64,000 nucleotides of DNA from Candidatus Omnitrophota bacterium (GTDB lineage: Bacteria > Omnitrophota > Gorgyraeia > Gygaellales > Profunditerraquicolaceae). Location of the stretch: NCBI GenBank assembly GCA_026387315.1, contig JAPLLY010000015.1, positions 22,825 through 86,824 of the forward strand, in the 5' to 3' direction. Below are positions 1-64,000 of this stretch, one piece after another. A program made the translations under genes and the position numbers. A model generated the notes under the pieces. The model did not search any database and was not told the DNA's origin. It worked only from the letters and a program-made list of their open reading frames with translations. Positions within the stretch are counted from its first letter, which is position 1. Each line of letters begins with the position of its first letter.

Positions 1-1
1 G

Positions 2-1039
2 TTTCTTCTGCATCTGGAGAATCTGGATAGCCATATCTTACATATTTATTTATTGGTTGCCCCGGATCTTTTGGGAGTAAAAAGTTTTGTTCCTTTAATT
101 GAAACACATAATACGGTTGTGCGCAGGGCGTTACGCATGAAAAAGGAATGTAATGATGTTTGTGATATTCTGGTTGGGCGCCACGTGCATCCGATCTCCT
201 GTATTGTCGGCGGGTTTACCAAGCTCCCGCGGGAAAAAGATTTGCTCCGTATGCTCAACATTTTAATTGGCCTGCGTCCGGATATGGAAGCGACTTTAGA
301 GTTAGCCAAGGCCCTTAAATTTCCACAGTTTAGCCGTGAAACTGAATATGTGAGCCTGGTTAATGATAGCAGTGAATATCCGATGCTTTCAGGAGACTTA
401 GGCTCAACTGATGGATTGCGAATGGCTAAAAAAGACTACCGTAAACTTACCAACGAATTTGTAGTTAGCCATTCTAGCGCTAAACACACCAAGGCTACTC
501 GGCAATCTTATGCGGTTGGGGCGCTGGCGCGTTTTAATCTTAACCAGCATAAACTTCATCCCAAGGCTAAAGAAGCAGCTAAGGCTTTGGGGATGAAACC
601 AATAGTAACTAACCCATACTTAAATACTGCTGCCCAGCTGATTGAATGTGTGCATTCGCTGGAGGATGCTATTGAGATCTTGGAAAGGCTTAAAGATAAA
701 GGTGTGGATTATTCCCAGGAGATTGTGGTGGGCTTAAATGAACGGGGTACTATTCCAGTTAAGGCGGGTTGCGGCATTGGGGCAGTTGAAGTTCCCAGAG
801 GAATTCTATTCCATGAATATGAAATTGATAATCAAGGTAAGATTGTCAACGCTAATTGCGTTATTCCTACCGGGCAGAATTTGAATAATATCGAACATGA
901 TATGGCCTCATTAGTTCCTCAAATACTTGATAAGAGCCAAGAAGAGATTACTCTCCTGCTGGAGATGCTGGTACGCGCTTATGACCCGTGTATCTCCTGC
1001 TCCGCGCATTTTTTGAATGTCAAATTTGTTGGCCGGTAA
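2..1039 (+). CDS. [NiFe]-hydrogenase large subunit, group 3b (sulfhydrogenase alpha-like); 5' end outside window
   Basis: Frame open from base 2 (…SHILHIYLLVAPD); GRHVHP, EVPRG, and C-terminal L2 motif RAYDPCISCSAH plus a 9-aa cleavable tail. Confidence 0.93.
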   Translation, partial: FLLHLENLDSHILHIYLLVAPDLLGVKSFVPLIETHNTVVRRALRMKKECNDVCDILVGRHVHPISCIVGGFTKLPREKDLLRMLNILIGLRPDMEATLELAKALKFPQFSRETEYVSLVNDSSEYPMLSGDLGSTDGLRMAKKDYRKLTNEFVVSHSSAKHTKATRQSYAVGALARFNLNQHKLHPKAKEAAKALGMKPIVTNPYLNTAAQLIECVHSLEDAIEILERLKDKGVDYSQEIVVGLNERGTIPVKAGCGIGAVEVPRGILFHEYEIDNQGKIVNANCVIPTGQNLNNIEHDMASLVPQILDKSQEEITLLLEMLVRAYDPCISCSAHFLNVKFVGR

Positions 1040-1598
1040 TACTGGCTCAGTAACCAATCTTTTAACTCCCCAAGAATTTTCTCACACACTGATTATCACT
1101 GTAGGTAATTGTTTTCGCGCTGATGATGGAGTGGGGCCATATATCGCCTCTGGTCTAAAACCGAGCGTTAAGCTTTCGGTGATTGACGCCGGATCTACTC
1201 CGGGAAATATCATTGATCAGGCGATAAAGTTATTTGCGCAGCAGGAGGCCTTACTTGAGAGGCCGGTACGCGCCTCTGCGCGGCACCCGGCCTTATCTGA
1301 GAGGCCGGTACGCGCCTCTGCGCAGAGGATTATCTTTATTGATGCGGCGGATTTTGGGGGAGCGCCCGGAGAATTGCGCCTCATTGATGCCGAACATATT
1401 CCCGAGTCAACTTTAAGCACGCACAGTATGCCATTGCCGGTGATTAGCCGTATTTTGTATGAAGATACTCAGGCCGAGATTTATTTTATCGGTATTCAGC
1501 CTAAAAGCGTAGAACATAAAGATGGCCTTTCTAAAGAGGTAAGTTCTACTGCCGACGCGCTGATTAAGCATATTAATCAGGAGTTTAAGGATGCATGA
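1017..1598 (+). CDS. Hydrogenase maturation endopeptidase (HycI/HybD family) with an internal 14-aa duplication
   Basis: GNCFRADDGVG, IDAADFG, STHSMP, IGIQP motifs; overlaps the large-subunit stop. Confidence 0.9.
   Translation: MSNLLAGNTGSVTNLLTPQEFSHTLIITVGNCFRADDGVGPYIASGLKPSVKLSVIDAGSTPGNIIDQAIKLFAQQEALLERPVRASARHPALSERPVRASAQRIIFIDAADFGGAPGELRLIDAEHIPESTLSTHSMPLPVISRILYEDTQAEIYFIGIQPKSVEHKDGLSKEVSSTADALIKHINQEFKDA
1247..1323. repeat. 42-bp-period tandem duplication inside the protease CDS
   Basis: ggccttacttgagaggccggtacgcgcctctgcgc (1247) and ggccttatctgagaggccggtacgcgcctctgcgc (1289). Confidence 0.9.
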
Positions 1599-1836
1599 AA
1601 TTCATTTTCTGGAGGATTTATTTAAAGATATCCTACATCATCTTAGCCAGCATAATGCCAAAAATGTAACGCAGGTGTTTTTGGAATTAGGCGAGTTTAC
1701 TGAGATTAATGAGGAGTGCTTAAGGTTTTTCTTTAAAGAAAAATCTCAAGGCTCAGCATTAGAGAATGCTTTATTCAGTATAAAACATATTCCGCAACAG
1801 CGCGTTTTGCGCCTGGTTTCATTTGATTATGATTAA
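1591..1836 (+). CDS. hypA: HypA-like nickel metallochaperone lacking the zinc-finger subdomain
   Basis: N-terminal MHE motif, LELGEFTEINEECLRFFF…GSALENA, C-terminal LRLVSFD strand; both CxxC pairs absent. Confidence 0.8.
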   Translation: MHEIHFLEDLFKDILHHLSQHNAKNVTQVFLELGEFTEINEECLRFFFKEKSQGSALENALFSIKHIPQQRVLRLVSFDYD

Positions 1837-1862
1837 ATTGAAAATTTTCTCTAATGGAAACA

Positions 1863-1908
1863 AGGGGACGGTTCTGTTTTTTATATATAAAAAACAGAAC
1901 CGTCCCCT
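1863..1908. repeat. Family A palindrome (GGGGACGGTTCT…AGAACCGTCCCC)
   Basis: Perfect inverted repeat; at least 10 related copies in the window. Confidence 0.9.
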
Positions 1909-1928
1909 AGATTCTAATTAATATTTGT

Positions 1929-3236
1929 ATGTGTTATGCAATTCCCGGAAAAATAGAGGCGATTAATAATAAGATGGTGGTTGTAGACTACTTCGGCGAG
2001 AAGAAGAAAGCCTATAATGAACTAGATGGTTTGTCTGTCGGTGATTATATCTACGCCCAGGGTGGTTATGCTATTGCGAAAATTCCCGAAGATGAAGCCA
2101 AAAGCATTCTGGCTGTTTGGAAGGAGACTTTTTTTGAGCTTCAGGAAGTTGACCTAAAGCTTTCCCGCCTGGACCTTAATCAGAAATCTGTATCCGGCGA
2201 ATTCTTGAGAATATTGGATAAGGCAGCCGAAGGCAAGAAACTTTCGCCGGAAGAACTCCTGATTTTGATTAAGGAAAAAAATAAACCCGCCCTGGAGCTT
2301 CTTTTCAAAACGGCAAATTTCTTGCGTCAGAAACACCATAAGAATTCTTGCTGCGTGCATGGGATTATTGAAATTTCCAATTACTGCCGCTGTAATTGTG
2401 ATTATTGCGGTATCGCTAAGGGTAACCAAAATATTACGCGTTATCGCTTAACTTGCGGCCAGATACTTGAAGCTGCCCGGCAAGCAATACAGGAGCATGG
2501 TTTTAAGGCGCTGGTGTTGCAATCCGGTGAAGATAGTGGATATAGTATAGAGGAGCTTGCCGAGATTATCCGTAAGATAAAAGTTAATTGGCCGGCTCTA
2601 ATTTTTATTAGCTTCGGAGAAGTGGGGCTGGATAATTTAAAGATTCTTTATGATGCCGGCGCGCGGGGATTGCTTTTGCGATTTGAAACATCTAACCCCA
2701 AGCTTTATCAACAGGTCACCGCGGGTAAAGATCTGGCTAGCCGCATTGCGCATTTAAAAAAAGCTTATGAGTTGGGCTATATGATTATTACCGGAGGTTT
2801 GATTGGCTTGCCGCAACAAAGCCCAGAAGATCTTTTAAATGACATACTTTTAACTAAAGAGTTGCATGCCGAGATGTTTAGTTTTGGCCCATTTATTAGG
2901 CATCCGCAAACCCCGCTGGCTAAATATCCATCGCCCGAAGTAGAAACTGTGCTTAAGGTTATTGCTATTTCGCGCATCATTGATGCGGCGAATGCTAAAA
3001 TTCTAGTTACTACTGCCTTGGAGACACTTAATCCTGATGCTAGGAGAGAGGCGCTGCTTAGCGGAGCGAATTCCGTGATGCTTAATGTAACTCCGCTTGA
3101 ATACCGGTCCTTTTATAACATTTATCCTGCGCGCGCTCATGAAAAAGAGAGCATCGCAGTTCAGATTAAAGATACTATCGGGCTTCTAATGTCTCTAGGA
3201 CGCTCACCTACTGATTTAAGTGTGTTATCCCCGTGA
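1929..3236 (+). CDS. HypC-HydE fusion: N-terminal HypC chaperone domain plus HydE-like radical SAM domain
   Basis: aa 1-65 MCYAIPGKI…VGDYIYAQGGYAIAKIPEDEA (HypC); then CRCNCDYC, LQSGED, LRFETSN, GPFIRHPQTPL, TTALETL, GANSVMLNVTP, YRSFYNIYP (HydE). Confidence 0.88.
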   Translation: MCYAIPGKIEAINNKMVVVDYFGEKKKAYNELDGLSVGDYIYAQGGYAIAKIPEDEAKSILAVWKETFFELQEVDLKLSRLDLNQKSVSGEFLRILDKAAEGKKLSPEELLILIKEKNKPALELLFKTANFLRQKHHKNSCCVHGIIEISNYCRCNCDYCGIAKGNQNITRYRLTCGQILEAARQAIQEHGFKALVLQSGEDSGYSIEELAEIIRKIKVNWPALIFISFGEVGLDNLKILYDAGARGLLLRFETSNPKLYQQVTAGKDLASRIAHLKKAYELGYMIITGGLIGLPQQSPEDLLNDILLTKELHAEMFSFGPFIRHPQTPLAKYPSPEVETVLKVIAISRIIDAANAKILVTTALETLNPDARREALLSGANSVMLNVTPLEYRSFYNIYPARAHEKESIAVQIKDTIGLLMSLGRSPTDLSVLSP

Positions 3237-3277
3237 AAACGGGGATCCAGATTTCCGCTTTCGCGGGAATGACACAC
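3220..3277. repeat. REP-like palindrome (GTCATTCCCGCG-type) overlapping the hypC-hydE stop
   Basis: gtgtgttatccccgtgaaaacggggatc…cgggaatgacacac; related to 49208-49334. Confidence 0.75.
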
Positions 3278-3316
3278 GATTAATTTTGACAGTTATGAGT
3301 AGAAATAAAAAATAAT

Positions 3317-3949
3317 ATGAAAACGAACAAACTTTGTATTATGCGGCTTTCTAAGTATAAGAGCGCGCTTTATCGCCTTAAATCACTGGGTTTTGTGCGG
3401 ATTTTTTCGGATAATTTAGCGGATGCCGTAGAGGTAACTTCGTCTCAGGTGCGTAAGGATTTTTCTATTTTTGATATATCGGGAAATAAACGCGGCGGCT
3501 ATAAGATTGATGAACTGATTGAAAAGATTAATACTATTCTTGGTAAAGATGAATTGCAAAAAGTGGTGATTGTTGGTTTAGGAAAGCTGGGATCCGCTCT
3601 TACGCATTATACTGGTTTTGAGAAAGAGGGGATAAAGGTTGTCGCTGCTTTTGATATAGACGCGTTAAAATTTAAACCCAAAGAGAAAACCCCGGTTTTC
3701 CCCTTAGCCGGCCTGCCGGAGTTTGTGCGTAAGAATAATATTAAAATTGGAATTATTACGGTCCCGGCTGCGGCCGCCCAGCCAGTAGTTGATATTATGC
3801 TTTCGGCAGGAATTAAAGGGGTATTAAATTTTGCCCCAATACAACTGCGGGGAAATGATGATTGCCTGATAAACAATGTGAATCTTGAGGTAGAGCTGGA
3901 AAACCTTATTTATTTCGTTAATGCCTTAATTAAGGCAAAAGGAAAATAA
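3317..3949 (+). CDS. rex: Redox-sensing transcriptional repressor Rex
   Basis: RLSKY, QVRKDFS…G.RGGY winged helix, VGLGKLG Rossmann fold, LNFAP. Confidence 0.95.
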   Translation: MKTNKLCIMRLSKYKSALYRLKSLGFVRIFSDNLADAVEVTSSQVRKDFSIFDISGNKRGGYKIDELIEKINTILGKDELQKVVIVGLGKLGSALTHYTGFEKEGIKVVAAFDIDALKFKPKEKTPVFPLAGLPEFVRKNNIKIGIITVPAAAAQPVVDIMLSAGIKGVLNFAPIQLRGNDDCLINNVNLEVELENLIYFVNALIKAKGK

Positions 3950-3956
3950 GCAGTAA

Positions 3957-5345
3957 ATGAAGCAGATTAATGAAGAGAGAATAAATAACTTATTATTGTC
4001 CACTGCCGATAGCGATAGCCGTAAAATTGACAGGATTATTAATAAAAGCAAATCCTTAAAAAGGCTTACGCTGGAAGAATCAGCCATCCTGCTGGCAGTT
4101 CAGGATGCCGGCTCTCTTGAAAAAATATTTGCCGCGGCTAGTTTTGTTAAAGATGCAATTTACGGCAGGCGAGTGGTATTATTTGCCCCGCTTTATATCA
4201 GCAATTTCTGCGTAAATAACTGCCTTTATTGCGCGTTTAAATCCGATAACTTGGCAATTAAGCGTAAAGCCTTAAGCGCAGCTGAAATTAAATCGCAAAC
4301 TGAATGGCTCTTAGGCCGTGGACATAAAAGAATACTGATGGTTTGCGGGGAGGAAGCGCCTGGTGGGGAATCTAATGTAGATTATTATGTCCAAGCAGTG
4401 AAAGCTATTTATGCTGCGGAAGTGGGTAAGAATAAGATTAAAAGGGTTAATGTTAATTGCGCGCCGCTGAGTATTGATGATTTTAAAAAGCTTAAATCAA
4501 GCGGTATAGGGACTTACCAGATTTTTCAGGAAACATATCATCAGAAAACTTATCTGCGTATGCATCCTAAAGGGCCAAAAAGTGATCCTGATAATAGGAT
4601 TGATGCGGTTGATCGGGCATTTAAAGCCGGGATAGATGATATAGGGATTGGCGCGCTTTATGGTTTATTTGACTGGCGTTTTGAGACATTAGGATTGCTT
4701 TCCCATATTGAGCATATGGAGGAGAAATTTAAAGTCGGGCCGCATACTATTTCTGTGCCGCGTATTGAGCCGGCAGAGGGCGCGGAGCTGTCCCTGAGGC
4801 CTCCCCATAAAATTTCTGATGATGAATTTAAAAAGGTGGTGGCGATTTTAAGGCTTTCTGTGCCCTATACCGGGATCATTATGACTACCCGTGAGAATGC
4901 TTTGATGCGCGATGCCTTGATTAGCCTGGGGGTTTCCCAGATTAGCGCTGAATCTAATACCTCTCCCGGAGGGTATTCTGCCAGCCGTGCCGAGCAGGCA
5001 GGCGGTCAGTTTTCGCTTGGTGACCAGCGCAGCCTGGATGAGATCGTGGGGACTTTGATTGCCCATGATTATATCCCCAGTTTTTGCGCTGCCTGTTATC
5101 GCATGGAAAGAACCGGCGAAGCCTTTATGCAATTAGCTAAACCCGGAATGATCAAAGGTAAATGTAGTATGAATGCTTTAATTACTCTGCAAGAATATCT
5201 CGATGATTTTGCATCAGTTAAAGTTAAGCAGGCCGGGTACAAAATGATTGAGCGTTATTTTAACAAACTGGATAATGTTGATCAGGATATGCTAAAGTTC
5301 TTCTTTAGCCATGTAGATTCCGGAATAAGGGATGAGTATGTTTAA
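3957..5345 (+). CDS. hydG: [FeFe]-type radical SAM maturase HydG
   Basis: FAPLYISNFCVNNCLYC, FQETYH, GPHTISVPR (dangler-Fe His), C-terminal CX2CX22C (CAAC…C) auxiliary cluster motif absent from ThiH. Confidence 0.92.
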   Translation: MKQINEERINNLLLSTADSDSRKIDRIINKSKSLKRLTLEESAILLAVQDAGSLEKIFAAASFVKDAIYGRRVVLFAPLYISNFCVNNCLYCAFKSDNLAIKRKALSAAEIKSQTEWLLGRGHKRILMVCGEEAPGGESNVDYYVQAVKAIYAAEVGKNKIKRVNVNCAPLSIDDFKKLKSSGIGTYQIFQETYHQKTYLRMHPKGPKSDPDNRIDAVDRAFKAGIDDIGIGALYGLFDWRFETLGLLSHIEHMEEKFKVGPHTISVPRIEPAEGAELSLRPPHKISDDEFKKVVAILRLSVPYTGIIMTTRENALMRDALISLGVSQISAESNTSPGGYSASRAEQAGGQFSLGDQRSLDEIVGTLIAHDYIPSFCAACYRMERTGEAFMQLAKPGMIKGKCSMNALITLQEYLDDFASVKVKQAGYKMIERYFNKLDNVDQDMLKFFFSHVDSGIRDEYV

Positions 5346-5353
5346 GATAAAAC

Positions 5354-5382
5354 TTGACAGATATGCTAATTGATAATAATAT
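5354..5382 (+). promoter_or_regulatory. Putative sigma70 promoter for nfnAB-gdhA
   Basis: TTGACA-17-TAATAT. Confidence 0.5.
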
Positions 5383-5405
5383 ACCCCAGATTTGGTTCAA
5401 CGCTG

Positions 5406-5446
5406 GGACAAAGACGTCCGAACAGTTGTTCGGGCGTCTTTTTTTT
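5406..5446 (+). terminator. Leader intrinsic terminator overlapped by an ANTAR-like hexaloop hairpin
   Basis: GGAC-AAAGAC-GTCC hairpin overlaps the 5' arm of aaagacgtccgaac/gttcgggcgtcttt plus a T-tract. Confidence 0.7.
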
Positions 5447-5482
5447 ATTTTTGCATAAAATTTAGGCAAAATTAGATATGAA

Positions 5483-5556
5483 CCCCGCACCTTCTTTGTA
5501 TTTAGATATTAGAAGGCGTAGGGTTAAAAATTAACTAATAAGAAGAAGGTGCGGGG
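5483..5556. mobile_element. Family B MITE-like element (13-bp TIR CCCCGCACCTTCT, TGAA duplication)
   Basis: TIRs at 5483 and 5544-5556, TGAA on both sides; second copy at 33020-33092. Confidence 0.8.
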
Positions 5557-6380
5557 TGAAAATACTCAACAAACAGATTATTAATGATGTGGCAGGGGTA
5601 AAGATTACGCAATTGGATATTCTTTCTCCGGATATCGCCGCGAAGGCCCAAGCCGGACAGTTTGTGATGTTAATGGCTAGCGAAAAGGGGGAGCGCATCC
5701 CCTTGACCTTAGTGAATACGGATAAAATAAAAGGTACTCTGAGCTTGATTTTTCAGGAGGCAGGTTTTACCACTCGGAGTTTAGGTGGATTAAATCCCGG
5801 AGATTCACTTTATTCTTTAGTCGGGCCTTTAGGGCATCCTACCCAGATTAAGAAATATGGAAAAATAATTTTGGTTGGCGGAGGAGTGGGGATTGCCGAG
5901 ATTCTGCCGGTTGCCCGCGCCTTAAAGCAGGCAGGTAATCAGATTACTACTATTCTGGGTTCTCGGAATAAAGACCTGCTCATTTTGGAAGCTGAACTTA
6001 AAAGCGCATCTGATCAAATTTATATTATGACTGATGATGGTTCTTACGGAAGGAAAGGCTTTACCACTGACATGTTAAAGGAACTTTTGAGTAAAGGTAA
6101 ATATGATTTGATTTATTCTGTGGGCCCTATTCCGATGATGAAGAGAGCGGCTTTAGCTAGCAGTGAATATAAGATTAAAACTTTAGTTTCGCTTAATGCG
6201 CTGATGGTGGATGCCACCGGAATGTGCGGTTGCTGCCGGGTGACTGTTTTTGGCCAGGTAAAATTTAGTTGTGTTGATGGGCCGGATTTTGATGGCCATG
6301 GCGTTGATTGGGAAGAACTCCAAAAGAGAAATAAGGTGTATAGCATTCAGGAGAAACACATTTGTAATCTGAAGATATAG
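5556..6380 (+). CDS. NfnA/SudB-like FAD/NAD-binding 2Fe-2S subunit
   Basis: GQFVML…GERIPLT, GPLG, GGGVG, TDDGSYG, MVDATGMCGCCRV…CVDGP. Confidence 0.9.
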   Translation: MKILNKQIINDVAGVKITQLDILSPDIAAKAQAGQFVMLMASEKGERIPLTLVNTDKIKGTLSLIFQEAGFTTRSLGGLNPGDSLYSLVGPLGHPTQIKKYGKIILVGGGVGIAEILPVARALKQAGNQITTILGSRNKDLLILEAELKSASDQIYIMTDDGSYGRKGFTTDMLKELLSKGKYDLIYSVGPIPMMKRAALASSEYKIKTLVSLNALMVDATGMCGCCRVTVFGQVKFSCVDGPDFDGHGVDWEELQKRNKVYSIQEKHICNLKI

Positions 6381-6383
6381 AAT

Positions 6384-6517
6384 CGTCATTCAGACTGTGT
6401 CGCAATGTCATTGCGAGGAGCCGTAGGCGGCGAAGCAATCTCAAAACCGAGATTGCTTCGCCCCTGCGGGGCTCGCAATGACGCACGTTTTGTTATTGCG
6501 ACACAGTCTGAATGACG
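6384..6517. repeat. Nested palindromic element (perfect 23-bp outer IR around a REP-like doublet)
   Basis: cgtcattcagactgtgtcgcaat / attgcgacacagtctgaatgacg enclosing gtcattgcgag…gaagcaatct/agattgcttc…ctcgcaatgac. Confidence 0.85.
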
Positions 6518-6530
6518 GAAATTTTAAATT

Positions 6531-7952
6531 ATGAAAAAAGAACCGGTAAAAGTTAGAGAAGTACCTGCGGTAACCAGAACGGGGAATTTTCAGGAGGTAG
6601 TCCTGGGGTACTCTGAAGAAGAGGCTTATGTAGAAGCCTCCCGCTGTCTGCAGTGTAAGAACCCGGTTTGTATCAGCGGTTGTCCGGTAGGCATTGATAT
6701 CAAGAAGTTTATTTATCAGATCACGCGAAAGGATTATAATCTGGCGTATTTTACGATTAGAGAAAAAAATAATTTTCCTTCGATCTGCGGAAGAGTCTGC
6801 CCGGCGGAATACCAATGCCGTAAAACCTGTATACTGACTAAGAAAGACGCGCCTTTTGCTTCCGAAAAAGCGATCAATATTCATTTTTTAGAACGTTTTG
6901 CCGGGGATTATGGCAAGAATAACAATTTGGATGTTAAGGAAGAAAAAGGCCAAAAGTTTTCTAAATTTAAAGTGGCGGTAGTGGGTTCTGGCCCGGCTGG
7001 TTTATGCTGCGCCGGAGAATTAGCGCGCCAGGGAATCCAAGTTGATATTTTTGAAAGCCTGCATAAAACCGGCGGGGTTTTAAGATATGGCATCCCTCCT
7101 TTTAGGCTGCCTTGGGATGTTTTGGATTTTGAGATAAATTATCTAAAAAAATTAGGGGTTAATTTTATTACTAATTTTCTTGCAGGCAAAGCTAAAACCA
7201 TTAAAGAATTATTCACCCAAGGGTATTCTAATGTATTTTTGGGGCTGGGCGCGGGGGTGCCATCTTTCTTGGGAATTAATGGCGAAAATCTTTGTAATAT
7301 TTATTCAGTAAATGAATTCTTGACTAGGGTCAATTTAATGTCTGCTTATAAATTCCCCGAGTTTCATACTCCGGTTAATATTGGAAGAAACGTTTTGATT
7401 GTTGGTGGAGGCAATACGGCTATGGATTCTGCCAGAGTTGCTTTGAGACTGCAGAAGTTAAATGGTTTGCCGCTTAACACTACAATTATTTATCGGCGCA
7501 CGGAAATTGAAATGCCGGCAAGACGCTTGGAACTGGAGCATGCCCGGGAAGAAGGAGTAAAGTTTGAATTTTTGGTGCAGCCAAAAGAGTTTATTGGAGA
7601 TGGCCGGGGGTTTGTTAGGAAGTTAATTTGTCTTAAGTCTAAATTAAAAGAACCGGACAGCTCAGGCAGGAGGAGGCCGGTGATTATAGAAGGAAGTGAA
7701 TTTCAACTTGATTGTGATTTATGCGTGATTGCCGTGGGGTTAAAAGCAAATCAAATTTTAATTAACGCCACCCCGGAATTAAAAACAGATAAGTATTCAG
7801 ATGTCATTGTTGACGCTGAAACTATGGAGAGTTCGATTAAAGGGGTTTTTGCCGGTGGGGATATTGTGGGTGGAGAAGGCACGGTTATTGAAGCGATGGG
7901 GATGGCCAAAAAGGCAGCCCAGTCAATAATCGGCGAGCTTTCTAAAAAATAA
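6531..7952 (+). CDS. NfnB/SudA-like (GltD-family) NADPH-dependent oxidoreductase
   Basis: EASRCLQC…CISGCP, CGRVCP, GSGPAG, GGGNTAMD, FAGGD; paired with the NfnA-like gene. Confidence 0.9.
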   Translation: MKKEPVKVREVPAVTRTGNFQEVVLGYSEEEAYVEASRCLQCKNPVCISGCPVGIDIKKFIYQITRKDYNLAYFTIREKNNFPSICGRVCPAEYQCRKTCILTKKDAPFASEKAINIHFLERFAGDYGKNNNLDVKEEKGQKFSKFKVAVVGSGPAGLCCAGELARQGIQVDIFESLHKTGGVLRYGIPPFRLPWDVLDFEINYLKKLGVNFITNFLAGKAKTIKELFTQGYSNVFLGLGAGVPSFLGINGENLCNIYSVNEFLTRVNLMSAYKFPEFHTPVNIGRNVLIVGGGNTAMDSARVALRLQKLNGLPLNTTIIYRRTEIEMPARRLELEHAREEGVKFEFLVQPKEFIGDGRGFVRKLICLKSKLKEPDSSGRRRPVIIEGSEFQLDCDLCVIAVGLKANQILINATPELKTDKYSDVIVDAETMESSIKGVFAGGDIVGGEGTVIEAMGMAKKAAQSIIGELSKK

Positions 7953-7997
7953 CACCCCGCGCTTATAAGGTCTTGCGCGGGTGTGCCCTTATGGGCA
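7953..7997. repeat. Family D palindrome (CACCCCGCGC…GCGCGGGTG plus small hairpin)
   Basis: Related copies at 28949, 37568, 43840. Confidence 0.75.
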
Positions 7998-8012
7998 AGG
8001 AGGAGAAGAAAA

Positions 8013-9350
8013 ATGGTAAAGAAAGTCGAAGAGTTTATGGATCTGGTAGTACAGAAGAACCCGGGGGAGGTGGAATTTCATCAGGCAGTAAGAGAGGTTG
8101 TGGAATCAGTAATGCCTTTTATTGAAAAAAATCCTAAATATCAGAAAGCTAAGATATTGGAAAAAATGATTGAACCGGAAAGAACAATAATATTTCGTGT
8201 TCCTTGGCTTGATGATCAAGGAGAAGTTCAAATTAACCGTGGTTACCGTATTGAAATGAGCAGTGCCATCGGGCCGTATAAAGGCGGGTTGCGCCTTCAT
8301 CCCAGTGTGAACTTGGGTATATTGAAATTTTTGGCTTTTGAGCAGGTTTTTAAGAATGCGCTTACTACTTTGCCTATGGGGGGCGGAAAAGGCGGCTCGG
8401 ATTTTGATCCTAAAGGGAAGTCGGATAATGAAGTAATGAAGTTTTGCCAAAGTTTTATGACTGAGCTTTCCAGGCATATTGGCCAGAATACCGATGTTCC
8501 AGCCGGGGATATCGGTGTAGGTGGCCGTGAAATAGGTTATATGTTTGGGCAGTATAAAAGGTTGCGCAATGAATTCACCGGTGTCTTGACCGGTAAAGGT
8601 CTTAATTGGGGCGGGAGCTTGATCCGGCCGGAAGCTACGGGTTATGGTTGCGTGTATTTTGTAGAAGAAATGCTTAAGCTGCGCGGAGATTCTTTAAAAG
8701 GAAAAGTTTGCGCGGTTTCCGGTTCAGGTAATGTTGCTCAATACACCGTGGAGAAGCTTCTGCAGCTGGGGGCTAAAGTAGTTACGCTCTCTGACTCTGA
8801 CGGGTATATTTATGATAAAGACGGTATTGACACTAAAGAGTTAAATTGCGTTTTAAATTTGAAAAATGTTAAGCGCGGCAGAATTAAAGAATGTGCCAAG
8901 GAATTTAACTGTAAGTATTTTGAAAAACAGAGGCCTTGGGGGATAAAATGCGATGTGGCATTTCCTTCCGCTACTCAGAATGAGATAGATGAAAATGATG
9001 CTAAGACCTTAGTGAAAAATGGCTGTATTGCTATTGGTGAAGGCGCAAATATGCCTACTACACCGCAAGGCGTTGAGGTATTTCAGAAGGCAAAAATTCT
9101 TTATGCGCCTGGTAAAGCCTCCAATGCCGGCGGGGTGGCTACCTCCGGATTAGAGATGTCTCAGAATAGCATGCGTTTATCCTGGTCGCGCCAGGAAGTG
9201 GATAAGAAGTTGCATGAGATTATGATTGCTATTCATGAGAGTTGCGTTAAATATGGCAAGGAAGATAAATATATAAATTATGTTAACGGAGCCAATATCG
9301 CTGGATTTGTGAAAGTTGCTGATGCCATGCTCGATCAGGGGTTGGTGTAA
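8013..9350 (+). CDS. gdhA: NADP-specific glutamate dehydrogenase
   Basis: GPYKGGLR, GGGKGG, DVPAGD, RPEATGYG; AGGAGG RBS favours the ATG at 8013. Confidence 0.96.
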   Translation: MVKKVEEFMDLVVQKNPGEVEFHQAVREVVESVMPFIEKNPKYQKAKILEKMIEPERTIIFRVPWLDDQGEVQINRGYRIEMSSAIGPYKGGLRLHPSVNLGILKFLAFEQVFKNALTTLPMGGGKGGSDFDPKGKSDNEVMKFCQSFMTELSRHIGQNTDVPAGDIGVGGREIGYMFGQYKRLRNEFTGVLTGKGLNWGGSLIRPEATGYGCVYFVEEMLKLRGDSLKGKVCAVSGSGNVAQYTVEKLLQLGAKVVTLSDSDGYIYDKDGIDTKELNCVLNLKNVKRGRIKECAKEFNCKYFEKQRPWGIKCDVAFPSATQNEIDENDAKTLVKNGCIAIGEGANMPTTPQGVEVFQKAKILYAPGKASNAGGVATSGLEMSQNSMRLSWSRQEVDKKLHEIMIAIHESCVKYGKEDKYINYVNGANIAGFVKVADAMLDQGLV

Positions 9351-9363
9351 GCAGCAGAAAATC

Positions 9364-9402
9364 AAGGGGACGGTTCTCTTAAAAAAAGAGAACCGTCCCC
9401 TT
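9364..9402. repeat. Family A palindrome, probably also acting as the gdhA terminator
   Basis: GGGGACGGTTCTC…GAGAACCGTCCCC followed by a T-tract. Confidence 0.85.
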
Positions 9403-9496
9403 TTTTCGTAAATGGCCGCTGTTTTTATTTTGATCCCTGCTGGCTTACGCCAGCAAGGACTACGCTAAATAAAAACTATAAGGTGCTTGATTGTAG

Positions 9497-9525
9497 TTGC
9501 AAGCTAAAGAGTAAAGTTGTAAAAT
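9497..9525 (+). promoter_or_regulatory. Putative sigma70 promoter, leaderless geometry
   Basis: TTGCAA-17-TAAAAT, ATG 7 nt downstream, no SD. Confidence 0.55.
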
Positions 9526-9532
9526 ATACTTC

Positions 9533-11452
9533 ATGGATAAAGATCAGATAGTTGAAGATTTCTTCCGCAGCTTAAGAGTTGCGCTCACCAATGCCTTTTC
9601 TTACCCTAAGGATCATCCTTATTTTATTAAATCCGTAGAGAATTTTAAGCTCAAGCTTGAGGCGCTTCTGGTTATTTTCAACCCGTTTAGAATTGGAGTA
9701 ACCAGCTTAGGGTTTGTAGTTGATGGCAAGAATCTTAACCGGACCGGTTTCTATGACGAATTGGCCCGCCTGCTGCATCAGCGTAAAATAAAAAGCATAG
9801 AAATCAGGGTCGGCTCAAACCTTGGCGAGTTAATTCAATTCCTTAGCGTTATTTCGTTACCGCAAAAGGAGTTTTTTAGAAACGGCGGCTTGGTCGCGCT
9901 TTTAGAGAAGGAACGGCTGACTCATTTTACGATTCAGGAGCTGGATTACTCCGCCTTCTTGCATGGAGAAGGACAGGAGTGTACTGATATTTGGGGATAT
10001 ATGCTTAAAGAGGCGGCGTATAGTAATGATGCTGTCAAAATGGACCAACTTGCTGATAGTTTTGGCTTGCTTATTAAGCGGGTTGATGAGAAAGATCTTT
10101 TTGATACCGAGGGGATTTCTACCCAGATTAATGAGTTTTTGACTTGTTTAAGGGACAAAAACAAAGAAAAGTTTGATAAATGTTTAAATGATGTTTTTCT
10201 TTGGCTCCTGCGCAATAAGAAAACACTTAGCCATGATAAGCTGGTAAAACTCAAACCGGTATTTAATGGTTTAAGCCAGGAGGAATTTACTACTCTTCTC
10301 AAAGAGGGGTTTTTGCAGGAAGATAATTTTGACTCTTTGAGCCTGCAGCTTTTTTCCAAAATCTCTGAACAGGAGGATTCCCCTAAGATTGCTAAAGATT
10401 TTTTTAGTAAAATGAGCCAGACACAGGAGTTAAAGGATAACCCCGTGGTGGTAAAGAAAATCCGGAATTTATTAAGCAGCTCCCAGGACGACCCGATGTC
10501 TGCGGTATACCGCAATACACTTGATTCTTTAGCTAAGAATATTTCTTTTTCCGGTAAACTGTCTTTTGACCACGCGACGCTTAAGGAAAATTACCGTCAT
10601 ATAGTTTTAAGCATACTGGCAACCGATGAAAAGACAAATACCCAGCAGATGGCAGCCGCGATTTTGGAGAAAGAGTTAGCTGGCGTATTCCAGGATAATG
10701 ATACCGGTTTACTAAAAGACCTTTGGAATGTGTTGGCCGAAAGAAAAAAAGAGGGCATAAAAGCATGCCTTGATCTTGAAAAGAGCCTTTCTTCTTTTAT
10801 CGAGAATATTGTTTTAAATGGCAGCCTGGCTTCTGAACAGGAATTTCTTCTAGAGATGGTTTCTTTGCCTAGCCAGGAGTTGAATTTATACTTGGATAAA
10901 ATATTTTCTGCTGAAAAAACAAATAAGCCGGCCCTAGGTTTATTTTTAAGATTATTTCAATTCAACCTGGATGTTTTTTATGAAAGAGTGGCCCAAAGAA
11001 TTCAGGATACGGAATTTATTGTTAGTTTAATTGACGCGCTAGGCCAGATTGATGCGTCCGCAACTCTAAACATATTAGAATATATTTATTCCGGTTCTAA
11101 TGAATTGGTTAAATTTGAATCGTTAAAAGCTATGCGTAAATCCAAGAAGGTGGACACCGCGTTTCTTACGCGCCAGTTAAATACGGATTCATTCCCCCTT
11201 AAGAAAGAACTAATTTCTGTTTTAATATTAGATGCGCAGGCAAAAAATGATGTTTTGAATCTGCTATTTAGAATTCCCAGTTTTCTGGGGAGTAAAAATG
11301 GACTGCTGATTAAAAATATGCAGATTGCTTTTGATCTGTATTTTATTGAAGCATCCGGCTGTATTAAGGATTTAAGCCGCAGAAGATTTTTCTGGAATAG
11401 CCAACTGCGTAATCAGGCAGCCCGGATATTAAAGGAGTGGAATGTCAGCTAA
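9533..11452 (+). CDS. Hypothetical helical/HEAT-repeat-like protein, partner of the HD-GYP protein
   Basis: 639-aa ORF; N-terminal YPKDHP domain; HEAT-like C-terminus (IDALGQID…ESLKAM). Confidence 0.65.
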   Translation: MDKDQIVEDFFRSLRVALTNAFSYPKDHPYFIKSVENFKLKLEALLVIFNPFRIGVTSLGFVVDGKNLNRTGFYDELARLLHQRKIKSIEIRVGSNLGELIQFLSVISLPQKEFFRNGGLVALLEKERLTHFTIQELDYSAFLHGEGQECTDIWGYMLKEAAYSNDAVKMDQLADSFGLLIKRVDEKDLFDTEGISTQINEFLTCLRDKNKEKFDKCLNDVFLWLLRNKKTLSHDKLVKLKPVFNGLSQEEFTTLLKEGFLQEDNFDSLSLQLFSKISEQEDSPKIAKDFFSKMSQTQELKDNPVVVKKIRNLLSSSQDDPMSAVYRNTLDSLAKNISFSGKLSFDHATLKENYRHIVLSILATDEKTNTQQMAAAILEKELAGVFQDNDTGLLKDLWNVLAERKKEGIKACLDLEKSLSSFIENIVLNGSLASEQEFLLEMVSLPSQELNLYLDKIFSAEKTNKPALGLFLRLFQFNLDVFYERVAQRIQDTEFIVSLIDALGQIDASATLNILEYIYSGSNELVKFESLKAMRKSKKVDTAFLTRQLNTDSFPLKKELISVLILDAQAKNDVLNLLFRIPSFLGSKNGLLIKNMQIAFDLYFIEASGCIKDLSRRRFFWNSQLRNQAARILKEWNVS

Positions 11453-12773
11453 GATTGAGGTAGTTTTTAAAGAGCTGCTTACTTGTCTTCAGAGTGCTAA
11501 GATGTACGGCCTAGTGCATCCTATGTTTCAGAATTCTCTAAAGAAGGCATATGCGGCTTTTGAGGATGTTTTAAGTGATCGCCAGGAGGTAGTTCTTGGT
11601 ATCGTAGGGGATGAACTGGCTTATGATAAAGAAATTTTCTTCGATTTAGGCAAGTTTTTAAGGCCGGCAATACTGTATTTGAAAGAGAGGAATATCCAGA
11701 GGCTTGCTTTTTACCGCGGGTTAAGCAAGGAAGAGTTGGGTAAATTTGTGGGCGTGATCAGCGGTCCGAAAGAGGATTTTAAGGCAGGCCCGCAACAACT
11801 ATTGGCCTTGGCTGGAGTAGAAAATATAAGCATAGGTAAACTTAAAGTTGCCGACAGACAGGATATGGGTGTATTGGAATTTAACCAGCTTAATCTTTAC
11901 GATTTTTCTATGAATAAGGTTGCCCAGGTTGTATCCAGTGTGCTTAATCTTGAAAAGATTGATCCGCAGGCGCTCAAGCTTTCCTTAAATAACATTATTG
12001 ATAGTTTAAGTACACAGCGCCAAGAGCTGCTAAATTTAGCCACGGTAAAAAGATATGATGTGGAAGTTTACGTGCATATGCTTAATGTTGCAATCTTTTC
12101 CACGTATTTTTCTTCGCGTTTAGGGTTCCAGAAGAACGATGTTTTAGATATAGGCATAGCGGCTCTTTTTCATGACATTGGCAAGTTGTATATTTCGCGT
12201 AAAACTTTGCGTAAACCTAATCAACTTACTGAGGAGGAGTTTAGCCGCATTAAGAGCCACACGGTTTTGGGCGCGGAGTTTATGTTTAAGTATATTGATA
12301 GTTTGGGTATTTTACCAGTGGTAGTCAGTTTTGAGCATCATTTAAAATATGATTCTTCCGGATATCCACGCATGCCTTGGTTAAGAAAGCAGCATATCGC
12401 TTCTGCAATTGTCGCTATCTGTGATGTTTATGATGCCCTTTCGCAAAGGCGCGGCTATAAACAGGATTATTCCCCGGATGTGGTTTATAATATAATGAAT
12501 AGAGATAAGGGGAGCTACTTTGATCCGGAGCTGCTGGATAATTTTTTTAAATTTATGGGTCTTTGGCCGATCGGCGCAGTAGTAGGATTAAATGACGCAA
12601 GCATAGCATTAGTCAGGGAACAGAATGAATCTGATATCCGGCGGCCAAAAATTGAGATCGTTTCGCCACAAGATAGAAAACGCCTGGTGGATTTAACCCA
12701 AGATGTTACCTTAAGTATCGAACGTTATCTTAACCCTTGGAAGGAAGGAAAGGAGTATTTGCGGTTGGGTTAG
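11442..12773 (+). CDS. HD-GYP domain phosphodiesterase
   Basis: ALFHDIGK, HHLKYDSSGYP, DVYDALSQRRGYK, FDP. Confidence 0.9.
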   Translation: MSAKIEVVFKELLTCLQSAKMYGLVHPMFQNSLKKAYAAFEDVLSDRQEVVLGIVGDELAYDKEIFFDLGKFLRPAILYLKERNIQRLAFYRGLSKEELGKFVGVISGPKEDFKAGPQQLLALAGVENISIGKLKVADRQDMGVLEFNQLNLYDFSMNKVAQVVSSVLNLEKIDPQALKLSLNNIIDSLSTQRQELLNLATVKRYDVEVYVHMLNVAIFSTYFSSRLGFQKNDVLDIGIAALFHDIGKLYISRKTLRKPNQLTEEEFSRIKSHTVLGAEFMFKYIDSLGILPVVVSFEHHLKYDSSGYPRMPWLRKQHIASAIVAICDVYDALSQRRGYKQDYSPDVVYNIMNRDKGSYFDPELLDNFFKFMGLWPIGAVVGLNDASIALVREQNESDIRRPKIEIVSPQDRKRLVDLTQDVTLSIERYLNPWKEGKEYLRLG

Positions 12774-12905
12774 ATTATTGCGCTCCATAAGTTGTAGGGA
12801 AAGATCCCTCGTCCGCCACTGAATCAATGGCGGACGCGGGATTAATTCCGGCAAATAGTTTACGGTAACTAACGTTACCGTAAACTATGCCGTCATTAAA
12901 ATAAA

Positions 12906-12934
12906 TTGACTTTCCTGTAAACTAATGTTATAGT
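12906..12934 (+). promoter_or_regulatory. Putative sigma70 promoter for carAB
   Basis: TTGACT-17-TATAGT with extended TG. Confidence 0.65.
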
Positions 12935-12938
12935 TATT

Positions 12939-12988
12939 TAAACAAAGGCGTTTAGGAGCCGAATACTCGGCACTAAACGCCTTTTTTT
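12939..12988 (+). terminator. Leader terminator overlapped by an ANTAR-like hexaloop hairpin upstream of carA
   Basis: TAAAC-AAAGGC-GTTTA hairpin overlaps aaaggcgtttag…ctaaacgccttt plus a T-tract. Confidence 0.7.
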
Positions 12989-13018
12989 GATGGTCGAGGT
13001 TATCAGAGGAAAGCAGTT

Positions 13019-14110
13019 ATGCAGGCAATTTTAGTTTTAGAAGATGGTACAGTGTTTAAAGGTAACTCTTTTGGCTCAAGCGGTGAAGCTCTGGGTGAAG
13101 TAGTCTTTAATACCAGTATGGCCGGATACCAGGAGATTATTACGGATCCTTCCTATAAAGGCCAAATTGTGACGATGACCTATCCTTTGATTGGTAATTA
13201 TGGAATTAATAAAGAGGATGTTGAAAGCCGCCGGCCTTTCTTAGAAGGTTTTGTAGTTAAGGAGTACAGCAAGATCGCCAGCAACTGGAGGAAAGAGCAG
13301 GGGTTAGGAGAATATTTGAAAGAAAATAATATTCTGGCAATTGAAGGAATTGATACCCGCCGGCTGACTCTGCATATCAGAGAAAAAGGCTCGATGAAAG
13401 CAGTCCTCTCTACGGTAGATTTTGATGAACATAGTCTGGCCAACAAAGCCAGATCAAGCAGGGGTTTAGCCGGCCTGGATCTGGTTAAGGATGTTACTAT
13501 CCCCAAAAGATATGCTTATACGCGGATTAAAGACGCTAAATTTAAGGTGGTGGTCTTAGATTGCGGGGTAAAGTATAATATATTAAGAGAATTACTGCGT
13601 TATAAATGCAATATTACGGTAATGCCTGCGCAGACAACCGCTAAGGATATTCTTGCGGCCCATCCTGATGGAGTCTTGCTTTCTAACGGGCCGGGGGATC
13701 CGGCGGCAGTAGATTATGTGGTCAAGACGGTTGCTACTTTGATTGGCCGTGTTCCGATTTTCGGAATTTGCCTGGGGCATCAGATGCTCGGGCTTGCCTT
13801 AGGGGGTAAGACTTATAAGCTTAAGTTCGGACATCATGGCGCAAACCATCCGGTAAAAGATTTAAAGACAAATAAAGTTTATATCACTAGCCAGAATCAC
13901 TCTTTCTGTGTGGACATTGATTCTTTGCCGAAAAAAGATATCCAGCTGACGCATGTAAATTTAAATGACGGTACTTTAGAGGGGTTGCGGCATAAAAAAT
14001 TACCGATATTTTCCGTGCAGTTTCATCCGGAAGCAGCCCCTGGCCCGCAGGATGCCGAATATTTATTCGCGGAATTCGCCCGATTAATGCAAAAGTCAAA
14101 AAAAAGATAA
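13019..14110 (+). CDS. carA: Carbamoyl-phosphate synthase small subunit
   Basis: [28 protein letters not shown]. Confidence 0.97.
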
Positions 14111-14114
14111 ATTT

Positions 14115-15776
14115 ATGCCCAAGAGAACGGATATTAAGAAAATTTTAATTATTGGTTCCGGCCCCATTGTTATTGGCCAGGCCTGCGAATTTGATTATTC
14201 CGGTACCCAGGCTTGTAAAGTTTTAAAACAACAGGGGTATAAGATAATCTTGGTAAATTCTAATCCGGCAACCATTATGACCGATCCGGAGATTGCCGAT
14301 AAGACTTATATTGAACCGATCACCGTAGAAATAGTGGAGAAGATTATTGCTAAGGAAAGGCCGGATGCGCTCTTGCCTACTCTTGGCGGTCAGACTGCCT
14401 TGAATACCACGATCGGGTTAGCGCAGAAGGGGGTATTAAAGAAATATAAGGTTACGACTATTGGAGCGGATATTCAGGCGATAAAAAAAGGCGAGGACCG
14501 CCAATTGTTTAAGGCGGCGATGAAAAAGATCGGATTGGACCTGCCCAAAAGCGGCCGAGCTTATAATCTGGAGGAAGCAATTGCCGTTTCGCAGAAAGTC
14601 GGTTTTCCTCTGATTATCCGGCCTAGTTTTACGATGGGAGGAGCCGGAGGCTCAATCGCTTACAATATCGAAGAGTTTAAGGTTTTAGCTAAGCGCGGCC
14701 TGGAATCTAGCCTGATTAGCGAGATCCTGGTTGAAGAGTCGGTTATCGGTTGGAAAGAGTTTGAGCTGGAAGTCATGCGTGATTTAAAAGACAATGTTGT
14801 GGTTATTTGTACGATTGAAAATTTTGATCCGATGGGCGTGCATACCGGAGACAGTATTACCGTGGCGCCAATTCAGACCCTTACCAATAAAGAGTATCAG
14901 CTGATGCGTAATGCCGCTATTGCTTGTATCCGCGAGATTGGCGTAGCCACCGGCGGTTCCAATATCCAGTTTGCCGTGCATCCGGAAACCGGTAGGATGG
15001 TGGTCATTGAGATGAATCCCCGGGTTTCGCGCAGTTCAGCATTATCTTCAAAAGCCACAGGTTTTCCGATTGCCAAGATTGCGGCTAAGCTTGCCGTAGG
15101 GTATACTTTGGATGAGATTCCCAATGATATCACCCAGCTAACCCCTGCTTGTTTTGAGCCGGCGATTGATTATTGCGTGGTAAAGATACCGCGTTTTACC
15201 TTTGAAAAATTTGCTTTGGCAGAGAATACGCTGGGAATATCAATGAAGTCAGTGGGCGAGGCGATGGCAATCGGCCGCACATTCAAAGAAGCTTTGCAGA
15301 AAGGGCTGCGCGCATTAGAGCTTAAGAAGTTTGGTTTAGAAAGTATTATCTTTAAGAATCCGGAAGAGACTAAAGTTGAAAATGAGATTTTAGATAAAAT
15401 TTATAAGAAATTAAGACAGCCTAATGCTGAAAGGATTTTTTATATTGGCGATGCTTTTCGCGCTAAATTGGATATTGAAATAGTACATGATTTAACTAAG
15501 ATCGACCGCTGGTTTTTGCATAACATCAAAGAGATCGTTGATTGCGAGAGAGAGATACTTAAGAATAAGCCTAACATTTCTGGCGAACTTCTGAAGAAGG
15601 CTAAGGAGTATGGTTTTAGCGATAAACAGTTGGCCAAGCTTTTATCAATAAGTGAGATCGAGGTTTATAATTTAAGAAGATCGATGAATATAACTGTCGA
15701 TTTTAAACTGGTGGATACCTGTGCCGGAGAGTTTAAGGCGCAAACCCCTTATTTTTACTCTACTTATGATAAATAA
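14115..15776 (+). CDS. carB: Carbamoyl-phosphate synthase large subunit, N-terminal half only (split CarB)
   Basis: MPKRTDI…[22 protein letters not shown]; ends at VDTCAGEF…YFYSTYDK, the boundary before the second ATP-grasp domain. Confidence 0.9.
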
Positions 15777-15807
15777 AGGGGGCGGTTTTCTTTTCCCTGA
15801 AAATCCC

Positions 15808-15829
15808 GGGGACGGTTCGAACCGTCCCC
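15808..15829. repeat. Family A palindrome, minimal copy with no spacer
   Basis: ggggacggttcgaaccgtcccc. Confidence 0.8.
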
Positions 15830-15995
15830 TTGTTTTTAAGGCGGATAAAATTTACGCGCTTTACAAAGCATGAATGGCATAATATAATGTTTTTGATGGT
15901 ACAGGAAAGTATAAAACACTTTCCCATACCACTGCGAAAATCGCTTCAAAGTCATCGCCGAAGGCGATTTTCTTGCGGTATAGGAAAGTATATAA

Positions 15996-16552
15996 TAACA
16001 GACCGACTATCCCCGGGCTTTAGCCCGGGGCAGTAAAGGGCTGCGAAGCGAAGCCAGAATTTTTCTGGCTGAGCGAAGGGCATTGTGGCATAATCTGGTT
16101 ATGGCCAGATACTGGAAAGGCGCACATACACGGCACAAACTGCAATACCATTTGGTATGGGTACCCAAGTATCGTAAACGGGTGCTACGAGGTAAAATAG
16201 CCTATCGTTTAAAAGGGCTGCTCTACGATGGGTGCAGGATGAACCGTTGGTGGATAGGAAAGATGAGTATCCAAGACGACCATGTGCATTTATTGCTACA
16301 GTTGCGGGCAAGTGATAGCATTGCTGAGTCAGTCCGGATATTGAAAGGCGGCACAAGCAGGATAATCCGCAAGGAGTTTCCAGAACTGGAAGAGTTTTTA
16401 TGGGGCGATAGTTTCTGGGCGGATGGCTATTTTGCCGAATCGGTAGGTCATGTCGATGAAGAAGTCATCAAAAAGTATATTGATGAGCAACGCAAATAAC
16501 CAGATTATGCAGAAGGTTTGAAACCACGGGCTTTAGCCCGTGGAGTATTCAT
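15996..16552 (+). mobile_element. IS200/IS605-family element (tnpA only)
   Basis: Subterminal hairpins ccccgggctttagcccgggg (16011) and ccacgggctttagcccgtgg (16524); ends defined by the empty copy of the host repeat at 21150-21289; no target duplication. Confidence 0.88.
16101..16499 (+). CDS. tnpA: IS200/IS605 Y1 (HUH) transposase
   Basis: YHLVWVPKYR, DHVHLL (HUH), LKGGTSR, FWADGYF…YIDEQ. Confidence 0.95.
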   Translation: MARYWKGAHTRHKLQYHLVWVPKYRKRVLRGKIAYRLKGLLYDGCRMNRWWIGKMSIQDDHVHLLLQLRASDSIAESVRILKGGTSRIIRKEFPELEEFLWGDSFWADGYFAESVGHVDEEVIKKYIDEQRK

Positions 16553-16668
16553 TACTTTCCTATACAAGCCCCCCCTGCTTCGCTTTGCGAAGCAAAGCGG
16601 GGGGGCAAGAAAATTTACTCTAAGACTTTGCCTACTAAAAAGTCATTTACCGAAGGTAAATTTTCTTG
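16553..16668. repeat. Right part of a ~140-bp multi-hairpin repeat interrupted by the IS (left part 15971-15995)
   Basis: Near-identical to 21175-21289. Confidence 0.9.
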
Positions 16669-16684
16669 AAATAACGAGGGGAAA

Positions 16685-18211
16685 ATGATTAAAAAAATTG
16701 GTTTTGATAACGAGAAATACCTTAAAGATCAGACGGCTGCTATTCTGGGTAGAGTAAAGAGTTTTGATAATAAGCTTTACTTGGAATTTGGAGGTAAGCT
16801 TTGTTTTGACTATCACGCCGCGCGCGTCCTGCCGGGTTATGATCCTAATGTTAAGATCAGGCTATTGCAGTGTTTAAAGGATAAGATTGATATCGTGCTT
16901 TCTATATATGCCGCAGATATTGAAAGAGGCAGGGTGCGCGGAGATTTCGGGATTACTTACGATGCCGCTACCTTAAAATTAATCGATGATTTAAGAAAAT
17001 GGGGATTGGATATCTTGGCGGTTGTGATTACGCGTTTTGCTAATCAGCCGTCGGCAACAATATTCAAGAATAAACTGGAGCGCCGCGGAGTGAAGGTTTA
17101 TCTGCATTATCCAATTTCGGGTTATCCGGTTGATGTGGATGCTATAGTGAGTGAAAATGGTTTTGGAAAAAATGATTATATCCAAACTAAGAATCCCATC
17201 GTGGTGGTTACTGCTCCCGGTCCTAACAGCGGCAAGCTATCTACCTGTCTTTCGCAGTTATTTCATGAGCATAAACGCAAGATAAACGCCGGATACGCCA
17301 AATTTGAAACCTTTCCGATTTGGAACTTGCCGCTTAAACATCCGGTTAATGTTGCTTATGAAGCAGCTACGGCCGATATTCAGGATTTTAACCTCATCGA
17401 CCCGTTCCATTTGGAGAAATATAATCAGAGCGCGGTTAACTATAACCGCGATGTAGAAAGTTTTCCTATTCTTAAGCTTATGTTAAGCAGGATTTTTACC
17501 AAGAATTATAATTTGCCTGCTTATAATTCTCCTACGGATATGGGGGTTAACCGCGCGGGCTTTGGAATTATCGAAGATCAGGTAGTGCAGGATGCGGCTA
17601 AGCAAGAGCTTATTCGCCGGTATTTTAGATATAACAGCGAATACGTTTTAGGCATTGAGAAAAAAGAAACCGTGGATCGGGTAGTTTTACTGATGGAGGA
17701 GATGGGGTTAAAAGTTACGGACCGGGCGGTCGTAGAAATAGCCAGGAAAGCTGCGGAAGCCGCGGAGAAGGCTGATAAGGGGCATGACGGAATATTCTGT
17801 GGAGCAGCAATTCAGCTAAGCAGCGCAGAGATAATTACGGGGAAGAATTCCAAGCTTATGCATGCCGCATCTAGCCTGGTGATGAACGCGCTTAAGGCGC
17901 TAGCGCGCATTCCGGATGAGATACTGCTTTTGAGTCCACAGGTTATAAATCAGATTGCCAAACTAAAAAAAGATATTTTAAAGGCGGATTCAGAGAGCTT
18001 GGATTTAGAAGAGTGTTTAATTGCCCTTGCTATAAGCGCGGCGACCAGTCATACCGCGGAGCTGGCGATGCAAAAGCTTGGCCAGCTGAAAGGCTGTGAA
18101 GTACATATGACACATATTCCTACTCCGGGAGATGAGGTGGGGCTAAAGCGATTAGGAGTAAATCTGACCACTGATGGAAGGTTCTCCTCCCGTAATCTTT
18201 TTGTAACCTAA
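16685..18211 (+). CDS. DUF1846 family protein
   Basis: GFDNEKY, KLYLEFGGKL..DYHAARVLPG, APGPNSGK, GYAKFETFPIWN. Confidence 0.9.
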   Translation: MIKKIGFDNEKYLKDQTAAILGRVKSFDNKLYLEFGGKLCFDYHAARVLPGYDPNVKIRLLQCLKDKIDIVLSIYAADIERGRVRGDFGITYDAATLKLIDDLRKWGLDILAVVITRFANQPSATIFKNKLERRGVKVYLHYPISGYPVDVDAIVSENGFGKNDYIQTKNPIVVVTAPGPNSGKLSTCLSQLFHEHKRKINAGYAKFETFPIWNLPLKHPVNVAYEAATADIQDFNLIDPFHLEKYNQSAVNYNRDVESFPILKLMLSRIFTKNYNLPAYNSPTDMGVNRAGFGIIEDQVVQDAAKQELIRRYFRYNSEYVLGIEKKETVDRVVLLMEEMGLKVTDRAVVEIARKAAEAAEKADKGHDGIFCGAAIQLSSAEIITGKNSKLMHAASSLVMNALKALARIPDEILLLSPQVINQIAKLKKDILKADSESLDLEECLIALAISAATSHTAELAMQKLGQLKGCEVHMTHIPTPGDEVGLKRLGVNLTTDGRFSSRNLFVT

Positions 18212-18244
18212 ACATAAACTTAAACTTCGTTTAAGTTTATGTTT
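18210..18244. terminator. Perfect 16-bp hairpin after the DUF1846 gene
   Basis: aaacataaacttaaac-ttc-gtttaagtttatgttt. Confidence 0.5.
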
Positions 18245-18252
18245 TTCTGATC

Positions 18253-19647
18253 ATGCCAGTTAAAATAAAATTCTTAGGAGGCGCAAAAACTGTTACCGGC
18301 TCAAGCCATTTAGTTTCGGCGGGAAATACCGATATTCTGCTGGATGGAGGCCTTTTTCAGGGACATCGCGAAGCCTTCTATAAAATTAACACCACCTTTC
18401 ATTATAATCCGCGGACGATTAAAGCTATGGTTTTGTCGCATGCGCATATTGATCATTGTGGTAATATTCCTAATTTGATCAAGCAAGGTTTACGTTGTAA
18501 GATCTATACCACTTCGGCAACCAAGGACCTGGCAGATCTGATGCTGGTGGATTCAGGAAAGATCCAGGAAGAAGATGTGCGCTATGTAAATAAAATTAAC
18601 CGGCGCCTGGGGCTGCCTCTGCGTAAAGCCTTATATACTGCTAAGGAGGCTTCCGGAGCCATCCGGATTTTCCGTTCCATTTCTTATAACCAAAAATTTT
18701 GTATTGCCAAAGATGTATTTGCTACGCTTGTCGATGCCGGGCATATTTTGGGCTCAGGGATTATTATTTTGGATATTAAAGACGCCCAACGAACTTTACG
18801 CCTAGGTTATGCCGTGGATTTGGGTAGGAAGAATCTCCCTCTTTTGAATAATCCGGTAATTCCTAAGGGCCTGGACTATTTAATTTTAGAATCTACCTAT
18901 GGCGGCAGGCTGCATCGGCCGATTGATGAGGCGCAGTCAAAGTTAAGAGAGGCAATTTCCCGGGCGGTTAAAAGAGGAGGAAAGGTGCTTATTCCTTCCT
19001 TTACTTTGGAGCGTACCCAGGAGGTAATCTATTTTTTAAATGAATTACTTAAAGAAAAGATTATTCCCTGCGTACCGATTTACGTGGATAGCCCGTTAGC
19101 TACCAATATTACTGATCTTTTTAAATATCATTTGGATTTTTTAAATGAAAAAACCCGCCAGGCATTTAACCGGGGGGATAATCCATTTGAATTATTAAAT
19201 TTACGTTTTATTCGCGAACAAAAGGAATCCAAGGTTTTAAATACGGATAAACGGCCGATGATTATTATTGCCGGCAGCGGTATGTGCGAGTCTGGAAGAA
19301 TACTGCATCATTTGCAAAATAATATCGAGGATTCACGCAATATGATTTTGGTGGTCGGATATATGGCCCAGGATACCTTAGGCAGAAAGATAGTGGAAAA
19401 GATGCCTTTTGTAAAGATATTCGGGGTGGAGTATGAGCTTAATGCGGAAGTGGTGGTGATTAACTCTTTTTCCGGCCATGCCGACCAGGCGGAACTGCTG
19501 GATTTTGTTTCCGGCTGCCTGCCACTTAAACGAATTTTTTTAGTTCACGGAGAACTTGAGCAATCCAAAATACTCGCGGATATTCTGATACAGAGGGCTC
19601 AAGAGGTATATATTCCGGATAAAGACGAAGAAGTATTGCTTAATTAA
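18253..19647 (+). CDS. MBL-fold beta-CASP family metallo-hydrolase (putative ribonuclease)
   Basis: SHAHIDH, AGHILGS, ESTYG, SGHAD, LVHGE. Confidence 0.92.
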   Translation: MPVKIKFLGGAKTVTGSSHLVSAGNTDILLDGGLFQGHREAFYKINTTFHYNPRTIKAMVLSHAHIDHCGNIPNLIKQGLRCKIYTTSATKDLADLMLVDSGKIQEEDVRYVNKINRRLGLPLRKALYTAKEASGAIRIFRSISYNQKFCIAKDVFATLVDAGHILGSGIIILDIKDAQRTLRLGYAVDLGRKNLPLLNNPVIPKGLDYLILESTYGGRLHRPIDEAQSKLREAISRAVKRGGKVLIPSFTLERTQEVIYFLNELLKEKIIPCVPIYVDSPLATNITDLFKYHLDFLNEKTRQAFNRGDNPFELLNLRFIREQKESKVLNTDKRPMIIIAGSGMCESGRILHHLQNNIEDSRNMILVVGYMAQDTLGRKIVEKMPFVKIFGVEYELNAEVVVINSFSGHADQAELLDFVSGCLPLKRIFLVHGELEQSKILADILIQRAQEVYIPDKDEEVLLN

Positions 19648-19709
19648 TAGATTCGTGGTAGAGTAACTTTCAAATTATATTGGGTAAAATATTATTGGAG
19701 GGCATTAAA

Positions 19710-19958
19710 ATGATTGGTGGTTTTTCCACTCCCAAAAAAGATAAAGCGCTTAAGTCTAGCGGCGGCAAACTGGTTAAGACCGGTGAGATTTTGGTCCGCG
19801 GTATTGATACCTATAAGGCGGGGGTTAATGTCCGGGGTTTAGGCACGTTATTCGCGGCTTGTTCGGGTAAGGTCTATTTTACGCGTAAAAAAACCAGCCA
19901 CGGTAAATTACGCACATTTGTAAATGTCGCGCCTCTAGCAACAGTAGTAAAGAAATAA
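19710..19958 (+). CDS. rpmA: Divergent 50S ribosomal protein L27-like protein
   Basis: GG..VKTGEILVR, AGVNV…TLFA..SGKVYF core; GGAGG RBS; lacks the N-terminal AHKK. Confidence 0.7.
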   Translation: MIGGFSTPKKDKALKSSGGKLVKTGEILVRGIDTYKAGVNVRGLGTLFAACSGKVYFTRKKTSHGKLRTFVNVAPLATVVKK

Positions 19959-19959
19959 G

Positions 19960-21054
19960 ATGTCGGATTTGGCTAAAAGCTATTCCCACCAGAAATACGC
20001 CTTTTGTATAATTGATACGGTTTACAGTATAGCCCTGCTCCTAGTTTTTTTAGGATCAGGGCTTTCTTTATGCTTAGAGAATTTTCTTAAAAGTCTTGGC
20101 TTGTCCAATTATCTATTAATTGCCGCGTATCTATTGCTTATTTCGTCTATTTTTTATTTATTGAATTTACCGCTTAATTTTTATACAAGCTTTACTTTAG
20201 AACATAAATTCAACCTGTCTAAACAAAGGCCAAAGGCTTGGGTGGCGGATCAGCTAAAATCCGGGATATTAGCCTATATAATTTCTTTGATTTTAATTTT
20301 ATCTTTTTACTGGACTCTGGGCAAGTTTAATCAATGGTGGCTGGTGATTTCTGTTTTTTGGATAGTTTTTAGCGTGGTTTTGGCGAAATTGGCTCCGGTT
20401 TTAATTATTCCGCTATTTTTTAAGTCCAAGAAACTGGAAGATGAAGTTTTGCGCCAGAGAATTTTTAATTTAGCTTCTAAAATGCAGGTTAAGGTTATGG
20501 ATGTTTTTGAAATAGATTTCAGTAAAAAAACGCTCAAAGGCAATGCCGCCTTTACGGGTATGGGTAGAACCAAACGCGTGCTTCTGGCAGATACCTTAAA
20601 AGATAAATATACTCTTGATGAGGTTGAGGTGATTTTAGCACATGAGTTTGCGCATTATCGGCTTGGGCATATGGTCAAGCTTATTGGGGTAAATTCACTG
20701 GTAACTCTAGGGTTATTTTATCTGATTTTTAAGACTAGTGTTTATACTTTAGGGGTATTTAAATTAGATTCTCTCCTGCAGTTATCCAGCTTGCCGTTGA
20801 TTTTTATTTATTTTATACTTTTTGGGATTATCATGCAGCCACTGGAAGCATATGTCAGCCGTAGGTTTGAAAAAGATGCGGACCTGTTGGCGCTTAAAGT
20901 TACCGGCGCCAAAGAGGCGTTTATCAGCCTGATGGAGAAGCTGGCCGCGCAAAATCTCGCTGACCGAAGCCCCCACCCCATAATTAAATTCTTCTTTTTT
21001 ACTCATCCACCGATTGATGAGCGGATAAAAATCGCAAGTTCTTATTTTATTTAA
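19960..21054 (+). CDS. M48 family (Ste24-like) membrane zinc metalloprotease
   Basis: NAAFTGMG, AHEFAH, EKDAD, THPPIDERI; multiple TM segments. Confidence 0.92.
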   Translation: MSDLAKSYSHQKYAFCIIDTVYSIALLLVFLGSGLSLCLENFLKSLGLSNYLLIAAYLLLISSIFYLLNLPLNFYTSFTLEHKFNLSKQRPKAWVADQLKSGILAYIISLILILSFYWTLGKFNQWWLVISVFWIVFSVVLAKLAPVLIIPLFFKSKKLEDEVLRQRIFNLASKMQVKVMDVFEIDFSKKTLKGNAAFTGMGRTKRVLLADTLKDKYTLDEVEVILAHEFAHYRLGHMVKLIGVNSLVTLGLFYLIFKTSVYTLGVFKLDSLLQLSSLPLIFIYFILFGIIMQPLEAYVSRRFEKDADLLALKVTGAKEAFISLMEKLAAQNLADRSPHPIIKFFFFTHPPIDERIKIASSYFI

Positions 21055-21127
21055 CGGGTCCTGCCGCAGGAGCGCCTCTCGCCAAATTTGGCTCGAGGCA
21101 TCTCCTGCGTCACCCGTTAAATAAAAT
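21044..21127. repeat. Family C-related hairpin whose outer arms mirror the M48 gene end
   Basis: attttatttaa-cgggtcctg…cacccg-ttaaataaaat. Confidence 0.7.
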
Positions 21128-21149
21128 TTTCAACTTTTGCTTTTTTATA

Positions 21150-21289
21150 TCTTGCGGTATAGGAAAGTATATAATACTTTCCTATACAAGCCCCCCTGCT
21201 TCGCTTTGCGAAGCAAAGCGGGGGGGCAAGAAAATTTACTCTAAGACTTTGCCTACTAAAAAGTCATTTACCGAAGGTAAATTTTCTTG
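21150..21289. repeat. ~140-bp multi-hairpin repeat (empty-site copy)
   Basis: Matches 15971-15995 joined to 16553-16668. Confidence 0.9.
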
Positions 21290-21301
21290 TGATTAAGATA
21301 A

Positions 21302-21362
21302 CGGGTGGCTTGGGTGTTTTCGCAGCGCGCCAGCGGCAAGAAAATACCCAAGACAGGACCCG
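21302..21362 (-). repeat. Family C palindromic element
   Basis: Reverse complement of GGGTCCTGTCTTGGGTATTTTC…GAAAACACCCAAGCCACCC seen at 23493, 43894, 44046. Confidence 0.88.
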
Positions 21363-22502
21363 TTATCCTTGTAAAAATTCTAAGATTATTTTTGCGGCGC
21401 GTTCTGCGGCGCCAGGTTGGCCTAGAGAGTCTTTTACAGTCCTTAAATCTTGGCTCATACGGTTGGCAGAGGCAGGGTTTTGCAGAAGCTCGATAATGGA
21501 TTTGGCAATCATTTTAGGCCGGGCGCCGAATTGGATAAACTCCGGGACTACTTTTTTTCCTGCCACAATGTTTACCATACCGATGTAAGGAATTTTTACT
21601 TGCGGCCGATAAAGTAAATAATTAAACAGGTTAGTTTTGTATACAATTACAAAAGGTTTCTGAAGGATTGCCGCTTCTAAGGTGGCGGTTCCGGAACAGA
21701 CCAGGCTTGCCTGGGCAATGTTTAAGCAATCATGAGTTCGGCCGTTGACAATTTTTAAATCTAAAGCCAGATTTTTGCACTTATTTAAGTAAATTTGCAT
21801 ATCGAGATTAGGGGATTTAGCGATAATAAACTGCGTTTCGCCAATTACCTTATTAACCAGCTGCGCAGCTTTAAGCATTAAAGGTAAGATTAATTTTACC
21901 TCTTGTTTACGTGAGCCGGGAAGCAGAGCAATAATTTTTTTAGAAGGGTTTATTCCAAAGGTATCCAGAAAATCTTGTTTTACCGATGAGGGATTTACTA
22001 AATCTATTAAAGGGTGCCCTACGCAAGCCGTTTGTATTTGGCGCTGCCGGTAATATTCCTCTTCAAATTTAAAAAGCACAACCATCATCGAGATAAATTT
22101 TTTTATACAACTTATCCTGCCTTCCCTGGAGGCCCAGATCTGCGGGCTGACATAATAGACCACCGGTATGCGTTTATTGATGGCGCAAGCTAAGCGCAGG
22201 TTAAAACCGGAAAAATCAACTAAGATTATGGCATCCGGTTTATCTTCGTCAATTTTCCTTAAAATTATTTTTTTTAACTTAAAGAATTTCGGCAGCTTCT
22301 TTAATACATCAAAGAACCCCATGACGGAGAGTTCATTAATATCGCAGAAAATTTCGCATCCAGCTTTAGCTAAATGTGTTCCTCCGATCCCGGATATTTT
22401 TATATTCGAGTCAAGATTTTTAATTGCGTTGATAAGATTACCGGCTAAAAGGTCGCCGGAAGGCTCACCGCAAACAATAAATATCTTCTTTATCTGTGCC
22501 AT
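21363..22502 (-). CDS. lpxB: Lipid-A-disaccharide synthase
   Basis: GEPSGD, DFSGFN, YYVSPQIWA, VGHPL, LLPGSR, SGTATLE. Confidence 0.96.
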   Translation of the reverse strand: MAQIKKIFIVCGEPSGDLLAGNLINAIKNLDSNIKISGIGGTHLAKAGCEIFCDINELSVMGFFDVLKKLPKFFKLKKIILRKIDEDKPDAIILVDFSGFNLRLACAINKRIPVVYYVSPQIWASREGRISCIKKFISMMVVLFKFEEEYYRQRQIQTACVGHPLIDLVNPSSVKQDFLDTFGINPSKKIIALLPGSRKQEVKLILPLMLKAAQLVNKVIGETQFIIAKSPNLDMQIYLNKCKNLALDLKIVNGRTHDCLNIAQASLVCSGTATLEAAILQKPFVIVYKTNLFNYLLYRPQVKIPYIGMVNIVAGKKVVPEFIQFGARPKMIAKSIIELLQNPASANRMSQDLRTVKDSLGQPGAAERAAKIILEFLQG

Positions 22503-23407
22503 ATCTGTTTTTGGATTTTCAGTGCAACTGCTAAGGCTTGCCGGGCTATGGGGCCAGAAACAAGGGGGGTAGTTTTATTGATTACACAAGCAATAAAGGA
22601 TTCCAATTCTTTTTGCAAGGGTTGTTCTTTTTCTATCGGCAGGCTCTCTTTAGTTATTCCTAAGCCAACCTTTCGGTAAACCGATGCCTCAGCGTTTTTA
22701 TAATCCAGGGAGATGTAGGTGTCCTCCTGAAAGATGCGGATCTTACGCATAGAGTCCTCAGATACGCGTGAGGCAGTGAGGTTAGCCACGCAGCCATTTT
22801 TAAAACTCAGGCGGGCATTGGCGATATCTTCGAATTTAGTCAGGACATTTACTCCTACGGAATCAATTCTTTTTAAGGGAGAGTTAACCAATCCTAAGAC
22901 AATATCAATATCATGGATCATAATGTCAAGCACTGCTCCCACGTCTAGAGAGCGGTTAGGGAAACTCGAAAGTCTATGACATTCGATAAATTTCGGCGCT
23001 TTAATGATTTTCAAGGTAGCGGCAAACGCGGAATTAAATCTTTCGATGTGTCCGATCTGGAGGGTAAGTGAATTTCCAGCGGCGGTTTTAATCAGATCGT
23101 CAGCTTCTTTTAAGGTGAGGGTAAAAGGTTTCTCCACCAGGGTGTGGATGCCTGCTTTGAGGAACTCTGCGGCAACTTTATGATGCAATGAGGTGGGTAC
23201 GGCAATGCTTACCGCGTCAACTTGATTAAAAAGTTCCTGATAATCAGTATATCCGGCTACTTTTAAATTAGAACAAGTTTGGTTTAAAGATTCCTGATTG
23301 GTGTCGCATAAACCCACCAGCCGGCAATTTGGGCTTTCCTTATATATCTTAGCGTGAATACTGCCTAAATGCCCTACCCCGATTACGCCTACTCTAAGTT
23401 TATCCAT
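22490..23407 (-). CDS. Gfo/Idh/MocA oxidoreductase, GnnA-like
   Basis: GVGHLG, EKP, GHIERFN, DIMIHDID; overlaps the lpxB start. Confidence 0.85.
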   Translation of the reverse strand: MDKLRVGVIGVGHLGSIHAKIYKESPNCRLVGLCDTNQESLNQTCSNLKVAGYTDYQELFNQVDAVSIAVPTSLHHKVAAEFLKAGIHTLVEKPFTLTLKEADDLIKTAAGNSLTLQIGHIERFNSAFAATLKIIKAPKFIECHRLSSFPNRSLDVGAVLDIMIHDIDIVLGLVNSPLKRIDSVGVNVLTKFEDIANARLSFKNGCVANLTASRVSEDSMRKIRIFQEDTYISLDYKNAEASVYRKVGLGITKESLPIEKEQPLQKELESFIACVINKTTPLVSGPIARQALAVALKIQKQIWHR

Positions 23408-23413
23408 ATACTA

Positions 23414-23442
23414 ATCATAGCAAAGTGTGTGTTTTCTTTCAA
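23414..23442 (-). promoter_or_regulatory. Sigma70 promoter, leaderless geometry
   Basis: Minus strand TTGAAA-17-TATGAT with extended TG; ATG 6 nt downstream. Confidence 0.65.
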
Positions 23443-23492
23443 TCAAAATCTTATTATGGGGGTGGTAAAATCTGAAGTATTCTTAGGATAAT

Positions 23493-23550
23493 GGGTCCTG
23501 TCTTGGGTATTTTCTAGCGCTGACGCGCTTCGAAAACACCCAAGCCACCC
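23493..23550 (+). repeat. Family C palindromic element
   Basis: gggtcctgtcttgggtattttc…gaaaacacccaagccaccc. Confidence 0.88.
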
Positions 23551-23614
23551 ATTATCTAAATGAGATGCTATTCGAGCCCAAGGCTCGCCACCCGCTAATG
23601 GTATTGCTAATTTA

Positions 23615-23790
23615 TAAGATTTCCGGCTTTTGCTGGAGGCACAATTAGAAGATTCTCGGCAGCTGTGTGCAAGGAATTACGTCGAGCGCAGGCGATGTCC
23701 TTTTAGCGTAAGGAACACGCCGTAGCGAGACGTAAACCGCGAGCACATCAGCGAAAATCTTCGTGCCGGAAGCAAGAGCCGGAAATCTTA
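23615..23790. other. 176-nt imperfect rod-like inverted repeat (MITE-like element or structured RNA)
   Basis: taagatttccggcttttgct pairs with agcaagagccggaaatctta, then a series of bulged stems up to an apical loop. Confidence 0.6.
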
Positions 23791-23821
23791 AGATAATGCA
23801 ATAAAAATGCAATAAAAAGGT

Positions 23822-23850
23822 TTGCTATGGTTAAGGGGATATGTTAAAAT
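23822..23850 (+). promoter_or_regulatory. Putative sigma70 promoter for msbA
   Basis: TTGCTA-17-TAAAAT with extended TG. Confidence 0.55.
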
Positions 23851-23880
23851 ACTCTTTCTAAAAGTCGAAAGAGGTAAAAG

Positions 23881-25668
23881 ATGAAGGATTATTTAAAGTT
23901 ATTGCAATTTGTGAAACCTTATAAGGGGCCTTTTTTTGTGGCTACCGTTTGCATGGGGTTTTCCGCGGTGTTTGATGGGGTATCTTTGGGAATGATAGTG
24001 CCTCTGGCGGATAAGGTTATGACGAATAAAAAAATCATTGTTCCTGCCAAATTGCCGGATTTTTTGGCGGGCCTTGTGGATAAAATCAATAATACTCCTG
24101 CGGAGATTATGATTAACTATATAGCGGTCAGCGTCCTTTTGCTTTTCCTCTTAAAAGGTTTTTTTGGGTTTTTTCAAAATTATATTTTGTCGGATATCGG
24201 CCAGCGGGTGATTCGGGACATTAAAAGCCAGCTTTACGCTAAGATCCAGTCATTATCGCTTAATTATTTTACGCATAAACGCGGCGGTGAGCTGATGTCG
24301 CGGATTACTAACGACGTTAAAATCGTGGAGAATGCCGTATCCTATGGCTCAAGGGATTTGATCTATCAGAGCCTGCAGGTAGTTGTTTTTGCCACGGTTA
24401 TTTTCTTTTTTTATTTTAGGATGGCTTTAGTCGCGTTTGTGTTTGTGCCTTTAATCAGTTTTCCGATTATAAAAGTTGGTAAGGCTTTAAGAAAGCTTTC
24501 TAAGCGTTCCCAGGAAAAAATCGCCGATACCAACTCCTTGCTCTATGAGACGATTATGGGCGCCAGGATTGTCAAGGCTTTTAATATGGAAGAGTATGAG
24601 GTTAATAAGTTTAACCGGGTAAACGCGGATTATTATAAAATCTGCATGAAGACAATTAAGCGCTCGCTCCTACTTGGCCCCTTTACGGAGTATTTAGCGG
24701 TAGTGGCCGGTATTCTGGTATTTATCTGGGGCGGCCATGAGGTTATTGCCGGGAGGGTATCTTTCGGTGTTTTCGGGTTTTGTATAGGTTGTTTTTTTTC
24801 TTTGTTCTCGCCATTTAAAAAATTAAGCCAGGTTAATGCTTTGAATCAGCAGGGCATGGCCGCTAGTGAGCGCATCCATGAGGTATTGGAGACAGAGGCC
24901 AGCGTAAAAGAGCCTCTGTCGGCCAAGATTTTGAGCGGTTTTAAGAAGCAGATCAAGTTTAATGATATTGGGTTTAGTTATGCCGATACGCAAATTTTAA
25001 AAGGCATTAACTTAGATATAGAATATGGCCAGATGCTGGCGATTGTCGGCCCGAGCGGCTCGGGAAAAAGTACCCTGGTAGATTTAATTCCGCGTTTTTA
25101 CGATCCGCAAAATGGAGCGGTATTGATTGACGGAGTCAATATCCGGGAATTTAGTTTAAAGTCATTACGCAACCAGGTGGGCATCGTTAATCAGGAAACC
25201 ATGCTCTTTAATGATACGATTCGGGCTAATATTGCTTACGGCAAACCTAATGCTTCTTTTGAAGAGATAGAGGAGGCAGCCAGAAAAGCGCATGCCCATG
25301 ATTTTATACTTAATTGCGCGCAAGGTTATGAGACGATTATTGGTGACCGGGGGGTAATGATTTCCGGTGGAGAGCGCCAGCGGATTGCTATTGCCCGCGC
25401 CCTCTTAAAGGATGCTCCGATATTAATCTTGGATGAAGCTACTTCGCAATTGGATTCTACGTCTGAGCGTATTGTGCAGGAAGCTTTGGATCGTTTGGTT
25501 AGCGGTAGAACGGTATTTATGATTGCGCATCGGCTTTCTACAGTAAGAAATGCCAATAGAATTGTAGTTTTAGATAAAGGCTCGATTGTTGAGCAGGGAA
25601 CGCATAGTCAGCTGCTGGAAAAGAACGGTTTATATAAGCGGCTGTATGATGCCCAAGAGATACAATAA
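23881..25668 (+). CDS. msbA: Lipid A export ABC transporter MsbA-like
   Basis: TM domain plus GPSGSGKST, ISGGERQR, ILDEATS; divergent from lpxB. Confidence 0.85.
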   Translation: MKDYLKLLQFVKPYKGPFFVATVCMGFSAVFDGVSLGMIVPLADKVMTNKKIIVPAKLPDFLAGLVDKINNTPAEIMINYIAVSVLLLFLLKGFFGFFQNYILSDIGQRVIRDIKSQLYAKIQSLSLNYFTHKRGGELMSRITNDVKIVENAVSYGSRDLIYQSLQVVVFATVIFFFYFRMALVAFVFVPLISFPIIKVGKALRKLSKRSQEKIADTNSLLYETIMGARIVKAFNMEEYEVNKFNRVNADYYKICMKTIKRSLLLGPFTEYLAVVAGILVFIWGGHEVIAGRVSFGVFGFCIGCFFSLFSPFKKLSQVNALNQQGMAASERIHEVLETEASVKEPLSAKILSGFKKQIKFNDIGFSYADTQILKGINLDIEYGQMLAIVGPSGSGKSTLVDLIPRFYDPQNGAVLIDGVNIREFSLKSLRNQVGIVNQETMLFNDTIRANIAYGKPNASFEEIEEAARKAHAHDFILNCAQGYETIIGDRGVMISGGERQRIAIARALLKDAPILILDEATSQLDSTSERIVQEALDRLVSGRTVFMIAHRLSTVRNANRIVVLDKGSIVEQGTHSQLLEKNGLYKRLYDAQEIQ

Positions 25669-25682
25669 TAAGTATTATTAGG

Positions 25683-25710
25683 TTGCAAATAGGTAAAATT
25701 TTGCTATAAT
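25683..25710 (+). promoter_or_regulatory. Putative rpsB promoter
   Basis: TTGCAA-16-TATAAT with extended TG. Confidence 0.6.
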
Positions 25711-25785
25711 TACCCGATTAACTTTTTGCCTTACCTATAAGAAGGGCAAAAAATGCATATTAACCAATAGCGAAGGAGTAAAGAC

Positions 25786-26676
25786 GTGCCATCAGACTTA
25801 ATCAAGCAACTTTTAGAAGCGGGCGTGCATTTTGGCCACCAGACTAAACGCTGGAATCCCAAAATGAAGAAGTTTATTTTTGGCTCAAGAAGCGGTATTT
25901 ACATTATCGACTTGGAAAAGACCCAGGAGTGCATTAACGCGGCCCGGGATTTTTTAATGGAGATAACCTCAAAAGGAGAATTCATCCTTTTTGTGGGAAC
26001 TAAAAAGCAGGCTCAGGATGTAATTAAGCAAGAGGCTATCCGCAGCGGAATGTATTACGTTACTGACCGCTGGCCGGGCGGTATGCTTACTAATTTTGCC
26101 ACTATCAAAAAGAGTATTAATCGTCTAAAGGACATTGAAAAGATGCGCACTGACGGAACATTTGAGAAGTTGACTAAAAAGGAAATCGCGCGCCTGGAAA
26201 AAGAGCTGGCTAAGCTCAATAAGAATTTCTCAGGGATTGTTGCTATGGAACGCATGCCCAAAGCAGCGTTTGTTGTGGATACCAAAAAAGAAGAGACTGC
26301 GGTACGCGAAGCGCGCAGGCTGGGGATTCCGATTATCGGATTGATTGATACTAACTCCAATCCTGATTTGGTAGATTATCCTATTCCCGGTAACGATGAT
26401 GCCGCCAAATCCATTCGCACGATAGTTTCGATTATTGCCGATACGATTATCGAGGGAAGAAAGAAATTCCTGTCCTATCTTGCTCAGGAAGGGGTTAAAG
26501 TAGAAGAGGCTAAGAGCGATATTTCTACAGAGGTTCTTCCGGAAGAAGAGGTTAAAATTAAAGAAATCGAAGAGATTGTTGAGGATAGCCAGCCGCCTGA
26601 TGAGGCTTCAGCAATAAAAAGGGCGCACGCCAAGGCAGCCGCGGAAATTAATCCGAAACTCAGGAAAAAAGGGTAG
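25786..26676 (+). CDS. rpsB: 30S ribosomal protein S2
   Basis: LLEAGVHFGH, RWPGGMLTN, PGNDDA. Confidence 0.98.
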   Translation: MPSDLIKQLLEAGVHFGHQTKRWNPKMKKFIFGSRSGIYIIDLEKTQECINAARDFLMEITSKGEFILFVGTKKQAQDVIKQEAIRSGMYYVTDRWPGGMLTNFATIKKSINRLKDIEKMRTDGTFEKLTKKEIARLEKELAKLNKNFSGIVAMERMPKAAFVVDTKKEETAVREARRLGIPIIGLIDTNSNPDLVDYPIPGNDDAAKSIRTIVSIIADTIIEGRKKFLSYLAQEGVKVEEAKSDISTEVLPEEEVKIKEIEEIVEDSQPPDEASAIKRAHAKAAAEINPKLRKKG

Positions 26677-26715
26677 TTAAGAAAGTCTGCCTGCCGGCAG
26701 GCAGAAAGGTGTGAA

Positions 26716-27240
26716 GTGAAGAATTCAGTTAATGCGATTAAGGAATTAAGGGATATAACTTGTTCAAGTATCGCGCATTGTAAAAAAGCTCTAGAGGAGG
26801 CCAAGGGCGATATCAAGCAAGCAGTGATATTATTACGTAAGCAAGGCTTGGAGATTGCCGCTAAAAAGCAGAGCCGCGCTGCCAAAGAGGGTAGGATTGA
26901 TTGTTATATCCATCACGGCAATAAAATCGGAGTTTTGCTAGAAGTTAACTGTGAATCAGATTTTGTGGCCAGAAATGAGGAGTTTATTAAGTTCACCAAG
27001 GATCTGGCGATGCAGATTGCCGCAGTCAGTCCGGAGTATATCAAAAAAGAAGATGTTCCGGAGGAAGTTCTAAAACCTGAAAAAAATAAAGAAGACTATT
27101 ATAAGAACAATTGTTTGTTAGAGCAGGTTTTTGTGAAAGACCCAAGTTTAATGATCAAGGATTATTTAGGCAGTATTGTCGCGAAAATGGGTGAAAATAT
27201 CGTTATTCGTAGGTTTATTCGCTACAAGATCGGCGAATAA
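26716..27240 (+). CDS. tsf: Elongation factor Ts (short form)
   Basis: CKKAL, EVNCESDFVA, GENIVIRRF; follows rpsB. Confidence 0.95.
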   Translation: MKNSVNAIKELRDITCSSIAHCKKALEEAKGDIKQAVILLRKQGLEIAAKKQSRAAKEGRIDCYIHHGNKIGVLLEVNCESDFVARNEEFIKFTKDLAMQIAAVSPEYIKKEDVPEEVLKPEKNKEDYYKNNCLLEQVFVKDPSLMIKDYLGSIVAKMGENIVIRRFIRYKIGE

Positions 27241-27963
27241 ATGGCCAAACCGGTTTACCAGAGAATCGTTCTTAAGCTTAGCGGTGAAGCGCTTCAGGGT
27301 AAGAAGACGCATGGTATAGATCCAGAGGTGCTTTTGTCCATCTCGCGCCAGATTAAAGAAATTAGAGATCTGGGGGTGGATGTGGCGGTGGTTTTAGGCG
27401 CGGGGAATATCCTGCGCGGTCAGGAGAACACTGCTTGCCGAGGCCTGGACCTGGACCGGAGTGTCGCGGATTACATGGGAATGCTGGCTACGTGCATTAA
27501 CGGACTTTCTCTGCAGGACGCGCTGGAGAAAACAGGCGTGCCGACCCGGGTGATGACCGCTATTGAAATGCAAAGGATAGCCGAACCTTATATTAAAAGA
27601 AGGGCAATTCGGCATTTAGAAAAAGGCAGAGTGGTTATCTTTGTCGCCGGGACCGGAAATCCTTACTTTACTACGGATACCGCGGCAGCCTTACGGGCGA
27701 TGGAGATTAATGCCGATGTTATTTTGAAAGCCACTAAAGTTGATGGAGTTTATTCGGCTGATCCGCTGAAAGTAAAAGATGCCAGAAAGTTTACTCAATT
27801 AAAATACATTGATGTGCTTAAAAAGGGTTTAAAGGTAATGGATGCAACCGCCATCAGTTTATGTATGGATAATAAATTACCGATTGTGGTTTTTAATCTT
27901 AATCGCGTGGGTAATATTAAGCGTGTAATTTTAGGCGAAAAGATTGGTACGGTCGTACGCTAA
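27241..27963 (+). CDS. pyrH: UMP kinase
   Basis: [24 protein letters not shown]. Confidence 0.97.
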
Positions 27964-27978
27964 ACGGAGGCAGCCAAC

Positions 27979-28539
27979 ATGTCTGTTAAGGAAACAATCC
28001 AGGGTACTGAGGAAAAAATGAAAAAGGCTTTTGAATCGATGAATCGCCAGTTTCATGAAGTAAGGACTGGTAGGGCGTCCCCGAGTTTAGTGGAAGGCCT
28101 GCATATTGATTATTACGGAACTCCGACCATGTTAAAACAGTTGGCAGCCATATCCGCGCCGGACGCGCATTTGATCGTTATCCAACCTTGGGATCTTACT
28201 GCGATTGCTGAGATTGAGAAGGCAATTTTGAAATCTAACCTGGGGGTCAGTCCTTCTAATGACGGTAAGATAATTAGAATCACTGTTCCGCAGCTATCCA
28301 AGGAGAGGCGCCAGGAGATGGCTAAGTTGCTGCATAAAATGTCTGAAGACGGGCGAGTATCTTTGCGTACGATTAGAAGAGAAGCTAAAGAATCTGTTGA
28401 GAAGCTGGAGAAGGATAAAATAATTTCTGAAGACGATAAATTTCGCGGTATTGATGAGTTGCAGAAGGTAGTGGATAAGTATATCGCTAAGATTGATGAG
28501 CTTCTTAAGAGCAAAGAAAAAGAAGTGCTCGAGTTTTAA
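27979..28539 (+). CDS. frr: Ribosome recycling factor
   Basis: RTGRASP, YYG.PT, IRREA. Confidence 0.97.
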   Translation: MSVKETIQGTEEKMKKAFESMNRQFHEVRTGRASPSLVEGLHIDYYGTPTMLKQLAAISAPDAHLIVIQPWDLTAIAEIEKAILKSNLGVSPSNDGKIIRITVPQLSKERRQEMAKLLHKMSEDGRVSLRTIRREAKESVEKLEKDKIISEDDKFRGIDELQKVVDKYIAKIDELLKSKEKEVLEF

Positions 28540-28590
28540 GTTATAAGCCGTAAGCCGTAAGTTTAAAGCTTAGAGCTTAAAACTTAAAGT
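28540..28590. repeat. Degenerate heptamer tandem repeat
   Basis: ttataag ccgtaag ccgtaag tttaaag cttagag cttaaaa cttaaag. Confidence 0.6.
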
Positions 28591-28620
28591 TTTTGATAGA
28601 ATTTGGAGTTTATCGGTTTT

Positions 28621-28693
28621 GGGCCTCTAGCTCATCAGGTAGAGCACCACACTTTTAATGTGGTTGTGCCGCGTTCGAGTCGCGGGAGGCTCA
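28621..28693 (+). tRNA. tRNA-Lys(TTT)
   Basis: Acceptor GGGCCTC/GAGGCTC, anticodon arm ccaca-cttttaa-tgtgg, GTTCGAG T-loop; CCA not encoded. Confidence 0.93.
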
Positions 28694-28700
28694 CTTGATT

Positions 28701-28774
28701 TAGCGTAAAGCGTTTAGCGTATAGCGTATAGCGTATAGATTTTCCTAAACGCTATTTACTATACGCTATCCGCT
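28701..28774. repeat. Heptamer tandem repeats (TAGCGTA)n facing inverted (TATACGC)n
   Basis: tagcgta aagcgtt tagcgta tagcgta tagcgta … taaacgc tatttac tatacgc tatccgc. Confidence 0.75.
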
Positions 28775-28781
28775 AACAAGG

Positions 28782-28863
28782 GGGCGGATGGCGAAATTGG
28801 CAGACGCGATAGCCTTAGGAGCTATTGGGGCAACCCTTGGAGGTTCAAATCCTCTTCCGCCCA
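28782..28863 (+). tRNA. tRNA-Leu(TAG)
   Basis: Acceptor GGGCGGA/TCCGCCC, atagc-cttagga-gctat, long variable arm, GGTTCAAATCC. Confidence 0.93.
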
Positions 28864-28948
28864 TAAAAATTTTACGTAGTAAAATTTTTACTCCGAGCGA
28901 TACAACAGTTTTAAATATAGGTTTGAGCGAGGAGAAGCAATGTTGCGG

Positions 28949-28994
28949 CACCCGACGCAGATTGGAATTGCGCCGGTGCGCGATAGGTATCGCG
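28949..28994. repeat. Family D palindrome abutting tRNA-Gly
   Basis: cacccgacgcagattggaattgcgccggtg plus cgcgataggtatcgcg. Confidence 0.7.
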
Positions 28995-29068
28995 GGAGTA
29001 GCTCAGCTGGCTAGAGCTCGACCTTGCCAAGGTCGATGTCGCGGGTTCGAATCCCGTCTCCCGCTCCA
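28992..29068 (+). tRNA. tRNA-Gly(GCC)
   Basis: Acceptor GCGGGAG/CTCCCGC, cgacc-ttgccaa-ggtcg, GGTTCGAATCCC, encoded CCA. Confidence 0.96.
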
Positions 29069-29201
29069 TTTTACGGCAGTAGAGCAGGTAATTTAGATCC
29101 CGCTTCAAATTATTCGGCGGGATAAATACATCCCTTCCTTTTGGCTGCAACAGGTTTAATAATTTAGCCAAAAGGGCGGGACTCATTTAACGGAGAAGCA
29201 A

Positions 29202-29672
29202 ATGCAGATAATGGATTTTCTCTCGAAGAAGGCTATTCTCACTGATATAAAATCCACCAGCAAGGAAGACGTGATTAAAGAAATGGTGGATTTTTTGATT
29301 GAGGCTTCTGACGTGGAAAAACGTAATCGCAATAAGCTCATTGACGCGTTGATGTCCAGAGAAGCATTGGGATCAACGGCCATCGGCCAAGGCATAGCCA
29401 TACCGCATGCAAAATGCGATTGCGTGGATAGGCTGGTGGCCGCCTTTGGCCTTTCCAAAAAGGGCGTGGATTTTGATTCCCTGGACGGTGAATTAGCTTA
29501 TATTTTCTTTTTACTGGTTGCCCCGCAGGATTCCGCCGGCCCGCATCTTAAAGCATTAGCCAGAATATCCCGCCTCTTAAAGGATAAATACTTTCGCGAT
29601 ACCTTACGTACTTGTATGGATGAAAAATCCGTAATCAAGGTTATCACGCAGGAAGACGAAAAAAAGATTTGA
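29202..29672 (+). CDS. ptsN: PTS IIA component, Ntr/fructose type
   Basis: RE.LGSTAIGQGIAIPHA, FDSLDG, HLKALARISR. Confidence 0.88.
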   Translation: MQIMDFLSKKAILTDIKSTSKEDVIKEMVDFLIEASDVEKRNRNKLIDALMSREALGSTAIGQGIAIPHAKCDCVDRLVAAFGLSKKGVDFDSLDGELAYIFFLLVAPQDSAGPHLKALARISRLLKDKYFRDTLRTCMDEKSVIKVITQEDEKKI

Positions 29673-29702
29673 CCCGCAGGGGCACATCTAATTTTTCTAA
29701 AA

Positions 29703-30944
29703 ATGAAAGCTAATACTACCGATATTTTAAAATGGTTTTATCCGGGGATAGGGATTAAGCGCTGGGTGGGCTTAAGCGCTTTTGGTGTCATACTTTTAAT
29801 TTTAGGTACGGCTAATTTACGCAGTGAAGAATTCTGGTTGATTCAAATTTTGGATGCCTTGGTTGTAATTTCGGGAATTATAATTTTAATTTTGGGCATC
29901 AAACGCTTGATGCGTTCTTTTATTGCCATATTTGTTCCATCAAGCAGGGGCACAGAGTTAATTGATATTTTGTATCAAAAGAAGCATTTAAGCCGTGGAG
30001 CGCGTATCGTTACCGTAGGCGGTGGCACAGGATTATCTGTTCTTTTAAGCGGGTTAAAAAATTATACGTCTAATATTTCTGCCGTAGTTACGGTGGCGGA
30101 TAACGGAGGCTCCAGCGGCAGGCTTAGGCAGCAGTTTGATGTTTTACCTCCCGGTGATATACGTAACTGTTTGGTGGCTCTGGCGGATGCCCCAACATTG
30201 ATGCGGGATCTTTTTCAATTTCGATTTGACGCGCATTCAGAGTTTTCCGGGCACTCCTTTGGTAATCTTTTTCTTACGGTAATGACGCGCTTGACTGGTG
30301 ATTTTGAAAAGGCGATTAAGGAGACGAGTAAGGTTTTAGCTTTACGGGGACAGGTTATTCCTTCGACCTTGGGGAATGTAACGTTGGTGGCATATTATTC
30401 AGATGGCTCAATGGTTATCGGAGAAGAGCAGATTCCTTTGGCCAGAAAGCCGATTAACAGAGTTAGCCTTACTCCCGAGGAGCCATTGGCTACGCCGGAT
30501 GCCTTAAAGGCAATTAAAGAAGCGCAGATCATTGTTTTGGGCCCGGGTTCTTTGTACACTAGCATTATCCCGAATTTGTTAATCAAAGAGATTACTCAAG
30601 AGATCGCGGAATCGGAAGCGATAAAAGTTTATGTTTGCAATGTGATGACTCAACCGGGAGAAACCGATGGCTATAGCGTTTCCGATCATATTAAAGCTCT
30701 CCTGAAGCACAGCCATAAACAGATTCTGGATTACTGCGTGGTGAATAATGGCGAGGTGCCTAGTGAGGTATTAAAACGCTACTCCCAGGATAATTCGACT
30801 TTGGTGTTTAATGACCGTAAAAAGATTGAGAATCTTGGGGTACGGGTAATCGAGGAAGATTTCATTATGATTCAGGACGGAGTAATCCGCCATGACGCGG
30901 AAAAGTTAGCCAAGATCGTTTTAAGTTTTATTGAAGAGATTTAG
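29703..30944 (+). CDS. YvcK/GlmR family protein with N-terminal TM segments
   Basis: GGGTGL, ADNGGSSG, PPGDIRNCL, GHSFGNL, GPGSLYTS. Confidence 0.92.
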   Translation: MKANTTDILKWFYPGIGIKRWVGLSAFGVILLILGTANLRSEEFWLIQILDALVVISGIIILILGIKRLMRSFIAIFVPSSRGTELIDILYQKKHLSRGARIVTVGGGTGLSVLLSGLKNYTSNISAVVTVADNGGSSGRLRQQFDVLPPGDIRNCLVALADAPTLMRDLFQFRFDAHSEFSGHSFGNLFLTVMTRLTGDFEKAIKETSKVLALRGQVIPSTLGNVTLVAYYSDGSMVIGEEQIPLARKPINRVSLTPEEPLATPDALKAIKEAQIIVLGPGSLYTSIIPNLLIKEITQEIAESEAIKVYVCNVMTQPGETDGYSVSDHIKALLKHSHKQILDYCVVNNGEVPSEVLKRYSQDNSTLVFNDRKKIENLGVRVIEEDFIMIQDGVIRHDAEKLAKIVLSFIEEI

Positions 30945-31001
30945 GAATTAGATCCTTGTTCGCTGACGATCACAAGGACTCTCGCTGGGTAAGAAACTAT
31001 T

Positions 31002-31271
31002 ATGAGCTTGATTAGAAAAGAATTAATCGTAAAAAATAAACAGGGTTTACACGCGCGGCCGGCTGCTGTATTTGTGCAGATAGCTAATAAATTCGACGCG
31101 CGAATTACTGTGCGTCATGATGACGAAGAGGTTAACGGTAAGTCGATCATGGGTATTCTTATGCTTGGGGCAGAGAAGGATAGTTTGATTGTCATTGAGG
31201 CAGATGGAATGGATGCCGAAGCTGCGTTGGTAGAGTTAGAAAAGCTAATTAGTAGCGAGGAAGAGTTATGA
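31002..31271 (+). CDS. ptsH: Phosphocarrier protein HPr
   Basis: GLHARPA, NGKSIMG. Confidence 0.96.
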   Translation: MSLIRKELIVKNKQGLHARPAAVFVQIANKFDARITVRHDDEEVNGKSIMGILMLGAEKDSLIVIEADGMDAEAALVELEKLISSEEEL

Positions 31272-32998
31272 TTCAACTAAAAGGAATTGCCGCCGCGGGC
31301 GGTATCAGTATCGGGCCGGCTTATATGTTGGGGAAAGAAGAGCTGGTTGTCTTACGCGAAGTGATCAACTGGGCAGATATTCCCAAGCAGATTCAACTTT
31401 TTGAAGAAGCGCTGATTCAGACTCGCCGTGAGATTATTGAACTGCAAAAAAGGATTAGTTCGGATATGGGCCAGGAGGAGGCGCAGATTTTTGACGCGCA
31501 TCTGTTGGTTCTGGAAGACCGGATGCTCATCGAAGAGGTGATTAGCCGCCTTAAAAAAGAACAGCTTAACGTTGCCTATATCTTTTCCGAGGTTTTAAAG
31601 AAATATATCGGTGTGTTTTTGAAAATCGAGGATGAATACCTTAAAGAACGCGCCGCGGATATTAACGATGTTGGTAAAAGGATATTAAGGAATCTTCTGG
31701 GGAAAGAGAAGAAGGGCTTAGATGATATCGGGGCCAAGGCGATTATTGTGGCGCATGATATCTCTCCTTCGGATACCGTGGCAATGCATACCAAGAATGT
31801 TGCTGCTTTTGTTACGGATATCGGCGGCAAGACTTCGCATACCGCGATTATGGCTAAATCCCTGGAGATTCCCGCAGTCGTAGGGTTGGAAGGAGTTACC
31901 TCCAAAGTTAATCCGCAAGATATACTGATTGTTGATGGCAGCATGGGGATCGTGATTATTGATCCCGATGAGGAAACGCTTAAGAGCTATCAGGCGAAAC
32001 TTGAAAAGTTAAAAGGTATCGCGGATAAATTTCTGTCGGTTAAAGATTTATCGGCAGTTACTACCGATGGCCGGGCAATTTTGATTAACGCGAATATTGA
32101 ATTTCCGGATGAGGTGCCCAGCGCCAAGCTGCACGGAGGCCAGGGGATTGGGCTTTACCGCACAGAGTTTTTTTATATGAATCGCAAGGATTCTCCCAGT
32201 GAAGAGGAGCATTATCAGGCTTATAAGTATGTGGCCCAAGAGATGAATCCGCATTCGGTGGTTATTCGTACATTAGATATAGGTGGAGATAAATTTCTAT
32301 CGCAATTTAGGATTCCGCATGAAATGCAGCCGTTTTTAGGGTGGAGGGCGATTAGATTTTGTTTAGCGCGCCCGGATATATTTAAGTTACAGCTGCGCGC
32401 TATCCTGAGGGCTTCAGTGCATGGGAACCTTAAGCTTATGTATCCGATGATTTCCGGGGTTGAGGAGTTGCGGCAGGCAAATCAGCTTCTTGATGAAGCT
32501 AAGCAAGAGCTTAGGCAGAATGGTTTGAAGTTTAATGATAAAATTGAGGTGGGGGTAATGGTGGAGGTTCCTTCAGCGGCAATGACCGCGGATATATTGG
32601 CTAAAGAAGCAGATTTTTTCAGTATCGGGACAAATGATTTAATTCAATACTCCCTGGCAGTTGACCGCAGTAATGAGAAAGTTGCTTATCTTTATGATCC
32701 GGCGCATCCGGCAGTTTTAAGGTTGGTTAAGGGTATTATTGACGCGGCACATCAGGCTAAAATCAAGGTAGCCATGTGCGGAGAGATGGCCGGGGAACCG
32801 TCTTTGGCGCTAATTCTTTTGGGTTTAGGTTTAGATGAGTTTAGTTTACCGCCGCAAGTGATTCCGGAATTAAAGTACGTAATTCGCGCCGTAGGTTTTA
32901 AGGCCGCGCAGGAATTGGCCGCGCAGGCAATGAAACTTTCGACTGGTAAAGAGGTTGAAGAATTTTCGCAAAATAGGTTAGCGGAGATTTTAAAATAA
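31268..32998 (+). CDS. ptsI: PEP-protein phosphotransferase (Enzyme I)
   Basis: GGKTSHTAIMA, GLYRTEF, SIGTNDL, MCGEMAG. Confidence 0.96.
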   Translation: MIQLKGIAAAGGISIGPAYMLGKEELVVLREVINWADIPKQIQLFEEALIQTRREIIELQKRISSDMGQEEAQIFDAHLLVLEDRMLIEEVISRLKKEQLNVAYIFSEVLKKYIGVFLKIEDEYLKERAADINDVGKRILRNLLGKEKKGLDDIGAKAIIVAHDISPSDTVAMHTKNVAAFVTDIGGKTSHTAIMAKSLEIPAVVGLEGVTSKVNPQDILIVDGSMGIVIIDPDEETLKSYQAKLEKLKGIADKFLSVKDLSAVTTDGRAILINANIEFPDEVPSAKLHGGQGIGLYRTEFFYMNRKDSPSEEEHYQAYKYVAQEMNPHSVVIRTLDIGGDKFLSQFRIPHEMQPFLGWRAIRFCLARPDIFKLQLRAILRASVHGNLKLMYPMISGVEELRQANQLLDEAKQELRQNGLKFNDKIEVGVMVEVPSAAMTADILAKEADFFSIGTNDLIQYSLAVDRSNEKVAYLYDPAHPAVLRLVKGIIDAAHQAKIKVAMCGEMAGEPSLALILLGLGLDEFSLPPQVIPELKYVIRAVGFKAAQELAAQAMKLSTGKEVEEFSQNRLAEILK

Positions 32999-33019
32999 GA
33001 AAGAAGGTGCGGGAGTGAA

Positions 33020-33092
33020 CCCCGCACCTTCTAGATATTCCATTATTAAAGCCATAGGGTTTAAAGAATTGAATAAGAAAGAAGGTGCGGGG
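33020..33092. mobile_element. Family B MITE-like element (second copy)
   Basis: CCCCGCACCTTCT…AGAAGGTGCGGGG flanked by TGAA on both sides; extra half arm at 33002-33013. Confidence 0.8.
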
Positions 33093-33841
33093 TGAAAGCG
33101 TTAATTTTAGCTGCCGGATATGCTACCCGGCTTTATCCCTTAACTAAAAAATATCCTAAACCCCTTTTAGAGGTAAAAGACAGACCGATTATAGATTATA
33201 TCATTGATAAATTAGGGTTAGTTGGCCCGATTAATGAGATTTATATCGTAACCAATAGTAAATTTATAGTGGATTTTAGAAAGTGGGCTAAGACGGTAAA
33301 GTCACCTAAGAAGATTACCCTGGTTGATGATTTGACTAAGAATAATCAGGATAGGTTAGGGGCGGTCGGGGATATAAATTTTACGATTAAAAAGAAGAAG
33401 ATTCAAGAGGATCTCTTAGTGGTTGGCGGCGATAATCTATTCAGTGGTTCCCTGCGAGGATTTCTGGATGTTGCTAAGAAAAATATTGCCGCGACCTACC
33501 TGGGCTTATTTAGATTAAAGCGCAAAATTAATGCCAGCCGTTACGGCGTGGTTAAGTTGGATAAGTTAAACAGAGTAATTAGTTTTACGGAGAAGCCTAA
33601 ACACCCGGAGTCAAACCTGGCAGCGATGTGTTTGTATTATATATCAAAAAATCATTTAAATTTGATTAACGCTTATCTGCAGGATGGAAAAAGAAAAGTC
33701 GGTGAAGCCGATGCCACCGGAAGTTATATCGCTTGGTTAAAAGACAAGGTGGATGTTTACGGATATGTATTTAACGGTTCTTGGTTTGACATCGGTGATT
33801 ATAAATACCTAAATATGGCAAAGAAAACATTTGCCAAATAG
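33092..33841 (+). CDS. Sugar-phosphate nucleotidyltransferase family protein
   Basis: LAAGYATRLYPLT..PKPLL, GGDN, EKP, WFDIG. Confidence 0.88.
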   Translation: MKALILAAGYATRLYPLTKKYPKPLLEVKDRPIIDYIIDKLGLVGPINEIYIVTNSKFIVDFRKWAKTVKSPKKITLVDDLTKNNQDRLGAVGDINFTIKKKKIQEDLLVVGGDNLFSGSLRGFLDVAKKNIAATYLGLFRLKRKINASRYGVVKLDKLNRVISFTEKPKHPESNLAAMCLYYISKNHLNLINAYLQDGKRKVGEADATGSYIAWLKDKVDVYGYVFNGSWFDIGDYKYLNMAKKTFAK

Positions 33842-33888
33842 TTACCTTATGACGGCAAGCGGAAAAGTGTTTTCTAGTGATAAAACAA

Positions 33889-33933
33889 GGGGACGGTTCT
33901 CTTTTTTATATTATAAAAAAGAGAACCGTCCCC
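33889..33933. repeat. Family A palindrome
   Basis: GGGGACGGTTCTC…GAGAACCGTCCCC. Confidence 0.9.
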
Positions 33934-33961
33934 GGGATTTTTTAAACGAAAGGGGAAAGTC

Positions 33962-35131
33962 ATGGCTGCGCAGAAGCATTATTTTACTTCAGAGTCGGTA
34001 ACCGAAGGGCATCCGGATAAATTATGCGATCAGATTTCAGACGGGGTCTTGGATGCTTGCCTAAAAAACGATCCTTATTCGCGGGTAGCCTGCGAAACTT
34101 ATGTTACTATGGGGCTTTTAATTGTCGGCGGCGAGATTACGACCCGTGGTTTTATCGATGTGCATGAAATAAGCAGGAAAATAATCGAAGAGATTGGTTA
34201 TGATCACCCTAAATACGGTTTTGATTTTCATACCTGCGCTATTCTTAACGCGATTCATGCCCAGTCTCCGGATATATCACAAGGCGTGGATACCGGTGGA
34301 GCGGGGGATCAGGGTATAATGTTTGGTTATGCTTGTAAGGAGACCAAGGAATTAATGCCGTTGGCTTTAATGTTGGCGCAAAAATTAGCTATGCGTTTAA
34401 CCAGCGTGCGCAAAGAGAAGATTTTAAAATACCTTGGCCCGGACGGAAAGACTCAAGTTACGGTTGAATACGCTAACGGCAAGCCCGTGCGCGTGGATTC
34501 GGTGGTTTTAGCTTCTCAGCATACCGATGATATTTTGGATAAAAGCGGCAAGCGCATTACTGAAAAATCGCGGAGTGAGATTATTCGCCAGGTTGCCGGC
34601 CCGATCCTTAAAGGTTGGGCAGACAAGAATACCAAGTACTTTGTTAATCAGACGGGAAAATTTGTTATTGGCGGCCCGCAGTCTGATACCGGCATGACGG
34701 GAAGGAAAATAATTGTGGATACCTACGGCGGAGCAGTGGCTCATGGCGGCGGGGCATTCTCGGGTAAGGATCCAACTAAGGTTGATCGCTCCGCGGCGTA
34801 TATGTGCCGTTATATTGCCAAGAATATTGTGGGGGCGGGTCTGGCGGAAGAATGCCTTATTCAGCTGGCTTATGTGATCGGCCGGGCAGATCCTTTATCA
34901 GTTATGATAAAAACTGATGGTACCTCGGTTATTTCCGAGGAGGCCTTGGTGAAGTTAGTAAGGCAGAACTTTGAACTTGCGCCTAAGGGAATTATTGAGT
35001 CCTTAAATTTACGCCGGCCTATATATAGGAAGACTGCTAGTTATGGGCATTTTGGAAGACCGGATCCGGAATTTAGCTGGGAGAAACTGGATAAAGTAGA
35101 GAGTTTAAAAAGACAAGCAGCGAAATTGTAG
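33962..35131 (+). CDS. metK: S-adenosylmethionine synthetase
   Basis: [28 protein letters not shown]. Confidence 0.98.
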
Positions 35132-35145
35132 ATTAGCGAAAATCA

Positions 35146-35202
35146 GGGGACGGTTCTATTTTTTTTACTATTTTTTAAATATAAAAAATAGAACCGTCCC
35201 CC
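35146..35202. repeat. Family A palindrome
   Basis: GGGGACGGTTCTA…TAGAACCGTCCCC. Confidence 0.9.
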
Positions 35203-35237
35203 TGTTTTAATTTGAGTTCCGGATTATTTAGTTAACG

Positions 35238-36506
35238 ATGGGAGATAAAATGCAATATGACATTAAAGATATAAAGTTGGCAAAAAAAGGCGCTTTAAGA
35301 ATTGAATGGGCAGCCAAAAATATGCCTGTTTTAGATTTAATTAAACAGAGATTTTCTAAAGAAAAACCTTTAGCCGGCTTTAAGGTCGCCTGCTGTTTAC
35401 ATGTTACTACTGAAACCGCGGTGTTGGCGGATGTTTTAAAATCCGGCGGCGCGGATGTTTATCTGTGCGCGTCCAATCCGCTTTCTACTCAAGATGATGT
35501 GGCTGCTTCTTTAGTAAAAGATTTAAAGATGGCGGTTTTTGCGATTAAGGGCGAGGATACTAAAACTTATTATGTGCATATGAAATCGGCACTAGCCATT
35601 AAGCCGGATATTACCATGGATGACGGCGCAGACCTGGTAAGCACAATTCATCAGCGCCCCGCCCGAATGCATGCTAATATCATTGGCGGCACAGAGGAGA
35701 CTACTACCGGGGTGATCCGGCTGCGGGCTTTGGCGCAAGAAGGAAAATTGCGTTATCCGATAATCGCGGTTAATGATGCCTTAACCAAGCATCTTTTTGA
35801 TAATCGTTACGGCACGGGCCAGTCTACGCTTGACGGGATTATTCGTTCAACGAATAAATTAATTGCCGGGTCTACTTTTGTAGTTTGTGGTTATGGTTGG
35901 TGCGGTAAGGGCATGGCCATGCGCGCAAAAGGTATGGGGGCAAAAGTGGTGGTTATCGAAGTTGACCCTTTGCGGGCCTTAGAGGCGACCATGGATGGTT
36001 TTGAGGTTATGCCTCTTCGCCAGGCAGCCAAAGTTGGAGATATTTTTGTCACGGTTACCGGTGACATTAATGTAATTCGAAAAGAGCATTTTAGTTTAAT
36101 GAAGGATGGCGCGATTGTGGCTAACTCCGGGCATTTTAATGTCGAAATTGATATCCCGGGTTTAGAGGCAATTACAAAATCTAAACGGGCAACTCGCGAT
36201 TTTGTGGATGAATATACCTTAAAAAATAATCGTAAGATTTATCTTTTAGGCCAGGGCCGTTTGATTAATTTGGCAGCCGCCGAAGGCCATCCGGCCAGCG
36301 TGATGGATATGTCTTTTGCTAACCAGGCTTTTTCCGCGGAATACATGGCCAAGAATTACTCTAAATTGCAAAAACAGGTTTATGCGGTTCCTGAGGATAT
36401 TGATAAGAATATCGCCAGGCTTAAGCTTGAGTCTATGGGGATTAAGATAGATGTTTTGACGCCAGAACAGAAGAAATATCTGGCGAGCTGGGAGATGGGG
36501 ACGTAA
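35238..36506 (+). CDS. ahcY: Adenosylhomocysteinase (start may be 35250)
   Basis: [36 protein letters not shown]. Confidence 0.97.
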
Positions 36507-36521
36507 AAAAATAAAAAACCA

Positions 36522-36575
36522 GGGGACGGTTCTATTTTTCAGATAGAATCGTCCGGGAAAAATAGAACCGTCCCC
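36522..36575. repeat. Family A palindrome with a partial extra arm
   Basis: ggggacggttctat…atagaatcgtcc…atagaaccgtcccc. Confidence 0.85.
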
Positions 36576-36599
36576 ATGTTTCTATCGGGAGAAATTAGC

Positions 36600-37565
36600 A
36601 TGGCGATTAAAAAAATTGCGGTATTAACCACAGGAGGTGACGCCCCGGGAATGAATCCGGCAATTCGTTCTGTGGTGCGCTATGGGATTAGTCAGAAGCT
36701 TGAAGTGATGGGGGTATTTCGGGGCTGGTGGGGCCTGATTAATGAGGAGCTTAAACCTTTAAGCCATCGCTCTGTTTCTGGCATTATCGGCCAGGGTGGA
36801 ACTATTCTTAAGACCGCGCGTTGTCCTGAGTTTAGAACCGAAGAAGGGCAGAGCCGGGGAGCTGAGACGATTAAAAAATATAATATTGATGGTTTAATCG
36901 TTATTGGTGGTAATGGTTCTTTTGCCGCGGCCCATGATTTTTATAAGAAATACAGGGTTCCTTCTGTAGGCATAGCTGCTTCGATTGACAATGATGTTAA
37001 TGGCATAGAGTATACTATAGGAACAGATACCGCGGTGAATACCGCGCTGGACGCCATTGATAAGATTCGCGATACGGCGACGAGTATGGAGCGGATTTTT
37101 GTGGTGGAGGTGATGGGCAGGGAATCCGGATTTATTGCTTTAACGGTTGCCCTTGCCGGAGGGTGTGAAGATATAATTATTCCTGAAAGAGAAATTAATC
37201 TGGATGCAATCTGTCATGATATAGTCCATGGCAATCTGATCGGGAAAATGAGCTGGATTATTATAGTTGCCGAAGGCGCTGGTAAAGCCGAGGATATCGC
37301 CAAAAAGATTACCGATATTACTGGATTAGAAACGCGGGCAGTAGTTTTAGGCCACGTACAAAGAGGCGGCAGCCCAACTGCTCTTAGCCGGGATCTTGCT
37401 TTAAATCTTGGTAAAATTGCAGTGGATTGCTTAATCGCGGGTAAAACTGATATTGCCGTAGGATTAGCTGGTGGTAGAATTATTGAAGTAGCTTTTGAGG
37501 TTGCGATACAGAAAAAAGAATTGAAAATTGATAATTTTTATAAACTAATTAAAATTTTGACTTAA
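36600..37565 (+). CDS. pfkA: 6-phosphofructokinase
   Basis: TGGDAPGMN, IGGNGS, SIDND, EVMGR, LGHVQRGG. Confidence 0.95.
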   Translation: MAIKKIAVLTTGGDAPGMNPAIRSVVRYGISQKLEVMGVFRGWWGLINEELKPLSHRSVSGIIGQGGTILKTARCPEFRTEEGQSRGAETIKKYNIDGLIVIGGNGSFAAAHDFYKKYRVPSVGIAASIDNDVNGIEYTIGTDTAVNTALDAIDKIRDTATSMERIFVVEVMGRESGFIALTVALAGGCEDIIIPEREINLDAICHDIVHGNLIGKMSWIIIVAEGAGKAEDIAKKITDITGLETRAVVLGHVQRGGSPTALSRDLALNLGKIAVDCLIAGKTDIAVGLAGGRIIEVAFEVAIQKKELKIDNFYKLIKILT

Positions 37566-37567
37566 GA

Positions 37568-37612
37568 CACCCCGCGCTAATTGGAATTGCGCGGGTGTTG
37601 TCTAGGTAGACA
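37568..37612. repeat. Family D palindrome
   Basis: caccccgcgctaattggaattgcgcgggtg plus tgtctaggtagaca. Confidence 0.75.
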
Positions 37613-37627
37613 AGGAGAAAGTTAAAA

Positions 37628-38953
37628 ATGGGAAGGAAGCCGCTGGAAATTGATAAAATTGTAATGAATTTAATTATGACCGATGATGTACTCTTAAAGA
37701 AAAAATTAGCTAAGAAGATTCGCGATATTGCTTATAAGAAAGGGATTTATCCTTCCAGCATCCAGGATTACTATATGGCGCAAGGTAAAGAAGAGTTTAG
37801 CGGCTCAACTGTGCCGGCAATCAATATCCGCAGTTTAACTTATGATTTGGCCCGGGCAATATTCAGAGTGGGTAAAAAGAATAACTCTAAGGCTTTTATC
37901 TTTGAAATTGCTAAATCTGAAATGGGTTACACCGCGCAGCCGCCGGTAGAGTATTCCGCGGTAATCCTGGCGGCGGCCATCAAAGAAAATTATACTGGCC
38001 CGGTATTTATTCAAGGCGATCACTTTCAGGCTAACCTGAAAAAATACCAACAGAACCCGGATCAAGAGATAGAGGCGCTGCAGGCAATCATTACCGAAGC
38101 CATCGGCGCGGGTTTTTATAATATCGATATTGATTCCTCAACGCTGGTAGATTTAACCAAGCCTAAAGTAAGCGATCAGCAGTATTTAAATTACCAAGTA
38201 TGCGCCAAGTTGACGCAATTTATCCGCCGCATTGAGCCTAAAGGCATAACGGTTTCGGTCGGCGGAGAGATCGGCGAGGTAGGGCATCAAAATTCTACGC
38301 CTGAAGATTTGCGGGCGTTCATGGTTGGTTTTAAGCAGCGCCTGCGTAAAGGTTTGGCGGGAATCAGCAAGATCTCTATTCAGACCGGTACTTCTCATGG
38401 CGGAGTGGTTTTACCTGATGGTTCAATTGCTCAGGTGAGGTTAGATTTTGAGACTTTAAAAAATCTTTCGCTGCTTGCGCGCAAAGATTTTGGTTTGGCC
38501 GGCGCAGTGCAGCATGGCGCCTCAACTTTGCCGGAAGAGGCATTTCATAAGTTCGCGGAATGCGAAGCTTGCGAGGTACATCTGGCGACGCAATTTCAAA
38601 ATATGATTTTTGATTCCAAACATTTTCCCGTGGATTTAAAGAATAGAATTTATGATTGGCTCAAAATTAATGCTGCCAATGAGGCCAAGCCTGAGGAGAC
38701 CCAGGAGCAGTTTTTTTATAAGATCAGAAAGAAAGCATTAGGGGCGTTTAAGAAAGAGATAATGAGCTTGGCCCAGCCAATTCGCGATGCCATTGCCGCG
38801 GAGATTGAAGCCAAGTTTGATTTTCTCTTTAAGCAGCTAAACGCGGTAAATAACGCGGCTTTAGTCGATAAATATGTTACCTTAAAGCGGGTAATTACGC
38901 GTAAACGTCAGGCGGCTTTCGGAGTGGTTCATAACGGAGAGGGCGCCGACTAA
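37628..38953 (+). CDS. Class II fructose-bisphosphate aldolase family protein (long variant)
   Basis: GDH, IDSS, GEIGEVG, GTSHG, QHGAS metal-binding motifs; follows pfkA. Confidence 0.82.
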   Translation: MGRKPLEIDKIVMNLIMTDDVLLKKKLAKKIRDIAYKKGIYPSSIQDYYMAQGKEEFSGSTVPAINIRSLTYDLARAIFRVGKKNNSKAFIFEIAKSEMGYTAQPPVEYSAVILAAAIKENYTGPVFIQGDHFQANLKKYQQNPDQEIEALQAIITEAIGAGFYNIDIDSSTLVDLTKPKVSDQQYLNYQVCAKLTQFIRRIEPKGITVSVGGEIGEVGHQNSTPEDLRAFMVGFKQRLRKGLAGISKISIQTGTSHGGVVLPDGSIAQVRLDFETLKNLSLLARKDFGLAGAVQHGASTLPEEAFHKFAECEACEVHLATQFQNMIFDSKHFPVDLKNRIYDWLKINAANEAKPEETQEQFFYKIRKKALGAFKKEIMSLAQPIRDAIAAEIEAKFDFLFKQLNAVNNAALVDKYVTLKRVITRKRQAAFGVVHNGEGAD

Positions 38954-38959
38954 AAACTC

Positions 38960-38992
38960 GGGGACGGTTCTCTTTTTAAGAGAACCGTCCCC
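38960..38992. repeat. Family A palindrome
   Basis: GGGGACGGTTCTC…GAGAACCGTCCCC. Confidence 0.9.
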
Positions 38993-39022
38993 GGGATTTA
39001 AATTATAACAGGGAGATAATAT

Positions 39023-40675
39023 ATGCGTTCAGATCAGATTAAGAAGGGTTTGGATAGAGTGCCGCATCGGGCGCTTTTGCATGCCACCGGCCTCTCTAAA
39101 AAAGATTTAGGACGGCCGTTTATCGGCGTGGCCACATCATTTACCGATCTTATTCCCGGGCATATCGGGATGCGTGACTTGGAGAGATTTATTGAGCGGG
39201 GGGTCTGTTACGGAGGAGGGGTGCCGTTTTTATTCGGCGTGCCGGGTATTTGTGACGGGATCGCCATGGGGCATTTGGGGATGTGTTATCCTTTAGCTTT
39301 ACGTGAGCTGGTTGCGGATATTATCGAAACAGTAGCTAACGCGCATCAATTAGACGGGATTATCTGCCTGACTAACTGTGATAAAATTACTCCGGGCATG
39401 TTGATGGGGGTAGCGCGTTTAAATATTCCGGCGATCATGGTTACTGCCGGGCCAATGCTTTCTGGGCGCTTTAATCAACGAAAATTAGCTTTTGTGCATG
39501 ATACTTATGAAGGTATGGGCCGGGCTAAAAAAGGAGATATTTCTCAGGAAGAATTATCTTGCCTGGAGCTAGAGGCTTGTCCGGGACAAGGGGCTTGTCA
39601 GGGGCTCTATACTGCTAATACCATGGCTTGTCTTACCGAGACGATGGGGATGTCTATTCCGGGTTGCGCGACAGCTTTAGCCGGTTCAGCCAAAAAACGC
39701 AGGATTGCCCAGGCCAGCGGCGAGCGAATTGTGGAATTAGTTAAGAAAGATATTAAACCGCGGGATATTATCACGGCGCGATCTTTAGAGAATGCGATTG
39801 TGGTAGATATGGCTTTAGGCGGCTCAAGCAATACAGTTCTGCATTTGATGAGCATTGCTCATGAGGCAGGTATAGATTTGGATTTAAAGGATTTTGACAG
39901 AATCAGTAAGACGGTGCCGCATATTACGGCTATCGAGCCGGCCGGCGAGCATTTTATGGAAGATCTTGAATACGCAGGAGGAATCCCTGCGGTATTAAAG
40001 AGATTAAAATCTAAATTAAATAATACTTTAAATGCCGGCGGCCGGAAAACTTTCCAGATTGCGGATAGCGCCGTTATTTTTGATTCTGAGGTGATCCGTC
40101 CGTTAAACCAGGCGTATCATAAGCAGGGTGGGATTGCGGTTTTATATGGCAACCTTGCTCCCAATGGGGCAGTGGTTAAGCAGTCCGGGGTCAGCGCCAA
40201 GATGATGCGGTTTGTTGGCCGGGCCCGGGTATTTAATCGTGAAGAGCAAGCCATGCAGGCGATTATGAGCAATAAAATAAAAAAAGGTGATTGTGTGGTT
40301 ATCCGTTATGAGGGCCCCTCAGGTGGGCCGGGAATGCGTGAGATGCTGGCGCCCACCGCGGCGATTGTGGGTTTGGGCTTAGAAGACCGCATAGCCTTAA
40401 TTACTGATGGCCGTTTTTCAGGGGGGACCAAAGGCCCGTGTATCGGCCATATTTCGCCGGAGGCTTCCGCGCGCGGGCCGATTGCAATTATTCAAGATGG
40501 TGATACAATTATTATTGATATTCCAAATCGTAAATTGGAAGTTAAATTAAGCCAGGAAGAAATAGAAAAAAGATTTAAGCATTACAAGAGCGTGGAACCA
40601 AAAATTAAAACCGGGTATCTAGCCAGGTATTCGAAGCTGGTTAGTTCGGCGGATAAGGGAGCAATATTAAGCTAA
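39023..40675 (+). CDS. ilvD: Dihydroxy-acid dehydratase
   Basis: [28 protein letters not shown]. Confidence 0.97.
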
Positions 40676-40676
40676 G

Positions 40677-42344
40677 ATGATCGGCGCCAGGATATTATTA
40701 GAGTCTTTAAAACGCGAAGGTGTCGAGGTAATCTTTGGTTACCCCGGAGGCCAGGTTCTGCCTATATTTGATCAGCTTTATGATTTTGATATTAAATTTA
40801 TTTTAACGCGCCATGAGCAGGGTGCGGCGCATGCCGCGGATGGATTTTCCCGCGCCACCGGTAAAGTAGGGGTTTGCTTGGCAACCAGCGGCCCGGGAGC
40901 AACGAATCTGGTTACCGGAATTGCTACCGCTTATATGGATTCTATTCCGATGGTGGCGATCACCGGCCAGGTTGGCACGCACTTAATCGGTAATGATGCT
41001 TTTCAGGAAGCGGATGTTACCGGGATCACCCGGCCGATAACCAAACATAATTTTTTGGTTAAGGATGTAAAAGACCTGGCGCGTACTATCGCGGAGGCCT
41101 TTTATATCGCTTCCAGCGGGCGCCCCGGCCCGGTGCTGGTTGATATTCCTTTGGATGTGCAGCGGGCAGACACGGAATTTATCTGGCCGGAAAAGATAAC
41201 TATACGCAGTTACCAGCCGACTTATTCCGGCCATCTTGGGCAGATTAAGAAAGCGGCAAAATTAATTTCGGCAAGCAAGCAACCGGTTATTTATGCCGGC
41301 GGCGGAGTGATTACTTCCGGCGCGCATTTGGAACTAAAAGAATTAGCGCAAAAGATTCAGGCTCCGGTAACCACGACTTTTATGGGGTTGGGTGGTTTTT
41401 GCGGCACGCATAAGTTATTTTTAGGCATGTTGGGAATGCATGGCACGGCTTACGCTAATCACGCGGTCATGGAATCAGATTTAATTATTGCCGTGGGAGC
41501 GCGTTTTGATGACCGGGTAACCGGAAGGCTGGATGATTTTGCCCCCGGGGCAAAAGTTATTCATATTGATATTGACCCTTCAAGCATTAGTAAGAATGTC
41601 CGGGTAGATGTCCCGATAGTGGGAGATGCCAAAAATATTCTTAAACAACTCATTACTGAAATTAAAAAGCTTCCGGATACCTTGGAATGGCTTAGGACGG
41701 TAGAGAGTTGGAAGAAAAAGCATCCGTTAACTTATAAAGATGATAGCGCGATGCTTAAGCCCCAATATATTCTTCAGGAGCTTTGGGAGTTAACCAGGGG
41801 TGAGGCGATAATTTGTACTGAAGTAGGCCAGAGCCAGATGTGGGCCTGCCAATGGTATCAATATTTGACTCCGCGCACATTTATATCCAGCGGCGGGTTG
41901 GGCACTATGGGGTTTGGGTTTCCGGCGGCCATGGGAGCAAAACTGGGGTTTCCTGAAAAAGAAGTTTTTAATATTGCCGGAGATGGTTCAATTCAGATGA
42001 ATATTCAGGAACTGGCTACTTGTGTGGCCAATAAAATCAACGTGAAGGTGTTGATATTTAACAATGGTTTTTTAGGTATGGTCAGGCAGTGGCAGGAGCT
42101 ATTTTATAAGAAACGTTATTCTTATACGTCAATTACCAGTCCGGATTATGTTTTACTGGCTCAAAGTTATGGGGCAGTGGGGATGCGGGTAACCAAGAAA
42201 TCCGAAGTGCGCGCCGCGCTGCAAAAAGCAATCCAGATTCAGAATACAGTTTTTATAGATTTTCGTATTGAACCGGAAGAAAATGTTTACCCGATGGTTC
42301 CGGCGGGCTCTGCGATTAATAAGATGATTGAAGGGTTGGCATAA
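40677..42344 (+). CDS. ilvB: Acetolactate synthase large subunit
   Basis: FGYPGG, RHEQGA, TSGPGATN, GDGS…N ThDP motif. Confidence 0.97.
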   Translation: MIGARILLESLKREGVEVIFGYPGGQVLPIFDQLYDFDIKFILTRHEQGAAHAADGFSRATGKVGVCLATSGPGATNLVTGIATAYMDSIPMVAITGQVGTHLIGNDAFQEADVTGITRPITKHNFLVKDVKDLARTIAEAFYIASSGRPGPVLVDIPLDVQRADTEFIWPEKITIRSYQPTYSGHLGQIKKAAKLISASKQPVIYAGGGVITSGAHLELKELAQKIQAPVTTTFMGLGGFCGTHKLFLGMLGMHGTAYANHAVMESDLIIAVGARFDDRVTGRLDDFAPGAKVIHIDIDPSSISKNVRVDVPIVGDAKNILKQLITEIKKLPDTLEWLRTVESWKKKHPLTYKDDSAMLKPQYILQELWELTRGEAIICTEVGQSQMWACQWYQYLTPRTFISSGGLGTMGFGFPAAMGAKLGFPEKEVFNIAGDGSIQMNIQELATCVANKINVKVLIFNNGFLGMVRQWQELFYKKRYSYTSITSPDYVLLAQSYGAVGMRVTKKSEVRAALQKAIQIQNTVFIDFRIEPEENVYPMVPAGSAINKMIEGLA

Positions 42345-42817
42345 TGCGGCATACCATATCAGTATTAGTGGAGAATAAATTTGGCGTTTTAGCGCGGGTG
42401 GCCGGGTTATTTAGCGCGCGGGGTTATAATATTGCCTCCTTGGCAGTTTCTGAAACCTTTGATTCTCAGATATCCTATATGACCATTGTGGTGGAAGCCA
42501 AAGACGAAAAGGTCCTGGAGCAAATTAACAAGCAGTTGAATAAATTAATCGATGTGATTACGGTTACGGATTTTACCAAAAAAGATCATCTTGACCGCGA
42601 ACTGGTTTTGGTAAAAGTTAATTGTTTGGCTAAAGATAAACAGGCGCTTGAGGGGTTATTTGATAAGTTTGTGGGAAAAATTATTCAGACCAAGGATAAT
42701 ACCGCGATAATTGAGGCGATTGGCGATCAGGAACAGGTAAAAGCGCTTTTAGGAGCCTTGGATAAGTTTGGGGTAAAAGAGCTGGTTAGGACAGGTAAAT
42801 TAGTAATTAGAAAATAA
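42344..42817 (+). CDS. ilvN: Acetolactate synthase small subunit
   Basis: VENKFGVLARV.GLFSARGYNI, KQLNKLIDV. Confidence 0.95.
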   Translation: MRHTISVLVENKFGVLARVAGLFSARGYNIASLAVSETFDSQISYMTIVVEAKDEKVLEQINKQLNKLIDVITVTDFTKKDHLDRELVLVKVNCLAKDKQALEGLFDKFVGKIIQTKDNTAIIEAIGDQEQVKALLGALDKFGVKELVRTGKLVIRK

Positions 42818-42834
42818 GAAAGGGGAAATAAGAG

Positions 42835-43827
42835 ATGGCTAAGATTTATTATGATCAGGATGCGGATTTAAATTTATTAAAGGATAAGACGGTGGCAATT
42901 ATTGGTTATGGCATTCAAGGCCGTGGCCAGTCATTATGCCTGCGTGATTCAGGAATAAGGGTAGTGGTTTCAGAGATGGAGGGGATGGCTAATTTCCAAC
43001 AGGCCAAGCAGGATGGGTTCACTCCGGTGAGCGCGGCGGAAGCGGCAAAATCCGCGGATATTATTCAAATTCTTACCCAGGATCACCTGCAGGCTAAGGT
43101 TTATCAAGAGTCGATTAAACCGAATTTAAAAAAGGGAAAAGCACTTTGTTTTTCTCACGGTTTTAATATCCGTTTTAAACAGATTAAACCTCCGAAAAAC
43201 GTAGATGTATTTATGGTTGCCCCGAAGGGGCCGGGCGCTTTGGTGAGAAAAATGTATGAAGAAGGCAAAGGCGTGCCTTCGTTAATTGCTATTTATCAGG
43301 ATGCCAGCGGTCAGGCTAAAGCTTTAGCTTTAGCTTATGCCAAGGGCTTAAAAGCTACCACCGCCGGGGTAATTGAAACTACTTTTGATGAGGAGACTGA
43401 AACTGACCTCTTTGGCGAGCAGGCAGTGCTCTGCGGCGGAGTAAGTGAATTGATTAAGGCGGGTTTTGATACTTTAATTGACGCCGGTTATCAGCCGGAG
43501 ATTGCTTATTTTGAGGTTTTGCATGAGTTAAAATTGATTACTGACCTGATTCAGGAGCGCGGTATCTCGGGGATGCGCAGAGGAGTCTCTAATACTGCTT
43601 GTTATGGCGATTTAACCCGCGGGCCCAGAATTATCACCCAAAAAACACGCAAGGAAATGCGCAAGATTCTTAAGGAAATTAAATCCGGAAAGTTCGCCAG
43701 GGAGTGGATTAAAGAGAATGAAACCGGACGCAAGAATTTTGATAGCTTAATTAAAGCCGGGGATGATCACTTAATTGAAAAAGTGGGTAAGCAATTAAGA
43801 GAGATGATGCCTTGGATGAAAAAATAA
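42835..43827 (+). CDS. ilvC: Ketol-acid reductoisomerase
   Basis: [26 protein letters not shown]. Confidence 0.97.
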
Positions 43828-43839
43828 AGTAAGCAAGGA

Positions 43840-43885
43840 CACCCGGCGCTTATTTGAATTGCGCCGGTGTGCGCTAGGTAGCGCA
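43840..43885. repeat. Family D palindrome
   Basis: cacccggcgcttatttgaattgcgccggtg plus tgcgctaggtagcgca. Confidence 0.75.
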
Positions 43886-43893
43886 ATTTTTGC

Positions 43894-43952
43894 GGGTCCT
43901 GTCTTGGGTATTTTCTTGCCGCTGAGCCGCTGCGAAAACACCCAAGCCACCC
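43894..43952 (+). repeat. Family C palindromic element
   Basis: gggtcctgtcttgggtattttc…gaaaacacccaagccaccc. Confidence 0.88.
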
Positions 43953-44045
43953 GCAAAATCTAAAATAACAATTTACAATCTTTAGAGTGGAGTAAATAGT
44001 GGATGAAGAAATAAGGGTAACAAGTTACGGATCGCTTGTTCGAGA

Positions 44046-44101
44046 GGCCTGGCTTGGGTATTTTCTAGCGCTGACGCGCGTCGAAAACACCCAAGCCACC
44101 C
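44046..44101 (+). repeat. Family C palindromic element
   Basis: ggcttgggtattttctagcgctgacgcg…gaaaacacccaagccaccc. Confidence 0.85.
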
Positions 44102-44144
44102 GCGATAATTAGAGCGTAACTTGTTACTGAAGATAGAGGAGAGA

Positions 44145-45647
44145 ATGGAAAAGATAATAATATTTGATACAACTTTAAGGGATGGGGAGCAGGCTCCGGG
44201 GGCGTCTTTAAACCCTCAGCAGAAACTGGAGATTGCTTTTGCCCTGGAAAAACTGGGCGTAGATGTGATCGAGGCGGGTTTTCCTATTGCTTCCAGCGGA
44301 GATTTTCAGGCAGTAAAAAATATCTCTGCCAAAATTAAGAAGAGCGCTATTTGCGGCCTGGCGCGTTGTTTAAAACCGGACATTATTGCCGCGCATAAGG
44401 CTTTAAGAGGCGCTGGGCATCCGCGTATACATTTATTTCTGGCTACTTCTAAAATTCACCTTAAATATAAATTCAAAAAAGCCGAAGATGAAATTTTAAC
44501 CTTGGCCAAGGACGCAATCAGAATTGCGCGTAAACTTTGCCCGGACATTGAATTTTCTCCCGAAGATGCTACGCGGTCGGAAAGAGATTTTATTTATCGG
44601 ATAGTGGAGATGGCGATTAATGAGGGAGCGCGGACAATTAATATCCCGGATACCGTAGGGTATAGTTATCCGCAGGAGATTTATTCCCTGATTACTGATA
44701 TTAGAAATAATGTTTCTAATATTGAGAAAGCAGTGCTGGCCATCCATTGTCATGATGATTTAGGGTTATCTACGGCTAATTCATTATCCGCTATATTAGC
44801 CGGAGCCCGGCAGGTTCACTGCACGATTAATGGCATAGGTGAGCGCGCAGGCAATGCGGCATTGGAGGAAGTGGTCATGGCTTTAAAAACGCGTAAAGAT
44901 GTGTTCGGTGATTTCTTTACTCAGATTAATACTAAAGAAATATACCGTACATCGCGCCTGGTTAGCAACTTAACAGATTTTGTTGTTCCCCCAAATAAAG
45001 CAATTGTGGGAAGAAATGCTTTTCGTCATGAATCTGGGATACATCAGGACGCCGTATTAAAAAAGCGCTCTACGTATGAAATTATGGATCCGCATGATGT
45101 TGGTATATCTTCGAGCCAGTTAGTTTTAGGCAAGCATTCCGGCCGGCATGCCTTTGGTGACAGGCTAAAGCATATGGGTTTTAATCTTGGCCAAAAGCAG
45201 CTCAACCAGGCTTTTACGCGTTTTAAGGATGTGGCGGATAAAAAGAAAGATATTTACGACGATGATTTAAGAATTATTGTTCAGGATGAAATCCGCCTGA
45301 TTCGTCCGGTTTGGAAATTAGAAAGCTTTGAGGTTGCCTCGGGCACTAAGATCAAGCCTTATGCGTCGGTAATTTTAGATAAAAAAGGTAAGCTCCTTAG
45401 TGGCAGCTCAGGCGGCGATGGCCCGGTGGACGCCTGTTTTAAAGCCTTGGAAAAAATTACTAATTTTAAGGCAAAACTGGAAGATTTTCGTCTGGAAGCA
45501 GTTACCTCGGGCAAGGATGCCTTGGGTCAAGTGAGCCTTAAGCTGAAGGTTTCCGGTTTAATCGTAAACGGCCGTGGCTCAAGTACGGATATTGTGGAAG
45601 CGGCGGTAAGAGCATACATTGATGCCGTAAATAAACTGGAAACGTAA
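44145..45647 (+). CDS. leuA: 2-isopropylmalate synthase
   Basis: FDTTLRDGEQ, HCHDDLG, GERAGN, HESGIHQD, C-terminal regulatory domain. Confidence 0.95.
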   Translation: MEKIIIFDTTLRDGEQAPGASLNPQQKLEIAFALEKLGVDVIEAGFPIASSGDFQAVKNISAKIKKSAICGLARCLKPDIIAAHKALRGAGHPRIHLFLATSKIHLKYKFKKAEDEILTLAKDAIRIARKLCPDIEFSPEDATRSERDFIYRIVEMAINEGARTINIPDTVGYSYPQEIYSLITDIRNNVSNIEKAVLAIHCHDDLGLSTANSLSAILAGARQVHCTINGIGERAGNAALEEVVMALKTRKDVFGDFFTQINTKEIYRTSRLVSNLTDFVVPPNKAIVGRNAFRHESGIHQDAVLKKRSTYEIMDPHDVGISSSQLVLGKHSGRHAFGDRLKHMGFNLGQKQLNQAFTRFKDVADKKKDIYDDDLRIIVQDEIRLIRPVWKLESFEVASGTKIKPYASVILDKKGKLLSGSSGGDGPVDACFKALEKITNFKAKLEDFRLEAVTSGKDALGQVSLKLKVSGLIVNGRGSSTDIVEAAVRAYIDAVNKLET

Positions 45648-46489
45648 TGACCTTAAAGCCGAAACTTTACGGTTTAGTAGGTTTTCCTATCCAGCATAGC
45701 CTTTCTCCTGGTATGCATAATGCCGCATTCTGTGCGTTAAAAATAAAAGCCAAATATAAATTATTCCAGTTAAAGCCCGATCAACTAAGGGGCTTCTTGA
45801 ATAGTTTAACCCAGAAAAATATCTGCGGTTTTAATGTTACTTATCCTTACAAAGAAGAAATTCTTAAGTTTCTTGACTGCCAATCTTCGCTGGTAAAGGA
45901 AATTGGCGCGGCTAATACTGTGGTAGTGGATAAGGGCGGAAAATTAAAAGGTTTTAATACGGATTACCTGGGGTTTATGGCGCATCTGAAAGAATTAAAA
46001 CTTAAGCCCAAGAAAGCAGCCTTAATCGGAGCAGGGGGAGCGGCTAAGGCAGTTTGTTTTGCTTTGGCTAAGATGAAAATTACCCAACTTTGCATTTATG
46101 ATATCGATAAATTTAAAGCCTTAAGCCTCTTTAAGAAATTAAATTCCAGTTTTGGCAAAACTAAATTTGACGTGGCTAGCCGTCTCCAAGATTTAGAGAT
46201 ACCGGATAAGGATTTATTAATTAATGCCTCTTCAGTTGGGATGCGCCAGAGCGATCCCTGCCTGGTTGCTCCTGGCGATCTGCATGCCGGGTTGTTTGTC
46301 TATGATCTTATTTACAGTCCGCTTCAGACAAAGTTAATCATTCTGGCTAAAGAACGCAATTTAAATTTTTCCAATGGCTTGGGGATGCTGTTATACCAGG
46401 GGGTTTTTGCTTTTAAACATTTTACCGGCAGGACTGCCCCGGTTAAGATTATGCAAGAGGCGCTTTTGAAAGGAGCGAATAAAAAATGA
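45647..46489 (+). CDS. aroE: Shikimate dehydrogenase
   Basis: HSLSP, NVTYPYK, NTD, GAGGAA, GLGMLLYQG. Confidence 0.95.
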   Translation: MTLKPKLYGLVGFPIQHSLSPGMHNAAFCALKIKAKYKLFQLKPDQLRGFLNSLTQKNICGFNVTYPYKEEILKFLDCQSSLVKEIGAANTVVVDKGGKLKGFNTDYLGFMAHLKELKLKPKKAALIGAGGAAKAVCFALAKMKITQLCIYDIDKFKALSLFKKLNSSFGKTKFDVASRLQDLEIPDKDLLINASSVGMRQSDPCLVAPGDLHAGLFVYDLIYSPLQTKLIILAKERNLNFSNGLGMLLYQGVFAFKHFTGRTAPVKIMQEALLKGANKK

Positions 46490-47298
46490 TTGCCAAGATA
46501 ATTGTTTTTATTTTTGGTTCGATTGTGGGTAGTTTTTTAAACGTCTGTATCCATCGCATGCCTAAAGGCGAATCCGTGGTTTGGCCGCGCTCGCATTGCC
46601 CGAAGTGCCAGAAGAGAATACCAGGTTATGATAATATACCTTTTATCAGCTATATCTTGTTGCAAGGAAAGTGCCGTTTTTGTAAAGAAAAGATATCTTG
46701 GCGTTATCCTTTGGTTGAACTATTAACCGCCCTCTTGATGGTGGCGCTTTTTAACCGTTTTGGCTTAAGTTATGGATTCTTTTTATATATGGTTATGCTT
46801 TGGGGTTTAATGATCGCTACTTTTGTGGATATCCGGCAGCGGATTATTCCCGATGAGGTATCCGTAGGAGGCATGATTATCGGTTTTATTATGGTTTCCG
46901 TAACCGGTTTCAGCTTTAGCCCCTTAAAATTTACTTTTTCTCCGATGGCCAAATCCGCGTTAGGAATAATTGCCGGCGGGGGGATTATTTATTTCACCGG
47001 CGTGCTTTTTGACCTGGTTTATTTTAGACTACTTAAGCGGCCGGCGATTAACGGAGAGACCGAATCTATGGGCGGAGGCGATGTAAAGCTCCTGGCGATG
47101 ATTGGCGCGTTTATGGGCTGGCAGATGGCCATTTTAACCTTCTTCTTGGCGCCGTTTTTAGGTATAGTGATCGGGATTATAAATTTAGCTGCCAAAAAGG
47201 ATCATACCATACCCTACGGCCCATTTCTCTCAATCGCCGCTTTGGTCACTTTATTTTGGGCAGATAAAATAATCTCTTTGTTTCTACCCTACCGGTAA
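46486..47298 (+). CDS. pilD: Prepilin peptidase/N-methyltransferase
   Basis: GSFLNV, two CxxC pairs, GGGDVKL, PYGPFL. Confidence 0.93.
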   Translation: MIAKIIVFIFGSIVGSFLNVCIHRMPKGESVVWPRSHCPKCQKRIPGYDNIPFISYILLQGKCRFCKEKISWRYPLVELLTALLMVALFNRFGLSYGFFLYMVMLWGLMIATFVDIRQRIIPDEVSVGGMIIGFIMVSVTGFSFSPLKFTFSPMAKSALGIIAGGGIIYFTGVLFDLVYFRLLKRPAINGETESMGGGDVKLLAMIGAFMGWQMAILTFFLAPFLGIVIGIINLAAKKDHTIPYGPFLSIAALVTLFWADKIISLFLPYR

Positions 47299-47311
47299 GA
47301 AAATTTATAAG

Positions 47312-49150
47312 ATGCCTGAATTAAGCTTCGAAAAGTCAGTTTCCGATACCATCTCTGGCGGCAGTTGGAAGAATATTGGTTTTAAAAAGCGCGCCGGGGT
47401 ATTAATTCCGTTGTTTACTGTTCATTCCAAGAATAGTTATGGCGTAGGCGACCTGGGTGATTTAAAGCTGGTTATTGATTGGGCAAAATTAACCGCCAAT
47501 TCTATCATTCAGCTTTTACCGATGAATGAAACCGGTTCATTCTTTTGCCCTTATGATGCCTTGAGTTCTTTTGCCCTGGAGCCGGCTTATATTTGTTTAA
47601 AATATTTTCCTAGACGGCATTCTGACCCTGAGCGGAACGCGGCCCCCGCCAAAGGCGGGGTTCCTCAGGATGACGATAGGGGATCCCAATATGTTGATTA
47701 CTCTGTAAAAGAGGGAAAGCTTAAATTACTTTGGGATGTCTATCTAGCCGCGGATTTGGCTGAAGCGTTGGATTTTGAAGAATTTCAACTGAAGAATTCT
47801 TATTGGCTGCCGGATTTTGCTCTATTTAAAGTGTTAAAGGAATATCATCAGGAAAAGCCCTGGTATGAATGGGAAAAAGGTTTTAAAGACCGTCAGCCAG
47901 AGGCGTTACGGGAATTCCAGCAGGAAAATATCGAGAAAATAACTTTTCAGATGTGGCTGCAATGGATTCTTTTTAAACAGTTTAAAGAGGCTAGTGTTTA
48001 TGCCGCCGCCAATAATGTTTTTATCAAAGGCGATTTGCCGGTTTTGGTTTCCCGGGATAGCGCGGATGTCTGGAGCCATTTAGAATTTTTCAAGCTGGAT
48101 TTTGCCGCCGGAGCTCCTGCGGATATGTACGCGGTTTTAGGGCAGCGCTGGGGAATGCCTACTTATAATTGGGAGGCGATTGCCCGCGATAATTATCGCT
48201 ACCTAAAAGAGAAATTAAAATACGCGCAGGAGTTTTATCATATCTTAAGGATTGACCATGTGGTCGGGCTTTTCCGTATCTGGAGCATACCTTATAGTGA
48301 TCCGGAGCAGAATCAGGGGTTAAACGGAGTTTTTGATCCGCTTGATGAACAGCTTTGGGATGAGCATGGCCGTAAGATCTTAAGCGTTTTGGCGCGGAAT
48401 ACTAAAATGTTGCTTTGCGCGGAAGATTTAGGTGTGATTCCGAAATGTTGTACTGCTGCCTTACTGGAATTTGGTATCCCGGGAAATGATGTACAGCGCT
48501 GGGTAAAAGATTGGAATGTCCGTCATGATTTTCTTGGGCCCCAGGAGTATCGGCAGCTGGCCGTGGCCATGCTTTCAACTCATGATACGACTAACTGGAA
48601 GGCCTGGTGGCAGTATGAAGCTGGCACAGTTGATCAGGGTTTATTCATCAGAAAGTGCAATGAACGCAAAATAGATTTTGCCAGGGTGAGTTTAAAACTT
48701 TTTGAGCTTAGCCTTTCGTTTCATGGGCGCCTGCGTTGGAAGAATGAGATTAATTGCCTAGATAAACTGCTTGGGGAGCTGGGTAAAAGAAAGGAAGAGG
48801 CCGGGGATTTTATTGAGCTTTATGAAAATACCTTTGCAGAAAAAGAAAAGCTTTGGAAGATTTTAGATTGCGCCGGAGAGATGGAGGAGATTGCCAGCGC
48901 GGATTTATTAGCCAGGGTAATGAAGTTTGTTTTAAGCTCTCGCGCGGTATTCTGCATTAATTCTATCCGGGATTATTTAAGCCTGGCGGGCCTATTTAAG
49001 GGTGACCCCTACCAATATCGGATCAATGTTCCCGGAACGATTAGCCCGAAAAACTGGTCGTTACGGCTTCCGCTTAGCCTTGAAGAATTACTCGCGCATC
49101 CGCTAAATAAGCAGATCCGTAAGATGATTGTGGATTCAGAGAGAGTTTAA
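47312..49150 (+). CDS. malQ: 4-alpha-glucanotransferase (GH77)
   Basis: IQLLP, GDLP, GQRWGMP, RIDHVVG, AEDLG, STHD, INVPG…NW. Confidence 0.92.
   Translation: MPELSFEKSVSDTISGGSWKNIGFKKRAGVLIPLFTVHSKNSYGVGDLGDLKLVIDWAKLTANSIIQLLPMNETGSFFCPYDALSSFALEPAYICLKYFPRRHSDPERNAAPAKGGVPQDDDRGSQYVDYSVKEGKLKLLWDVYLAADLAEALDFEEFQLKNSYWLPDFALFKVLKEYHQEKPWYEWEKGFKDRQPEALREFQQENIEKITFQMWLQWILFKQFKEASVYAAANNVFIKGDLPVLVSRDSADVWSHLEFFKLDFAAGAPADMYAVLGQRWGMPTYNWEAIARDNYRYLKEKLKYAQEFYHILRIDHVVGLFRIWSIPYSDPEQNQGLNGVFDPLDEQLWDEHGRKILSVLARNTKMLLCAEDLGVIPKCCTAALLEFGIPGNDVQRWVKDWNVRHDFLGPQEYRQLAVAMLSTHDTTNWKAWWQYEAGTVDQGLFIRKCNERKIDFARVSLKLFELSLSFHGRLRWKNEINCLDKLLGELGKRKEEAGDFIELYENTFAEKEKLWKILDCAGEMEEIASADLLARVMKFVLSSRAVFCINSIRDYLSLAGLFKGDPYQYRINVPGTISPKNWSLRLPLSLEELLAHPLNKQIRKMIVDSERV
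47615..47675. repeat. REP-like palindrome embedded in frame in malQ
   Basis: cggcattctga…ccccgccaaaggcgggg…tcaggatgacg. Confidence 0.7.
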
Positions 49151-49160
49151 AAATATTCAA

Positions 49161-49340
49161 AAATAAAGGGGTTCTATTTTTGAATTCCGGGGGGAATTCC
49201 TACTACTGTCATTCCCGCGAGGAACGTAGACCTACGCGGTCTACATATATGTAGACCGCGTAGGTCTACACAGGTAGACGGAAATTTAATCCCCACTGGA
49301 GTTTACCCCCGTGAAAACGGGGGTGGGAATGACGTTAGAA
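49161..49340. repeat. Composite of nested palindromes (family A shell, REP-like middle, family E core)
   Basis: gttctatt…aatagaaccgtcccc enclosing gtcattccc…gggaatgac enclosing a 44-bp perfect palindrome at 49226-49269. Confidence 0.85.
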
Positions 49341-49379
49341 GAATAGAACCGTCCCCGGGATTTATAAACTATTAATTTT

Positions 49380-50099
49380 ATGGGAACTTTGAAAGGCGCG
49401 GAATATTATATTTCTAAGTTAGCCGGTAAGGCGATGACTGACTATGCTATGGTGGCTAATGGGGATAAGATAGCGGTGGCTATTTCCGGCGGAAAGGACT
49501 CTTTAAGTTTACTTAAGCTTCTAAAAGATAGGCAGAAGTTTGTGCCTATAAAATATGAGCTTTTAGCCGTGCATGTGGATATGGGTTATCCCTGTCATCA
49601 TCCCAAGATTCTGGCGGAGTATTTTAATAAGATAGGCGTAGAGTATCATATTGAGAAAATTGATATATTAAAAGGCAAAAGCCGTAAGGATATCTCTTGT
49701 TTTTGGTGTTCCTGGAACCGGCGCAAAGCTCTTTTTGAAGTAACTAAACGTTTTAAGTGTACCAAGCTTGCTTTGGGCCACCATAAGGATGATATTATTG
49801 AAACTATTCTACTGAATATGTTTTTTAACGGAGAGATTTCGGGAATGAATCCGAAGCAGGAGCTTTTTAAGGGGGCAATCACGATTATCCGGCCGCTGGC
49901 TTATGTGGATGAGGATTTAATCGTAAAATTAGCTAAAGAATTGGAATTCCCGCATCATAAATGCGCCTGCCCGAATTCCATAACTTCTAAACGCACTAAG
50001 ATTACCGAAATTATCAAAGAGCTGAAGAAGGATTGCCCTGATATAAAGACTAATATTTTTAGAAGCATAAAAAGAATAAGATCGGAATATTTGCTTTAA
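49380..50099 (+). CDS. ttcA: tRNA 2-thiocytidine biosynthesis protein TtcA-like
   Basis: SGGKDS PP-loop, CFWC, GHHKDD, IRPL, CACP. Confidence 0.85.
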   Translation: MGTLKGAEYYISKLAGKAMTDYAMVANGDKIAVAISGGKDSLSLLKLLKDRQKFVPIKYELLAVHVDMGYPCHHPKILAEYFNKIGVEYHIEKIDILKGKSRKDISCFWCSWNRRKALFEVTKRFKCTKLALGHHKDDIIETILLNMFFNGEISGMNPKQELFKGAITIIRPLAYVDEDLIVKLAKELEFPHHKCACPNSITSKRTKITEIIKELKKDCPDIKTNIFRSIKRIRSEYLL

Positions 50100-50129
50100 T
50101 CGCCAAGCTTGCGGTGGTATAATAACTTT

Positions 50130-51056
50130 ATGATTATTCTAGCGGCAATATTATTACTAAGTTTAGCCGGATTTATCGTGGCGGTCGTGCTCAAAATTTC
50201 CTCTCAGGTTAATGAGCGCCTGAATCAGATGAATCAGTCTATTCAGGAGGCTAATAAAATTATCGGCCAGAATTTAGGCGGCGCTACCGCTGTCTTCGGA
50301 AATGTCAAAGAGCAGTTGGGAAAGCTGGAGGAGACCAATAAACAGATTATCGCTATCAGTAAAGATATTTCCAGCCTCCAGGAGCTTTTACGCGCGCCAA
50401 AATTTCGCGGGGCGATGGGAGAGGTTTTATTAGAAAATTTACTTTCTCAGGTTTTGCCTAAAGAGCATTATCAGGCTCAATATCGTTTTAAAAATGGGGA
50501 TGCCGTGGACGCGGTTATCCGGCTTGGCGAGCGGTTAGTTCCGGTGGACGCTAAGTTTAGTTTAGAGAATTTCCAGAAGATGATGGAGGCCGGGGATGAA
50601 CCAGCAAAAGATTCTTTTCGTAAAAAATTTATTCAGGACATAAAAAATCGCATCAATGAGATTGCCGCGAAATATATTTTGCCCGCGGAAAATACTTATG
50701 ATTTTGCCCTGATGTATATTCCGGCGGAGAATGTTTATTATGAAGTGATTATTAAAGAGGATATCTTTACTTACAGTATGTCGAAAAAAGTTATTCCCGT
50801 CTCGCCGAATACTTTCTACGCTTATTTACAGGTAATTTGTTTAGGTTTGCGCGGCCTTAAAGTGGAGGAGAACGCTAAGATGATTTTAAAAAGTTTAGGC
50901 GCTCTTTCTATCGAGACGGATAAATTTAAAGAAGATTTTAATATCTTAGGCGGCCATCTTTTAAATGCCAATACTAAGTACGCGGACGCGCAGAAGCGTT
51001 TTGATAAGGTCTCTGAGCGCCTGATAAACATTCAGGATACCAAGTCCATAGAATAA
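50130..51056 (+). CDS. rmuC: DNA recombination protein RmuC family
   Basis: RGAMGE..LE, VDAKF, DFALMYIPAE, SPNT; N-terminal TM segment. Confidence 0.92.
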   Translation: MIILAAILLLSLAGFIVAVVLKISSQVNERLNQMNQSIQEANKIIGQNLGGATAVFGNVKEQLGKLEETNKQIIAISKDISSLQELLRAPKFRGAMGEVLLENLLSQVLPKEHYQAQYRFKNGDAVDAVIRLGERLVPVDAKFSLENFQKMMEAGDEPAKDSFRKKFIQDIKNRINEIAAKYILPAENTYDFALMYIPAENVYYEVIIKEDIFTYSMSKKVIPVSPNTFYAYLQVICLGLRGLKVEENAKMILKSLGALSIETDKFKEDFNILGGHLLNANTKYADAQKRFDKVSERLINIQDTKSIE

Positions 51057-51075
51057 ATGGAATTACTCGCCAAGC

Positions 51076-51123
51076 ACGTAGACCTACGCGGTCTACATAT
51101 ATGTAGACCGCGTAGGTCTACGT
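51076..51123. repeat. Family E 48-bp perfect palindrome
   Basis: acgtagacctacgcggtctacata|tatgtagaccgcgtaggtctacgt. Confidence 0.92.
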
Positions 51124-51147
51124 AGGTAAACGGGAATAAATTAACCT

Positions 51148-51396
51148 ATGATTTTTAATATTCGGGTTAGCCCTCGCGCCAGCCGTAACCGGGTTGAGCA
51201 AATCGGAAATACTTTGAAGGTTTATTTGACTAAACCGGCCTCTGACGGCCTGGCGAACAGCCAGCTGATTGAGTTTTTAAGCGAACATTTTAAAATTAAG
51301 AAATATCAGATTAAGATCAAAAGCGGCATAAAATCGCGCAATAAACTGGTAGAGATAAATAGATCCTTAAAAACAAAGGGGACGGTTCTATTTTAA
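51148..51396 (+). CDS. DUF167 (YggU) family protein with an insertion-derived C-terminus
   Basis: RVSPRAS, DGLAN, G.KSRNK. Confidence 0.88.
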   Translation: MIFNIRVSPRASRNRVEQIGNTLKVYLTKPASDGLANSQLIEFLSEHFKIKKYQIKIKSGIKSRNKLVEINRSLKTKGTVLF

Positions 51397-51437
51397 AAAT
51401 AGAACCGTCCCCTGGATTCATAAACTGGTAGAGATAA
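51341..51437. mobile_element. Family A palindrome flanked by an 18-bp direct repeat
   Basis: ataaactggtagagataa at 51341-51358 and 51420-51437 around the palindrome at 51377-51413. Confidence 0.85.
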
Positions 51438-52166
51438 GTGCAGCCGTCTAATCCATTAGAAAAATTCAAGATAGAATCGGTGATCGCTTCTTTTAGCCGG
51501 CGCCAGGATGGGAATATGTCTTTGTGTTTTGGAGATACACGGGATGCTTTAGAAAATCGGGGGAAATTTCTAACTTCTCTGGGTATTGACTATCGAAATT
51601 TAATTACGGCTAAACAAGTTCATGGGAAGAATGTCAAGTATGTGGGGCAAGAAAATAAAGGAAACGGCGCCTTGGATTACGAGAGTTCGGTTATGGATAC
51701 GGATGGTTTTATAACCGACCAGCCCGGCGTTCCGCTGGCGGTATTAACCGCGGATTGCTTGTCAGTTTTTATTTATGATCCTAAACGGCCGGCGATTGCT
51801 ATTTTACACGCGGGTTGGCGCGGCACTGAGCAGAATATTTCTCAGGAGGGGGTCAGGGCAATGCAAAATAAATTTGGCAGCCAGCCCAAGGATTTACTGG
51901 TTGGTTTTGGGCCGTCCATTCGTTCCTGTTGTTTCCAGGTCGAGGATGATTTTAAAAGTAATTTTGCTTTCGGGCTGGCCGCAAAAGACGGCCGGGTTTT
52001 TATGGATATCGCGCTGATCAATCAAAGGCAGTTGATTGATTGCGGAGTAAGAGCAGGAAATATTTTTGACCCCGCGCTTTGCACCTTTTCTGATGATGAT
52101 TTTTTTTCATTCCGCAAGGAAGCCAAGGATGCTGGCAGGTTGATTTCTGTGATGATGCTTAAATGA
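51438..52166 (+). CDS. PgeF/YfiH family protein
   Basis: QVHG, TADC, HAGWRG, GPSI..CCF, FFSFR. Confidence 0.93.
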   Translation: MQPSNPLEKFKIESVIASFSRRQDGNMSLCFGDTRDALENRGKFLTSLGIDYRNLITAKQVHGKNVKYVGQENKGNGALDYESSVMDTDGFITDQPGVPLAVLTADCLSVFIYDPKRPAIAILHAGWRGTEQNISQEGVRAMQNKFGSQPKDLLVGFGPSIRSCCFQVEDDFKSNFAFGLAAKDGRVFMDIALINQRQLIDCGVRAGNIFDPALCTFSDDDFFSFRKEAKDAGRLISVMMLK

Positions 52167-52393
52167 GCACAAAATACGTACTGGAGTTTGTTTTACATGC
52201 TAAAGACAGCTCGCCGAAAATCATTAAGAGCGCCTTGGCGGAGTTTGGCAGTGATTTGGTAGTTGGTGATTGCCAAAAGCAAGGGGAAAGTTGCAATTAC
52301 CAGGTAAGTATGATTACCGAAGATCCTACTTTAGTTTTCGACCTTTGCTCGCAATTGGGCAGAATTAGGTCGGTTAAGGTGCGCGAAAGCTAA
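52163..52393 (+). CDS. Hypothetical protein
   Basis: 76-aa ORF coupled by an ATGA overlap. Confidence 0.65.
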   Translation: MSTKYVLEFVLHAKDSSPKIIKSALAEFGSDLVVGDCQKQGESCNYQVSMITEDPTLVFDLCSQLGRIRSVKVRES

Positions 52394-52408
52394 GGGATGA
52401 TTAAAAAC

Positions 52409-52456
52409 AAGGGGACGGTTCTATTTTTTATATATAAAAAATAGCACCGTCCCCTT
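52409..52456. repeat. Family A palindrome (one mismatch)
   Basis: aaggggacggttcta…tagcaccgtcccctt. Confidence 0.88.
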
Positions 52457-52519
52457 TATTCTTGAATGAAGTAGATATCCATGGTATGATTGTTTTAAGA
52501 ATGGAGGTTAGTTTAAACT

Positions 52520-52831
52520 ATGTATGTGGTTGTCCTGGTTACCGCGAAAGATAAAAAAGAGGCGCGTAAAATTTCTATCGCGCTGATTAAGGCTAAATTA
52601 GCCGCTTGCGTTAATATCGTGGATAAAGTTGATTCGGTGTTTTTTTGGGCGGGAAAAATTGATCAGGCCCAAGAATCTCTGCTGGTGATTAAATCCAAGC
52701 GAGAGAAATTGCCCCGCATTATTAAGTTGGTCCGGTCTTTACATAGTTATGAAGTTCCGGAAATTATCGCCGTCCCCATAATTGCCGGAGATCGGCCATA
52801 TTTAAGGTGGATTAATGCTGCTCTCCGGTAG
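52520..52831 (+). CDS. cutA: Divalent-cation tolerance protein CutA
   Basis: LAACVNI, HSYEVPEII, YLRW. Confidence 0.95.
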   Translation: MYVVVLVTAKDKKEARKISIALIKAKLAACVNIVDKVDSVFFWAGKIDQAQESLLVIKSKREKLPRIIKLVRSLHSYEVPEIIAVPIIAGDRPYLRWINAALR

Positions 52832-53483
52832 CCCGTTTGATTTTGTTTTTGCTTTTTTTGGAGGGTTACTCGCCAGCTTTACTCCTTGCGTGTATCCGCT
52901 TATTCCGATTAGTACCGGATACATAATCGGCAACGCGCAAAATTCTAAAATTAAAGGGTTTTTATTAAGTTTATTTTATGTTACCGGTATCGCCGTTACT
53001 TATTCTTCCTTGGGAATCCTGGCAGTATTATCCGGGAGAATATTCGGGGAATTCAGCGTCAACCCCATAGTTAACCTTATCTGTGGAGTCCTCATTTTAA
53101 TTTTCGGGATTTCCATGTTTGATTTATTCCAATTTAATTTTACTTTGAATTTAAAGGCTCCGGTTCACAGAAAAAGAAGCTATTTTTTGGCCCTATTCTT
53201 AGGGCTGGTTTCAGGATTAATGATTTCACCCTGCCTCACGCCGATTCTGGGCGCGATTTTGACGTATTTATCGACTACGAAAAACATACTCTACGGCGGA
53301 TTTTTATTGCTTAGTTTTTCCTATGGCATGGGCCTGATTTTTATTTTAATCGGTACTTTCGGGGTTAGTTTTACCGGCCTGCCTAGGCCCGGCAAGTGGA
53401 TGGTGGCCATCAAGCAAGTTTGCGCGGCAATTATTGTTTTAACCGGTTTATATTTTATTATCGCGGCCTTAAGGAGATTTTAA
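52815..53483 (+). CDS. CcdA/DsbD transmembrane disulfide interchange protein
   Basis: SFTPCVYPLIP, SPCLTPIL, PGKWM. Confidence 0.92.
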   Translation: MLLSGSPFDFVFAFFGGLLASFTPCVYPLIPISTGYIIGNAQNSKIKGFLLSLFYVTGIAVTYSSLGILAVLSGRIFGEFSVNPIVNLICGVLILIFGISMFDLFQFNFTLNLKAPVHRKRSYFLALFLGLVSGLMISPCLTPILGAILTYLSTTKNILYGGFLLLSFSYGMGLIFILIGTFGVSFTGLPRPGKWMVAIKQVCAAIIVLTGLYFIIAALRRF

Positions 53484-53956
53484 TGCGGAATTTTAGAAAA
53501 TTTAGGATGCTGTTATTAATGGCGTTAATATCTTTAGCTTTAGGTTTCGGTAAAGGAGCTTTGGCTAATGATATAATATTAAATGATTTAGGCGGCCGGG
53601 CAGTGAATCTTTCCAGCTCTAAAGGTAAACCGGTGATTCTTTTTTTCTGGACGACCTGGTGCCCTTATTGCCGCCAGGAAATAAAAGTGTTGAATCAGAG
53701 GTACGCTCAAATAGAGAAGGAAGGTATAGTTATTTTTGGGGTTAATGTGAGTGAGCCGGATTATAAAGTGCAAAAATTCTTTAAGGGGTATCAGCTTAAT
53801 TTTAAAATACTGTTAGATCAAGCCGGATTGTTGGCGGATAAATACAATTTGATGGGCGTGCCTACGTATGTCTTTCTGGACAAAACCGGACAAGTAATTT
53901 CACAGGTTCACAGCTTACCGAACAATTATAAAAGTTTGCTATTTAAGAATGAGTAG
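53483..53956 (+). CDS. TlpA-family thiol-disulfide oxidoreductase
   Basis: Signal peptide, FWTTWCPYC, GVPT. Confidence 0.9.
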   Translation: MRNFRKFRMLLLMALISLALGFGKGALANDIILNDLGGRAVNLSSSKGKPVILFFWTTWCPYCRQEIKVLNQRYAQIEKEGIVIFGVNVSEPDYKVQKFFKGYQLNFKILLDQAGLLADKYNLMGVPTYVFLDKTGQVISQVHSLPNNYKSLLFKNE

Positions 53957-54338
53957 ATTTTATCAGCTAATTGAAGATATTTGTATTCAGGACAAACGCT
54001 ATAAGCCGGATGCCTATGAATTTGTATTGCAAGGTTTAGGCTTTACCCAGAAAAAACTAAAAAAAACTATGCATGTCAGCGGCGGACAGTTGGCCCATGG
54101 CCTGCGGGATTACGCTATTAATCAGTATGGCCCTTTAGCCAGCCGGGTTTTAGCTTACTGGGGAATAAACCAAACGCGGGATTTCGGCAATATTGTTTTT
54201 AATCTGATCGAAAAAAAGCTTTTATCCAAGACTAAAGAAGATTCCCTGCTTGATTTTGACGCGGTTTATGATTTTAAAACGGCTTTTTCTAATGTTTTAG
54301 CGGATAGCGTAATGGAAGCATTTAAAGTAAAAAGATGA
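53949..54338 (+). CDS. Minf_1886-like conserved protein
   Basis: DKRY..DAYEFV, HVSG.QL, YG.LA..VL..WGI..T.DFGNIVFNL. Confidence 0.8.
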   Translation: MSRFYQLIEDICIQDKRYKPDAYEFVLQGLGFTQKKLKKTMHVSGGQLAHGLRDYAINQYGPLASRVLAYWGINQTRDFGNIVFNLIEKKLLSKTKEDSLLDFDAVYDFKTAFSNVLADSVMEAFKVKR

Positions 54339-55369
54339 TGAATTTAAAAGGCCTGGCCACGGGTGTCGGCAGCCTTCCTTTAACCGATGCCCAAATCGCG
54401 CTAGACTTAATCCTGCGTTATGTTCCCGCGGCGCCCTTTTGGCCGCAGCTGCCTAAAGCTAACGCCCGCGAGGGGATGCTCGCTCAGTTCAGTGAAAACC
54501 TGCCCGGGCTTAAGTTTGATGGCGGCGATTTACATTTTATCGCGCAGGATAAAGAAAAAGAGCTGGAATTATTTTATGATCGATTTATTGCCCAGGATCT
54601 GGAATATTTTAAAATAGGCTCGGATTTTGCCCGGGGCCTGCCCGCATTTTACGAGCGCCTTGGCAGGGTGGATTTATCCGGCGTAGAGTTTATCAAGTGC
54701 CAGGTTACCGGCCCTTTTACTTTTTGTTCCGGGATAACCGATAGCCAAGGCAAGATTATTTTGCATGATCCAGTGTTGATGCAGGCGATGGTTAAAGGCT
54801 TAGGCATGAAGGCGCTCTGGCAGTTGGAGTATTTTAAGAAATTTGGCAAAAAGATGATTATGTTTTTTGATGAACCGTATCTGACCGGAGTAGGTTCCGC
54901 TTATACGCCGGTTGATCGTAATCAGGTAATTGAAGTTTACTCTGAACTCGCGGATACCCTAAAAAGCCAAGATAGTTTAATCGGTATTCACTGCTGCGGC
55001 AATACAGACTGGTCCATGCTCACGGATATCGCGGGCGTGGATATTATTAACTTTGATGCTTTTAATTTTCAGGAGAGGTTTGTGCTTTACGCGGATAACC
55101 TTAATCGTTTTCTTAAAAAAGGAGGGATTATCTGCTGGGGGATAGTCCCGACCCAAGAATTCAATACTGGCCAGAGCCCTGAGCTACTGGCGCGAAAGAT
55201 AAAGATTGGTTTGGATATGCTGGTAAAGAAGGGAATTGACCGCCAACTTTTATTGGCAAGGCTTCTGATCAGCCCGGCCTGCGGTTTAGGCAACTTGGAT
55301 GCTCAAAAGGCAGAAGGAATTTTGAGCCTGCTTAATCAAACCAGCGTTTTTATCCGGGAAAATTTCTAA
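54335..55369 (+). CDS. Methionine synthase-like protein (single MetE-type catalytic barrel)
   Basis: TGVGSLP, FWPQLP, QVTGPFT, FDEP, IHCCG, ISPACG. Confidence 0.75.
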   Translation: MMNLKGLATGVGSLPLTDAQIALDLILRYVPAAPFWPQLPKANAREGMLAQFSENLPGLKFDGGDLHFIAQDKEKELELFYDRFIAQDLEYFKIGSDFARGLPAFYERLGRVDLSGVEFIKCQVTGPFTFCSGITDSQGKIILHDPVLMQAMVKGLGMKALWQLEYFKKFGKKMIMFFDEPYLTGVGSAYTPVDRNQVIEVYSELADTLKSQDSLIGIHCCGNTDWSMLTDIAGVDIINFDAFNFQERFVLYADNLNRFLKKGGIICWGIVPTQEFNTGQSPELLARKIKIGLDMLVKKGIDRQLLLARLLISPACGLGNLDAQKAEGILSLLNQTSVFIRENF

Positions 55370-55495
55370 TATTTTGTAGAAACGCAAAATTTTGCGCCGC
55401 TATTGAAAAATAGGTAAAAATAGAACTGTTGCCTTCTTGAGTAAAAGAGCGGGGCCAGGCTTAAATTTTAAAAATAAGTCTTAACGGAGGTTATT

Positions 55496-58384
55496 GTGAT
55501 TTGGGATATACTGGCAAAATGGTTTAATCTTCTACGGTCGTTGATAGGCGGCGCCTTAAATGATAAAACATGTTTTATATATTTTGCCGGTTTATTTATT
55601 GCCATTGTTCTTGTACTAATTTTTCTTCTTTTGTGGATTGGGCATGCCATCTGCGTTCTTATCGCGCGATTAATTAATAAAGTATCATGTTATATGAATC
55701 GGCACACGGCGCCAAAATCAGGTGGTTTTCAACGATACATATATTCATCGGCTCCGCTTCAGGATGAGCTTTTTGACGATTTGACGAACGGACACGGTAT
55801 TTTTCAGCAGAATTTTTTTGCCAATAAATTCCGAGGGCCGATTTTGTCCGAACTGGAGAACAGCTTTAGAAAATCCGAGGGCGGAATGTTTTTGGTCAGC
55901 GGATATAGGGGCGTCGGCAAAACAACATTTTTAAATTATATTTTTCGTAATCTCAGAAGGCCTGAAACACGAGGTAATGCCTACCACTATCGAATAATCA
56001 ATTTAAATATGGGCGGGGTTAAGCCTGACCTGAAATTCGAGCTTATTTATAAAACGCTTCTTGAATTAAAAAAAGATTTTGACGCGTTATACTGGCGTTT
56101 TTTTATCTGGTGTTTTCCATGGTTGAGTGATAACTTTCCCGTGCTCGGTAAAATTCGCGAATTGGAGATGAATCTCCTCTGGCAGCAGAAAGTTGTGCAG
56201 TCGCAAGGCGGCGGCGCGGGCAATGAAAAAAGCGGTGCAGCGCCGATAATTTTGAACATTAAATCGGAACGAACTGAAGAGTTGCAAAAACGGGAAAAAT
56301 CCGTTTTTTATGAAGAACCTTTTCGTGAGTTGATTCGCCTGTATAAAAAGAAAAAACAAAAAATCGTGTTCGTCCTTGATGAGCTTGATAAGTTGTCGGA
56401 CGCATCGTTGAATAAAATCGATGAAAAGAACAAGCAGGGAAAGGAAAGACACCGGTATCAGCACATGGATTATCTGCTTGGCGCCTTGTCTGAGATAAAA
56501 AGTTTGTTGTTTGAAAGCGGGGTTATTTTTGTGCTGGTGGTCAATAAAGACGTGTACGATTATTGGCGGCATCACCATAGCCAGGAAGACTTGTTTATGA
56601 ATCTGGTTACGCATGTGGAATATATTCCCTGCTATCGCAAAGAGGAAATGCGGTTGCAGCTGGATTTTCCGATCCGCATAGATCGAAACGTCGTTCTTGA
56701 CCCGTCTGATACTGCTGTAATCATCAGGGAGTATTTCGAGGTTTGCGCGTATTATGAAAGCTACTCGAATCCGCGGCTGTATTTCCAGTTGTTAGCCAGG
56801 AAAATAACTAATGATCGTGAGATCGTATTGACACAGGGCGATGTGAAGTATCTGCGTGAGCGGATAAAGTTGTTCGAATTAAACGACCTTTTGTATCGGT
56901 ATGTGTACGATAAAGATGAATCAGTATTCAGCCGGTTATTTGTTGGCATCGAAGAACTGCGGAAGGAATTCACGTCGGGAGATTTGTTTAAGGCATATGT
57001 TGAAAGCGTTGAGAAGAATTATAATCAGGTTAAAGCGATTCATTCCGGCGATAATGCCAATGCTCCTGCGGATATTAAAGCATTCTGGGCAGAGGTTTTT
57101 AAAACAAAAACAGGCGTGGTTGCAACACAAGGCGTTCTGTCAAAGCGCGTTAATTCGTTTCTGGGTATTTTAAAGGAGCGGGATTTTGTCGCGAATTATC
57201 CCTACACTAACTACCTTATACGCCGTCTTACGGACTTTGTCGCGATTATTGAAGAGCGTAACTTTGTTTCAATCGACGATATTATTGCTGAGATGGATTT
57301 TCGTGAATTTGAGTTTGATGATATCGCCGGCCAGTTTTTGATCTGTCTTTTTATTCCGCTGGGCATTGTTATTCTGCGTAATAACGGCGCTCTGGAGATC
57401 AGCGGCAGGAATGTGCGTGTTAAGTGTAATTATTCCGATCTTGATTCCTATCACGCCGGATGCGAATACGAGTGGGATGGCAATTTTGATAAGGCATTCG
57501 ATAGTTACAATAAATTTATCAAGGACCAGCCTTATTCGTTTGAAGCGCATTATCGCAAAACAAGGATGCTCTATTACATGCTTGTGGTGGGATTTTATCA
57601 TAAAGATATTGACGTTAGGGCTCATTGGGCTGACAGCTTGTTGAAATTGAAAGATTGGATGGACGAGGGCATGGGGGATATCGGCCAGCGGGCGGATCAT
57701 GAGTTTTTGCGGTGGTTCTTTTTTGAGAAAATACTCCTCAATGACACAGAATCGGATGATTACGCGTATTATGCAGAGAGGCTTCGGTATTTTGAAAAGG
57801 TTGATATGGCAATAGATGAGCTCTATGTGCGAGCAATAGCAGAGCGGCCGGATGACGCGAGCGCGCGTATGCGTTATGGGACGTATTTATTCTGGAACAA
57901 ACGTTATGTTGAGGCATTGGACAGATTTAATGAGTCGGATAACCAATATAAAGATACCAATGTTTTGATTAGAATTGCTGACACTTATTCCATGTTGAAT
58001 GATTATGAAAATGCAAAAAAGTTCTATATGAGCGCATTGCGCGCATCAACGAGTTGGTTGCAACGGGCCTTGATTATTATCGGCGTTGCCAAGGCGCAAG
58101 AATTACTCTTGCTTGTGGGAAAAGATTTGAATTCGCGTAAATTGATAAATAGCGCGTTGAGTTGGGTATCAACCGGCGACCTGCTCGGCAGAAAGGATAA
58201 CTATTTTCGGCTCTATGGCGATTCGATGCAACGGTTGGCCGGGTGCGGGTGTACGATTATCGGATCGAATGCCAAGAAGGTTAAGGAAGAATTGAGCGCG
58301 CAGATGACTCCGACTGAGCGGGCCGTTTATCAAATGAAAAGAACGTATTGGGATGATTTAGGGGTGTTGAATGGAACAAAATAA
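55496..58384 (+). CDS. Membrane-anchored P-loop NTPase (KAP/AAA-like) with C-terminal TPRs
   Basis: N-terminal TM segment, Walker A GYRGVGKT, Walker B FVLDELDK, TPR-like YYENAKKFY-type repeats. Confidence 0.75.
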   Translation: MIWDILAKWFNLLRSLIGGALNDKTCFIYFAGLFIAIVLVLIFLLLWIGHAICVLIARLINKVSCYMNRHTAPKSGGFQRYIYSSAPLQDELFDDLTNGHGIFQQNFFANKFRGPILSELENSFRKSEGGMFLVSGYRGVGKTTFLNYIFRNLRRPETRGNAYHYRIINLNMGGVKPDLKFELIYKTLLELKKDFDALYWRFFIWCFPWLSDNFPVLGKIRELEMNLLWQQKVVQSQGGGAGNEKSGAAPIILNIKSERTEELQKREKSVFYEEPFRELIRLYKKKKQKIVFVLDELDKLSDASLNKIDEKNKQGKERHRYQHMDYLLGALSEIKSLLFESGVIFVLVVNKDVYDYWRHHHSQEDLFMNLVTHVEYIPCYRKEEMRLQLDFPIRIDRNVVLDPSDTAVIIREYFEVCAYYESYSNPRLYFQLLARKITNDREIVLTQGDVKYLRERIKLFELNDLLYRYVYDKDESVFSRLFVGIEELRKEFTSGDLFKAYVESVEKNYNQVKAIHSGDNANAPADIKAFWAEVFKTKTGVVATQGVLSKRVNSFLGILKERDFVANYPYTNYLIRRLTDFVAIIEERNFVSIDDIIAEMDFREFEFDDIAGQFLICLFIPLGIVILRNNGALEISGRNVRVKCNYSDLDSYHAGCEYEWDGNFDKAFDSYNKFIKDQPYSFEAHYRKTRMLYYMLVVGFYHKDIDVRAHWADSLLKLKDWMDEGMGDIGQRADHEFLRWFFFEKILLNDTESDDYAYYAERLRYFEKVDMAIDELYVRAIAERPDDASARMRYGTYLFWNKRYVEALDRFNESDNQYKDTNVLIRIADTYSMLNDYENAKKFYMSALRASTSWLQRALIIIGVAKAQELLLLVGKDLNSRKLINSALSWVSTGDLLGRKDNYFRLYGDSMQRLAGCGCTIIGSNAKKVKEELSAQMTPTERAVYQMKRTYWDDLGVLNGTK

Positions 58385-60626
58385 TGGAATTAATAAATTT
58401 TTGAATGATAAGAATAAGTTTGTGCTTCATTTTTATGGCGATCGTAATACGGGAAAGACAGACGCGGTAAAAAGTGTCTTTTCTCAAGAATCGAACCAGG
58501 CCGTTGTCGCGGGCGGTAAGTGGACGTATAGCTGGATTACCCCGAGGTATCATCAAGCCAATGCGGTTTTTGAACATTTTGGTTCGGTAGCGCAAGGTTT
58601 TTTCCAGCTTAATTCAATAAAAGATGACAATGAAACAAAGGTTGAGTCTTTATATCGCCGTGTTGATAATGTAAAAAATATTAGCGTTTTGTTTAAAACT
58701 TTACGGGATGAATATTTAAAAGAATTGCCCTCCGGCCATAGCAACTTGGTTCTCATTATTGATAATGCTGAAAATATTATTTCTTTTCATAAATTTTCAA
58801 ATTTGGATAGTTGGTACCGCCATGTGGTTGAACAATGGCAGTATTTTTTGAAAAGTTTGATTGAATTGAACAATCTGACGCTTACGCTTAAACTCATTAT
58901 TATCAGCAATGAACATATTCTTGACTGGGGTGTTTTAGACCGTTACCGTAATTCACGGAGTATCGGATCTGATCATGCAGCGACATTCCTGAAGAAGGTA
59001 ACTAAAATTAATGCAGATGTTGAAAGATTGGTGTCTATACCCATGTCGAATCCTGATAAAGTTAGCGGCGCGTCTTCACCACAAAAGAATACTTTTGCTG
59101 AGTGTTGTAAATCATTTCATGAAGAGCGTCATAAAGGCTATTCATATTTTCTCGTTAAATGTTTGAATAAACACGCAGTTGATATCAATGTCAGGGAAAT
59201 GGTTTTTCTGGAAATCATGAAGCAGGATTACCTTGATTTTCAGCTGCAGATACTGAAAAAATTTAATCGTGCCACGTCGTATTCCGACAGCGTTAAAAAT
59301 ATTCAGAGCCTGATTTCGTTTTATTCTCTCCGGGAGTTAATCGAGTCTTGTTTTCCCGCAGGCAAGGGGAACGGTCAAACAAATGGCGCTGATTCAGGGA
59401 TCAACGTTAGAAGAGAGTATTTTAAACAATTAACTCAAATGCTTTGCCTGCCGATTGGAGGGCATATTTTTGGTGATCTCGCGGATTGTTTGCGCCGGCA
59501 TGGGTATGAAAAAATACTGAGAGATATGCTTGAATGTATTATTGGGTGGGAATGCGGCCAACGTGGAAAGGCGGGTATATCGCCTGTTTTGTTGGTACGG
59601 ATAAAAATGCTTCAGGGAAATTTGTTGTTTTATCCGTACCCCGAGGATTTTTTGGGGGCATTGCGCTGCTATGCCGATGCCTTGAAAACGGCGAATAAGG
59701 TTAAAAAATGCGCATGTAACGCTCATCGATGCCAGGTATGCAGGCAGTTGATAAATTATGAGGTTTTTAACGTGTTGTATCAGATCCGCGGCCGAAAGCT
59801 GGATAAAATCTGGTCGGAACGCGAGTTAAGCGGTTTTAATGGAGCCATGAAGGCTCTGGCTGGGCTTTATGGCTTGAAAACTTCGAATATTAAGGCGATA
59901 ATGCAGAATTTACTTGAACAACTTAGCGGCAAGAATAGAATTTATCATAATGCCGGCAAGCATGCGAAGTGCTGGGAAATTCTGCTAGGTTTGAATAATT
60001 TGAACATAAAGCCAGAATCTTTTGAACACCGCTGGACTGTCGCCCGATTGAAGTTCGAATGCCTTTACCGCGGCAGCATTTCGTTTCATGACAAATTATT
60101 GAGAGATAATGCGTTTGAAAATGCGGTAAAAGACGCGCAAGTAAATGGTACAAACTATTGGGCGTTCGCAAAAGCATTTTATCATGCGCAATTGCGGTTA
60201 AATAAATATAAAAGGAAAGATGATAAAAAGCCGGAAAATTTTGAAAAGTTGTATCGTATCTTTCGTCCGTTGCTTGACTTCTATACTCAACTTTCATTCA
60301 GTATATTTTCGGAGCAAGGCGAACGGGAGTGGCGCAGGGCAAAAGTTGATGAATTGTTGGGTGATATAATGTGCGAGGCCATCCGCGTTGGCAGCAAAAA
60401 AGAAGCCGATATCAGCAGGAACTTTCATGAGGATGTACATATGGATGGTTATTGGAAGAAAGCTCAGGAATTCAAGAAGAAAGCGTTGGAACATTATGCT
60501 AAGGCGCAGAATGCATACGCGGTTTTGGGCAGCGGTTATTATGTAGGGCGTGTTAGGCGAAAAATGACGAGTGGTGTTATAATGGCGGATGTTTCGCGCC
60601 GCGGGACACGATCCGTTCCCGCCTGA
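58371..60626 (+). CDS. P-loop NTPase-like protein with a helical/TPR-like C-terminus
   Basis: Walker A GDRNTGKT, Walker B LIIDNAE, ALRCYADAL and ALEHYAKA TPR-like helices; overlaps the upstream gene. Confidence 0.65.
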   Translation: MEQNNGINKFLNDKNKFVLHFYGDRNTGKTDAVKSVFSQESNQAVVAGGKWTYSWITPRYHQANAVFEHFGSVAQGFFQLNSIKDDNETKVESLYRRVDNVKNISVLFKTLRDEYLKELPSGHSNLVLIIDNAENIISFHKFSNLDSWYRHVVEQWQYFLKSLIELNNLTLTLKLIIISNEHILDWGVLDRYRNSRSIGSDHAATFLKKVTKINADVERLVSIPMSNPDKVSGASSPQKNTFAECCKSFHEERHKGYSYFLVKCLNKHAVDINVREMVFLEIMKQDYLDFQLQILKKFNRATSYSDSVKNIQSLISFYSLRELIESCFPAGKGNGQTNGADSGINVRREYFKQLTQMLCLPIGGHIFGDLADCLRRHGYEKILRDMLECIIGWECGQRGKAGISPVLLVRIKMLQGNLLFYPYPEDFLGALRCYADALKTANKVKKCACNAHRCQVCRQLINYEVFNVLYQIRGRKLDKIWSERELSGFNGAMKALAGLYGLKTSNIKAIMQNLLEQLSGKNRIYHNAGKHAKCWEILLGLNNLNIKPESFEHRWTVARLKFECLYRGSISFHDKLLRDNAFENAVKDAQVNGTNYWAFAKAFYHAQLRLNKYKRKDDKKPENFEKLYRIFRPLLDFYTQLSFSIFSEQGEREWRRAKVDELLGDIMCEAIRVGSKKEADISRNFHEDVHMDGYWKKAQEFKKKALEHYAKAQNAYAVLGSGYYVGRVRRKMTSGVIMADVSRRGTRSVPA

Positions 60627-60729
60627 AGAAAGTGGGGCCTCAAGTTTCAAAGAAGGTAAACAGTTTATATAACTCACTGTAAATAATATTGTTACATAAA
60701 CTGTCTACTATTTTTTGAAAATAAACTAT

Positions 60730-60757
60730 TTGACAAAACCAGCTTAAGTTATATAAT
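60730..60757 (+). promoter_or_regulatory. Putative sigma70 promoter for the por operon
   Basis: TTGACA-16-TATAAT. Confidence 0.7.
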
Positions 60758-60776
60758 CAAGAAATCATTTTGAATC

Positions 60777-60884
60777 AAGGAGACGGTTCTATTTTTTCAG
60801 AAAAACAAGGGGACGGTTCTATTTTTTATATATAAAAAACAGAACCGTCCCCTGGATTCTAAAGAAAACAGAACCGTCCTCTGG
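60777..60884. repeat. Family A palindrome nested inside an older family A copy
   Basis: ggagacggttct…[ggggacggttct…agaaccgtcccc]…agaaccgtcctc. Confidence 0.9.
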
Positions 60885-60912
60885 TTTTCAGTGGAAACTA
60901 TTTAGGAGTATT

Positions 60913-61464
60913 ATGAAAGAAATTAGGATTCATGCCCGCGCTGGCCAGGGCGCAATTACTACCGCGACATTATTAGGGTTTAGTTATTTTAATGAGGGTA
61001 AATTCCCCTATGCTTTTCCCAACTTTGGGGCAGCCAGGATGGGCGCGCCGATGAATGCTTTCGTGCGGGTAGACAGCGAGCCGGTGCGTTTGCGCAGCCA
61101 GATTTATGAGCCTAATTACGTAATTATCGTTGATCCCACGCTGATGCGCGGGTTTAACTGTTTTTCCGGGTTAAAAGAAGATGGGGTAGCGATTATTAAT
61201 GGTAAAGATGATCTGGATTTGCCGAAATTAAAGGCTAAACAGAGGGCTTTTGTTGTCCCGGCCAATGAAATTGCCTTAAGAAATATCGGCCGCCCGTTAG
61301 GGAACACTGCTCTGATCGGCGCTTTTGCCGCGGCTACCGGAGAATTAAAATTAGATAATCTTATCGCGGTAGTTAAAAATCGTTTTAGCGGTAAGGCCCA
61401 GGAAGGTAATATTCAGGCAGTTAAAGAAGGTTTTGAGTTCGTGAAGAATAAATTAAAGGGATAA
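60913..61464 (+). CDS. porC: Pyruvate:ferredoxin oxidoreductase gamma subunit
   Basis: EIRIHARAGQG, FGAARMGAP, NTALIGA. Confidence 0.9.
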   Translation: MKEIRIHARAGQGAITTATLLGFSYFNEGKFPYAFPNFGAARMGAPMNAFVRVDSEPVRLRSQIYEPNYVIIVDPTLMRGFNCFSGLKEDGVAIINGKDDLDLPKLKAKQRAFVVPANEIALRNIGRPLGNTALIGAFAAATGELKLDNLIAVVKNRFSGKAQEGNIQAVKEGFEFVKNKLKG

Positions 61465-61465
61465 T

Positions 61466-61738
61466 ATGTTCGGGCCGTTAACCGTAAAACCATCAGAGAG
61501 TAAGGGTGATAAAACTGGTAGCTGGAGAACTCAGCTTCGGCCGCATTATTTACATAAGGAATGTATTGCTTGCCGGATGTGTTTAATGATTTGTCCGGAA
61601 GCTTGCGTGCACGGAAAAGAAAAGAACGCTTTTTGGGCGGATTACAATTTCTGCAAGGGTTGCGGAGTATGCGCGGATATCTGCCCTAAAAAAGATATTG
61701 CCATGGTTACCGAAGAATCCCAGGGTGAAGATAAATGA
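61466..61738 (+). CDS. porD: Pyruvate:ferredoxin oxidoreductase delta subunit
   Basis: KTGSWR, two CxxCxxCxxxCP motifs. Confidence 0.92.
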   Translation: MFGPLTVKPSESKGDKTGSWRTQLRPHYLHKECIACRMCLMICPEACVHGKEKNAFWADYNFCKGCGVCADICPKKDIAMVTEESQGEDK

Positions 61739-62922
61739 AAGAATTTATAGAGGGTTCACACGCGATAGCGCAAATTATTAAGGCTTGCCAGCCAGGGGTA
61801 ATTTCTGCCTATCCCATAACGCCTCAGACACATATTGTTGAAGATCTGGCTCAGATTGTGGCTAATGGCGAACTTAAAGCGCAGTTTGTTAATGTCGAAA
61901 GCGAACATTCTGCGGCTTCGGTAGTATTAGGCGCTTCGGCTACCGGCGTGCGGGTTTATACCGCTACCAGTTCCCAAGGGTTATTCTATATGCAGGAGGT
62001 AGTTTTTAATATCGCTGGTATGCGTCTGCCGGTAGTGATGACCTGCGCTAACCGCGCGATAAGCGCTCCGATAAATATTTGGAATGACCAGCAGGACTCT
62101 ATATCTTTGCGGGATGCCGGATGGTTCCAAATTTACGCCGAGGATAATCAGGAAGCAGTGGATTTTCACTTGATTGGTTACCGATTAGCCGAAGATAAAC
62201 GGGTGATGTTGCCGGTGATGGTTTGTATGGATGGTTTTATACTCACCCACGGTATGGAAACAGTGGATATGCCGGAGCAGGACAAAGTAAATAAATTTTT
62301 GCCTAGCTATAATCCTTTATATAAATTAGACCCAGCGGAGCCTATCTCCATGGGGCTCTTAGCTGATCCGGATTATTACCTGGAAGCACGATTTGCTATT
62401 CAAGAAACAATGAAAGCATCGCTAGGCTATTTATCTGAAATCAGTGGTGAGTTTAATACGGTTTTTGGCCGGGATTATCAAGATTTACTGGTCGAAGAAT
62501 ACCAGGTTAAGGATGCCGATAAGGTGATTGTAGCGATGGGTTCAGTTTGTGGTACGATCAAGGAAGCGGTGGACCAACAGCGTGCCAAAGGTAAAAAGGT
62601 AGGGCTTTTGCGTATTATTACCTATCGTCCATTTCCTTACGCCAGGGTTTATGAAGCATTAAAAAATGTGGCTAGAGTGGCGGTTTTAGATAAAGCAGTT
62701 TCTTTAGGAGCTTACGCGCCGATTGCCGTAGAGATGAAGGCGGCATTTTATGGCAAAAAGAAAGGACCTAAAGTAATCAGCGGTTTTGTCGGTGGTTTAG
62801 GCGGAAGAGATATTACTTTAGAATCTATACATGAAGTATTTAGAAGATTGACGGCTAAGGAAGTTAACTCTGATTTTATAGATTTAAAGCCAGAGTTACT
62901 TAAGGAAGATTATGGAAAATAG
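61735..62922 (+). CDS. porA: Pyruvate:ferredoxin oxidoreductase alpha subunit
   Basis: AYPITPQT, ESEHSA, TSSQG, GLGGRD. Confidence 0.93.
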   Translation: MKEFIEGSHAIAQIIKACQPGVISAYPITPQTHIVEDLAQIVANGELKAQFVNVESEHSAASVVLGASATGVRVYTATSSQGLFYMQEVVFNIAGMRLPVVMTCANRAISAPINIWNDQQDSISLRDAGWFQIYAEDNQEAVDFHLIGYRLAEDKRVMLPVMVCMDGFILTHGMETVDMPEQDKVNKFLPSYNPLYKLDPAEPISMGLLADPDYYLEARFAIQETMKASLGYLSEISGEFNTVFGRDYQDLLVEEYQVKDADKVIVAMGSVCGTIKEAVDQQRAKGKKVGLLRIITYRPFPYARVYEALKNVARVAVLDKAVSLGAYAPIAVEMKAAFYGKKKGPKVISGFVGGLGGRDITLESIHEVFRRLTAKEVNSDFIDLKPELLKEDYGK

Positions 62923-63790
62923 CCCTTTATTTAAATCCGGACATACTGCTTGCGCCGGCTGTGGCCAGGCGATTGCCGCGCGTTTAGTGGTGGAAGCGGC
63001 CGGAGTAAATACGATTATTGCTAATAATACCGGCTGCCTGGAAGTTTTTTCTACCAAATATCCGGAAACTGCCTGGGGGGTACCTTGGATTCATTCTTTG
63101 TTTGAAAATGCCGCCGCAGTGGCATCAGGTATTGAAGCGGCACTGATATATTTAGGTAAAAAAGATACAATTAATGTGATTGCCCAGGGCGGAGACGGTT
63201 CAACCGGAGATATAGGTTTACAAGCTTTAAGCGGCATGCTTGAACGCGGCCATGATATTTTGTATGTTTGTTATGATAACGAGGCTTACATGAATACGGG
63301 AATTCAGCGTAGCGGGCTTACTCCGTTTGATACTAATACTACGACCAGCCCGTCGGGCGCGCGGTCTTCGGGAAATATCCGGCCGAAAAAACCTGTGCCG
63401 GAGATCTGCCTGGCACACGGAATTCCTTACGTGGCTTGCGCTTCCGCGGGTTTTCCGCAGGATTTAACGCGTAAAGTAAAAAAGGCTATTTCGATCAAGG
63501 GGCCCAAATATATCCAGGTGCATGTGCCTTGTCCTTTAGGCTGGCGCCATGAAACAAATCAGATGTTAACGGTAGCAAAATTAGCGGTAGAGACCGGACT
63601 TTATCCTTTATTTGAATATGAAAACGGGGTTTTAGCTAATCGTAAACAGATTGTTCCCAAACCGGTCCAAGAATATTTAAAGAGCCAGGGCAGGTTTAAA
63701 CATCTCCTCAATAATCCTGAAGAGATTAAAAAAATCCAGGAGATTGCGGATAATAATATCAAGAAGTATAATTTGAAGTTAGAGGCTTAA
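62912..63790 (+). CDS. porB: Pyruvate:ferredoxin oxidoreductase beta subunit
   Basis: HTACAGCG, GGDG, DNEAYMNTGIQRS, PCPLGW. Confidence 0.93.
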   Translation: MENSPLFKSGHTACAGCGQAIAARLVVEAAGVNTIIANNTGCLEVFSTKYPETAWGVPWIHSLFENAAAVASGIEAALIYLGKKDTINVIAQGGDGSTGDIGLQALSGMLERGHDILYVCYDNEAYMNTGIQRSGLTPFDTNTTTSPSGARSSGNIRPKKPVPEICLAHGIPYVACASAGFPQDLTRKVKKAISIKGPKYIQVHVPCPLGWRHETNQMLTVAKLAVETGLYPLFEYENGVLANRKQIVPKPVQEYLKSQGRFKHLLNNPEEIKKIQEIADNNIKKYNLKLEA

Positions 63791-63805
63791 GAACAAGGGG
63801 GGGGT

Positions 63806-64000
63806 ATGGGAAAACAAGCAAGGGCAATTGTCGATTTAAGTTTAAAAGACCTGGTTAAGGATTTAAATAAAGCATATTGCGATGAGTGGCTGGCATTTTA
63901 TCTTTATTGGTATATGGCGCAAACTGTTTCCGGCCGGGCTTACGAAGATACCAAGGAAATGCTGGAAAAAATAGCTAAAGATGAATTAGAGCATGCCGCG
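63806..64000 (+). CDS. Ferritin-like (DpsL/bacterioferritin-related) protein, truncated by the window end
   Basis: Own translation: MGKQARAIV…LNKAYCDEWLAFYLYW…KDELEHA (ExxH diiron motif). Confidence 0.8.
   Translation, partial: MGKQARAIVDLSLKDLVKDLNKAYCDEWLAFYLYWYMAQTVSGRAYEDTKEMLEKIAKDELEHAA

What the first reader, a model, noticed from the sequence alone, without database searches (positions are those of the whole stretch)
2..5345. [NiFe]-hydrogenase operon carrying [FeFe]-type maturases: candidate hybrid cofactor-assembly pathway
Seen: a co-oriented cluster of group 3b [NiFe] large subunit, protease, minimal HypA, HypC-HydE fusion, rex and hydG. No hypB, hypD, hypE, hypF, hydF or [FeFe] hydA occurs in the 64 kb. 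Established: [NiFe] enzymes normally receive Fe(CN)2CO from HypC-HypD, with CN made from carbamoyl phosphate by HypE/HypF. HydG makes CO and CN from tyrosine as an Fe(CO)2(CN)-cysteine synthon that HydE then processes for HydF. Inference: here HydG and HydE may replace HypDEF, and the fused HypC hands the iron unit to the large subunit. This would join two maturation pathways regarded as independent. I know of no description of it but cannot search the literature. The genes upstream of base 1 are not visible.
Basis: partly seen in the sequence, partly recalled or inferred. Interest (0 to 1): 0.95.

Follow-up and report, generated by a model that had tools for sequence, protein, structure and literature searches.

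The report
NiFe hydrogenase matured by HydG route
A nickel-iron hydrogenase operon carries a HypC chaperone fused to a HydE-like radical-SAM enzyme next to HydG, in genomes that lack the usual HypD, HypE and HypF, which points to an undescribed way of building the enzyme's iron-carbonyl-cyanide centre.

Summary
The window opens inside a four-subunit group-3b-like [NiFe] hydrogenase operon. It is followed by a maturation protease, an 81-aa HypA lacking the zinc domain, a 435-aa HypC–HydE-like fusion, rex and a canonical HydG.

In a 201-genome sample of the phylum, 76 genomes hold a [NiFe] large subunit. They split as follows:
- 24 have the fusion, and none of these has HypD, HypE or HypF.
- 50 have HypD/E/F genes and no fusion.
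- 2 are undecided.

Of the 24 fusion genomes, 22 have HydG. Twelve have neither [FeFe] HydA nor HydF, including a 2-contig genome. The fusion always lies just downstream of a [NiFe] operon, of group 3b, 3c or 4 type. In some lineages HypC, HydE and HydG form one polypeptide.

The fused HydE domain is a separate clade. It keeps the radical-SAM motif and the iron-carrying methionines. It has lost the three residues that hold the di-iron product and has an invariant Cys-x-His.

Best reading: HydG plus HypC–HydE replace HypCDEF. This is inferred from genomes and is untested biochemically. I found no description in print.

The parts
2..1039 (+). C-terminal 345 aa of the [NiFe] hydrogenase large subunit. 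The whole gene is C7:22538-23863 (441 aa) and starts 287 bases before the window. It is the last gene of a hydB-hydG(gamma)-small subunit-large subunit operon.
   Evidence: Nickel-iron motifs RICGICACGH (aa 62-71) and DPCISCSAH (aa 424-432), followed by a 9-aa C-terminal tail for the protease.
1017..1598 (+). Hydrogenase maturation endopeptidase (193 aa), with an insert made by a 42-nt tandem duplication at 1235-1318.
   Evidence: TIGR00072 100.7 bits against 47.45; Pfam HycI 56.4 against 23. Duplication.
1591..1836 (+). Short HypA (81 aa). It holds the N-terminal nickel-binding part beginning MHE. The zinc-finger part is missing and it has no CxxC pair.
   Evidence: Pfam HypA 47.4 bits against 28.9 over model 1-70 of 112; TIGR00100 46 against 88.1. 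Sequence. An ~80-aa homologue lies in 15 of 23 other fusion loci.
1857..1914 (.). Palindrome (29-nt arms, T-run) between short hypA and the fusion gene. It may be a terminator or a dispersed repeat; a near-copy lies at 9360-9407.
   Evidence: Raised contig depth at this spot in a DNA run.
1929..2153 (+). HypC domain of the fusion protein (aa 1-75). Cys2 is invariant. An invariant Gln44 stands where HypC has its conserved His.
   Evidence: Pfam HupF_HypC 53.2 against 28.5. Alignment to T. kodakarensis HypC. C2 and Q44 in 63 of 63 fusions. It is the only HypC-family match in the genome.
2214..3236 (+). HydE-like radical-SAM domain of the fusion protein (aa 96-435). It holds the CX3CX2C motif (C153, C157, C160), Met316 and Met384, and the clade-specific C141-C142-x-H144.
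   Evidence: TIGR03956 247.9 against 254.6. 207 bits to T. maritima HydE structures. Separate clade. Residue comparison.
3317..3949 (+). Rex, a redox-sensing repressor, between the fusion gene and hydG.
   Evidence: NF003996 237.1 bits against 138. A rex gene holds the same place in L014, L019, L026, L028 and L048.
3957..5345 (+). HydG (462 aa), a tyrosine-cleaving radical-SAM enzyme. It has the N-terminal CX3CX2C motif (C85, C89, C92) and the C-terminal CX2CX22C motif (C377, C380, C403).
   Evidence: TIGR03955 482.4 against 312.15. 445.7 bits to the HydG structure 4WCX. Motifs. It is the only HydG in the genome.

Best explanation
This is a HypD/HypE/HypF-independent maturation module for [NiFe] hydrogenases. 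It is built from [FeFe]-type radical-SAM enzymes.

Proposed steps (all inferred):
1. HydG cleaves tyrosine and builds the Fe(Cys)(CO)2(CN) unit. This is its known chemistry.
2. The HydE-like domain of the fusion takes this unit and strips the cysteine by radical-SAM chemistry. It passes a mono-iron carbonyl/cyanide species down its barrel on the two conserved methionines.
3. Canonical HydE uses Arg54/Thr134/Arg155 to hold a di-iron product destined for HydF. Here an invariant Cys-x-His site and the tethered HypC domain (Cys2) capture the iron unit instead.
4. One CO is exchanged for the second cyanide that HydG releases in each cycle, giving Fe(CN)2(CO).
5. The HypC domain inserts the unit into the apo large subunit.
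6. The short HypA adds nickel, and the protease removes the C-terminal tail.

Shown here: gene content, linkage, co-occurrence, domain fusions and residue patterns. Inferred: every chemical step.
For: (1) Partition of the phylum sample. Of 201 genomes, 76 have a [NiFe] large subunit. All 24 fusion genomes are among them, and 0 of the 24 have HypD, HypE or HypF. Of the other 52, 48 have HypD and 50 have at least one of HypD/E/F (sets checked). Fusion genomes lie in 11 families, and 6 families hold both types.

(2) Sensitive check of five high-quality fusion genomes (2 to 20 contigs, 94-96% complete). None has a HypD match even at E<=1. The fused domain is their only HypC. The same holds for this genome.

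(3) HydG distribution.
- 22 of 24 fusion genomes have HydG.
- 12 of 24 have neither HydA nor HydF.
- Of 13 genomes with HydG but no HydA, 12 are fusion genomes.

(4) Linkage. In all 23 other fusion genomes the fusion lies just downstream of a [NiFe] operon with protease. These operons are 3b-like, Mvh/3c-like or membrane-bound group-4-like, all with both CxxC motifs. HydG is adjacent wherever no stand-alone HydE exists.

(5) Rosetta-stone fusions. HypC-HydE-HydG forms one 915-aa ORF in a 2-contig genome. Eleven further protein clusters of 895-946 aa show the same build at 43-74% identity; their source names include Omnitrophota and Nitrospirae.

(6) Other phyla. The same cassette occurs in MAGs named Spirochaetes, Saganbacteria, Margulisiibacteriota and Deltaproteobacteria. 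HypD was found in 0 of 5 such genomes.

(7) Specialised HydE, unspecialised HydG.
- Fusion HydE domains form one side of a branch with SH-aLRT 100 (34 against 22 rows).
- Fusion genomes that also have HydA and HydF keep an extra stand-alone HydE: 8 of 10.
- HydG from NiFe-only and FeFe-only genomes is interleaved on its tree.

(8) Residues.
- Kept: the radical-SAM cysteines, and Met224/Met291/Thr268-269 equivalents.
- Changed: R54 to His (34/34 against Arg 22/22), T134 to Phe/Cys/Leu (against Thr 22/22), R155 to Gly/Ala (against Arg 22/22).
- C142 and H144 are invariant in 61/61 fusions plus 11/11 triple fusions.

(9) HypC domain. Cys2 is kept. The conserved His is Gln in 63/63 fusions. Stand-alone HypC proteins of HypD-type relatives keep the His.
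Against: - There is no biochemical, spectroscopic or expression evidence.
- All genomes are metagenome-assembled, and absence is inferred from assemblies. The own genome is 93% complete.
- HydG's known product carries 2 CO and 1 CN, while the [NiFe] site needs 1 CO and 2 CN. A ligand exchange must therefore be assumed.
- This genome has an [FeFe] HydA, so here HydG could also serve that enzyme. Its hydE and hydF were not found, which leaves the [FeFe] side of this genome unexplained.
- 2 of 24 fusion genomes show no HydG (83% and 89% complete).
- The phylum-wide searches used strict E-value limits (1e-15 to 1e-30). Very divergent Hyp proteins would be missed, except in the 11 genomes searched at looser limits: G000 and G201-G205 at E<=0.001, and five high-quality fusion genomes at E<=1.
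- Related genomes are not independent samples.
Confidence: 0.75

Rival explanations
1. Partial replacement. HydG and the fusion supply only some of the ligands, for example the CO whose anaerobic source is unknown, or free CO/CN-. Alternatively the HydE-like domain does something other than process HydG's iron unit. The rest of the [NiFe] iron centre would come from an unrecognised, non-Hyp route.
For: The 2 CO/1 CN against 1 CO/2 CN mismatch is unresolved. A passage in PMC9431212 says clostridial HydG has been shown to release free CO and CN-. The product-site residues of HydE are changed, so the domain's product need not be the one assumed.
Against: No other gene is conserved across the fusion loci apart from protease, short HypA, rex and HydG. 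HypE and HypF, the only known cyanide source for [NiFe], were found in 0 of 24 fusion genomes. The triple fusions tie all three activities into one polypeptide.
Confidence: 0.15
2. Coincidental linkage. HydG and the fusion mature only [FeFe] hydrogenases. The [NiFe] enzyme is matured by ordinary Hyp proteins that are missing from the assemblies or too divergent to detect.
For: This genome has an [FeFe] HydA on a contig that ends inside the gene, and the assembly is 93% complete. The fusion scores close to the HydE cut-off (247.9 against 254.6).
Against: 12 of 24 fusion genomes have no HydA and no HydF, among them genomes of 2, 9 and 10 contigs. HypD/E/F were found in 0 of 24 fusion genomes, while 50 of the 52 other [NiFe] genomes of the same phylum have at least one of them (48 have HypD) with the same models. 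No HypD match appears at E<=1 in five high-quality genomes. Genomes with HydA and HydF keep a separate canonical HydE. The HypC domain is the sole HypC in the genome.
Confidence: 0.04
3. The [NiFe] hydrogenase genes in fusion genomes are relics or have a non-catalytic role, so no iron-carbonyl-cyanide centre is needed.
For: None positive. The only ground is that activity has not been measured.
Against: Both nickel-iron CxxC motifs and the cleavable C-terminal tail are kept in 3b-, 3c- and 4-type large subunits. A dedicated protease and HypA are kept beside them. The cassette is conserved across 11 families and several phyla.
Confidence: 0.02

Closest known systems
HypCDEF pathway of [NiFe] hydrogenase maturation (E. 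coli, Thermococcus kodakarensis)
   Same: A HypC-type chaperone with the N-terminal Cys, a HypA-type nickel chaperone and a C-terminal endopeptidase sit beside the structural genes. The target is an ordinary [NiFe] large subunit with both CxxC motifs.
   Different: No HypD scaffold and no HypE/HypF cyanide synthesis were found (0 of 24 genomes). HypC is fused to a radical-SAM enzyme. Its conserved His is Gln in 63/63. HypA lacks the zinc domain.
HydE/HydF/HydG pathway of the [FeFe] hydrogenase H-cluster
   Same: HydG is canonical: over the NCBIfam cut-off, with both cluster motifs, and interleaved with the HydG of [FeFe]-only relatives. The HydE-like domain keeps the radical-SAM motif and the Met224/Met291/Thr268-269 equivalents.
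   Different: 12 of 24 genomes have no HydF and no HydA. The HydE-like domain is a separate clade. It has lost R54/T134/R155 and carries Cys-x-His and an N-terminal HypC domain. The inferred client is a [NiFe] enzyme.
HydE-HypC fusion noted in a Legionellales symbiont of Anaeramoeba (bioRxiv 10.64898/2026.04.11.717937; passages read)
   Same: [quoted passage not shown]
   Different: It calls this 'full maturation machinery' and, in the passages I saw, proposes no mechanism. Those passages say nothing about HypDEF or HydG. I did not see the sequence, so identity with this family is untested.
HypX, the aerobic CO-ligand synthase of [NiFe] maturation (PMC6802093; search listing and abstract only)
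   Same: It is a precedent for an alternative enzymatic source of a diatomic ligand of the [NiFe] centre.
   Different: HypX works alongside HypCDEF and supplies CO only. Here the whole HypDEF set is missing, and a tyrosine-cleaving radical-SAM enzyme is the candidate source of both ligands.
HmdB/Hcg radical-SAM step of the [Fe]-hydrogenase cofactor (NCBIfam TIGR03957)
   Same: It is another HydE/BioB-like radical-SAM enzyme recruited to a hydrogenase cofactor other than the H-cluster. That role is recalled knowledge.
   Different: The match is weak (75.6 bits against a cut-off of 320.9). This protein is not a member of that family.

Membership tests
[NiFe] hydrogenase large subunit (group 3b-like) | N-terminal RxCGxCxxxH motif and C-terminal DPCxxCxxH motif with a cleavable tail | tested here: met
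   RICGICACGH at aa 62-71 and DPCISCSAH at aa 424-432, plus a 9-aa tail.
[NiFe] hydrogenase large subunit (group 3b-like) | Four-gene operon (beta, gamma, small, large subunit) and NCBIfam sulfhydrogenase alpha equivalog score | tested here: inconclusive
   The operon is present. The best models are sulfhydrogenase HydA/ShyA but far under their cut-offs: 182 against 880 for the partial protein, and 253 against 700 for the full-length relative L013. No HydDB-type classifier was available.
HydG (TIGR03955) | Score over the curated cut-off | tested here: met
   482.4 bits against 312.15. 445.7 bits to structure 4WCX over residues 4-461.
HydG (TIGR03955) | N-terminal CX3CX2C motif and C-terminal CX2CX22C motif for the auxiliary cluster | tested here: met
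   C85/C89/C92 and C377/C380/C403. H263 is invariant in 48/48. Its role as ligand of the fifth iron is recalled, not tested.
HydE (TIGR03956) | Score over the curated cut-off | tested here: not met
   247.9 bits against 254.6.
HydE (TIGR03956) | Radical-SAM CX3CX2C motif and Met224/Met291/Thr268-269 of T. maritima HydE | tested here: met
   C153/C157/C160, M316, M384 and T361/T362 are conserved in at least 95% of the 56 fusion and stand-alone rows.
HydE (TIGR03956) | Arg54, Thr134 and Arg155, which contact the CN ligands of the di-iron product (PMC11826987) | tested here: not met
   His (34/34), Phe/Cys/Leu, and Gly/Ala in fusions, against Arg, Thr and Arg in 22/22 stand-alone HydE.
HydE (TIGR03956) | Groups with stand-alone HydE in a tree | tested here: not met
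   Fusion domains form one side of a branch, SH-aLRT 100, length 0.58+0.76. No outgroup was used, so the root is unknown.
HypC/HupF (PF01455, TIGR00074) | Family score and N-terminal Met-Cys | tested here: met
   Pfam 53.2 against 28.5. TIGR00074 scores 41.7 against 48, which is under the cut-off. Cys2 is present in 63/63.
HypC/HupF (PF01455, TIGR00074) | Conserved His (His51 of E. coli HypC; numbering recalled) | tested here: not met
   Gln44 in 63/63 fusions aligns with the His of T. kodakarensis HypC. Stand-alone HypC proteins of HypD-type relatives keep the His.
HypC/HupF (PF01455, TIGR00074) | Partner HypD in the same genome | tested here: not met
   0 of 24 fusion genomes. None at E<=1 in five of them. 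None in the own genome.
HypA (PF01155, TIGR00100) | N-terminal nickel-binding part | tested here: met
   Pfam 47.4 against 28.9 over model 1-70. The protein begins MHE.
HypA (PF01155, TIGR00100) | Zinc site with two CxxC pairs, and the equivalog cut-off | tested here: not met
   81 aa with no CxxC. TIGR00100 scores 46 against 88.1.
Hydrogenase maturation endopeptidase (TIGR00072) | Score over the curated cut-off | tested here: met
   100.7 against 47.45.
Rex (NF003996) | Score over the curated cut-off | tested here: met
   237.1 against 138.

The most novel reading that the evidence does not exclude
A second, radical-SAM route to the [NiFe] active site exists in nature. Both the CO and the CN ligands would come from tyrosine through HydG. 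A HypC-tethered HydE paralogue would take the place of HypD, HypE, HypF and HydF. The two hydrogenase maturation systems, treated as independent, would then share an enzyme and an intermediate. The bolder form of this reading is that the iron centre made this way carries a ligand set other than (CN)2(CO).
Probability: 0.7. Interest if true: 0.95.

Novelty: new variant of a known kind. Interest (0 to 1): 0.9.

Why it matters
[quoted passage not shown] That HydEFG belongs to [FeFe] enzymes only is general knowledge. A natural system in which HydG and a HydE paralogue feed a [NiFe] enzyme would have several consequences.
- It would break that separation.
- It would offer a defined source for the CO ligand under anoxic conditions. 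That this source is an open question is recalled knowledge.
- It would give a much smaller gene set for heterologous production of [NiFe] hydrogenases.
- It would change how hydrogen metabolism is read from genomes. 'Orphan' HydG/HydE would no longer imply an [FeFe] enzyme, and a [NiFe] operon without hypDEF would no longer imply an inactive one. In the sample, 12 of 13 orphan-HydG genomes are explained this way.
- It is directly testable with existing E. coli deletion strains and isotope-edited infrared spectroscopy.

Tried and rejected
Expression. The look-up of sequencing runs listed no RNA holder. I laid three metatranscriptome contig sets from the same or related samples and one DNA run. 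That gave only short RNA pieces, mostly at dispersed intergenic repeats, plus one 179-nt piece in the protease gene. Nothing can be said about transcription.

I therefore made no model of my own and ran no docking of HypC on HydE or of the fusion on HydG.

Ideas dropped:
- Lack of HypB as part of the system. HypB is found in only 10 of 201 genomes, in both types.
- A specialised HydG for [NiFe]. The HydG tree mixes NiFe-only and FeFe-only genomes.
- The shifted second cysteine in the HydG C-terminal motif as a marker. It occurs in 14 of 48 HydG, in both kinds of genome.
- Another conserved gene in the loci that could stand in for HypD. Clustering ORFs of the 23 fusion loci and 3 control loci found none beyond protease, short HypA, rex, HydG and hydrogenase subunits.

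Literature. Searches found no paper that describes HydG/HydE-dependent [NiFe] maturation. The term 'HydE-HypC' occurs in one preprint only. Table S3 of PMC11216029 and the preprint's supplements could hold relevant lists that I could not see.

Rows dropped:
- The HydE tree used 33 of the 62 full-length fusion ORFs plus the window, and all 22 stand-alone HydE fetched.
- A1 leaves out L029 (triple fusion) and a duplicate locus.
- A2 likewise leaves out L029 and a duplicate locus; L098 was already excluded by the HydG filter.

Full report
WHAT IS THERE.

The window is G000:C7:22825-86824 of a 1.80-Mb, 62-contig assembly that is 93.3% complete with 5.2% contamination. On the + strand it holds the following genes:
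- the last 345 aa of a [NiFe] large subunit (2-1039);
- a maturation endopeptidase (1017-1598);
- an 81-aa HypA that matches only the first 70 of 112 model positions (1591-1836);
- a 435-aa protein made of a HypC domain (aa 1-75) and a HydE-like radical-SAM domain (aa 96-407; TIGR03956 247.9 bits against a cut-off of 254.6) at 1929-3236;
- Rex (3317-3949);
- HydG (3957-5345; 482.4 bits against 312.15).

Upstream on the contig are the beta, gamma and small subunits and the start of the large subunit, preceded by ATP-synthase-like ORFs. This is a complete four-subunit 3b-like operon. The large subunit has both nickel-iron motifs and a 9-aa tail after the final His. Downstream follow an NfnAB/sulfide-dehydrogenase-like pair and a glutamate dehydrogenase.

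THE OWN GENOME.

Family searches of all six frames of the assembly gave these results:
- HypD: no match.
- HypB: no match.
- HypE: only weak matches from related superfamilies (39.6 bits against 251.6).
- HypF: likewise (36.6 against 466.1).
- HydF: GTPase-domain matches only (91.2 against 325.55).

The fused domain is the genome's only HypC-family match. The fusion is also its only HydE-like gene (tblastn).

There is one [FeFe] HydA, on the 5,958-base contig C33. It lies behind rex, a NuoE-like gene and a 1,048-aa NuoF-like gene, and the contig end cuts it. C33's G+C (0.426) matches the genome's. The genome also holds a second [NiFe] enzyme, membrane-bound and group-4-like, with its own protease, on C34.

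THE PHYLUM SAMPLE.

The same 201 genomes, drawn evenly from the phylum and including G000, were searched nine times. Sources name the close homologues Candidatus Omnitrophota.

A full-length fusion is present in 24 genomes. In 22 the match runs from residue 1 to about 432; two of these, G118 and G134, are cut by a contig end. The other 2 have a shorter linker in one ORF of 392-393 aa.

Counts for each family across the 201 genomes:
- [NiFe] large subunit: 76
- HypD: 50
- HypE: 50
- HypF: 53
- HydG over the cut-off: 94
- HydA: 86
- HydF: 83
- HypB: 10

I compared the sets by script.
- All 24 fusion genomes have a [NiFe] large subunit.
- 0 of the 24 have HypD, HypE or HypF.
- Of the other 52 [NiFe] genomes, 48 have HypD. 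Two more (G146, G196) have pieces of HypE or HypF.
- Two remain undecided: G132 has only a weak large-subunit match, and G140 is 77% complete.
- 22 of the 24 have HydG. The two without it are 83% and 89% complete.
- 12 of the 24 have neither HydA nor HydF. They include G155 (2 contigs, 96% complete), G135 (9 contigs), G127 and G043 (10 contigs each).
- Among the 13 genomes with HydG but no HydA, 12 are fusion genomes.

Fusion genomes lie in 11 of the coded families. Six families hold both a fusion type and a HypD type, so the split is not one deep division.

In five high-quality fusion genomes no HypD match appears even at E<=1, and the fused domain is the only HypC.

HypB is rare in both types, so its absence is not part of this system.

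LINKAGE.

I fetched the neighbourhoods of the fusion in the 23 other genomes and compared their ORFs with the window's proteins and with each other.
- In every locus the fusion follows a [NiFe] hydrogenase gene cluster. Where the contig allows, a protease lies between them.
- An ~80-aa HypA homologue is present in 15 of the 23 loci.
- The hydrogenases are of three kinds: 3b-like; Mvh/Vhu-like (412 bits to VhuA, under the cut-off); and NuoD-like membrane-bound with two antiporter-like subunits. All examined large subunits keep both CxxC motifs and a C-terminal extension.
- HydG lies directly after the fusion, or after rex, in G000 and nine others. It lies directly before the fusion in two.
- In fusion genomes that also have HydA and HydF, HydG lies beside a separate, stand-alone HydE in at least six (G189, G200, G180, G053, G088, G188). 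A stand-alone HydE was seen in 8 of the 10.
- In G155 the HypC, HydE-like and HydG parts form one 915-aa ORF.
- A protein search found 11 more clusters with this three-part build. They are 895-946 aa long, cover 100% of the query and are 43-74% identical. Their source names include Omnitrophota and Nitrospirae.

BEYOND THE PHYLUM.

A scan of one genome per species found 42 loci with the fusion. Their record titles include Spirochaetes, Deltaproteobacteria, Candidatus Saganbacteria and Candidatus Margulisiibacteriota.

I examined 18 of these 42 loci. The same order, 3b operon, protease, (short HypA), fusion, (HydG), is seen in several of them, for example L057, L058, L060 and L075.

In five of those genomes HypD was found in 0 of 5 and HydA in 2 of 5. 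Their completeness is not given.

THE PROTEINS.

HydG is ordinary. It scores 445.7 bits to the Thermoanaerobacter italicus structure and has both cysteine motifs. On a tree of 48 HydG sequences, those from NiFe-only, FeFe-only and mixed genomes are interleaved. For example, an FeFe-only HydG sits inside a tight NiFe-only group.

The HydE-like domain is not ordinary. On a tree of 34 fusion domains and 22 stand-alone HydE it forms one side of a branch with SH-aLRT 100 (unrooted, quick search).

I took T. maritima numbering from the alignment to the solved structures. The 357/358-aa constructs are offset by 10 from the 348-aa chain, and Met, Met, Arg, Thr and Arg do stand at 224, 291, 54, 134 and 155. 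On this numbering the fusion clade compares with stand-alone HydE as follows:
- The radical-SAM cysteines are kept.
- Met224, Met291 and Thr268/269 are kept.
- Arg54 is His (34/34, against Arg 22/22).
- Thr134 is Phe, Cys or Leu (against Thr 22/22).
- Arg155 is Gly or Ala, with an Arg one place earlier (against Arg 22/22).
- C141-C142-x-H144 is invariant in 61/61 fusions.

In the 11 more distant triple fusions, C142 and H144 are kept in 11/11 and C141 in 4/11. Cys2 is kept in 11/11 and Gln44 in 10/11.

Passages of PMC11826987 and PMC10114646 state three things:
- HydE turns HydG's Fe(Cys)(CO)2(CN) into Fe(I)(CO)2(CN)S species carried on M291 and M224.
- These species dimerise.

The fusion clade therefore keeps the entry and radical part of HydE and has remodelled the product end.

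The HypC domain keeps the N-terminal Cys but has Gln in place of the conserved His in 63/63 fusions. Stand-alone HypC proteins of two HypD-type relatives keep the His.

HOW IT MOST LIKELY WORKS.

Taken together, the simplest reading is an assembly line: HydG, then the HydE-like domain, then the HypC domain, then the large subunit. HydF is replaced by the tethered HypC, and HypD/E/F are not needed.
- Shown: the gene and residue patterns above.
- Established elsewhere: the chemistry of HydG and HydE.
- Inferred: that the HydE-like domain releases a mono-iron unit to Cys142/His144 and then to Cys2; that a CO is exchanged for cyanide to reach Fe(CN)2(CO); that the short HypA inserts nickel alone.

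The review passage that HydG's second cyanide drives release of its product means one spare cyanide per cycle is available. This makes the exchange plausible on stoichiometry. That point is my inference.

RIVALS.

- Chance linkage with missed hyp genes is very unlikely, given 0 of 24 against 48-50 of 52 with the same models, and given the near-closed genomes.
- A partial role, with only CO or only free ligands supplied, cannot be excluded.
- A relic hydrogenase is contradicted by the conserved motifs and by the dedicated protease and HypA.
- For this particular genome the [FeFe] side is unexplained. HydA is present, but no HydF or stand-alone HydE was found. The contig ends inside hydA, so those genes may lie in unassembled sequence.

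COMPARISON AND NOVELTY.

The parts belong to, or derive from, known families. The combination and the inferred client do not match either known pathway.

Six full-text searches found no description of it. [quoted passage not shown]

I rate it a new variant of a known kind, a hybrid of two known maturation systems. Interest is high because the claim is surprising, widely distributed and directly testable.

LIMITS.

- All evidence comes from genomes, and all carriers seen are metagenome-assembled.
- The 201 genomes are a sample and are related to each other.
- Strict E-value limits were used in the phylum-wide searches.
- The trees are quick searches without outgroups.
- Supplementary files could not be read.

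Noticed in passing
window 1235-1318: A 42-nt tandem duplication (86% identical copies) lies inside the protease gene. It adds a repeated 14-aa insert that the relatives' proteases (153-189 aa) lack.
   Followed up: partly
window 1857-1914, 9360-9407 and 6384-6517: Dispersed palindromic elements. A hairpin with 29-nt arms lies between short hypA and the fusion gene, with a near-copy after gdh. Perfect 23-nt inverted repeats flank 88 nt between the nfnA- and nfnB-like genes. These spots show several-fold higher contig depth in a DNA run, and they attract the few RNA contig pieces.
   Followed up: partly
L013:4194-6026 (G125): The large subunit (aa 21-451) and its maturation protease (aa 458-604) are read as one 610-aa ORF. 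This is either a natural substrate-protease fusion or an assembly frameshift.
   Followed up: no
G000 contig C33 (whole) and C34:2400-10913: C33 carries rex, hydC-like, a 1,048-aa hydB-like gene and an [FeFe] hydA cut by the contig end, with no hydE or hydF found anywhere in the genome. C34 carries a second, membrane-bound group-4-like [NiFe] hydrogenase with its own protease.
   Followed up: partly
phylum sample, HypF matches: Most HypF genes of this phylum are short, about 370 aa. They match only model positions ~381-740 and sit next to hypD. Only 11 of 201 genomes have a match over the full-length cut-off.
   Followed up: no
A2 alignment, HydG residues 377-403: 14 of 48 HydG have the second cysteine of the C-terminal motif shifted by three places (C-x5-C instead of C-x2-C). 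This occurs in NiFe-only and FeFe-only genomes alike.
   Followed up: partly
large subunits in L016-L018, L024, L025, L057, L060 against L013-L015: The window's 3b large subunit is 76-79% identical to those of distant Omnitrophota families, a Spirochaete and a Saganbacterium. It is only 57-58% identical to those of its own genus. This suggests that the structural genes were exchanged independently of the fusion gene.
   Followed up: no
P0149; Atlas row 2: An 881-aa protein combines HydF-type domains with HydG, an [FeFe]-side counterpart of the triple fusion. A Bacillota family joins a Se/S-carrier domain to a BioB-like radical-SAM enzyme, with a similar two-domain build (TM 0.80).
   Followed up: no
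window 5556-9350: An NfnAB/sulfide-dehydrogenase-like pair and an NADP-type glutamate dehydrogenase follow hydG. The Nfn-like pair also follows hydG in congeners G125 and G127.
   Followed up: no

What the first reader, a model, noticed from the sequence alone, without database searches (positions are those of the whole stretch)
1929..3236. In-frame HypC-HydE fusion protein with a His-to-Gln change in HypC
Seen: one uninterrupted 435-aa ORF. Residues 1-65 follow the HypC pattern and keep Cys2 (MCYAIPG), but the conserved VLVHxG position reads IYAQGG. The remainder has CxxxCxxC, GPFIRHPQTPL and the YxxY motif of HydE, with no C-terminal auxiliary-cluster cysteines. Established: HypC Cys2 ligates the Fe(CN)2CO unit and the His is important in HypC-HypD function. 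Inference: the fusion physically couples the radical SAM barrel to the delivery chaperone, and losing the His fits loss of the HypD partnership.
Basis: partly seen in the sequence, partly recalled or inferred. Interest (0 to 1): 0.9.

Follow-up and report, generated by a model that had tools for sequence, protein, structure and literature searches.

The report
HypC–HydE-like fusion maturing [NiFe] hydrogenases
One conserved gene joins the iron-carrying chaperone of nickel-iron hydrogenases to a radical enzyme of the kind that builds iron-iron hydrogenases, and the genomes that carry it lack the usual assembly genes, which points to an undescribed way of building the nickel-iron active site.

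Summary
Window 1929-3236 (+) is one 435-aa ORF with a HypC domain (residues 1-64, Cys2 kept, the family His replaced by Gln44), a conserved linker and a HydE-like radical SAM barrel. It is not an assembly artefact: all 120 best database clusters carry both domains, and contigs from an independent study bridge the junction.

The gene sits in the order [NiFe] hydrogenase (beta-gamma-small-large) - HycI protease - short HypA - fusion - Rex - HydG. I examined 31 fusion genomes: 15 of 151 sampled from the phylum, plus 16 under other deposited phylum names, three of them single-contig chromosomes.
- HypD: 0 of 31.
- HydG: 31 of 31.
- Neither [FeFe] HydA nor HydF: 19 of 31.

In the phylum sample, every standalone HypC lies in a HypD-bearing genome (one exception, 72% complete) and every fused HypC in a HypD-less one. 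HypC-HydE-HydG triple fusions exist. A second, divergent fusion clade lies with HydG inside [NiFe] operons. The radical SAM domain forms its own clade, with HydE-invariant Arg/Thr/Arg replaced by His/Phe/Gly.

Best reading (about 0.65): HydG plus this fusion replace HypC/D/E/F in making and delivering the Fe-CO/CN unit of [NiFe] hydrogenases. This rests on comparative genomics only; the chemistry is inferred. One preprint mentions the fusion in passing.

The parts
2..1039 (+). 3' part of the [NiFe] hydrogenase large subunit gene. The whole gene is 441 aa and starts 286 bases before the window, at G000:C7:22538. The beta (Fer4_22), gamma (FAD/NAD) and small subunit genes lie upstream.
   Evidence: Pfam NiFeSe_Hases. 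The RICGICACGH and DPCISCSAH motifs and a C-terminal extension are present.
1017..1598 (+). HycI-type hydrogenase maturation endopeptidase (193 aa), with an in-frame repeat insert at 1256-1320.
   Evidence: PF01750 and TIGR00072; tandem repeat.
1591..1836 (+). Short HypA (81 aa): the N-terminal nickel domain only, beginning MHE, without zinc-finger cysteines.
   Evidence: PF01155 profile positions 1-70 of 112; sequence. HypA is full-length (115 aa) in the HypD-bearing genome G091.
1858..1917 (.). Palindromic dispersed repeat in the hypA-fusion spacer.
   Evidence: blastn-short gave 206 HSP lines over many contigs of G000. Contig breaks and 4-5 fold depth at this place.
1929..2120 (+). HypC domain of the fusion (residues 1-64). 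Cys2 codon at 1932-1934; Gln44 codon at 2058-2060.
   Evidence: PF01455; alignments to solved HypC chains. Cys2 in 131 of 131 and Gln44 in 130 of 131 aligned fusions.
2121..2213 (+). Conserved linker (residues 65-95, WKETFFELQEVDLKLSRL...).
   Evidence: Column conservation in 131 fusions.
2214..3236 (+). HydE-like radical SAM barrel (residues 96-435 plus stop). CxxxCxxC at C153/C157/C160 (2385-2408). Clade-specific residues H144, F226, G247; M316 kept.
3317..3949 (+). Rex redox-sensing repressor, lying between the fusion and hydG.
   Evidence: NF003996, 237 bits. Found beside the fusion in 42 of 80 group-A loci.
3957..5345 (+). HydG (462 aa), with its radical SAM motif and the C-terminal CxxC...C auxiliary-cluster motif.
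   Evidence: TIGR03955, 482.4 bits against a 312.15 cut-off; sequence.

Best explanation
The ORF encodes a dedicated [NiFe]-hydrogenase maturase. Together with the neighbouring standard HydG it takes the place of the HypC/HypD/HypE/HypF machinery.

Proposed course of events:
1. HydG makes an iron complex carrying CO and CN from tyrosine. This is established for HydG in [FeFe] maturation (abstract of PMC8855341) and is inferred here.
2. The HydE-like radical SAM barrel works on that complex (inferred).
3. The Fe-CO/CN fragment is taken up by Cys2 of the enzyme's own N-terminal HypC domain (inferred).
4. The HypC domain delivers it to the apo large subunits, as HypC alone is thought to do (PMC11565642, passages read). 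In this genome the clients would be the group-3 enzyme next door and a group-4 enzyme on contig C34 (inferred).
5. The short HypA then inserts nickel and the HycI proteases cut the C-terminus (inferred from the gene set).

The family His is not needed because there is no HypD interface.

Shown: the anatomy, the conservation, the gene order, the complementary distribution and the further fusions. Inferred: every chemical step, including how a 2 CO / 1 CN HydG product would become the 1 CO / 2 CN iron site.
For: 1. Complementary distribution in 151 genomes sampled from the phylum.
- PF01455 hits 52 genomes, once each. 37 hits lie in short frames (36 HypD-bearing genomes plus G146) and 15 in frames of 372-465 aa, which are the fusions.
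- HypD is in 36 of 151 genomes and in 0 of the 15 fusion genomes.
- HypF at E<=1e-50 is in 37 of 151 and in 0 of the 15.
- Strong [NiFe] large-subunit hits (E<1e-12) occur in 53 genomes: the 15 fusion genomes, the 36 HypD genomes, G146 (72% complete, with HypF and HypC) and G140 (77% complete).

2. Second set of 16 fusion genomes, with deposited names that include Margulisiibacteriota, Saganbacteria, WOR-1, Elusimicrobia, WOR-3, Atribacterota, Spirochaetota, Brevinematales and Clostridia, plus three single-contig chromosomes.
- HypD 0 of 16 and HydG 16 of 16.
- In five of them (the three chromosomes and two others), no HypE or HypF scores over the cut-off, and the only HypC hit is the fused one.

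3. Not an [FeFe] function.
- HydA and HydF are both missing in 9 of the 15 and in 10 of the 16, including all three chromosomes.
- Genomes that do have HydA and HydF also keep a separate plain HydE.

4. Gene order.
- The order large subunit - HycI - HypA - fusion - (Rex) - HydG recurs.
- Of the 80 group-A loci, 63 hold a large subunit and 50 hold HydG. HydG follows within 2.6 kb in 35 of the 65 loci that have 2 kb of downstream sequence.
- None of the 80 holds HypD, HypE, HypF or a standalone HypC.
- In the HypD-bearing genome G091 the same position holds hypF-hypC-hypD-hypE.

5. Fusions as evidence of partnership.
- HypC-HydE-HydG triple fusions: P0125 (906 aa) and P0133 (881 aa), one in each of the two fusion clades.
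- A 922-aa frame in the chromosome-level genome G151.

6. Independent replicate in clade B (37-46% identical).
- HydG follows within 2.6 kb in 33 of the 51 metagenome loci that have 2 kb of downstream sequence.
- The pair often lies between the diaphorase genes and the small and large subunit genes.
- None of the 80 loci holds HypD/E/F, HydA or HydF.

7. Own genome. G000 has one HypC hit (this ORF), no HypD, no HypE, HypF or HypB over the cut-off, and two [NiFe] enzymes with intact CxxC pairs.

8. The barrel is specialised.
- The fusion clade has SH-aLRT 100 and stands apart from the 11 plain HydEs of the phylum.
- His replaces Arg at 144 (30 of 30 against Arg in 42 of 43). Phe-type replaces Thr at 226 (Thr in 43 of 43 others). 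Gly/Ala replaces Arg at 247 (30 of 30 against Arg in 39 of 43). M316 is kept.
Against: - No experiment and no structure or complex model supports any step.
- The chemistry does not close. HydG's known product carries 2 CO and 1 CN (PMC8855341, abstract), whereas the [NiFe] iron carries 1 CO and 2 CN.
- HydGs next to fusions do not form a clade of their own; they interleave with HydGs next to plain HydE (11 label changes for 24 rows). Nothing in HydG marks a new job.
- In the window's own genome a HydA gene exists on the 5958-base contig C33. That contig is colinear, at 76% nucleotide identity, with a congener's [FeFe] locus, and no HydF was found. An [FeFe] role, or an unassembled hydGEF set, cannot be excluded for G000 itself (93% complete, 5.2% contamination).
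- Most genomes are MAGs. Absence was tested with profile HMMs at family cut-offs, so very divergent HypD/E/F analogues would be missed.
- The HypC domain is below the NCBIfam TIGR00074 cut-off (41.7 against 48).
- Weak PF00374 hits (E 1e-4 to 1e-9) in 18 other genomes were not analysed.
- Related genomes are not independent, so the clean 2x2 pattern overstates the number of independent events.
Confidence: 0.65

Rival explanations
1. The fusion takes part in [NiFe] maturation but does less than replace HypCDEF. For example, HydG and the barrel might supply only the CO ligand (an anaerobic counterpart of HypX), or the HypC domain might act only as a folding and holding chaperone, while cyanide or the scaffold comes from unrecognised proteins.
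For: The same synteny and co-occurrence as for the main reading. The ligand count of HydG's product does not match the [NiFe] iron site (PMC8855341, abstract). HydG is not specialised.
Against: No candidate for the missing functions recurs in the 160 loci examined, although only known families were looked for. HydG yields both CO and CN. The genomes are small (1.3-1.8 Mb chromosomes) and have no HypE or HypF over the cut-off.
Confidence: 0.17
2. It is a HydE for [FeFe]-hydrogenase H-cluster synthesis, with the HypC-like domain acting as a carrier, possibly standing in for HydF.
For: The best family and structure matches are HydE. HydG is adjacent. G000 has a HydA gene and no HydF. In 11 of 80 loci a HydA lies 5-6 kb downstream.
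Against: 19 of 31 fusion genomes have neither HydA nor HydF, and these include three single-contig chromosomes. Genomes with HydA and HydF keep a separate plain HydE. HydE-invariant residues are replaced. The fusion sits behind the [NiFe] structural genes, HycI and HypA.
Confidence: 0.06
3. The pattern is an artefact: a misassembled or chimeric ORF, Hyp genes missing because bins are incomplete, or decaying hydrogenase loci.
For: G000 is a 62-contig bin, 93% complete with 5.2% contamination. Most comparison genomes are MAGs.
Against: The junction is bridged in contigs of another study. There are more than 120 independent clusters. Three chromosome-level genomes show the same gene set. The metal-binding cysteines of both large subunits are intact. 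The fusion is strongly conserved, with Cys2 in 131 of 131.
Confidence: 0.02
4. The system builds some other organometallic or sulfur cofactor that is merely encoded near hydrogenase genes.
For: The barrel's changed pocket allows for another substrate. A neighbouring clade carries an N-terminal Se/S-carrier domain instead.
Against: The N-terminal domain is a HypC, whose only known clients are [NiFe] large subunits. The fusion was linked with at least three large-subunit types. The distribution is exactly complementary to HypC and HypD.
Confidence: 0.05

Closest known systems
HypC/HybG/HupF chaperones working with HypD, HypE and HypF ([NiFe] Fe(CN)2CO assembly)
   Same: An OB-fold domain matching PF01455, an N-terminal Met-Cys, a gene position behind the large subunit, protease and hypA, and a presumed delivery of the iron fragment to the large subunit.
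   Different: The domain is fused to a radical SAM enzyme and the family His is lost (Gln44). No HypD, HypE or HypF occurs in the same genomes. Its Pfam scores are lower (40-60 bits against 76-100 for standalone HypCs of the phylum).
HydE, the radical SAM maturase of the [FeFe] H-cluster (T. maritima HydE structures)
   Same: The closest profile and structure match, the CxxxCxxC motif, most barrel motifs, the Met aligned with T. maritima Met224 (which holds an Fe(CO)2CN species; PMC8855341, section 18) and the partnership with HydG.
   Different: It forms a separate clade, scores just under the TIGR03956 cut-off, and has HydE-invariant Arg/Thr/Arg replaced by His/Phe/Gly. It lacks the auxiliary-cluster cysteines and occurs without HydF or HydA in 19 of 31 genomes.
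Maturase gene fusions such as HydEF of green algae (recalled, from no call) and the HydE-HydG fusion P0150
   Same: Successive maturation steps joined in one polypeptide.
   Different: This fusion joins parts of two different hydrogenase maturation systems.
The 'unusual HydE-HypC fusion protein' noted in a [NiFe] operon of a Legionellales symbiont (bioRxiv 10.64898/2026.04.11.717937; passages read)
   Same: Apparently the same kind of protein in the same kind of operon.
   Different: It is mentioned in one clause as part of a 'full maturation machinery'. HydG and HypD do not occur in that text, and no function or distribution is discussed.

Membership tests
HypC/HupF (PF01455, TIGR00074) | Profile match over the curated cut-off | tested here: inconclusive
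   Pfam 53.2 bits against 28.5: met. NCBIfam TIGR00074 41.7 bits against 48: not met. Solved HypC 2z1c matches at E 1.4e-9.
HypC/HupF (PF01455, TIGR00074) | N-terminal Met-Cys, with Cys2 as the iron ligand | tested here: met
   The sequence begins MCYAIPG. Cys2 is present in 131 of 131 aligned fusions and in all 15 rows of A1, except P0134, which lacks the N-terminus.
HypC/HupF (PF01455, TIGR00074) | Conserved His (E. coli His51, T. kodakarensis His45) | tested here: not met
   Gln44. Gln in 130 of 131 fusions. 0 of 13 diverse fusions have His, against 20 of 20 standalone HypCs.
HypC/HupF (PF01455, TIGR00074) | Partner HypD (and HypE, HypF) in the genome | tested here: not met
   HypD in 0 of 31 fusion genomes. 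HypF in 0 of 15 and 0 of 5. HypE in 0 of 5, and none in G000.
HypC/HupF (PF01455, TIGR00074) | Binds the Fe(CN)2CO fragment and the apo large subunit | not testable with these tools
HydE (TIGR03956) | Equivalog score over the cut-off | tested here: not met
   247.9 bits against 254.6, a narrow miss.
HydE (TIGR03956) | Radical SAM CxxxCxxC motif and HydE-type barrel | tested here: met
   C153/C157/C160 are invariant. T. maritima HydE scores 207.6 bits over residues 101-427.
HydE (TIGR03956) | Groups with bona fide HydE in a tree | tested here: not met
   It falls in a separate clade of 30 rows (SH-aLRT 100), nested among HydE-like sequences but apart from the 11 plain HydEs of the phylum. The tree used the quick method, without bootstraps.
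HydE (TIGR03956) | Residues invariant in HydE (Arg, Thr, Arg at query positions 144, 226, 247) | tested here: not met
   His, Phe and Gly here. The fusion clade shows 30 of 30, 26 of 30 (Phe) and 30 of 30 (Gly/Ala). Other sequences show Arg in 42 of 43, Thr in 43 of 43 and Arg in 39 of 43.
HydE (TIGR03956) | Co-occurs with HydF and HydA | tested here: not met
   Both are missing in 19 of 31 fusion genomes.
HydE (TIGR03956) | Works with HydG | tested here: met
   By co-occurrence only: HydG in 31 of 31 genomes (30 over the cut-off, and G108 cut by a contig end). Triple fusions also exist.
PylB / BioB / HmdB | Best profile or structure match | tested here: not met
   PylB 142.7, BioB 95.3 and HmdB 75.6 bits against HydE 247.9. 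In the PDB, PylB scores 77.9 and BioB 43.2 against HydE 207.6. No PylB or BioB sequences were available for a tree.

The most novel reading that the evidence does not exclude
In several anaerobic phyla, [NiFe] hydrogenases take their iron-carbonyl-cyanide unit from tyrosine through HydG, not from carbamoyl phosphate through HypEF.

In this reading, the amino-terminal cysteine of the fused HypC domain (free amine plus thiol once Met1 is removed) takes the place of the free cysteine that chelates HydG's product. The HydE-like barrel has lost two arginines that are invariant in HydE, and here it would act on a protein-bound iron-cysteine complex.

The resulting site might even carry a ligand set other than Fe(CN)2CO. 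If so, the two hydrogenase maturation systems share a working intermediate and perhaps a common origin.
Probability: 0.3. Interest if true: 0.95.

Novelty: new variant of a known kind. Interest (0 to 1): 0.88.

Why it matters
HypC, HypD, HypE and HypF are treated as universal for [NiFe] hydrogenases. The source of the CO ligand under anoxic conditions is also still open (recalled).

A natural system with [NiFe] enzymes, HydG and a HypC-HydE-like protein, but without HypD/E/F, would have four consequences:
- It would show a second route to the [NiFe] cofactor.
- It would link the [NiFe] and [FeFe] assembly lines mechanistically.
- It would offer a compact gene set (fusion plus HydG, or a single triple-fusion gene) for heterologous production.
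- It would change how hydrogen metabolism is called in genomes of Omnitrophota, Margulisiibacteriota, Elusimicrobia and others, where the absence of hyp genes could be read as a non-functional hydrogenase.

It also gives HydE research a natural variant with a changed pocket.

Tried and rejected
- Structure and complex prediction. I prepared alignment A2 of the fusion and alignment A3 of 24 large subunits. Structure prediction was off and complex prediction unavailable. There is therefore no model of how the HypC domain sits on the barrel or on the large subunit.
- Earlier findings of this scan.

Expression: no RNA holder was listed. One metatranscriptome run laid only two short contigs, both at repeats, at 1143-1321 and 1858-1894.

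A specialised '[NiFe]-type' HydG was looked for and not found. HydGs next to fusions interleave with those next to plain HydE (53 of 92 extracted HydGs used, sampled at random per group).

A tree against PylB and BioB was not possible because no such sequences were on hand. Profile and PDB scores were used instead.

The structural role of the three changed barrel residues could not be checked. The HydE/complex-B structure paper is not held, and PMC8162317 has no passage on them. Supplements were not consulted.

The only mention of such a fusion is one clause in bioRxiv 10.64898/2026.04.11.717937 (passages read). These searches found no paper proposing HydG-dependent [NiFe] maturation; subscription journals are not covered. 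What I saw of the other papers:
- PMC9431212: abstract only.
- PMC11216029 and PMC7325909: passages only; neither treats the fusion.

Misassembly and bin incompleteness were considered and rejected (see rival explanations).

Rows dropped before counts:
- One search aligned 131 of the 273 stored proteins. They were chosen by an N-terminal MC-x-[AGS]-[IVL]-P pattern, a CxxxCxxC motif and a length over 300 aa. This excludes clade B (MCLTIP).
- One search counts tblastn hits of 45 bits or more to queries from G000, G091 and G095, so divergent genes can be missed.
Full report
**What is there**

Window 1929-3236 (+) is a single open frame of 435 codons.
- Pfam places a HupF/HypC domain on residues 1-64 (53.2 bits against a gathering cut-off of 28.5) and a Radical_SAM domain on 147-304.
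- Among NCBIfam models, HydE (TIGR03956) is far ahead at 247.9 bits, just under its 254.6 cut-off. PylB scores 142.7, BioB 95.3 and HmdB 75.6.
- Among solved structures, T. maritima HydE matches residues 101-427 at 207.6 bits (E 2.9e-60). PylB scores 77.9 and BioB 43.2. T. kodakarensis HypC matches residues 1-67.
- In all four alignments to solved HypC chains the family His stands opposite Gln44.
- The frame begins Met-Cys.

**It is not an artefact**

- All 120 of the 120 best clusters in the 5.8-billion-protein search carry both Pfam domains. They are 432-451 aa long and 61-93% identical.
- Six DNA runs from two studies hold 94% or more of the sampled words of window 1000-5400.
- In runs of the study that is not the probable source, one contig of 2949 bases covers 1888-4836 with one differing letter. 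Another, of 724 bases, covers 1888-2611 with none. Both bridge the domain junction.

**Neighbourhood**

The window starts inside a [NiFe] large-subunit gene. On the contig (L014) the order is as follows:
1. ATP synthase genes
2. A Fer4_22 subunit
3. An FAD/NAD subunit
4. The small subunit
5. The large subunit (441 aa)
6. A HycI protease
7. An 81-aa HypA
8. The fusion
9. Rex
10. HydG
11. NfnAB-like genes and glutamate dehydrogenase

The large subunit has both CxxC pairs and a C-terminal extension. HydG has its radical SAM motif and the C-terminal CxxC...C motif.

The genome (1.80 Mb, 62 contigs, 93% complete, 5.2% contamination) gives these results:
- One HypC hit, which is this ORF.
- No HypD.
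- No HypE, HypF or HypB over the cut-off.
- No HydF and no second HydE.
- A second [NiFe] enzyme of the membrane-bound group-4 kind, with its own HycI, on contig C34.
- A HydA gene on the 5958-base contig C33.

**Distribution within the phylum**

In 151 genomes drawn evenly from the phylum, 15 have the fusion. Thirteen are full-length matches. G057 and G133 have shorter linkers, and their HypC parts were confirmed.

| Feature | Of 151 genomes | Of the 15 fusion genomes |
|---|---|---|
| HypD | 36 | 0 |
| HypF (E<=1e-50) | 37 | 0 |
| HydG over cut-off | 70 | 14, plus G108 cut by a contig end |
| HydF over cut-off | 60 | 5 |
| HydA | 63 | 6 |

- PF01455 hits 52 genomes, exactly once each. 37 hits lie in short frames, scoring 76-100 bits apart from one hit cut by a contig end. 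These are the 36 HypD genomes plus G146. The other 15 lie in frames of 372-465 aa and score 40-60 bits; these are the fusions.
- Strong large-subunit hits occur in 53 genomes: the 15, the 36, G146 (72% complete, with HypF and HypC) and G140 (77% complete).
- Nine fusion genomes, 82-96% complete, have neither HydA nor HydF.
- Within this sample, every genome with a clear [NiFe] large subunit has either the Hyp set or the fusion, never both. The exceptions are the two poorly complete bins.

**Beyond the phylum**

A scan of species-representative genomes returned 80 loci, all covering the fusion from residue 1 or cut only by a contig end. Their record titles name Omnitrophota, Margulisiibacteriota, Saganbacteria, WOR-1, Elusimicrobia, WOR-3, Atribacterota, Spirochaetota, Brevinematales and others (names as deposited).

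Sixteen of these genomes received new handles. Three have records titled 'chromosome' whose single contig equals the genome size. Results for the 16:
- HypD in 0 of 16 and HydG in 16 of 16.
- HydA in 6 and HydF in the same 6. The three chromosomes lack both.
- In the three chromosomes and two Margulisiibacteriota-type genomes, no HypE or HypF reaches the cut-off (best scores 94.5 and 39.8 bits). The only HypC hit is the fused one.

Taken together, of 31 fusion genomes, none has HypD, all have HydG, and 19 have neither HydA nor HydF.

**Gene order elsewhere**

Counts for the 80 group-A loci, by tblastn with this genome's proteins and with reference Hyp and Hyd proteins from G091 and G095:
- A large subunit in 63 of 80, and in 59 of the 75 loci with at least 5 kb of flank.
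- HydG in 50 of 80, and within 2.6 kb downstream in 35 of the 65 loci with 2 kb of downstream sequence.
- HycI in 43, short HypA in 40 and Rex in 42.
- HydA in 11 and HydF in 2.
- HypD, HypE, HypF or a standalone HypC in none.

Further points:
- The fusion follows at least three large-subunit types. They are 56-95%, 26-27% and 21-23% identical to the local one. The last type is about 400 aa long and lies some 8 kb upstream; it was not classified.
- In the HypD-bearing genome G091 the matching place reads large subunit - protease - full-length HypA - HypF - HypC - HypD - HypE.
- Where a HydA lies nearby, the order continues HydA ... HydG - plain HydE - HydF. Those genomes therefore hold both a plain HydE and the fusion.

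**Further fusions and a second clade**

The search of 1.84 billion representatives found 390 proteins at E<=1e-30. About two dozen 50%-identity clusters align from residue 1.
- P0125 (906 aa) and P0133 (881 aa) are HypC-HydE-HydG triple fusions, and their HydG parts keep the C-terminal cluster motif. They belong to two different fusion clades.
- A 922-aa frame in chromosome-level G151 is another triple fusion.
- Clade B begins MCLTIP, is 37-46% identical to the query, and has Thr, Tyr or Ala at the His position.
- I traced clade B in metagenomes, which gave 80 loci. HydG follows within 2.6 kb in 33 of the 51 loci with enough downstream sequence.
- In several of these loci the pair sits between the diaphorase genes and the small and large subunit genes. 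No HypD/E/F, HydA or HydF was seen.

**Conservation**

- In 131 aligned fusions, Met1-Cys2 and the strings DYFGE and GDYxYAQGG are almost invariant. Cys2 is present in 131 of 131 and Gln44 in 130 of 131 (the exception is Tyr). The linker WKETFFELQEVDLxLSRL is also conserved.
- Twenty of 20 standalone HypCs from HypD-bearing genomes of the phylum have GDYVIVHAGFAI with His. None of 13 diverse fusions has His.

**The radical SAM part**

A quick maximum-likelihood tree of 74 barrels (SH-aLRT only, HydG as outgroup) gives these results:
- One clade with support 100 holds all 27 fusions plus three N-terminally short sequences that share their signature.
- Clade A is monophyletic within it, with support 99.
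- The 11 plain HydEs of the phylum lie elsewhere.
- The nearest neighbour, weakly supported at 83, is a group with an N-terminal Se/S-carrier domain.

Positions that are invariant in the other sequences are changed throughout the fusion clade:

| Query position | Fusion clade | Other sequences |
|---|---|---|
| 144 | His, 30 of 30 | Arg, 42 of 43 |
| 226 | Phe, 26 of 30 | Thr, 43 of 43 |
| 247 | Gly or Ala, 30 of 30 | Arg, 39 of 43 |

- By the alignment, and assuming a ten-residue tag in the PDB chain, these are T. maritima Arg54, Thr134 and Arg155. I could not check their structural role.
- Met316 aligns with Met224, which holds an Fe(CO)2CN species in HydE crystals (PMC8855341, section 18). 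It is kept in all 30.
- HydG shows no such split. HydGs beside fusions interleave with HydGs beside plain HydE.

**Reading**

The HypC domain, the gene position, the exact complementarity with HypC/HypD/HypF, the presence of HydG in every case, the absence of any [FeFe] client in most cases and the triple fusions all point the same way. The protein most likely serves [NiFe] hydrogenases and works with HydG in place of HypCDEF.

Known chemistry supplies the frame:
- HydG makes [Fe(II)(CN)(CO)2(cysteinate)]-. HydE attacks the cysteine sulfur of that complex and cleaves the C-S bond (PMC8855341, abstract and section 18).
- In the Hyp pathway the iron fragment is held between Cys2 of HypC and Cys41 of HypD. 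HypC alone is thought to deliver it. The conserved HypC His lines the HypCD ATP cavity (PMC11565642, passages).

I therefore propose that the barrel processes HydG's product and hands an Fe-CO/CN fragment to its own Cys2, which carries it to the large subunits. How 2 CO / 1 CN becomes 1 CO / 2 CN is unknown, as is whether it does at all.

A bolder version is compatible with the loss of two arginines but is untested: the N-terminal cysteine of the HypC domain replaces free cysteine as the chelator.

**Caveats**

- The evidence is comparative only.
- Absence rests on profile searches, and most genomes are MAGs.
- Related genomes are not independent events.
- The window's own genome has a HydA contig without HydF, so a double role there cannot be excluded.

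**Novelty**

Databases already hold the protein under names such as HydE, HypC family chaperone, radical SAM protein or biotin synthase.
[quoted passage not shown] HydG and HypD are absent from its text.
- Ten full-text searches found no proposal of HydG-dependent [NiFe] maturation.
- I rate it a new variant of known kinds, a hybrid of the two maturation systems, of high interest.

Noticed in passing
window 1858-1917: A perfect palindromic repeat of about 46-60 nt lies between hypA and the fusion gene. It is dispersed over the genome: blastn-short gave 206 HSP lines on many contigs. Contigs of public runs break there and depth rises 4-5 fold. It may be a REP-like or terminator-like element.
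   Followed up: partly
window 1017-1598 (insert at 1256-1320): The HycI protease gene carries an in-frame insert made of an imperfect 21-nt tandem repeat (peptide ERPVRASA... twice). The insert splits the profile match in two, and contigs of public runs show loose ends at 1285 and 1325.
   Followed up: partly
window 1591-1836: HypA is only 81 aa: the N-terminal nickel domain starting MHE, without the zinc-finger cysteines. The same short form accompanies the fusion in 40 of 80 loci. A HypD-bearing relative (G091) has a 115-aa HypA. No HypB (TIGR00073) was found in G000.
   Followed up: partly
G000 contig C34 (L170 2400-12256): A second [NiFe] hydrogenase of the membrane-bound group-4 type with Mrp-like antiporter subunits. 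It has intact CxxC pairs and its own HycI, so the single fused HypC would have to serve two enzymes.
   Followed up: partly
G000 contig C33 (L171), 5029-5925: An [FeFe] HydA gene runs off the end of a 5958-base contig. The contig is colinear, at 76% nucleotide identity, with the hydA region of congener G095, which continues into hydG-hydE-hydF. No HydF was found in G000. The cause could be an unassembled remainder or a mis-binned contig.
   Followed up: partly
proteins P0180, P0185, P0196, P0205: HydE-like radical SAM proteins with an N-terminal Se/S-carrier domain (PF11823). They form a tight clade (SH-aLRT 100) next to the HypC-fused clade. This is another carrier domain fused to a HydE-like barrel, of unknown role.
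   Followed up: no
protein P0150 (803 aa): A HydE-HydG fusion without a HypC domain.
   Followed up: no
HypD-bearing genomes of the phylum: Most have a short HypF consisting only of the C-terminal half (profile positions about 380-740, frames of 355-421 aa). Nine genomes have full-length HypF.
   Followed up: no
window 3317-3949: A Rex redox-sensing repressor sits between the fusion and hydG here and in 42 of 80 group-A loci. This suggests NADH/NAD-dependent control of the hydrogenase and maturation genes.
   Followed up: no
window 5556-9350: Downstream lie an NfnA-like FAD/NAD subunit, a GltD/NfnB-like NADPH oxidoreductase and an NADP glutamate dehydrogenase. These are NAD(P)H-linked partners that fit a group-3 NAD(P)-coupled hydrogenase.
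   Followed up: no

Follow-up and report, generated by a model that had tools for sequence, protein, structure and literature searches.

[NiFe] and [FeFe] hydrogenases are, in the textbook account, of unrelated origin and matured by separate machineries. In the HmdB/Hcg system of the FeGP cofactor of [Fe]-hydrogenase, too, a HydE-like radical SAM enzyme is associated with an Fe-CO cofactor whose client is not [FeFe]. To our knowledge, it has not been settled from which metabolite the CO ligand derives when [NiFe] enzymes mature anaerobically.

The product of HydG, complex-B, is given as Fe(Cys)(CO)2(CN) in excerpts of a review, which also give M224 and M291 of Thermotoga maritima HydE a part in how the Fe(CO)2CN fragment is handled (PMC10114646), and the iron unit of [NiFe] hydrogenases is given as Fe(CN)2CO in excerpts of PMC9431212. 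On the strength of these excerpts, the puzzle that the first-pass annotation of this locus had raised is a fair one: a HydG synthon carrying two CO and one CN would be feeding a [NiFe] site that holds one CO and two CN. No description of a HypC-HydE' fusion, or of HydG taking part in [NiFe] maturation, was found among CC-licensed PMC papers and bioRxiv. Neither is described in the available excerpts of PMC9431212, PMC11216029 and PMC12727194, and 'Omnitroph' occurred in none of the papers on hydrogenase maturation or HydG among the matches listed.

The window and its gene order

The window, that is, the whole stretch of DNA analysed here, comprises 64,000 nt of Candidatus Omnitrophota bacterium (assembly GCA_026387315.1, contig JAPLLY010000015.1, positions 22,825-86,824 of the forward strand; GTDB lineage Omnitrophota; Gorgyraeia; Gygaellales; Profunditerraquicolaceae). 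The bin that holds it, G000, is 93.3% complete and consists of 62 contigs. The first genes of the window run on one strand in the order group 3b [NiFe] hydrogenase, protease, short HypA, HypC-HydE' fusion, Rex, HydG and NfnAB, as follows.

2..1039, +, group 3b [NiFe]-hydrogenase large subunit, C-terminal 345 aa (motifs, family matches)
1017..1598, +, hydrogenase maturation endopeptidase of the HycI/FrhD type (TIGR00072, 100.7 bits; PF01750)
1591..1836, +, short HypA, 81 aa (partial HypA model match)
1929..3236, +, HypC-HydE' fusion, 435 aa (TIGR03956, TIGR00074, PF01455 and PF04055)
3317..3949, +, Rex redox-sensing repressor (family match, synteny)
3957..5345, +, HydG, 462 aa, radical SAM tyrosine lyase / Fe(CO)x(CN) synthon synthase (profiles, motifs, 4WCX alignment)
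5556..6380, +, NfnA-like gene (family match, synteny)
6531..7952, +, NfnB/GltD-like gene (family match, synteny)

The whole large-subunit gene (G000:C7:22538-23863) encodes 441 aa, with the B, G and D subunits upstream of the window. The protein contains RICGICACGH and DPCISCSAH, bears a C-terminal extension beyond the His, and finds its top NCBIfam matches in sulfhydrogenase HydA/ShyA. The endopeptidase gene carries a degenerate tandem repeat insert (21 bp x 3.1) at 1256-1320. The short HypA retains the N-terminal MHE and matches the first 69-70 positions of HypA models of 112 to 116 positions, and no CxxC pair was found in its 81 residues. A second [NiFe] hydrogenase in the bin, a group 4 enzyme, is encoded on contig C34.

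Identity of HydG and of the HypC-HydE' fusion

The hydG gene is a single open frame from ATG to stop, with a stop-rich reverse strand. Its product scores above the cut-off of the NCBIfam HydG model (TIGR03955, 482.4 bits against 312.15) and below that of ThiH (TIGR02351, 293.2 bits against 380). The alignment with the solved chain 4WCX runs from end to end, residues 4-461 of the window HydG pairing with residues 23-479 of 4WCX (E 1.6e-132), an entry whose molecule is named 'Biotin and thiamin synthesis associated' and which we take to be T. italicus HydG; a second solved chain, 4RTB, named 'HydG protein', matches at E 2e-112. In the translation the radical SAM CX3CX2C cysteines are C85/C89/C92 (CVNNCLYC), GPHTIS stands at 261-266 with its histidine at H263, as in the aligned stretch of 4WCX, and the auxiliary-cluster motif is exact (C377-X2-C380-X22-C403, i.e. 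CAAC, 22 residues, C) and aligns with that of 4WCX. This CX2CX22C motif does not occur in ThiH. Motifs and profile scores alike uphold the initial claim that all HydG hallmarks are present and that the gene is not a ThiH; judged by its sequence, it is a normal, intact HydG. A distinct ThiH-like paralogue with radical SAM and BATS domains, 33% identical, lies on contig C24. By analogy with the literature, H263 would be the ligand of the dangler iron; excerpts of the review describe a Cys-Fe(His) species and give no residue number (PMC10114646). In a comparison of 14 HydGs, every sequence kept both the radical SAM cysteines and GPHT(I/F)S, and 13 of them CX2CX22C, the exception being that of G031, with CX5C.

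The fusion protein begins with a HypC domain (residues 1-75, starting MCYAIPG), which is followed by a linker and a HydE-like radical SAM barrel with its CX3CX2C at C153/C157/C160. The HypC domain exceeds the gathering cut-off of PF01455 (53.2 bits against 28.5), scores 41.7 bits with TIGR00074 and matches the solved 2Z1C. With the HydE model TIGR03956 the fusion scores 247.9 bits, just under the cut-off of 254.6. HydE is nevertheless its best family by far, since the runner-up, PylB, reaches 142.7 bits and the match to HmdB (TIGR03957) is weak at 75.6 bits. The solved T. maritima HydE 7O1O is matched over residues 21-344 (E 2.9e-60), and M316 and M384 of the fusion, invariant in 14 fusions, align to its M224 and M291; across 46 HydE' rows and across 36 canonical rows, the equivalents of these two methionines show a conservation of at least 85%. 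Five residues, C142, H144, R251, E365 and S382, are invariant in HydE' only and not in canonical HydE. In a quickly built tree with SH-aLRT support only, all 42 fusions and four unfused or fragmentary representatives formed one clade (support 100) apart from the canonical HydEs of Omnitrophota.

The conserved histidine of the VHAGFA stretch of HypC probably carries functional weight. It is replaced by glutamine in all 79 fusions and is present in both canonical HypCs of Omnitrophota used for comparison, and the Cys2 of the N-terminal Met-Cys is kept in 79 of 79. A triple fusion, HypC-HydE'-HydG, of 915 aa is found in G031, and two others are P0127 and P0135.

Gene content of the bin and its relatives

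In the bin, 93.3% complete, none of HypD, HypE, HypF, HypB and HydF was found over cut-off, the best HydF match reaching 91 bits against a cut-off of 325, and no canonical (second) HydE was found. The usual company of HydG (HydE, HydF and an [FeFe] hydrogenase) was not found, except for an [FeFe] hydA on C33, a 6-kb orphan contig of the bin that also encodes HydB and HydC. No continuation of C33 was found elsewhere in the bin, whether the 3' end of hydA, HydA2, HydE or HydF. Its HydB is 75-83% identical to nine full-length congener matches, approximately the divergence of the rest of the genome, and in a comparison with 27 related genomes its identity nowhere exceeds 83%, so that none of these presents itself as the donor species. 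Its Rex shows 63% identity to the window Rex and 92% to that of G008. C33 may be a mis-binned congener fragment, or a native but unassembled locus. The first-pass annotation had named evidence that HydG serves an [FeFe] hydrogenase encoded elsewhere together with hydF as what would overturn its reading. One half of this is present, the hydA of C33; for the other half, neither hydF nor a canonical hydE was found. Because of this combination HydG may be dual-use here, as it apparently is in congeners with both hydrogenase types.

The order-level sample comprised 41 genomes, 25 of them from the genus (24 relatives and G000). HypD and HypF were found in none of the 25 genus genomes, and in the order only in G027, G032, G033, G035 and G039, all five of which lack both the fusion and HydG; the same searches were positive in five sister-family genomes and in four of 14 control genomes. 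HydG and the fusion occur together in five genomes of the same genus (G004, G011, G012, G017 and G022) and five of other families (G028, G030, G031, G036 and G038), and in these ten no HydA, HydF, canonical HydE, HypD or HypF was found. In the 11 genomes with [FeFe] genes only, neither the fusion nor a [NiFe] large subunit was seen. Ten genomes hold a canonical HydE as well as the fusion, and the fusion is thus not a replacement HydE.

Synteny points in the same direction. In congeners with both hydrogenase types the order is NiFe-protease-HypA-fusion-Rex-[FeFe genes]-HydG-HydE-HydF, where the Rex gene, in the same position, heads the [FeFe] block; NfnAB follows HydF in the [FeFe]-only G008, and in G015 one unassigned 458-aa ORF lies between the HydE match and NfnA. 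The window, G017, G012 and G004 share NiFe-protease-HypA-fusion-Rex-HydG-NfnAB. The NfnA and NfnB genes are conserved downstream neighbours that mark the site of the hydE-hydF loss, with hydG-hydE-hydF-nfnA-nfnB in congeners and hydG-nfnA-nfnB in the window. The gene orders as a whole show two deletions, one on either side of a kept, intact hydG. The [NiFe] operon reads ferredoxin-HydG-fusion-protease in G038 and protease-fusion-HydG in G022, and the triple fusion of G031 likewise belongs to a [NiFe] operon.

The window HydG is the same single-copy orthologue as that of the congener hydG-hydE-hydF clusters, with 63-85% identity, and no paralogue specialised for [NiFe] enzymes. The idea of a HydG clade dedicated to [NiFe] enzymes was rejected on this ground, and because the more distant HydG type (45-48%) also adjoins HydF in [FeFe]-only genomes.

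The same pattern was seen in wider surveys, although nearly all genomes of the analysis are metagenome bins and relatives do not count as independent samples. Among 201 sampled Omnitrophota genomes, the fusion was found in 24, HypD in 50 and both in none. A [NiFe] large subunit was present in 76, of which 24 had the fusion, 48 HypD and four neither, i.e. exactly one of the two in 72; the fusion was found in none of the 125 genomes without a large subunit. HydG accompanied the fusion in 22 of 24 genomes, compared with 10 of the 50 HypD genomes, and the two fusion genomes without detected HydG are G152 (83% complete) and G205 (89% complete). Fusion loci from many phyla (by record title), 80 in number, were scanned over 8 kb around the fusion; a [NiFe] subunit gene was present in 64 and HydG in 36, with none seen in the other 44, and HypD, HypF, HydF and canonical HydE were found at none. 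A HypA ORF occurred at 38 of these loci, most of 80 aa as judged by eye. Five genomes of other phyla with the fusion all held HydG, and HypD was found in none; two of them contain chromosome-titled records (L110, the Atrimonadaceae record CP184673.1, and L092). One of the five is G042, whose only listed record, of 1.77 Mb, is titled 'chromosome: 1', and no HydA or HydF was found in G042, G043 and G045.

Two other readings of the locus are to be weighed against these counts. The hypCDEF genes might be present but missed through incompleteness or divergence, with HydG and the fusion irrelevant to [NiFe] maturation. The bin is indeed incomplete and in many pieces, and hyp genes often cluster, so that one assembly gap could take all of them. 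This is nevertheless extremely improbable, since HypD and HypF were found in no genome of the genus by searches that readily succeeded in sister families and in controls, since HypD is found in none of the 24 fusion genomes compared with 48 of the 52 other large-subunit-positive Omnitrophota genomes, and since it was found in none of the five genomes of other phyla, including the two with chromosome-titled records.

Alternatively, HydG might mature only the [FeFe] hydrogenase of C33, its adjacency to [NiFe] genes being a relic of an ancestral supercluster and the fusion acting as the HydE of this lineage. The hydA, HydB and HydC of C33, the position of the orthologous HydG in congener hydG-hydE-hydF clusters and the HydE core residues kept in HydE' would all fit. 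It is quite unlikely, however, that this accounts for the locus: neither HydF nor a canonical HydE turned up in the bin and C33 lacks a continuation; ten genomes of the order together with G042, G043 and G045 hold HydG and the fusion without hydA; ten genomes hold a canonical HydE beside the fusion; the 42 fusions form a clade of their own; and the fusion is never seen without a [NiFe] large subunit in the Omnitrophota sample.

A candidate route to the [NiFe] iron centre and its relation to known systems

Gene content, synteny and the mutual exclusion of fusion and HypD together make it most likely that HydG feeds [NiFe] maturation. Strong support for the premise of the first-pass annotation, a HydG in the service of the [NiFe] enzyme, comes from genomes that hold HydG and the fusion without an [FeFe] hydrogenase, HydE, HydF, HypD or HypF, and from the lack of any overlap between fusion and HypD in the 201 genomes. 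Against it speak the hydA of C33, an enzyme that HydG could serve here, the orthology of this HydG with those of hydG-hydE-hydF clusters, the mismatch in ligand numbers, the 44 fusion loci with no HydG nearby and the two fusion genomes in which none was found. HydG and its partner, the HypC-HydE' fusion two genes upstream, would most likely take the place of HypD, HypE and HypF, so that they make the iron-CO/CN unit and deliver it, and the clients are most likely the 3b operon directly upstream and the group 4 enzyme of C34.

In the proposed route, HydG would cleave tyrosine and assemble Fe(Cys)(CO)2(CN) on its dangler iron, a chemistry shown elsewhere for its family, to which the intact motifs point. 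The HydE' barrel would accept this synthon and, as the conserved HydE residues suggest, a 5'-deoxyadenosyl radical would attack the cysteine sulfur to leave a mononuclear Fe-CO/CN fragment. The attached HypC domain could then take the fragment on Cys2 and pass it into the large subunit, to which the short HypA would add nickel and from which the endopeptidase would trim the C-terminus, both standard steps. In genomes that also encode an [FeFe] hydrogenase with HydE and HydF, one single-copy HydG probably feeds both routes.

The four cysteines, the arginine of PRG and the threonine of (I/V)(P/A/S)T in the ligand pocket do not vary among the large subunits compared, 34 of the fusion type and 11 of the HypD type. 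The pocket thus looks built for one CO and two CN, and the earlier suggestion of a non-standard Fe(CO)2(CN) site is disfavoured by these canonical residues. Since HydG yields two CO and one CN, an extra ligand-exchange step would be needed, with the ratio set to two CN to one CO before or during insertion. The simplest, speculative route would be displacement of one CO by the second cyanide of a two-tyrosine HydG cycle.

The stoichiometry problem would disappear if HydG gave free CO and CN-, or CO only, to iron held by HypC, with no synthon transfer and with HydE' assigned another task, e.g. providing or trimming a thiolate ligand. Release of CO and CN- by HydG and its activity without the dangler iron are reported in excerpts of PMC10114646 and PMC9431212, and the five HydE'-specific invariant residues would suit a different task. 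We regard this as unlikely. In the HydGs of [NiFe]-only genomes, the cysteines of the auxiliary cluster and the histidine of GPHT(I/F)S, features needed for the dangler-iron synthon, are preserved, HydE' retains the two methionines tied in the review excerpts to the Fe(CO)2CN fragment (PMC10114646), and the joining of HypC, HydE' and HydG in one chain in the triple fusions hints that the product is channelled and does not diffuse.

Synthon transfer through HydE' thus remains the preferred reading. It also seems reasonably likely that HydG and HypC-HydE' constitute a second, tyrosine-based route to Fe(CN)2(CO), used in place of HypD/E/F by group 3b and group 4 enzymes in at least ten phyla, which by record title include Omnitrophota, Atribacterota, Margulisiibacteriota, Spirochaetota, Planctomycetota (with anammox lineages) and Elusimicrobiota. 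The genomic evidence is pointing to an undescribed way of building the [NiFe] iron centre. If it is real, one HydG synthon would be a building block shared by the active sites of the [FeFe] and the [NiFe] hydrogenases, the CO ligand of such [NiFe] enzymes would gain a defined, concrete origin, and new ligand-exchange chemistry, in which CN replaces CO, would take place on HydE' or HypC. Surveys of Omnitrophota, Atribacterota, anammox bacteria and others that use HydG or HydE as [FeFe] markers would then mislead, and those that read the absence of hypCDEF as the absence of a working [NiFe] enzyme would misjudge hydrogen metabolism. A three-gene maturation set (HydG, fusion and short HypA) would also be on offer for heterologous [NiFe] hydrogenase production.

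Among the known systems, HmdB/Hcg differs in that the fusion is far less similar to HmdB (75.6 bits) than to HydE (247.9 bits); that system has no HypC fusion, no HydG partner and a different client enzyme.

The HypC-HypD-HypE-HypF system of the E. coli hypABCDEF type has in common with the present locus the client enzyme, the HypA and endopeptidase steps and a HypC domain with an N-terminal Cys, and the ligand pockets of the large subunits served are indistinguishable. It differs in that HypD, HypE and HypF were not found here and in that the fused HypC domain carries Gln at the position of the His seen in both canonical HypCs of Omnitrophota. Cyanide would derive here from tyrosine and not from carbamoyl phosphate, and the source of CO would be defined.

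A further system to compare is HydG/HydE/HydF maturation of the [FeFe] H-cluster (4WCX, 4RTB; T. maritima HydE 3CIX/7O1O). HydG here is a full member of its family, the HydE' barrel is HydE-like over its whole length with the shared conserved residues kept, and both systems would employ radical SAM enzymes on an Fe-CO/CN synthon, as predicted here from sequence. In contrast to that system, the present one has no HydF, and its HydE-like enzyme forms a separate clade, is fused to HypC and scores below the HydE cut-off. The module stands in [NiFe] operons, also in genomes without any [FeFe] hydrogenase, and the product required of it would be a mononuclear Fe(CN)2(CO) and not a 2Fe subcluster.

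The HydG gene and its surroundings

ATP synthase genes lie upstream of the window and are followed by a group 3b [NiFe] hydrogenase (subunits B, G, D and A), whose large subunit carries the customary ligand motifs RICGICACGH and DPCISCSAH and is extended at the C-terminus. All of the genes from the protease to glutamate dehydrogenase lie on the same strand as this hydrogenase:

1017-1598, + strand: maturation endopeptidase (protease)
1591-1836, + strand: short HypA of 81 aa, MHE retained, zinc domain absent
1929-3236, + strand: HypC-HydE' fusion of 435 aa, in which a HypC domain (MCYAIPG...) is linked to a radical SAM barrel resembling HydE (TIGR03956: 247.9 bits, cut-off 254.6)
3317-3949, + strand: Rex
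3957-5345, + strand: HydG, 462 aa, one uninterrupted reading frame
3' of HydG, + strand: NfnA/NfnB-like genes and glutamate dehydrogenase

The protease contains a degenerate tandem repeat (21 bp x 3.1, at 1256-1320) coding for ERPVRASA-like units, which makes it 193 aa long; the proteases of the four closest relatives (G017, G024, G012 and G004) measure 162-174 aa. Further along (13019-15776), carA precedes a carB-like ORF that reaches only 553 aa, the usual length of carB being about twice that, and two large ORFs of 639 aa (9533-11452) and 751 aa (58371-60626) have no Pfam or NCBIfam match. The window corresponds to positions 22825-86824 of contig C7 in the bin G000 (1.80 Mb in 62 contigs, completeness 93.3%, contamination 5.2%), which belongs to Candidatus Omnitrophota, judging from the source names of the nearest matches to the fusion protein. 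This bin encodes a second [NiFe] enzyme of the group 4 membrane-bound type on contig C34, with its own HycI protease.

The first-pass annotation had described the gene at 3957-5345 as a HydG with all hallmarks and not a ThiH, which proved correct in every detail. The opposite strand is closed across this interval, and the translation carries the radical SAM CX3CX2C motif as CVNNCLYC (C85/C89/C92), GPHTIS at residues 261-266 and the CX2CX22C motif as C377-AA-C380, 22 residues and C403. It scored 482 bits with the NCBIfam HydG model (cut-off 312) and 293 bits with the ThiH model, below the latter's own cut-off of 380; a separate ThiH-like paralogue is located on contig C24. The alignment to the solved chain 4WCX, which is named 'Biotin and thiamin synthesis associated' in its entry and which we take to be T. 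italicus HydG, runs end to end (E 1.6e-132) and includes GPHTIS and the C-terminal cysteine motif, and the solved chain 4RTB, named 'HydG protein', also matches (E 2e-112). Across 14 HydGs, taken from genomes of the [NiFe]-only, dual and [FeFe]-only kinds, the radical SAM cysteines and GPHT(I/F)S do not vary, and the C-terminal motif is kept in 13, the exception being G031, where CX5C replaces CX2C. Because these motifs are conserved in HydGs of [NiFe]-only genomes, the synthon-making features are retained without any [FeFe] enzyme. The window gene itself is an ordinary HydG.

Occurrence of HydG and the fusion

Four recurring gene sets were distinguished in a sample of 41 genomes of the order.

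Recurring gene sets in the order sample (41 genomes)
Set a: HydA ([FeFe]), HydG, HydE and HydF present; fusion and [NiFe] large subunit (3b query) not found. G001, G005-G010, G014, G019, G025, G034
Set b: set a genes plus fusion; HypD and HypF not found. G002, G003, G013, G015, G016, G020, G021, G023, G024, G026
Set c: [NiFe] enzyme, fusion and HydG present; HydA, HydF, canonical HydE, HypD and HypF not found. Ten genomes: G004, G011, G012, G017, G022 (genus); G028, G030, G031, G036, G038 (other families)
Set d: HypD and HypF present; HydG and fusion not found. G027, G032, G033, G035, G039

With the 3b query, the [NiFe] large subunit was found in every set b genome except G003. Neither HypD nor HypF was found in the 25 genomes sampled from the genus (G000 and 24 relatives), and G000 itself corresponds to set c plus an orphan hydA. 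Outside these sets, G018, G037 and G040 are without any maturase (G040 with a weak group-4-like large-subunit match) and G029 has a HydE' piece at a contig end.

The gene order around hydG differs accordingly. An [FeFe]-only congener (G008) has Rex-HydC-HydB-HydA-HydC2-HydB2-HydA2-HydG-HydE-HydF-NfnA-NfnB. The dual-type congeners G024 and G015 and the sister-family G026 have NiFe(BGDA)-protease-(HypA)-fusion-Rex-histidine kinase-[FeFe genes]-HydG-HydE-HydF, with NfnA-NfnB next in G015, past one 458-aa ORF of no assigned family. The window, G017, G012 and G004 have NiFe(BGDA)-protease-HypA-fusion-Rex-HydG-NfnA-NfnB. Set against the longer gene order, these last loci have lost the [FeFe] structural genes from one flank of hydG and hydE-hydF from the other, leaving hydG intact, and this deletion pattern would be the outcome expected from selection for an [FeFe]-independent function of HydG. 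HydG was also observed within [NiFe] operons of G038 (...ferredoxin-HydG-fusion-protease-Rex) and G022 (group 4 genes-ferredoxin-protease-fusion-HydG-NfnAB). In G031 a single 915-aa HypC-HydE'-HydG open frame (L035:11651-14398) comes after the protease gene within a group 4 operon, and two more such triple fusions, P0127 and P0135 (one of 906 aa and the other of 881 aa), were found amongst the 50%-identity cluster representatives.

One and the same sample of 201 Omnitrophota genomes was searched for the fusion, HypD, the large subunit and HydG.

Fusion and HypD in 201 Omnitrophota genomes (relatives within the sample are not independent, and counts are therefore given in preference to Fisher values)
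Genomes; n; fusion/HydE'; HypD; both; neither
All; 201; 24; 50; 0; 127
With [NiFe] large subunit; 76; 24; 48; 0; 4
Without large subunit; 125; 0; 2; 0; 123

Neither was found in four of the large-subunit genomes: G176, in which the match lies in a frame of 545 aa, much as the weak C24 match of G000 lies in one of 558 aa; G184 (77% complete); G190 (72% complete); and G238 (contamination 7%). HydG was present in 22 of the 24 fusion genomes (the two without it being 83% and 89% complete); amongst the HypD genomes it was present in 10 of 50, and amongst the remaining 127 genomes in 62.

Outside Omnitrophota, 80 fusion-encoding loci were returned, with titles covering Margulisiibacteriota/Saganbacteria/WOR-1, Spirochaetes/Brevinematales, Caldatribacterium/Atrimonadaceae, Elusimicrobia, Deltaproteobacteria, Scalindua/Brocadiaceae, other Planctomycetota, Victivallis, Ozemobacteraceae, UBP13 and a few bins labelled Nanoarchaeota or Woesearchaeota. 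At no more than 8 kb from the fusion, a [NiFe] subunit gene was found in 64 of these loci, the large subunit in 55, a protease in 47, HypA in 38 and HydG in 36, while HypD, HypF, HydF and canonical HydE were found in none, as counted by BLASTP against our own reference set (E <= 1e-6), which distant homologues may escape. The HypA ORF of these 38 loci (out of L051-L130), which recurs near the fusion in several phyla, is mostly of about 80 aa. Five of the non-Omnitrophota genomes were searched whole: all five have HydG, none has HypD, and HydF and HydA were found only in G041 (an Atrimonadaceae chromosome) and G044. The other three, G042, G043 (Scalinduaceae) and G045 (Margulisiibacteriota), have HydG and the fusion, HydA, HydF and HypD not being found; G042 includes a 1.77-Mb record titled 'chromosome: 1'.

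The orphan [FeFe] operon

The first-pass annotation had held that its reading would be refuted if HydG were shown to serve an [FeFe] hydrogenase encoded elsewhere together with hydF. Half of this applies to G000: a hydA is present, but hydF was not found. The only [FeFe] operon, Rex-HydC-HydB-HydA, occupies a 5,958-bp contig, C33 (L018:1-5958), the end of which cuts hydA; the missing 3' end was found nowhere else in the bin, nor were HydA2, HydE and HydF, which follow such an operon in G008 and G014, the two congeners with this operon type that were inspected at this locus. Searches of the whole bin found no HypD, HypF, HypE or HypB, no HydE besides the fusion, and no HydF over the cut-off, the best match (91 bits) covering the GTPase domain only.

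C33 may be a mis-binned fragment of a congener, or else represent an [FeFe] hydrogenase without HydE and HydF. Its HydB (1048 aa) is 75-83% identical to nine full-length congener matches, amongst which no donor species stands out, and the closest relatives of G000 (G017, G012 and G004) have no full-length HydB of this type, no HydA and no HydF, with only a partial 59% match in G004. It was also observed that the G024 bin carries two copies of the fusion, on contigs C49 and C41, which are 89% and 87% identical to that of the window and have different [FeFe] neighbours. This arrangement suggests that congeners are mixed within bins of the genus. Given the [FeFe] hydA in the bin, HydG in G000 may be dual-use.

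The fusion protein and the CO/CN ligands

The HydE' part aligns to residues 21-344 of T. maritima HydE (E 2.9e-60). M316 and M384 of the fusion align with M224 and M291, which a review links to holding and handing over the Fe(CO)2CN fragment (PMC10114646). Neither varies across 14 fusions, and both reach at least 85% conservation in each clade (46 HydE' and 36 canonical rows). A quick tree, with SH-aLRT as its only support measure, places all 42 fusions together with four unfused or fragmentary representatives in a single clade (support 100) that excludes the canonical HydEs of Omnitrophota. Near-invariant in this clade are C142 and H144 (His/Tyr and Arg in canonical HydE), R251 (Lys), E365 (variable) and S382 (Val); the Cys-x-His pair C142/H144 is a candidate extra iron-ligand site. 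Amongst the canonical HydEs of the tree, P0182 and P0198 are HydE-like radical SAM proteins with an N-terminal putative Se/S carrier domain (PF11823).

All 79 fusions compared keep Cys2 of the HypC domain. In the VHAGFA stretch, the His found in two canonical HypCs of HypD-type Omnitrophota, presumably of functional weight, is Gln in every one of the 79, a change that would fit a HypC domain no longer working with HypD.

According to the same review, a single HydG turnover gives Cys-Fe(His)(CO)(CN) and a second gives Cys-Fe(CO)2(CN), or complex-B; the proposal is that the second cyanide binds the auxiliary cluster and so sets complex-B free (PMC10114646). With 2 CO and 2 CN made per HydG cycle, there is therefore enough cyanide for an Fe(CN)2(CO) unit; the element missing for [NiFe] use is a step exchanging one CO for the second CN.

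It had been proposed that the enzyme might instead hold a non-standard Fe(CO)2(CN) site. Across 34 large subunits adjoining the fusion and 11 from HypD genomes, no variation is seen in the four Cys, in the Glu and Arg of VE(V/A)PRG, in the His of LFH or in the Thr of (I/V)(P/A/S)T; in structures of other [NiFe] enzymes, the Arg and the Thr/Ser form hydrogen bonds with the two cyanides. Enzymes of either route therefore seem to expect one ligand set. This identity speaks against the non-standard site and would favour ligand exchange before or during insertion; it is compatible both with synthon transfer and with delivery of free ligands.

The interpretation given in the first-pass annotation is partly supported: its premise that HydG serves the [NiFe] enzyme is well supported and the stoichiometric puzzle attached to it is real, with the hydA on C33 leaving room for dual use. 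We consider it probable that this HydG and the fusion act together in [NiFe] maturation, and hold any particular chemical route with far less confidence. No description of such a system was found in the literature searched by full text. What is unusual is not the gene but the system, in which HydG and the HypC-HydE' fusion stand in place of HypD, HypE and HypF.
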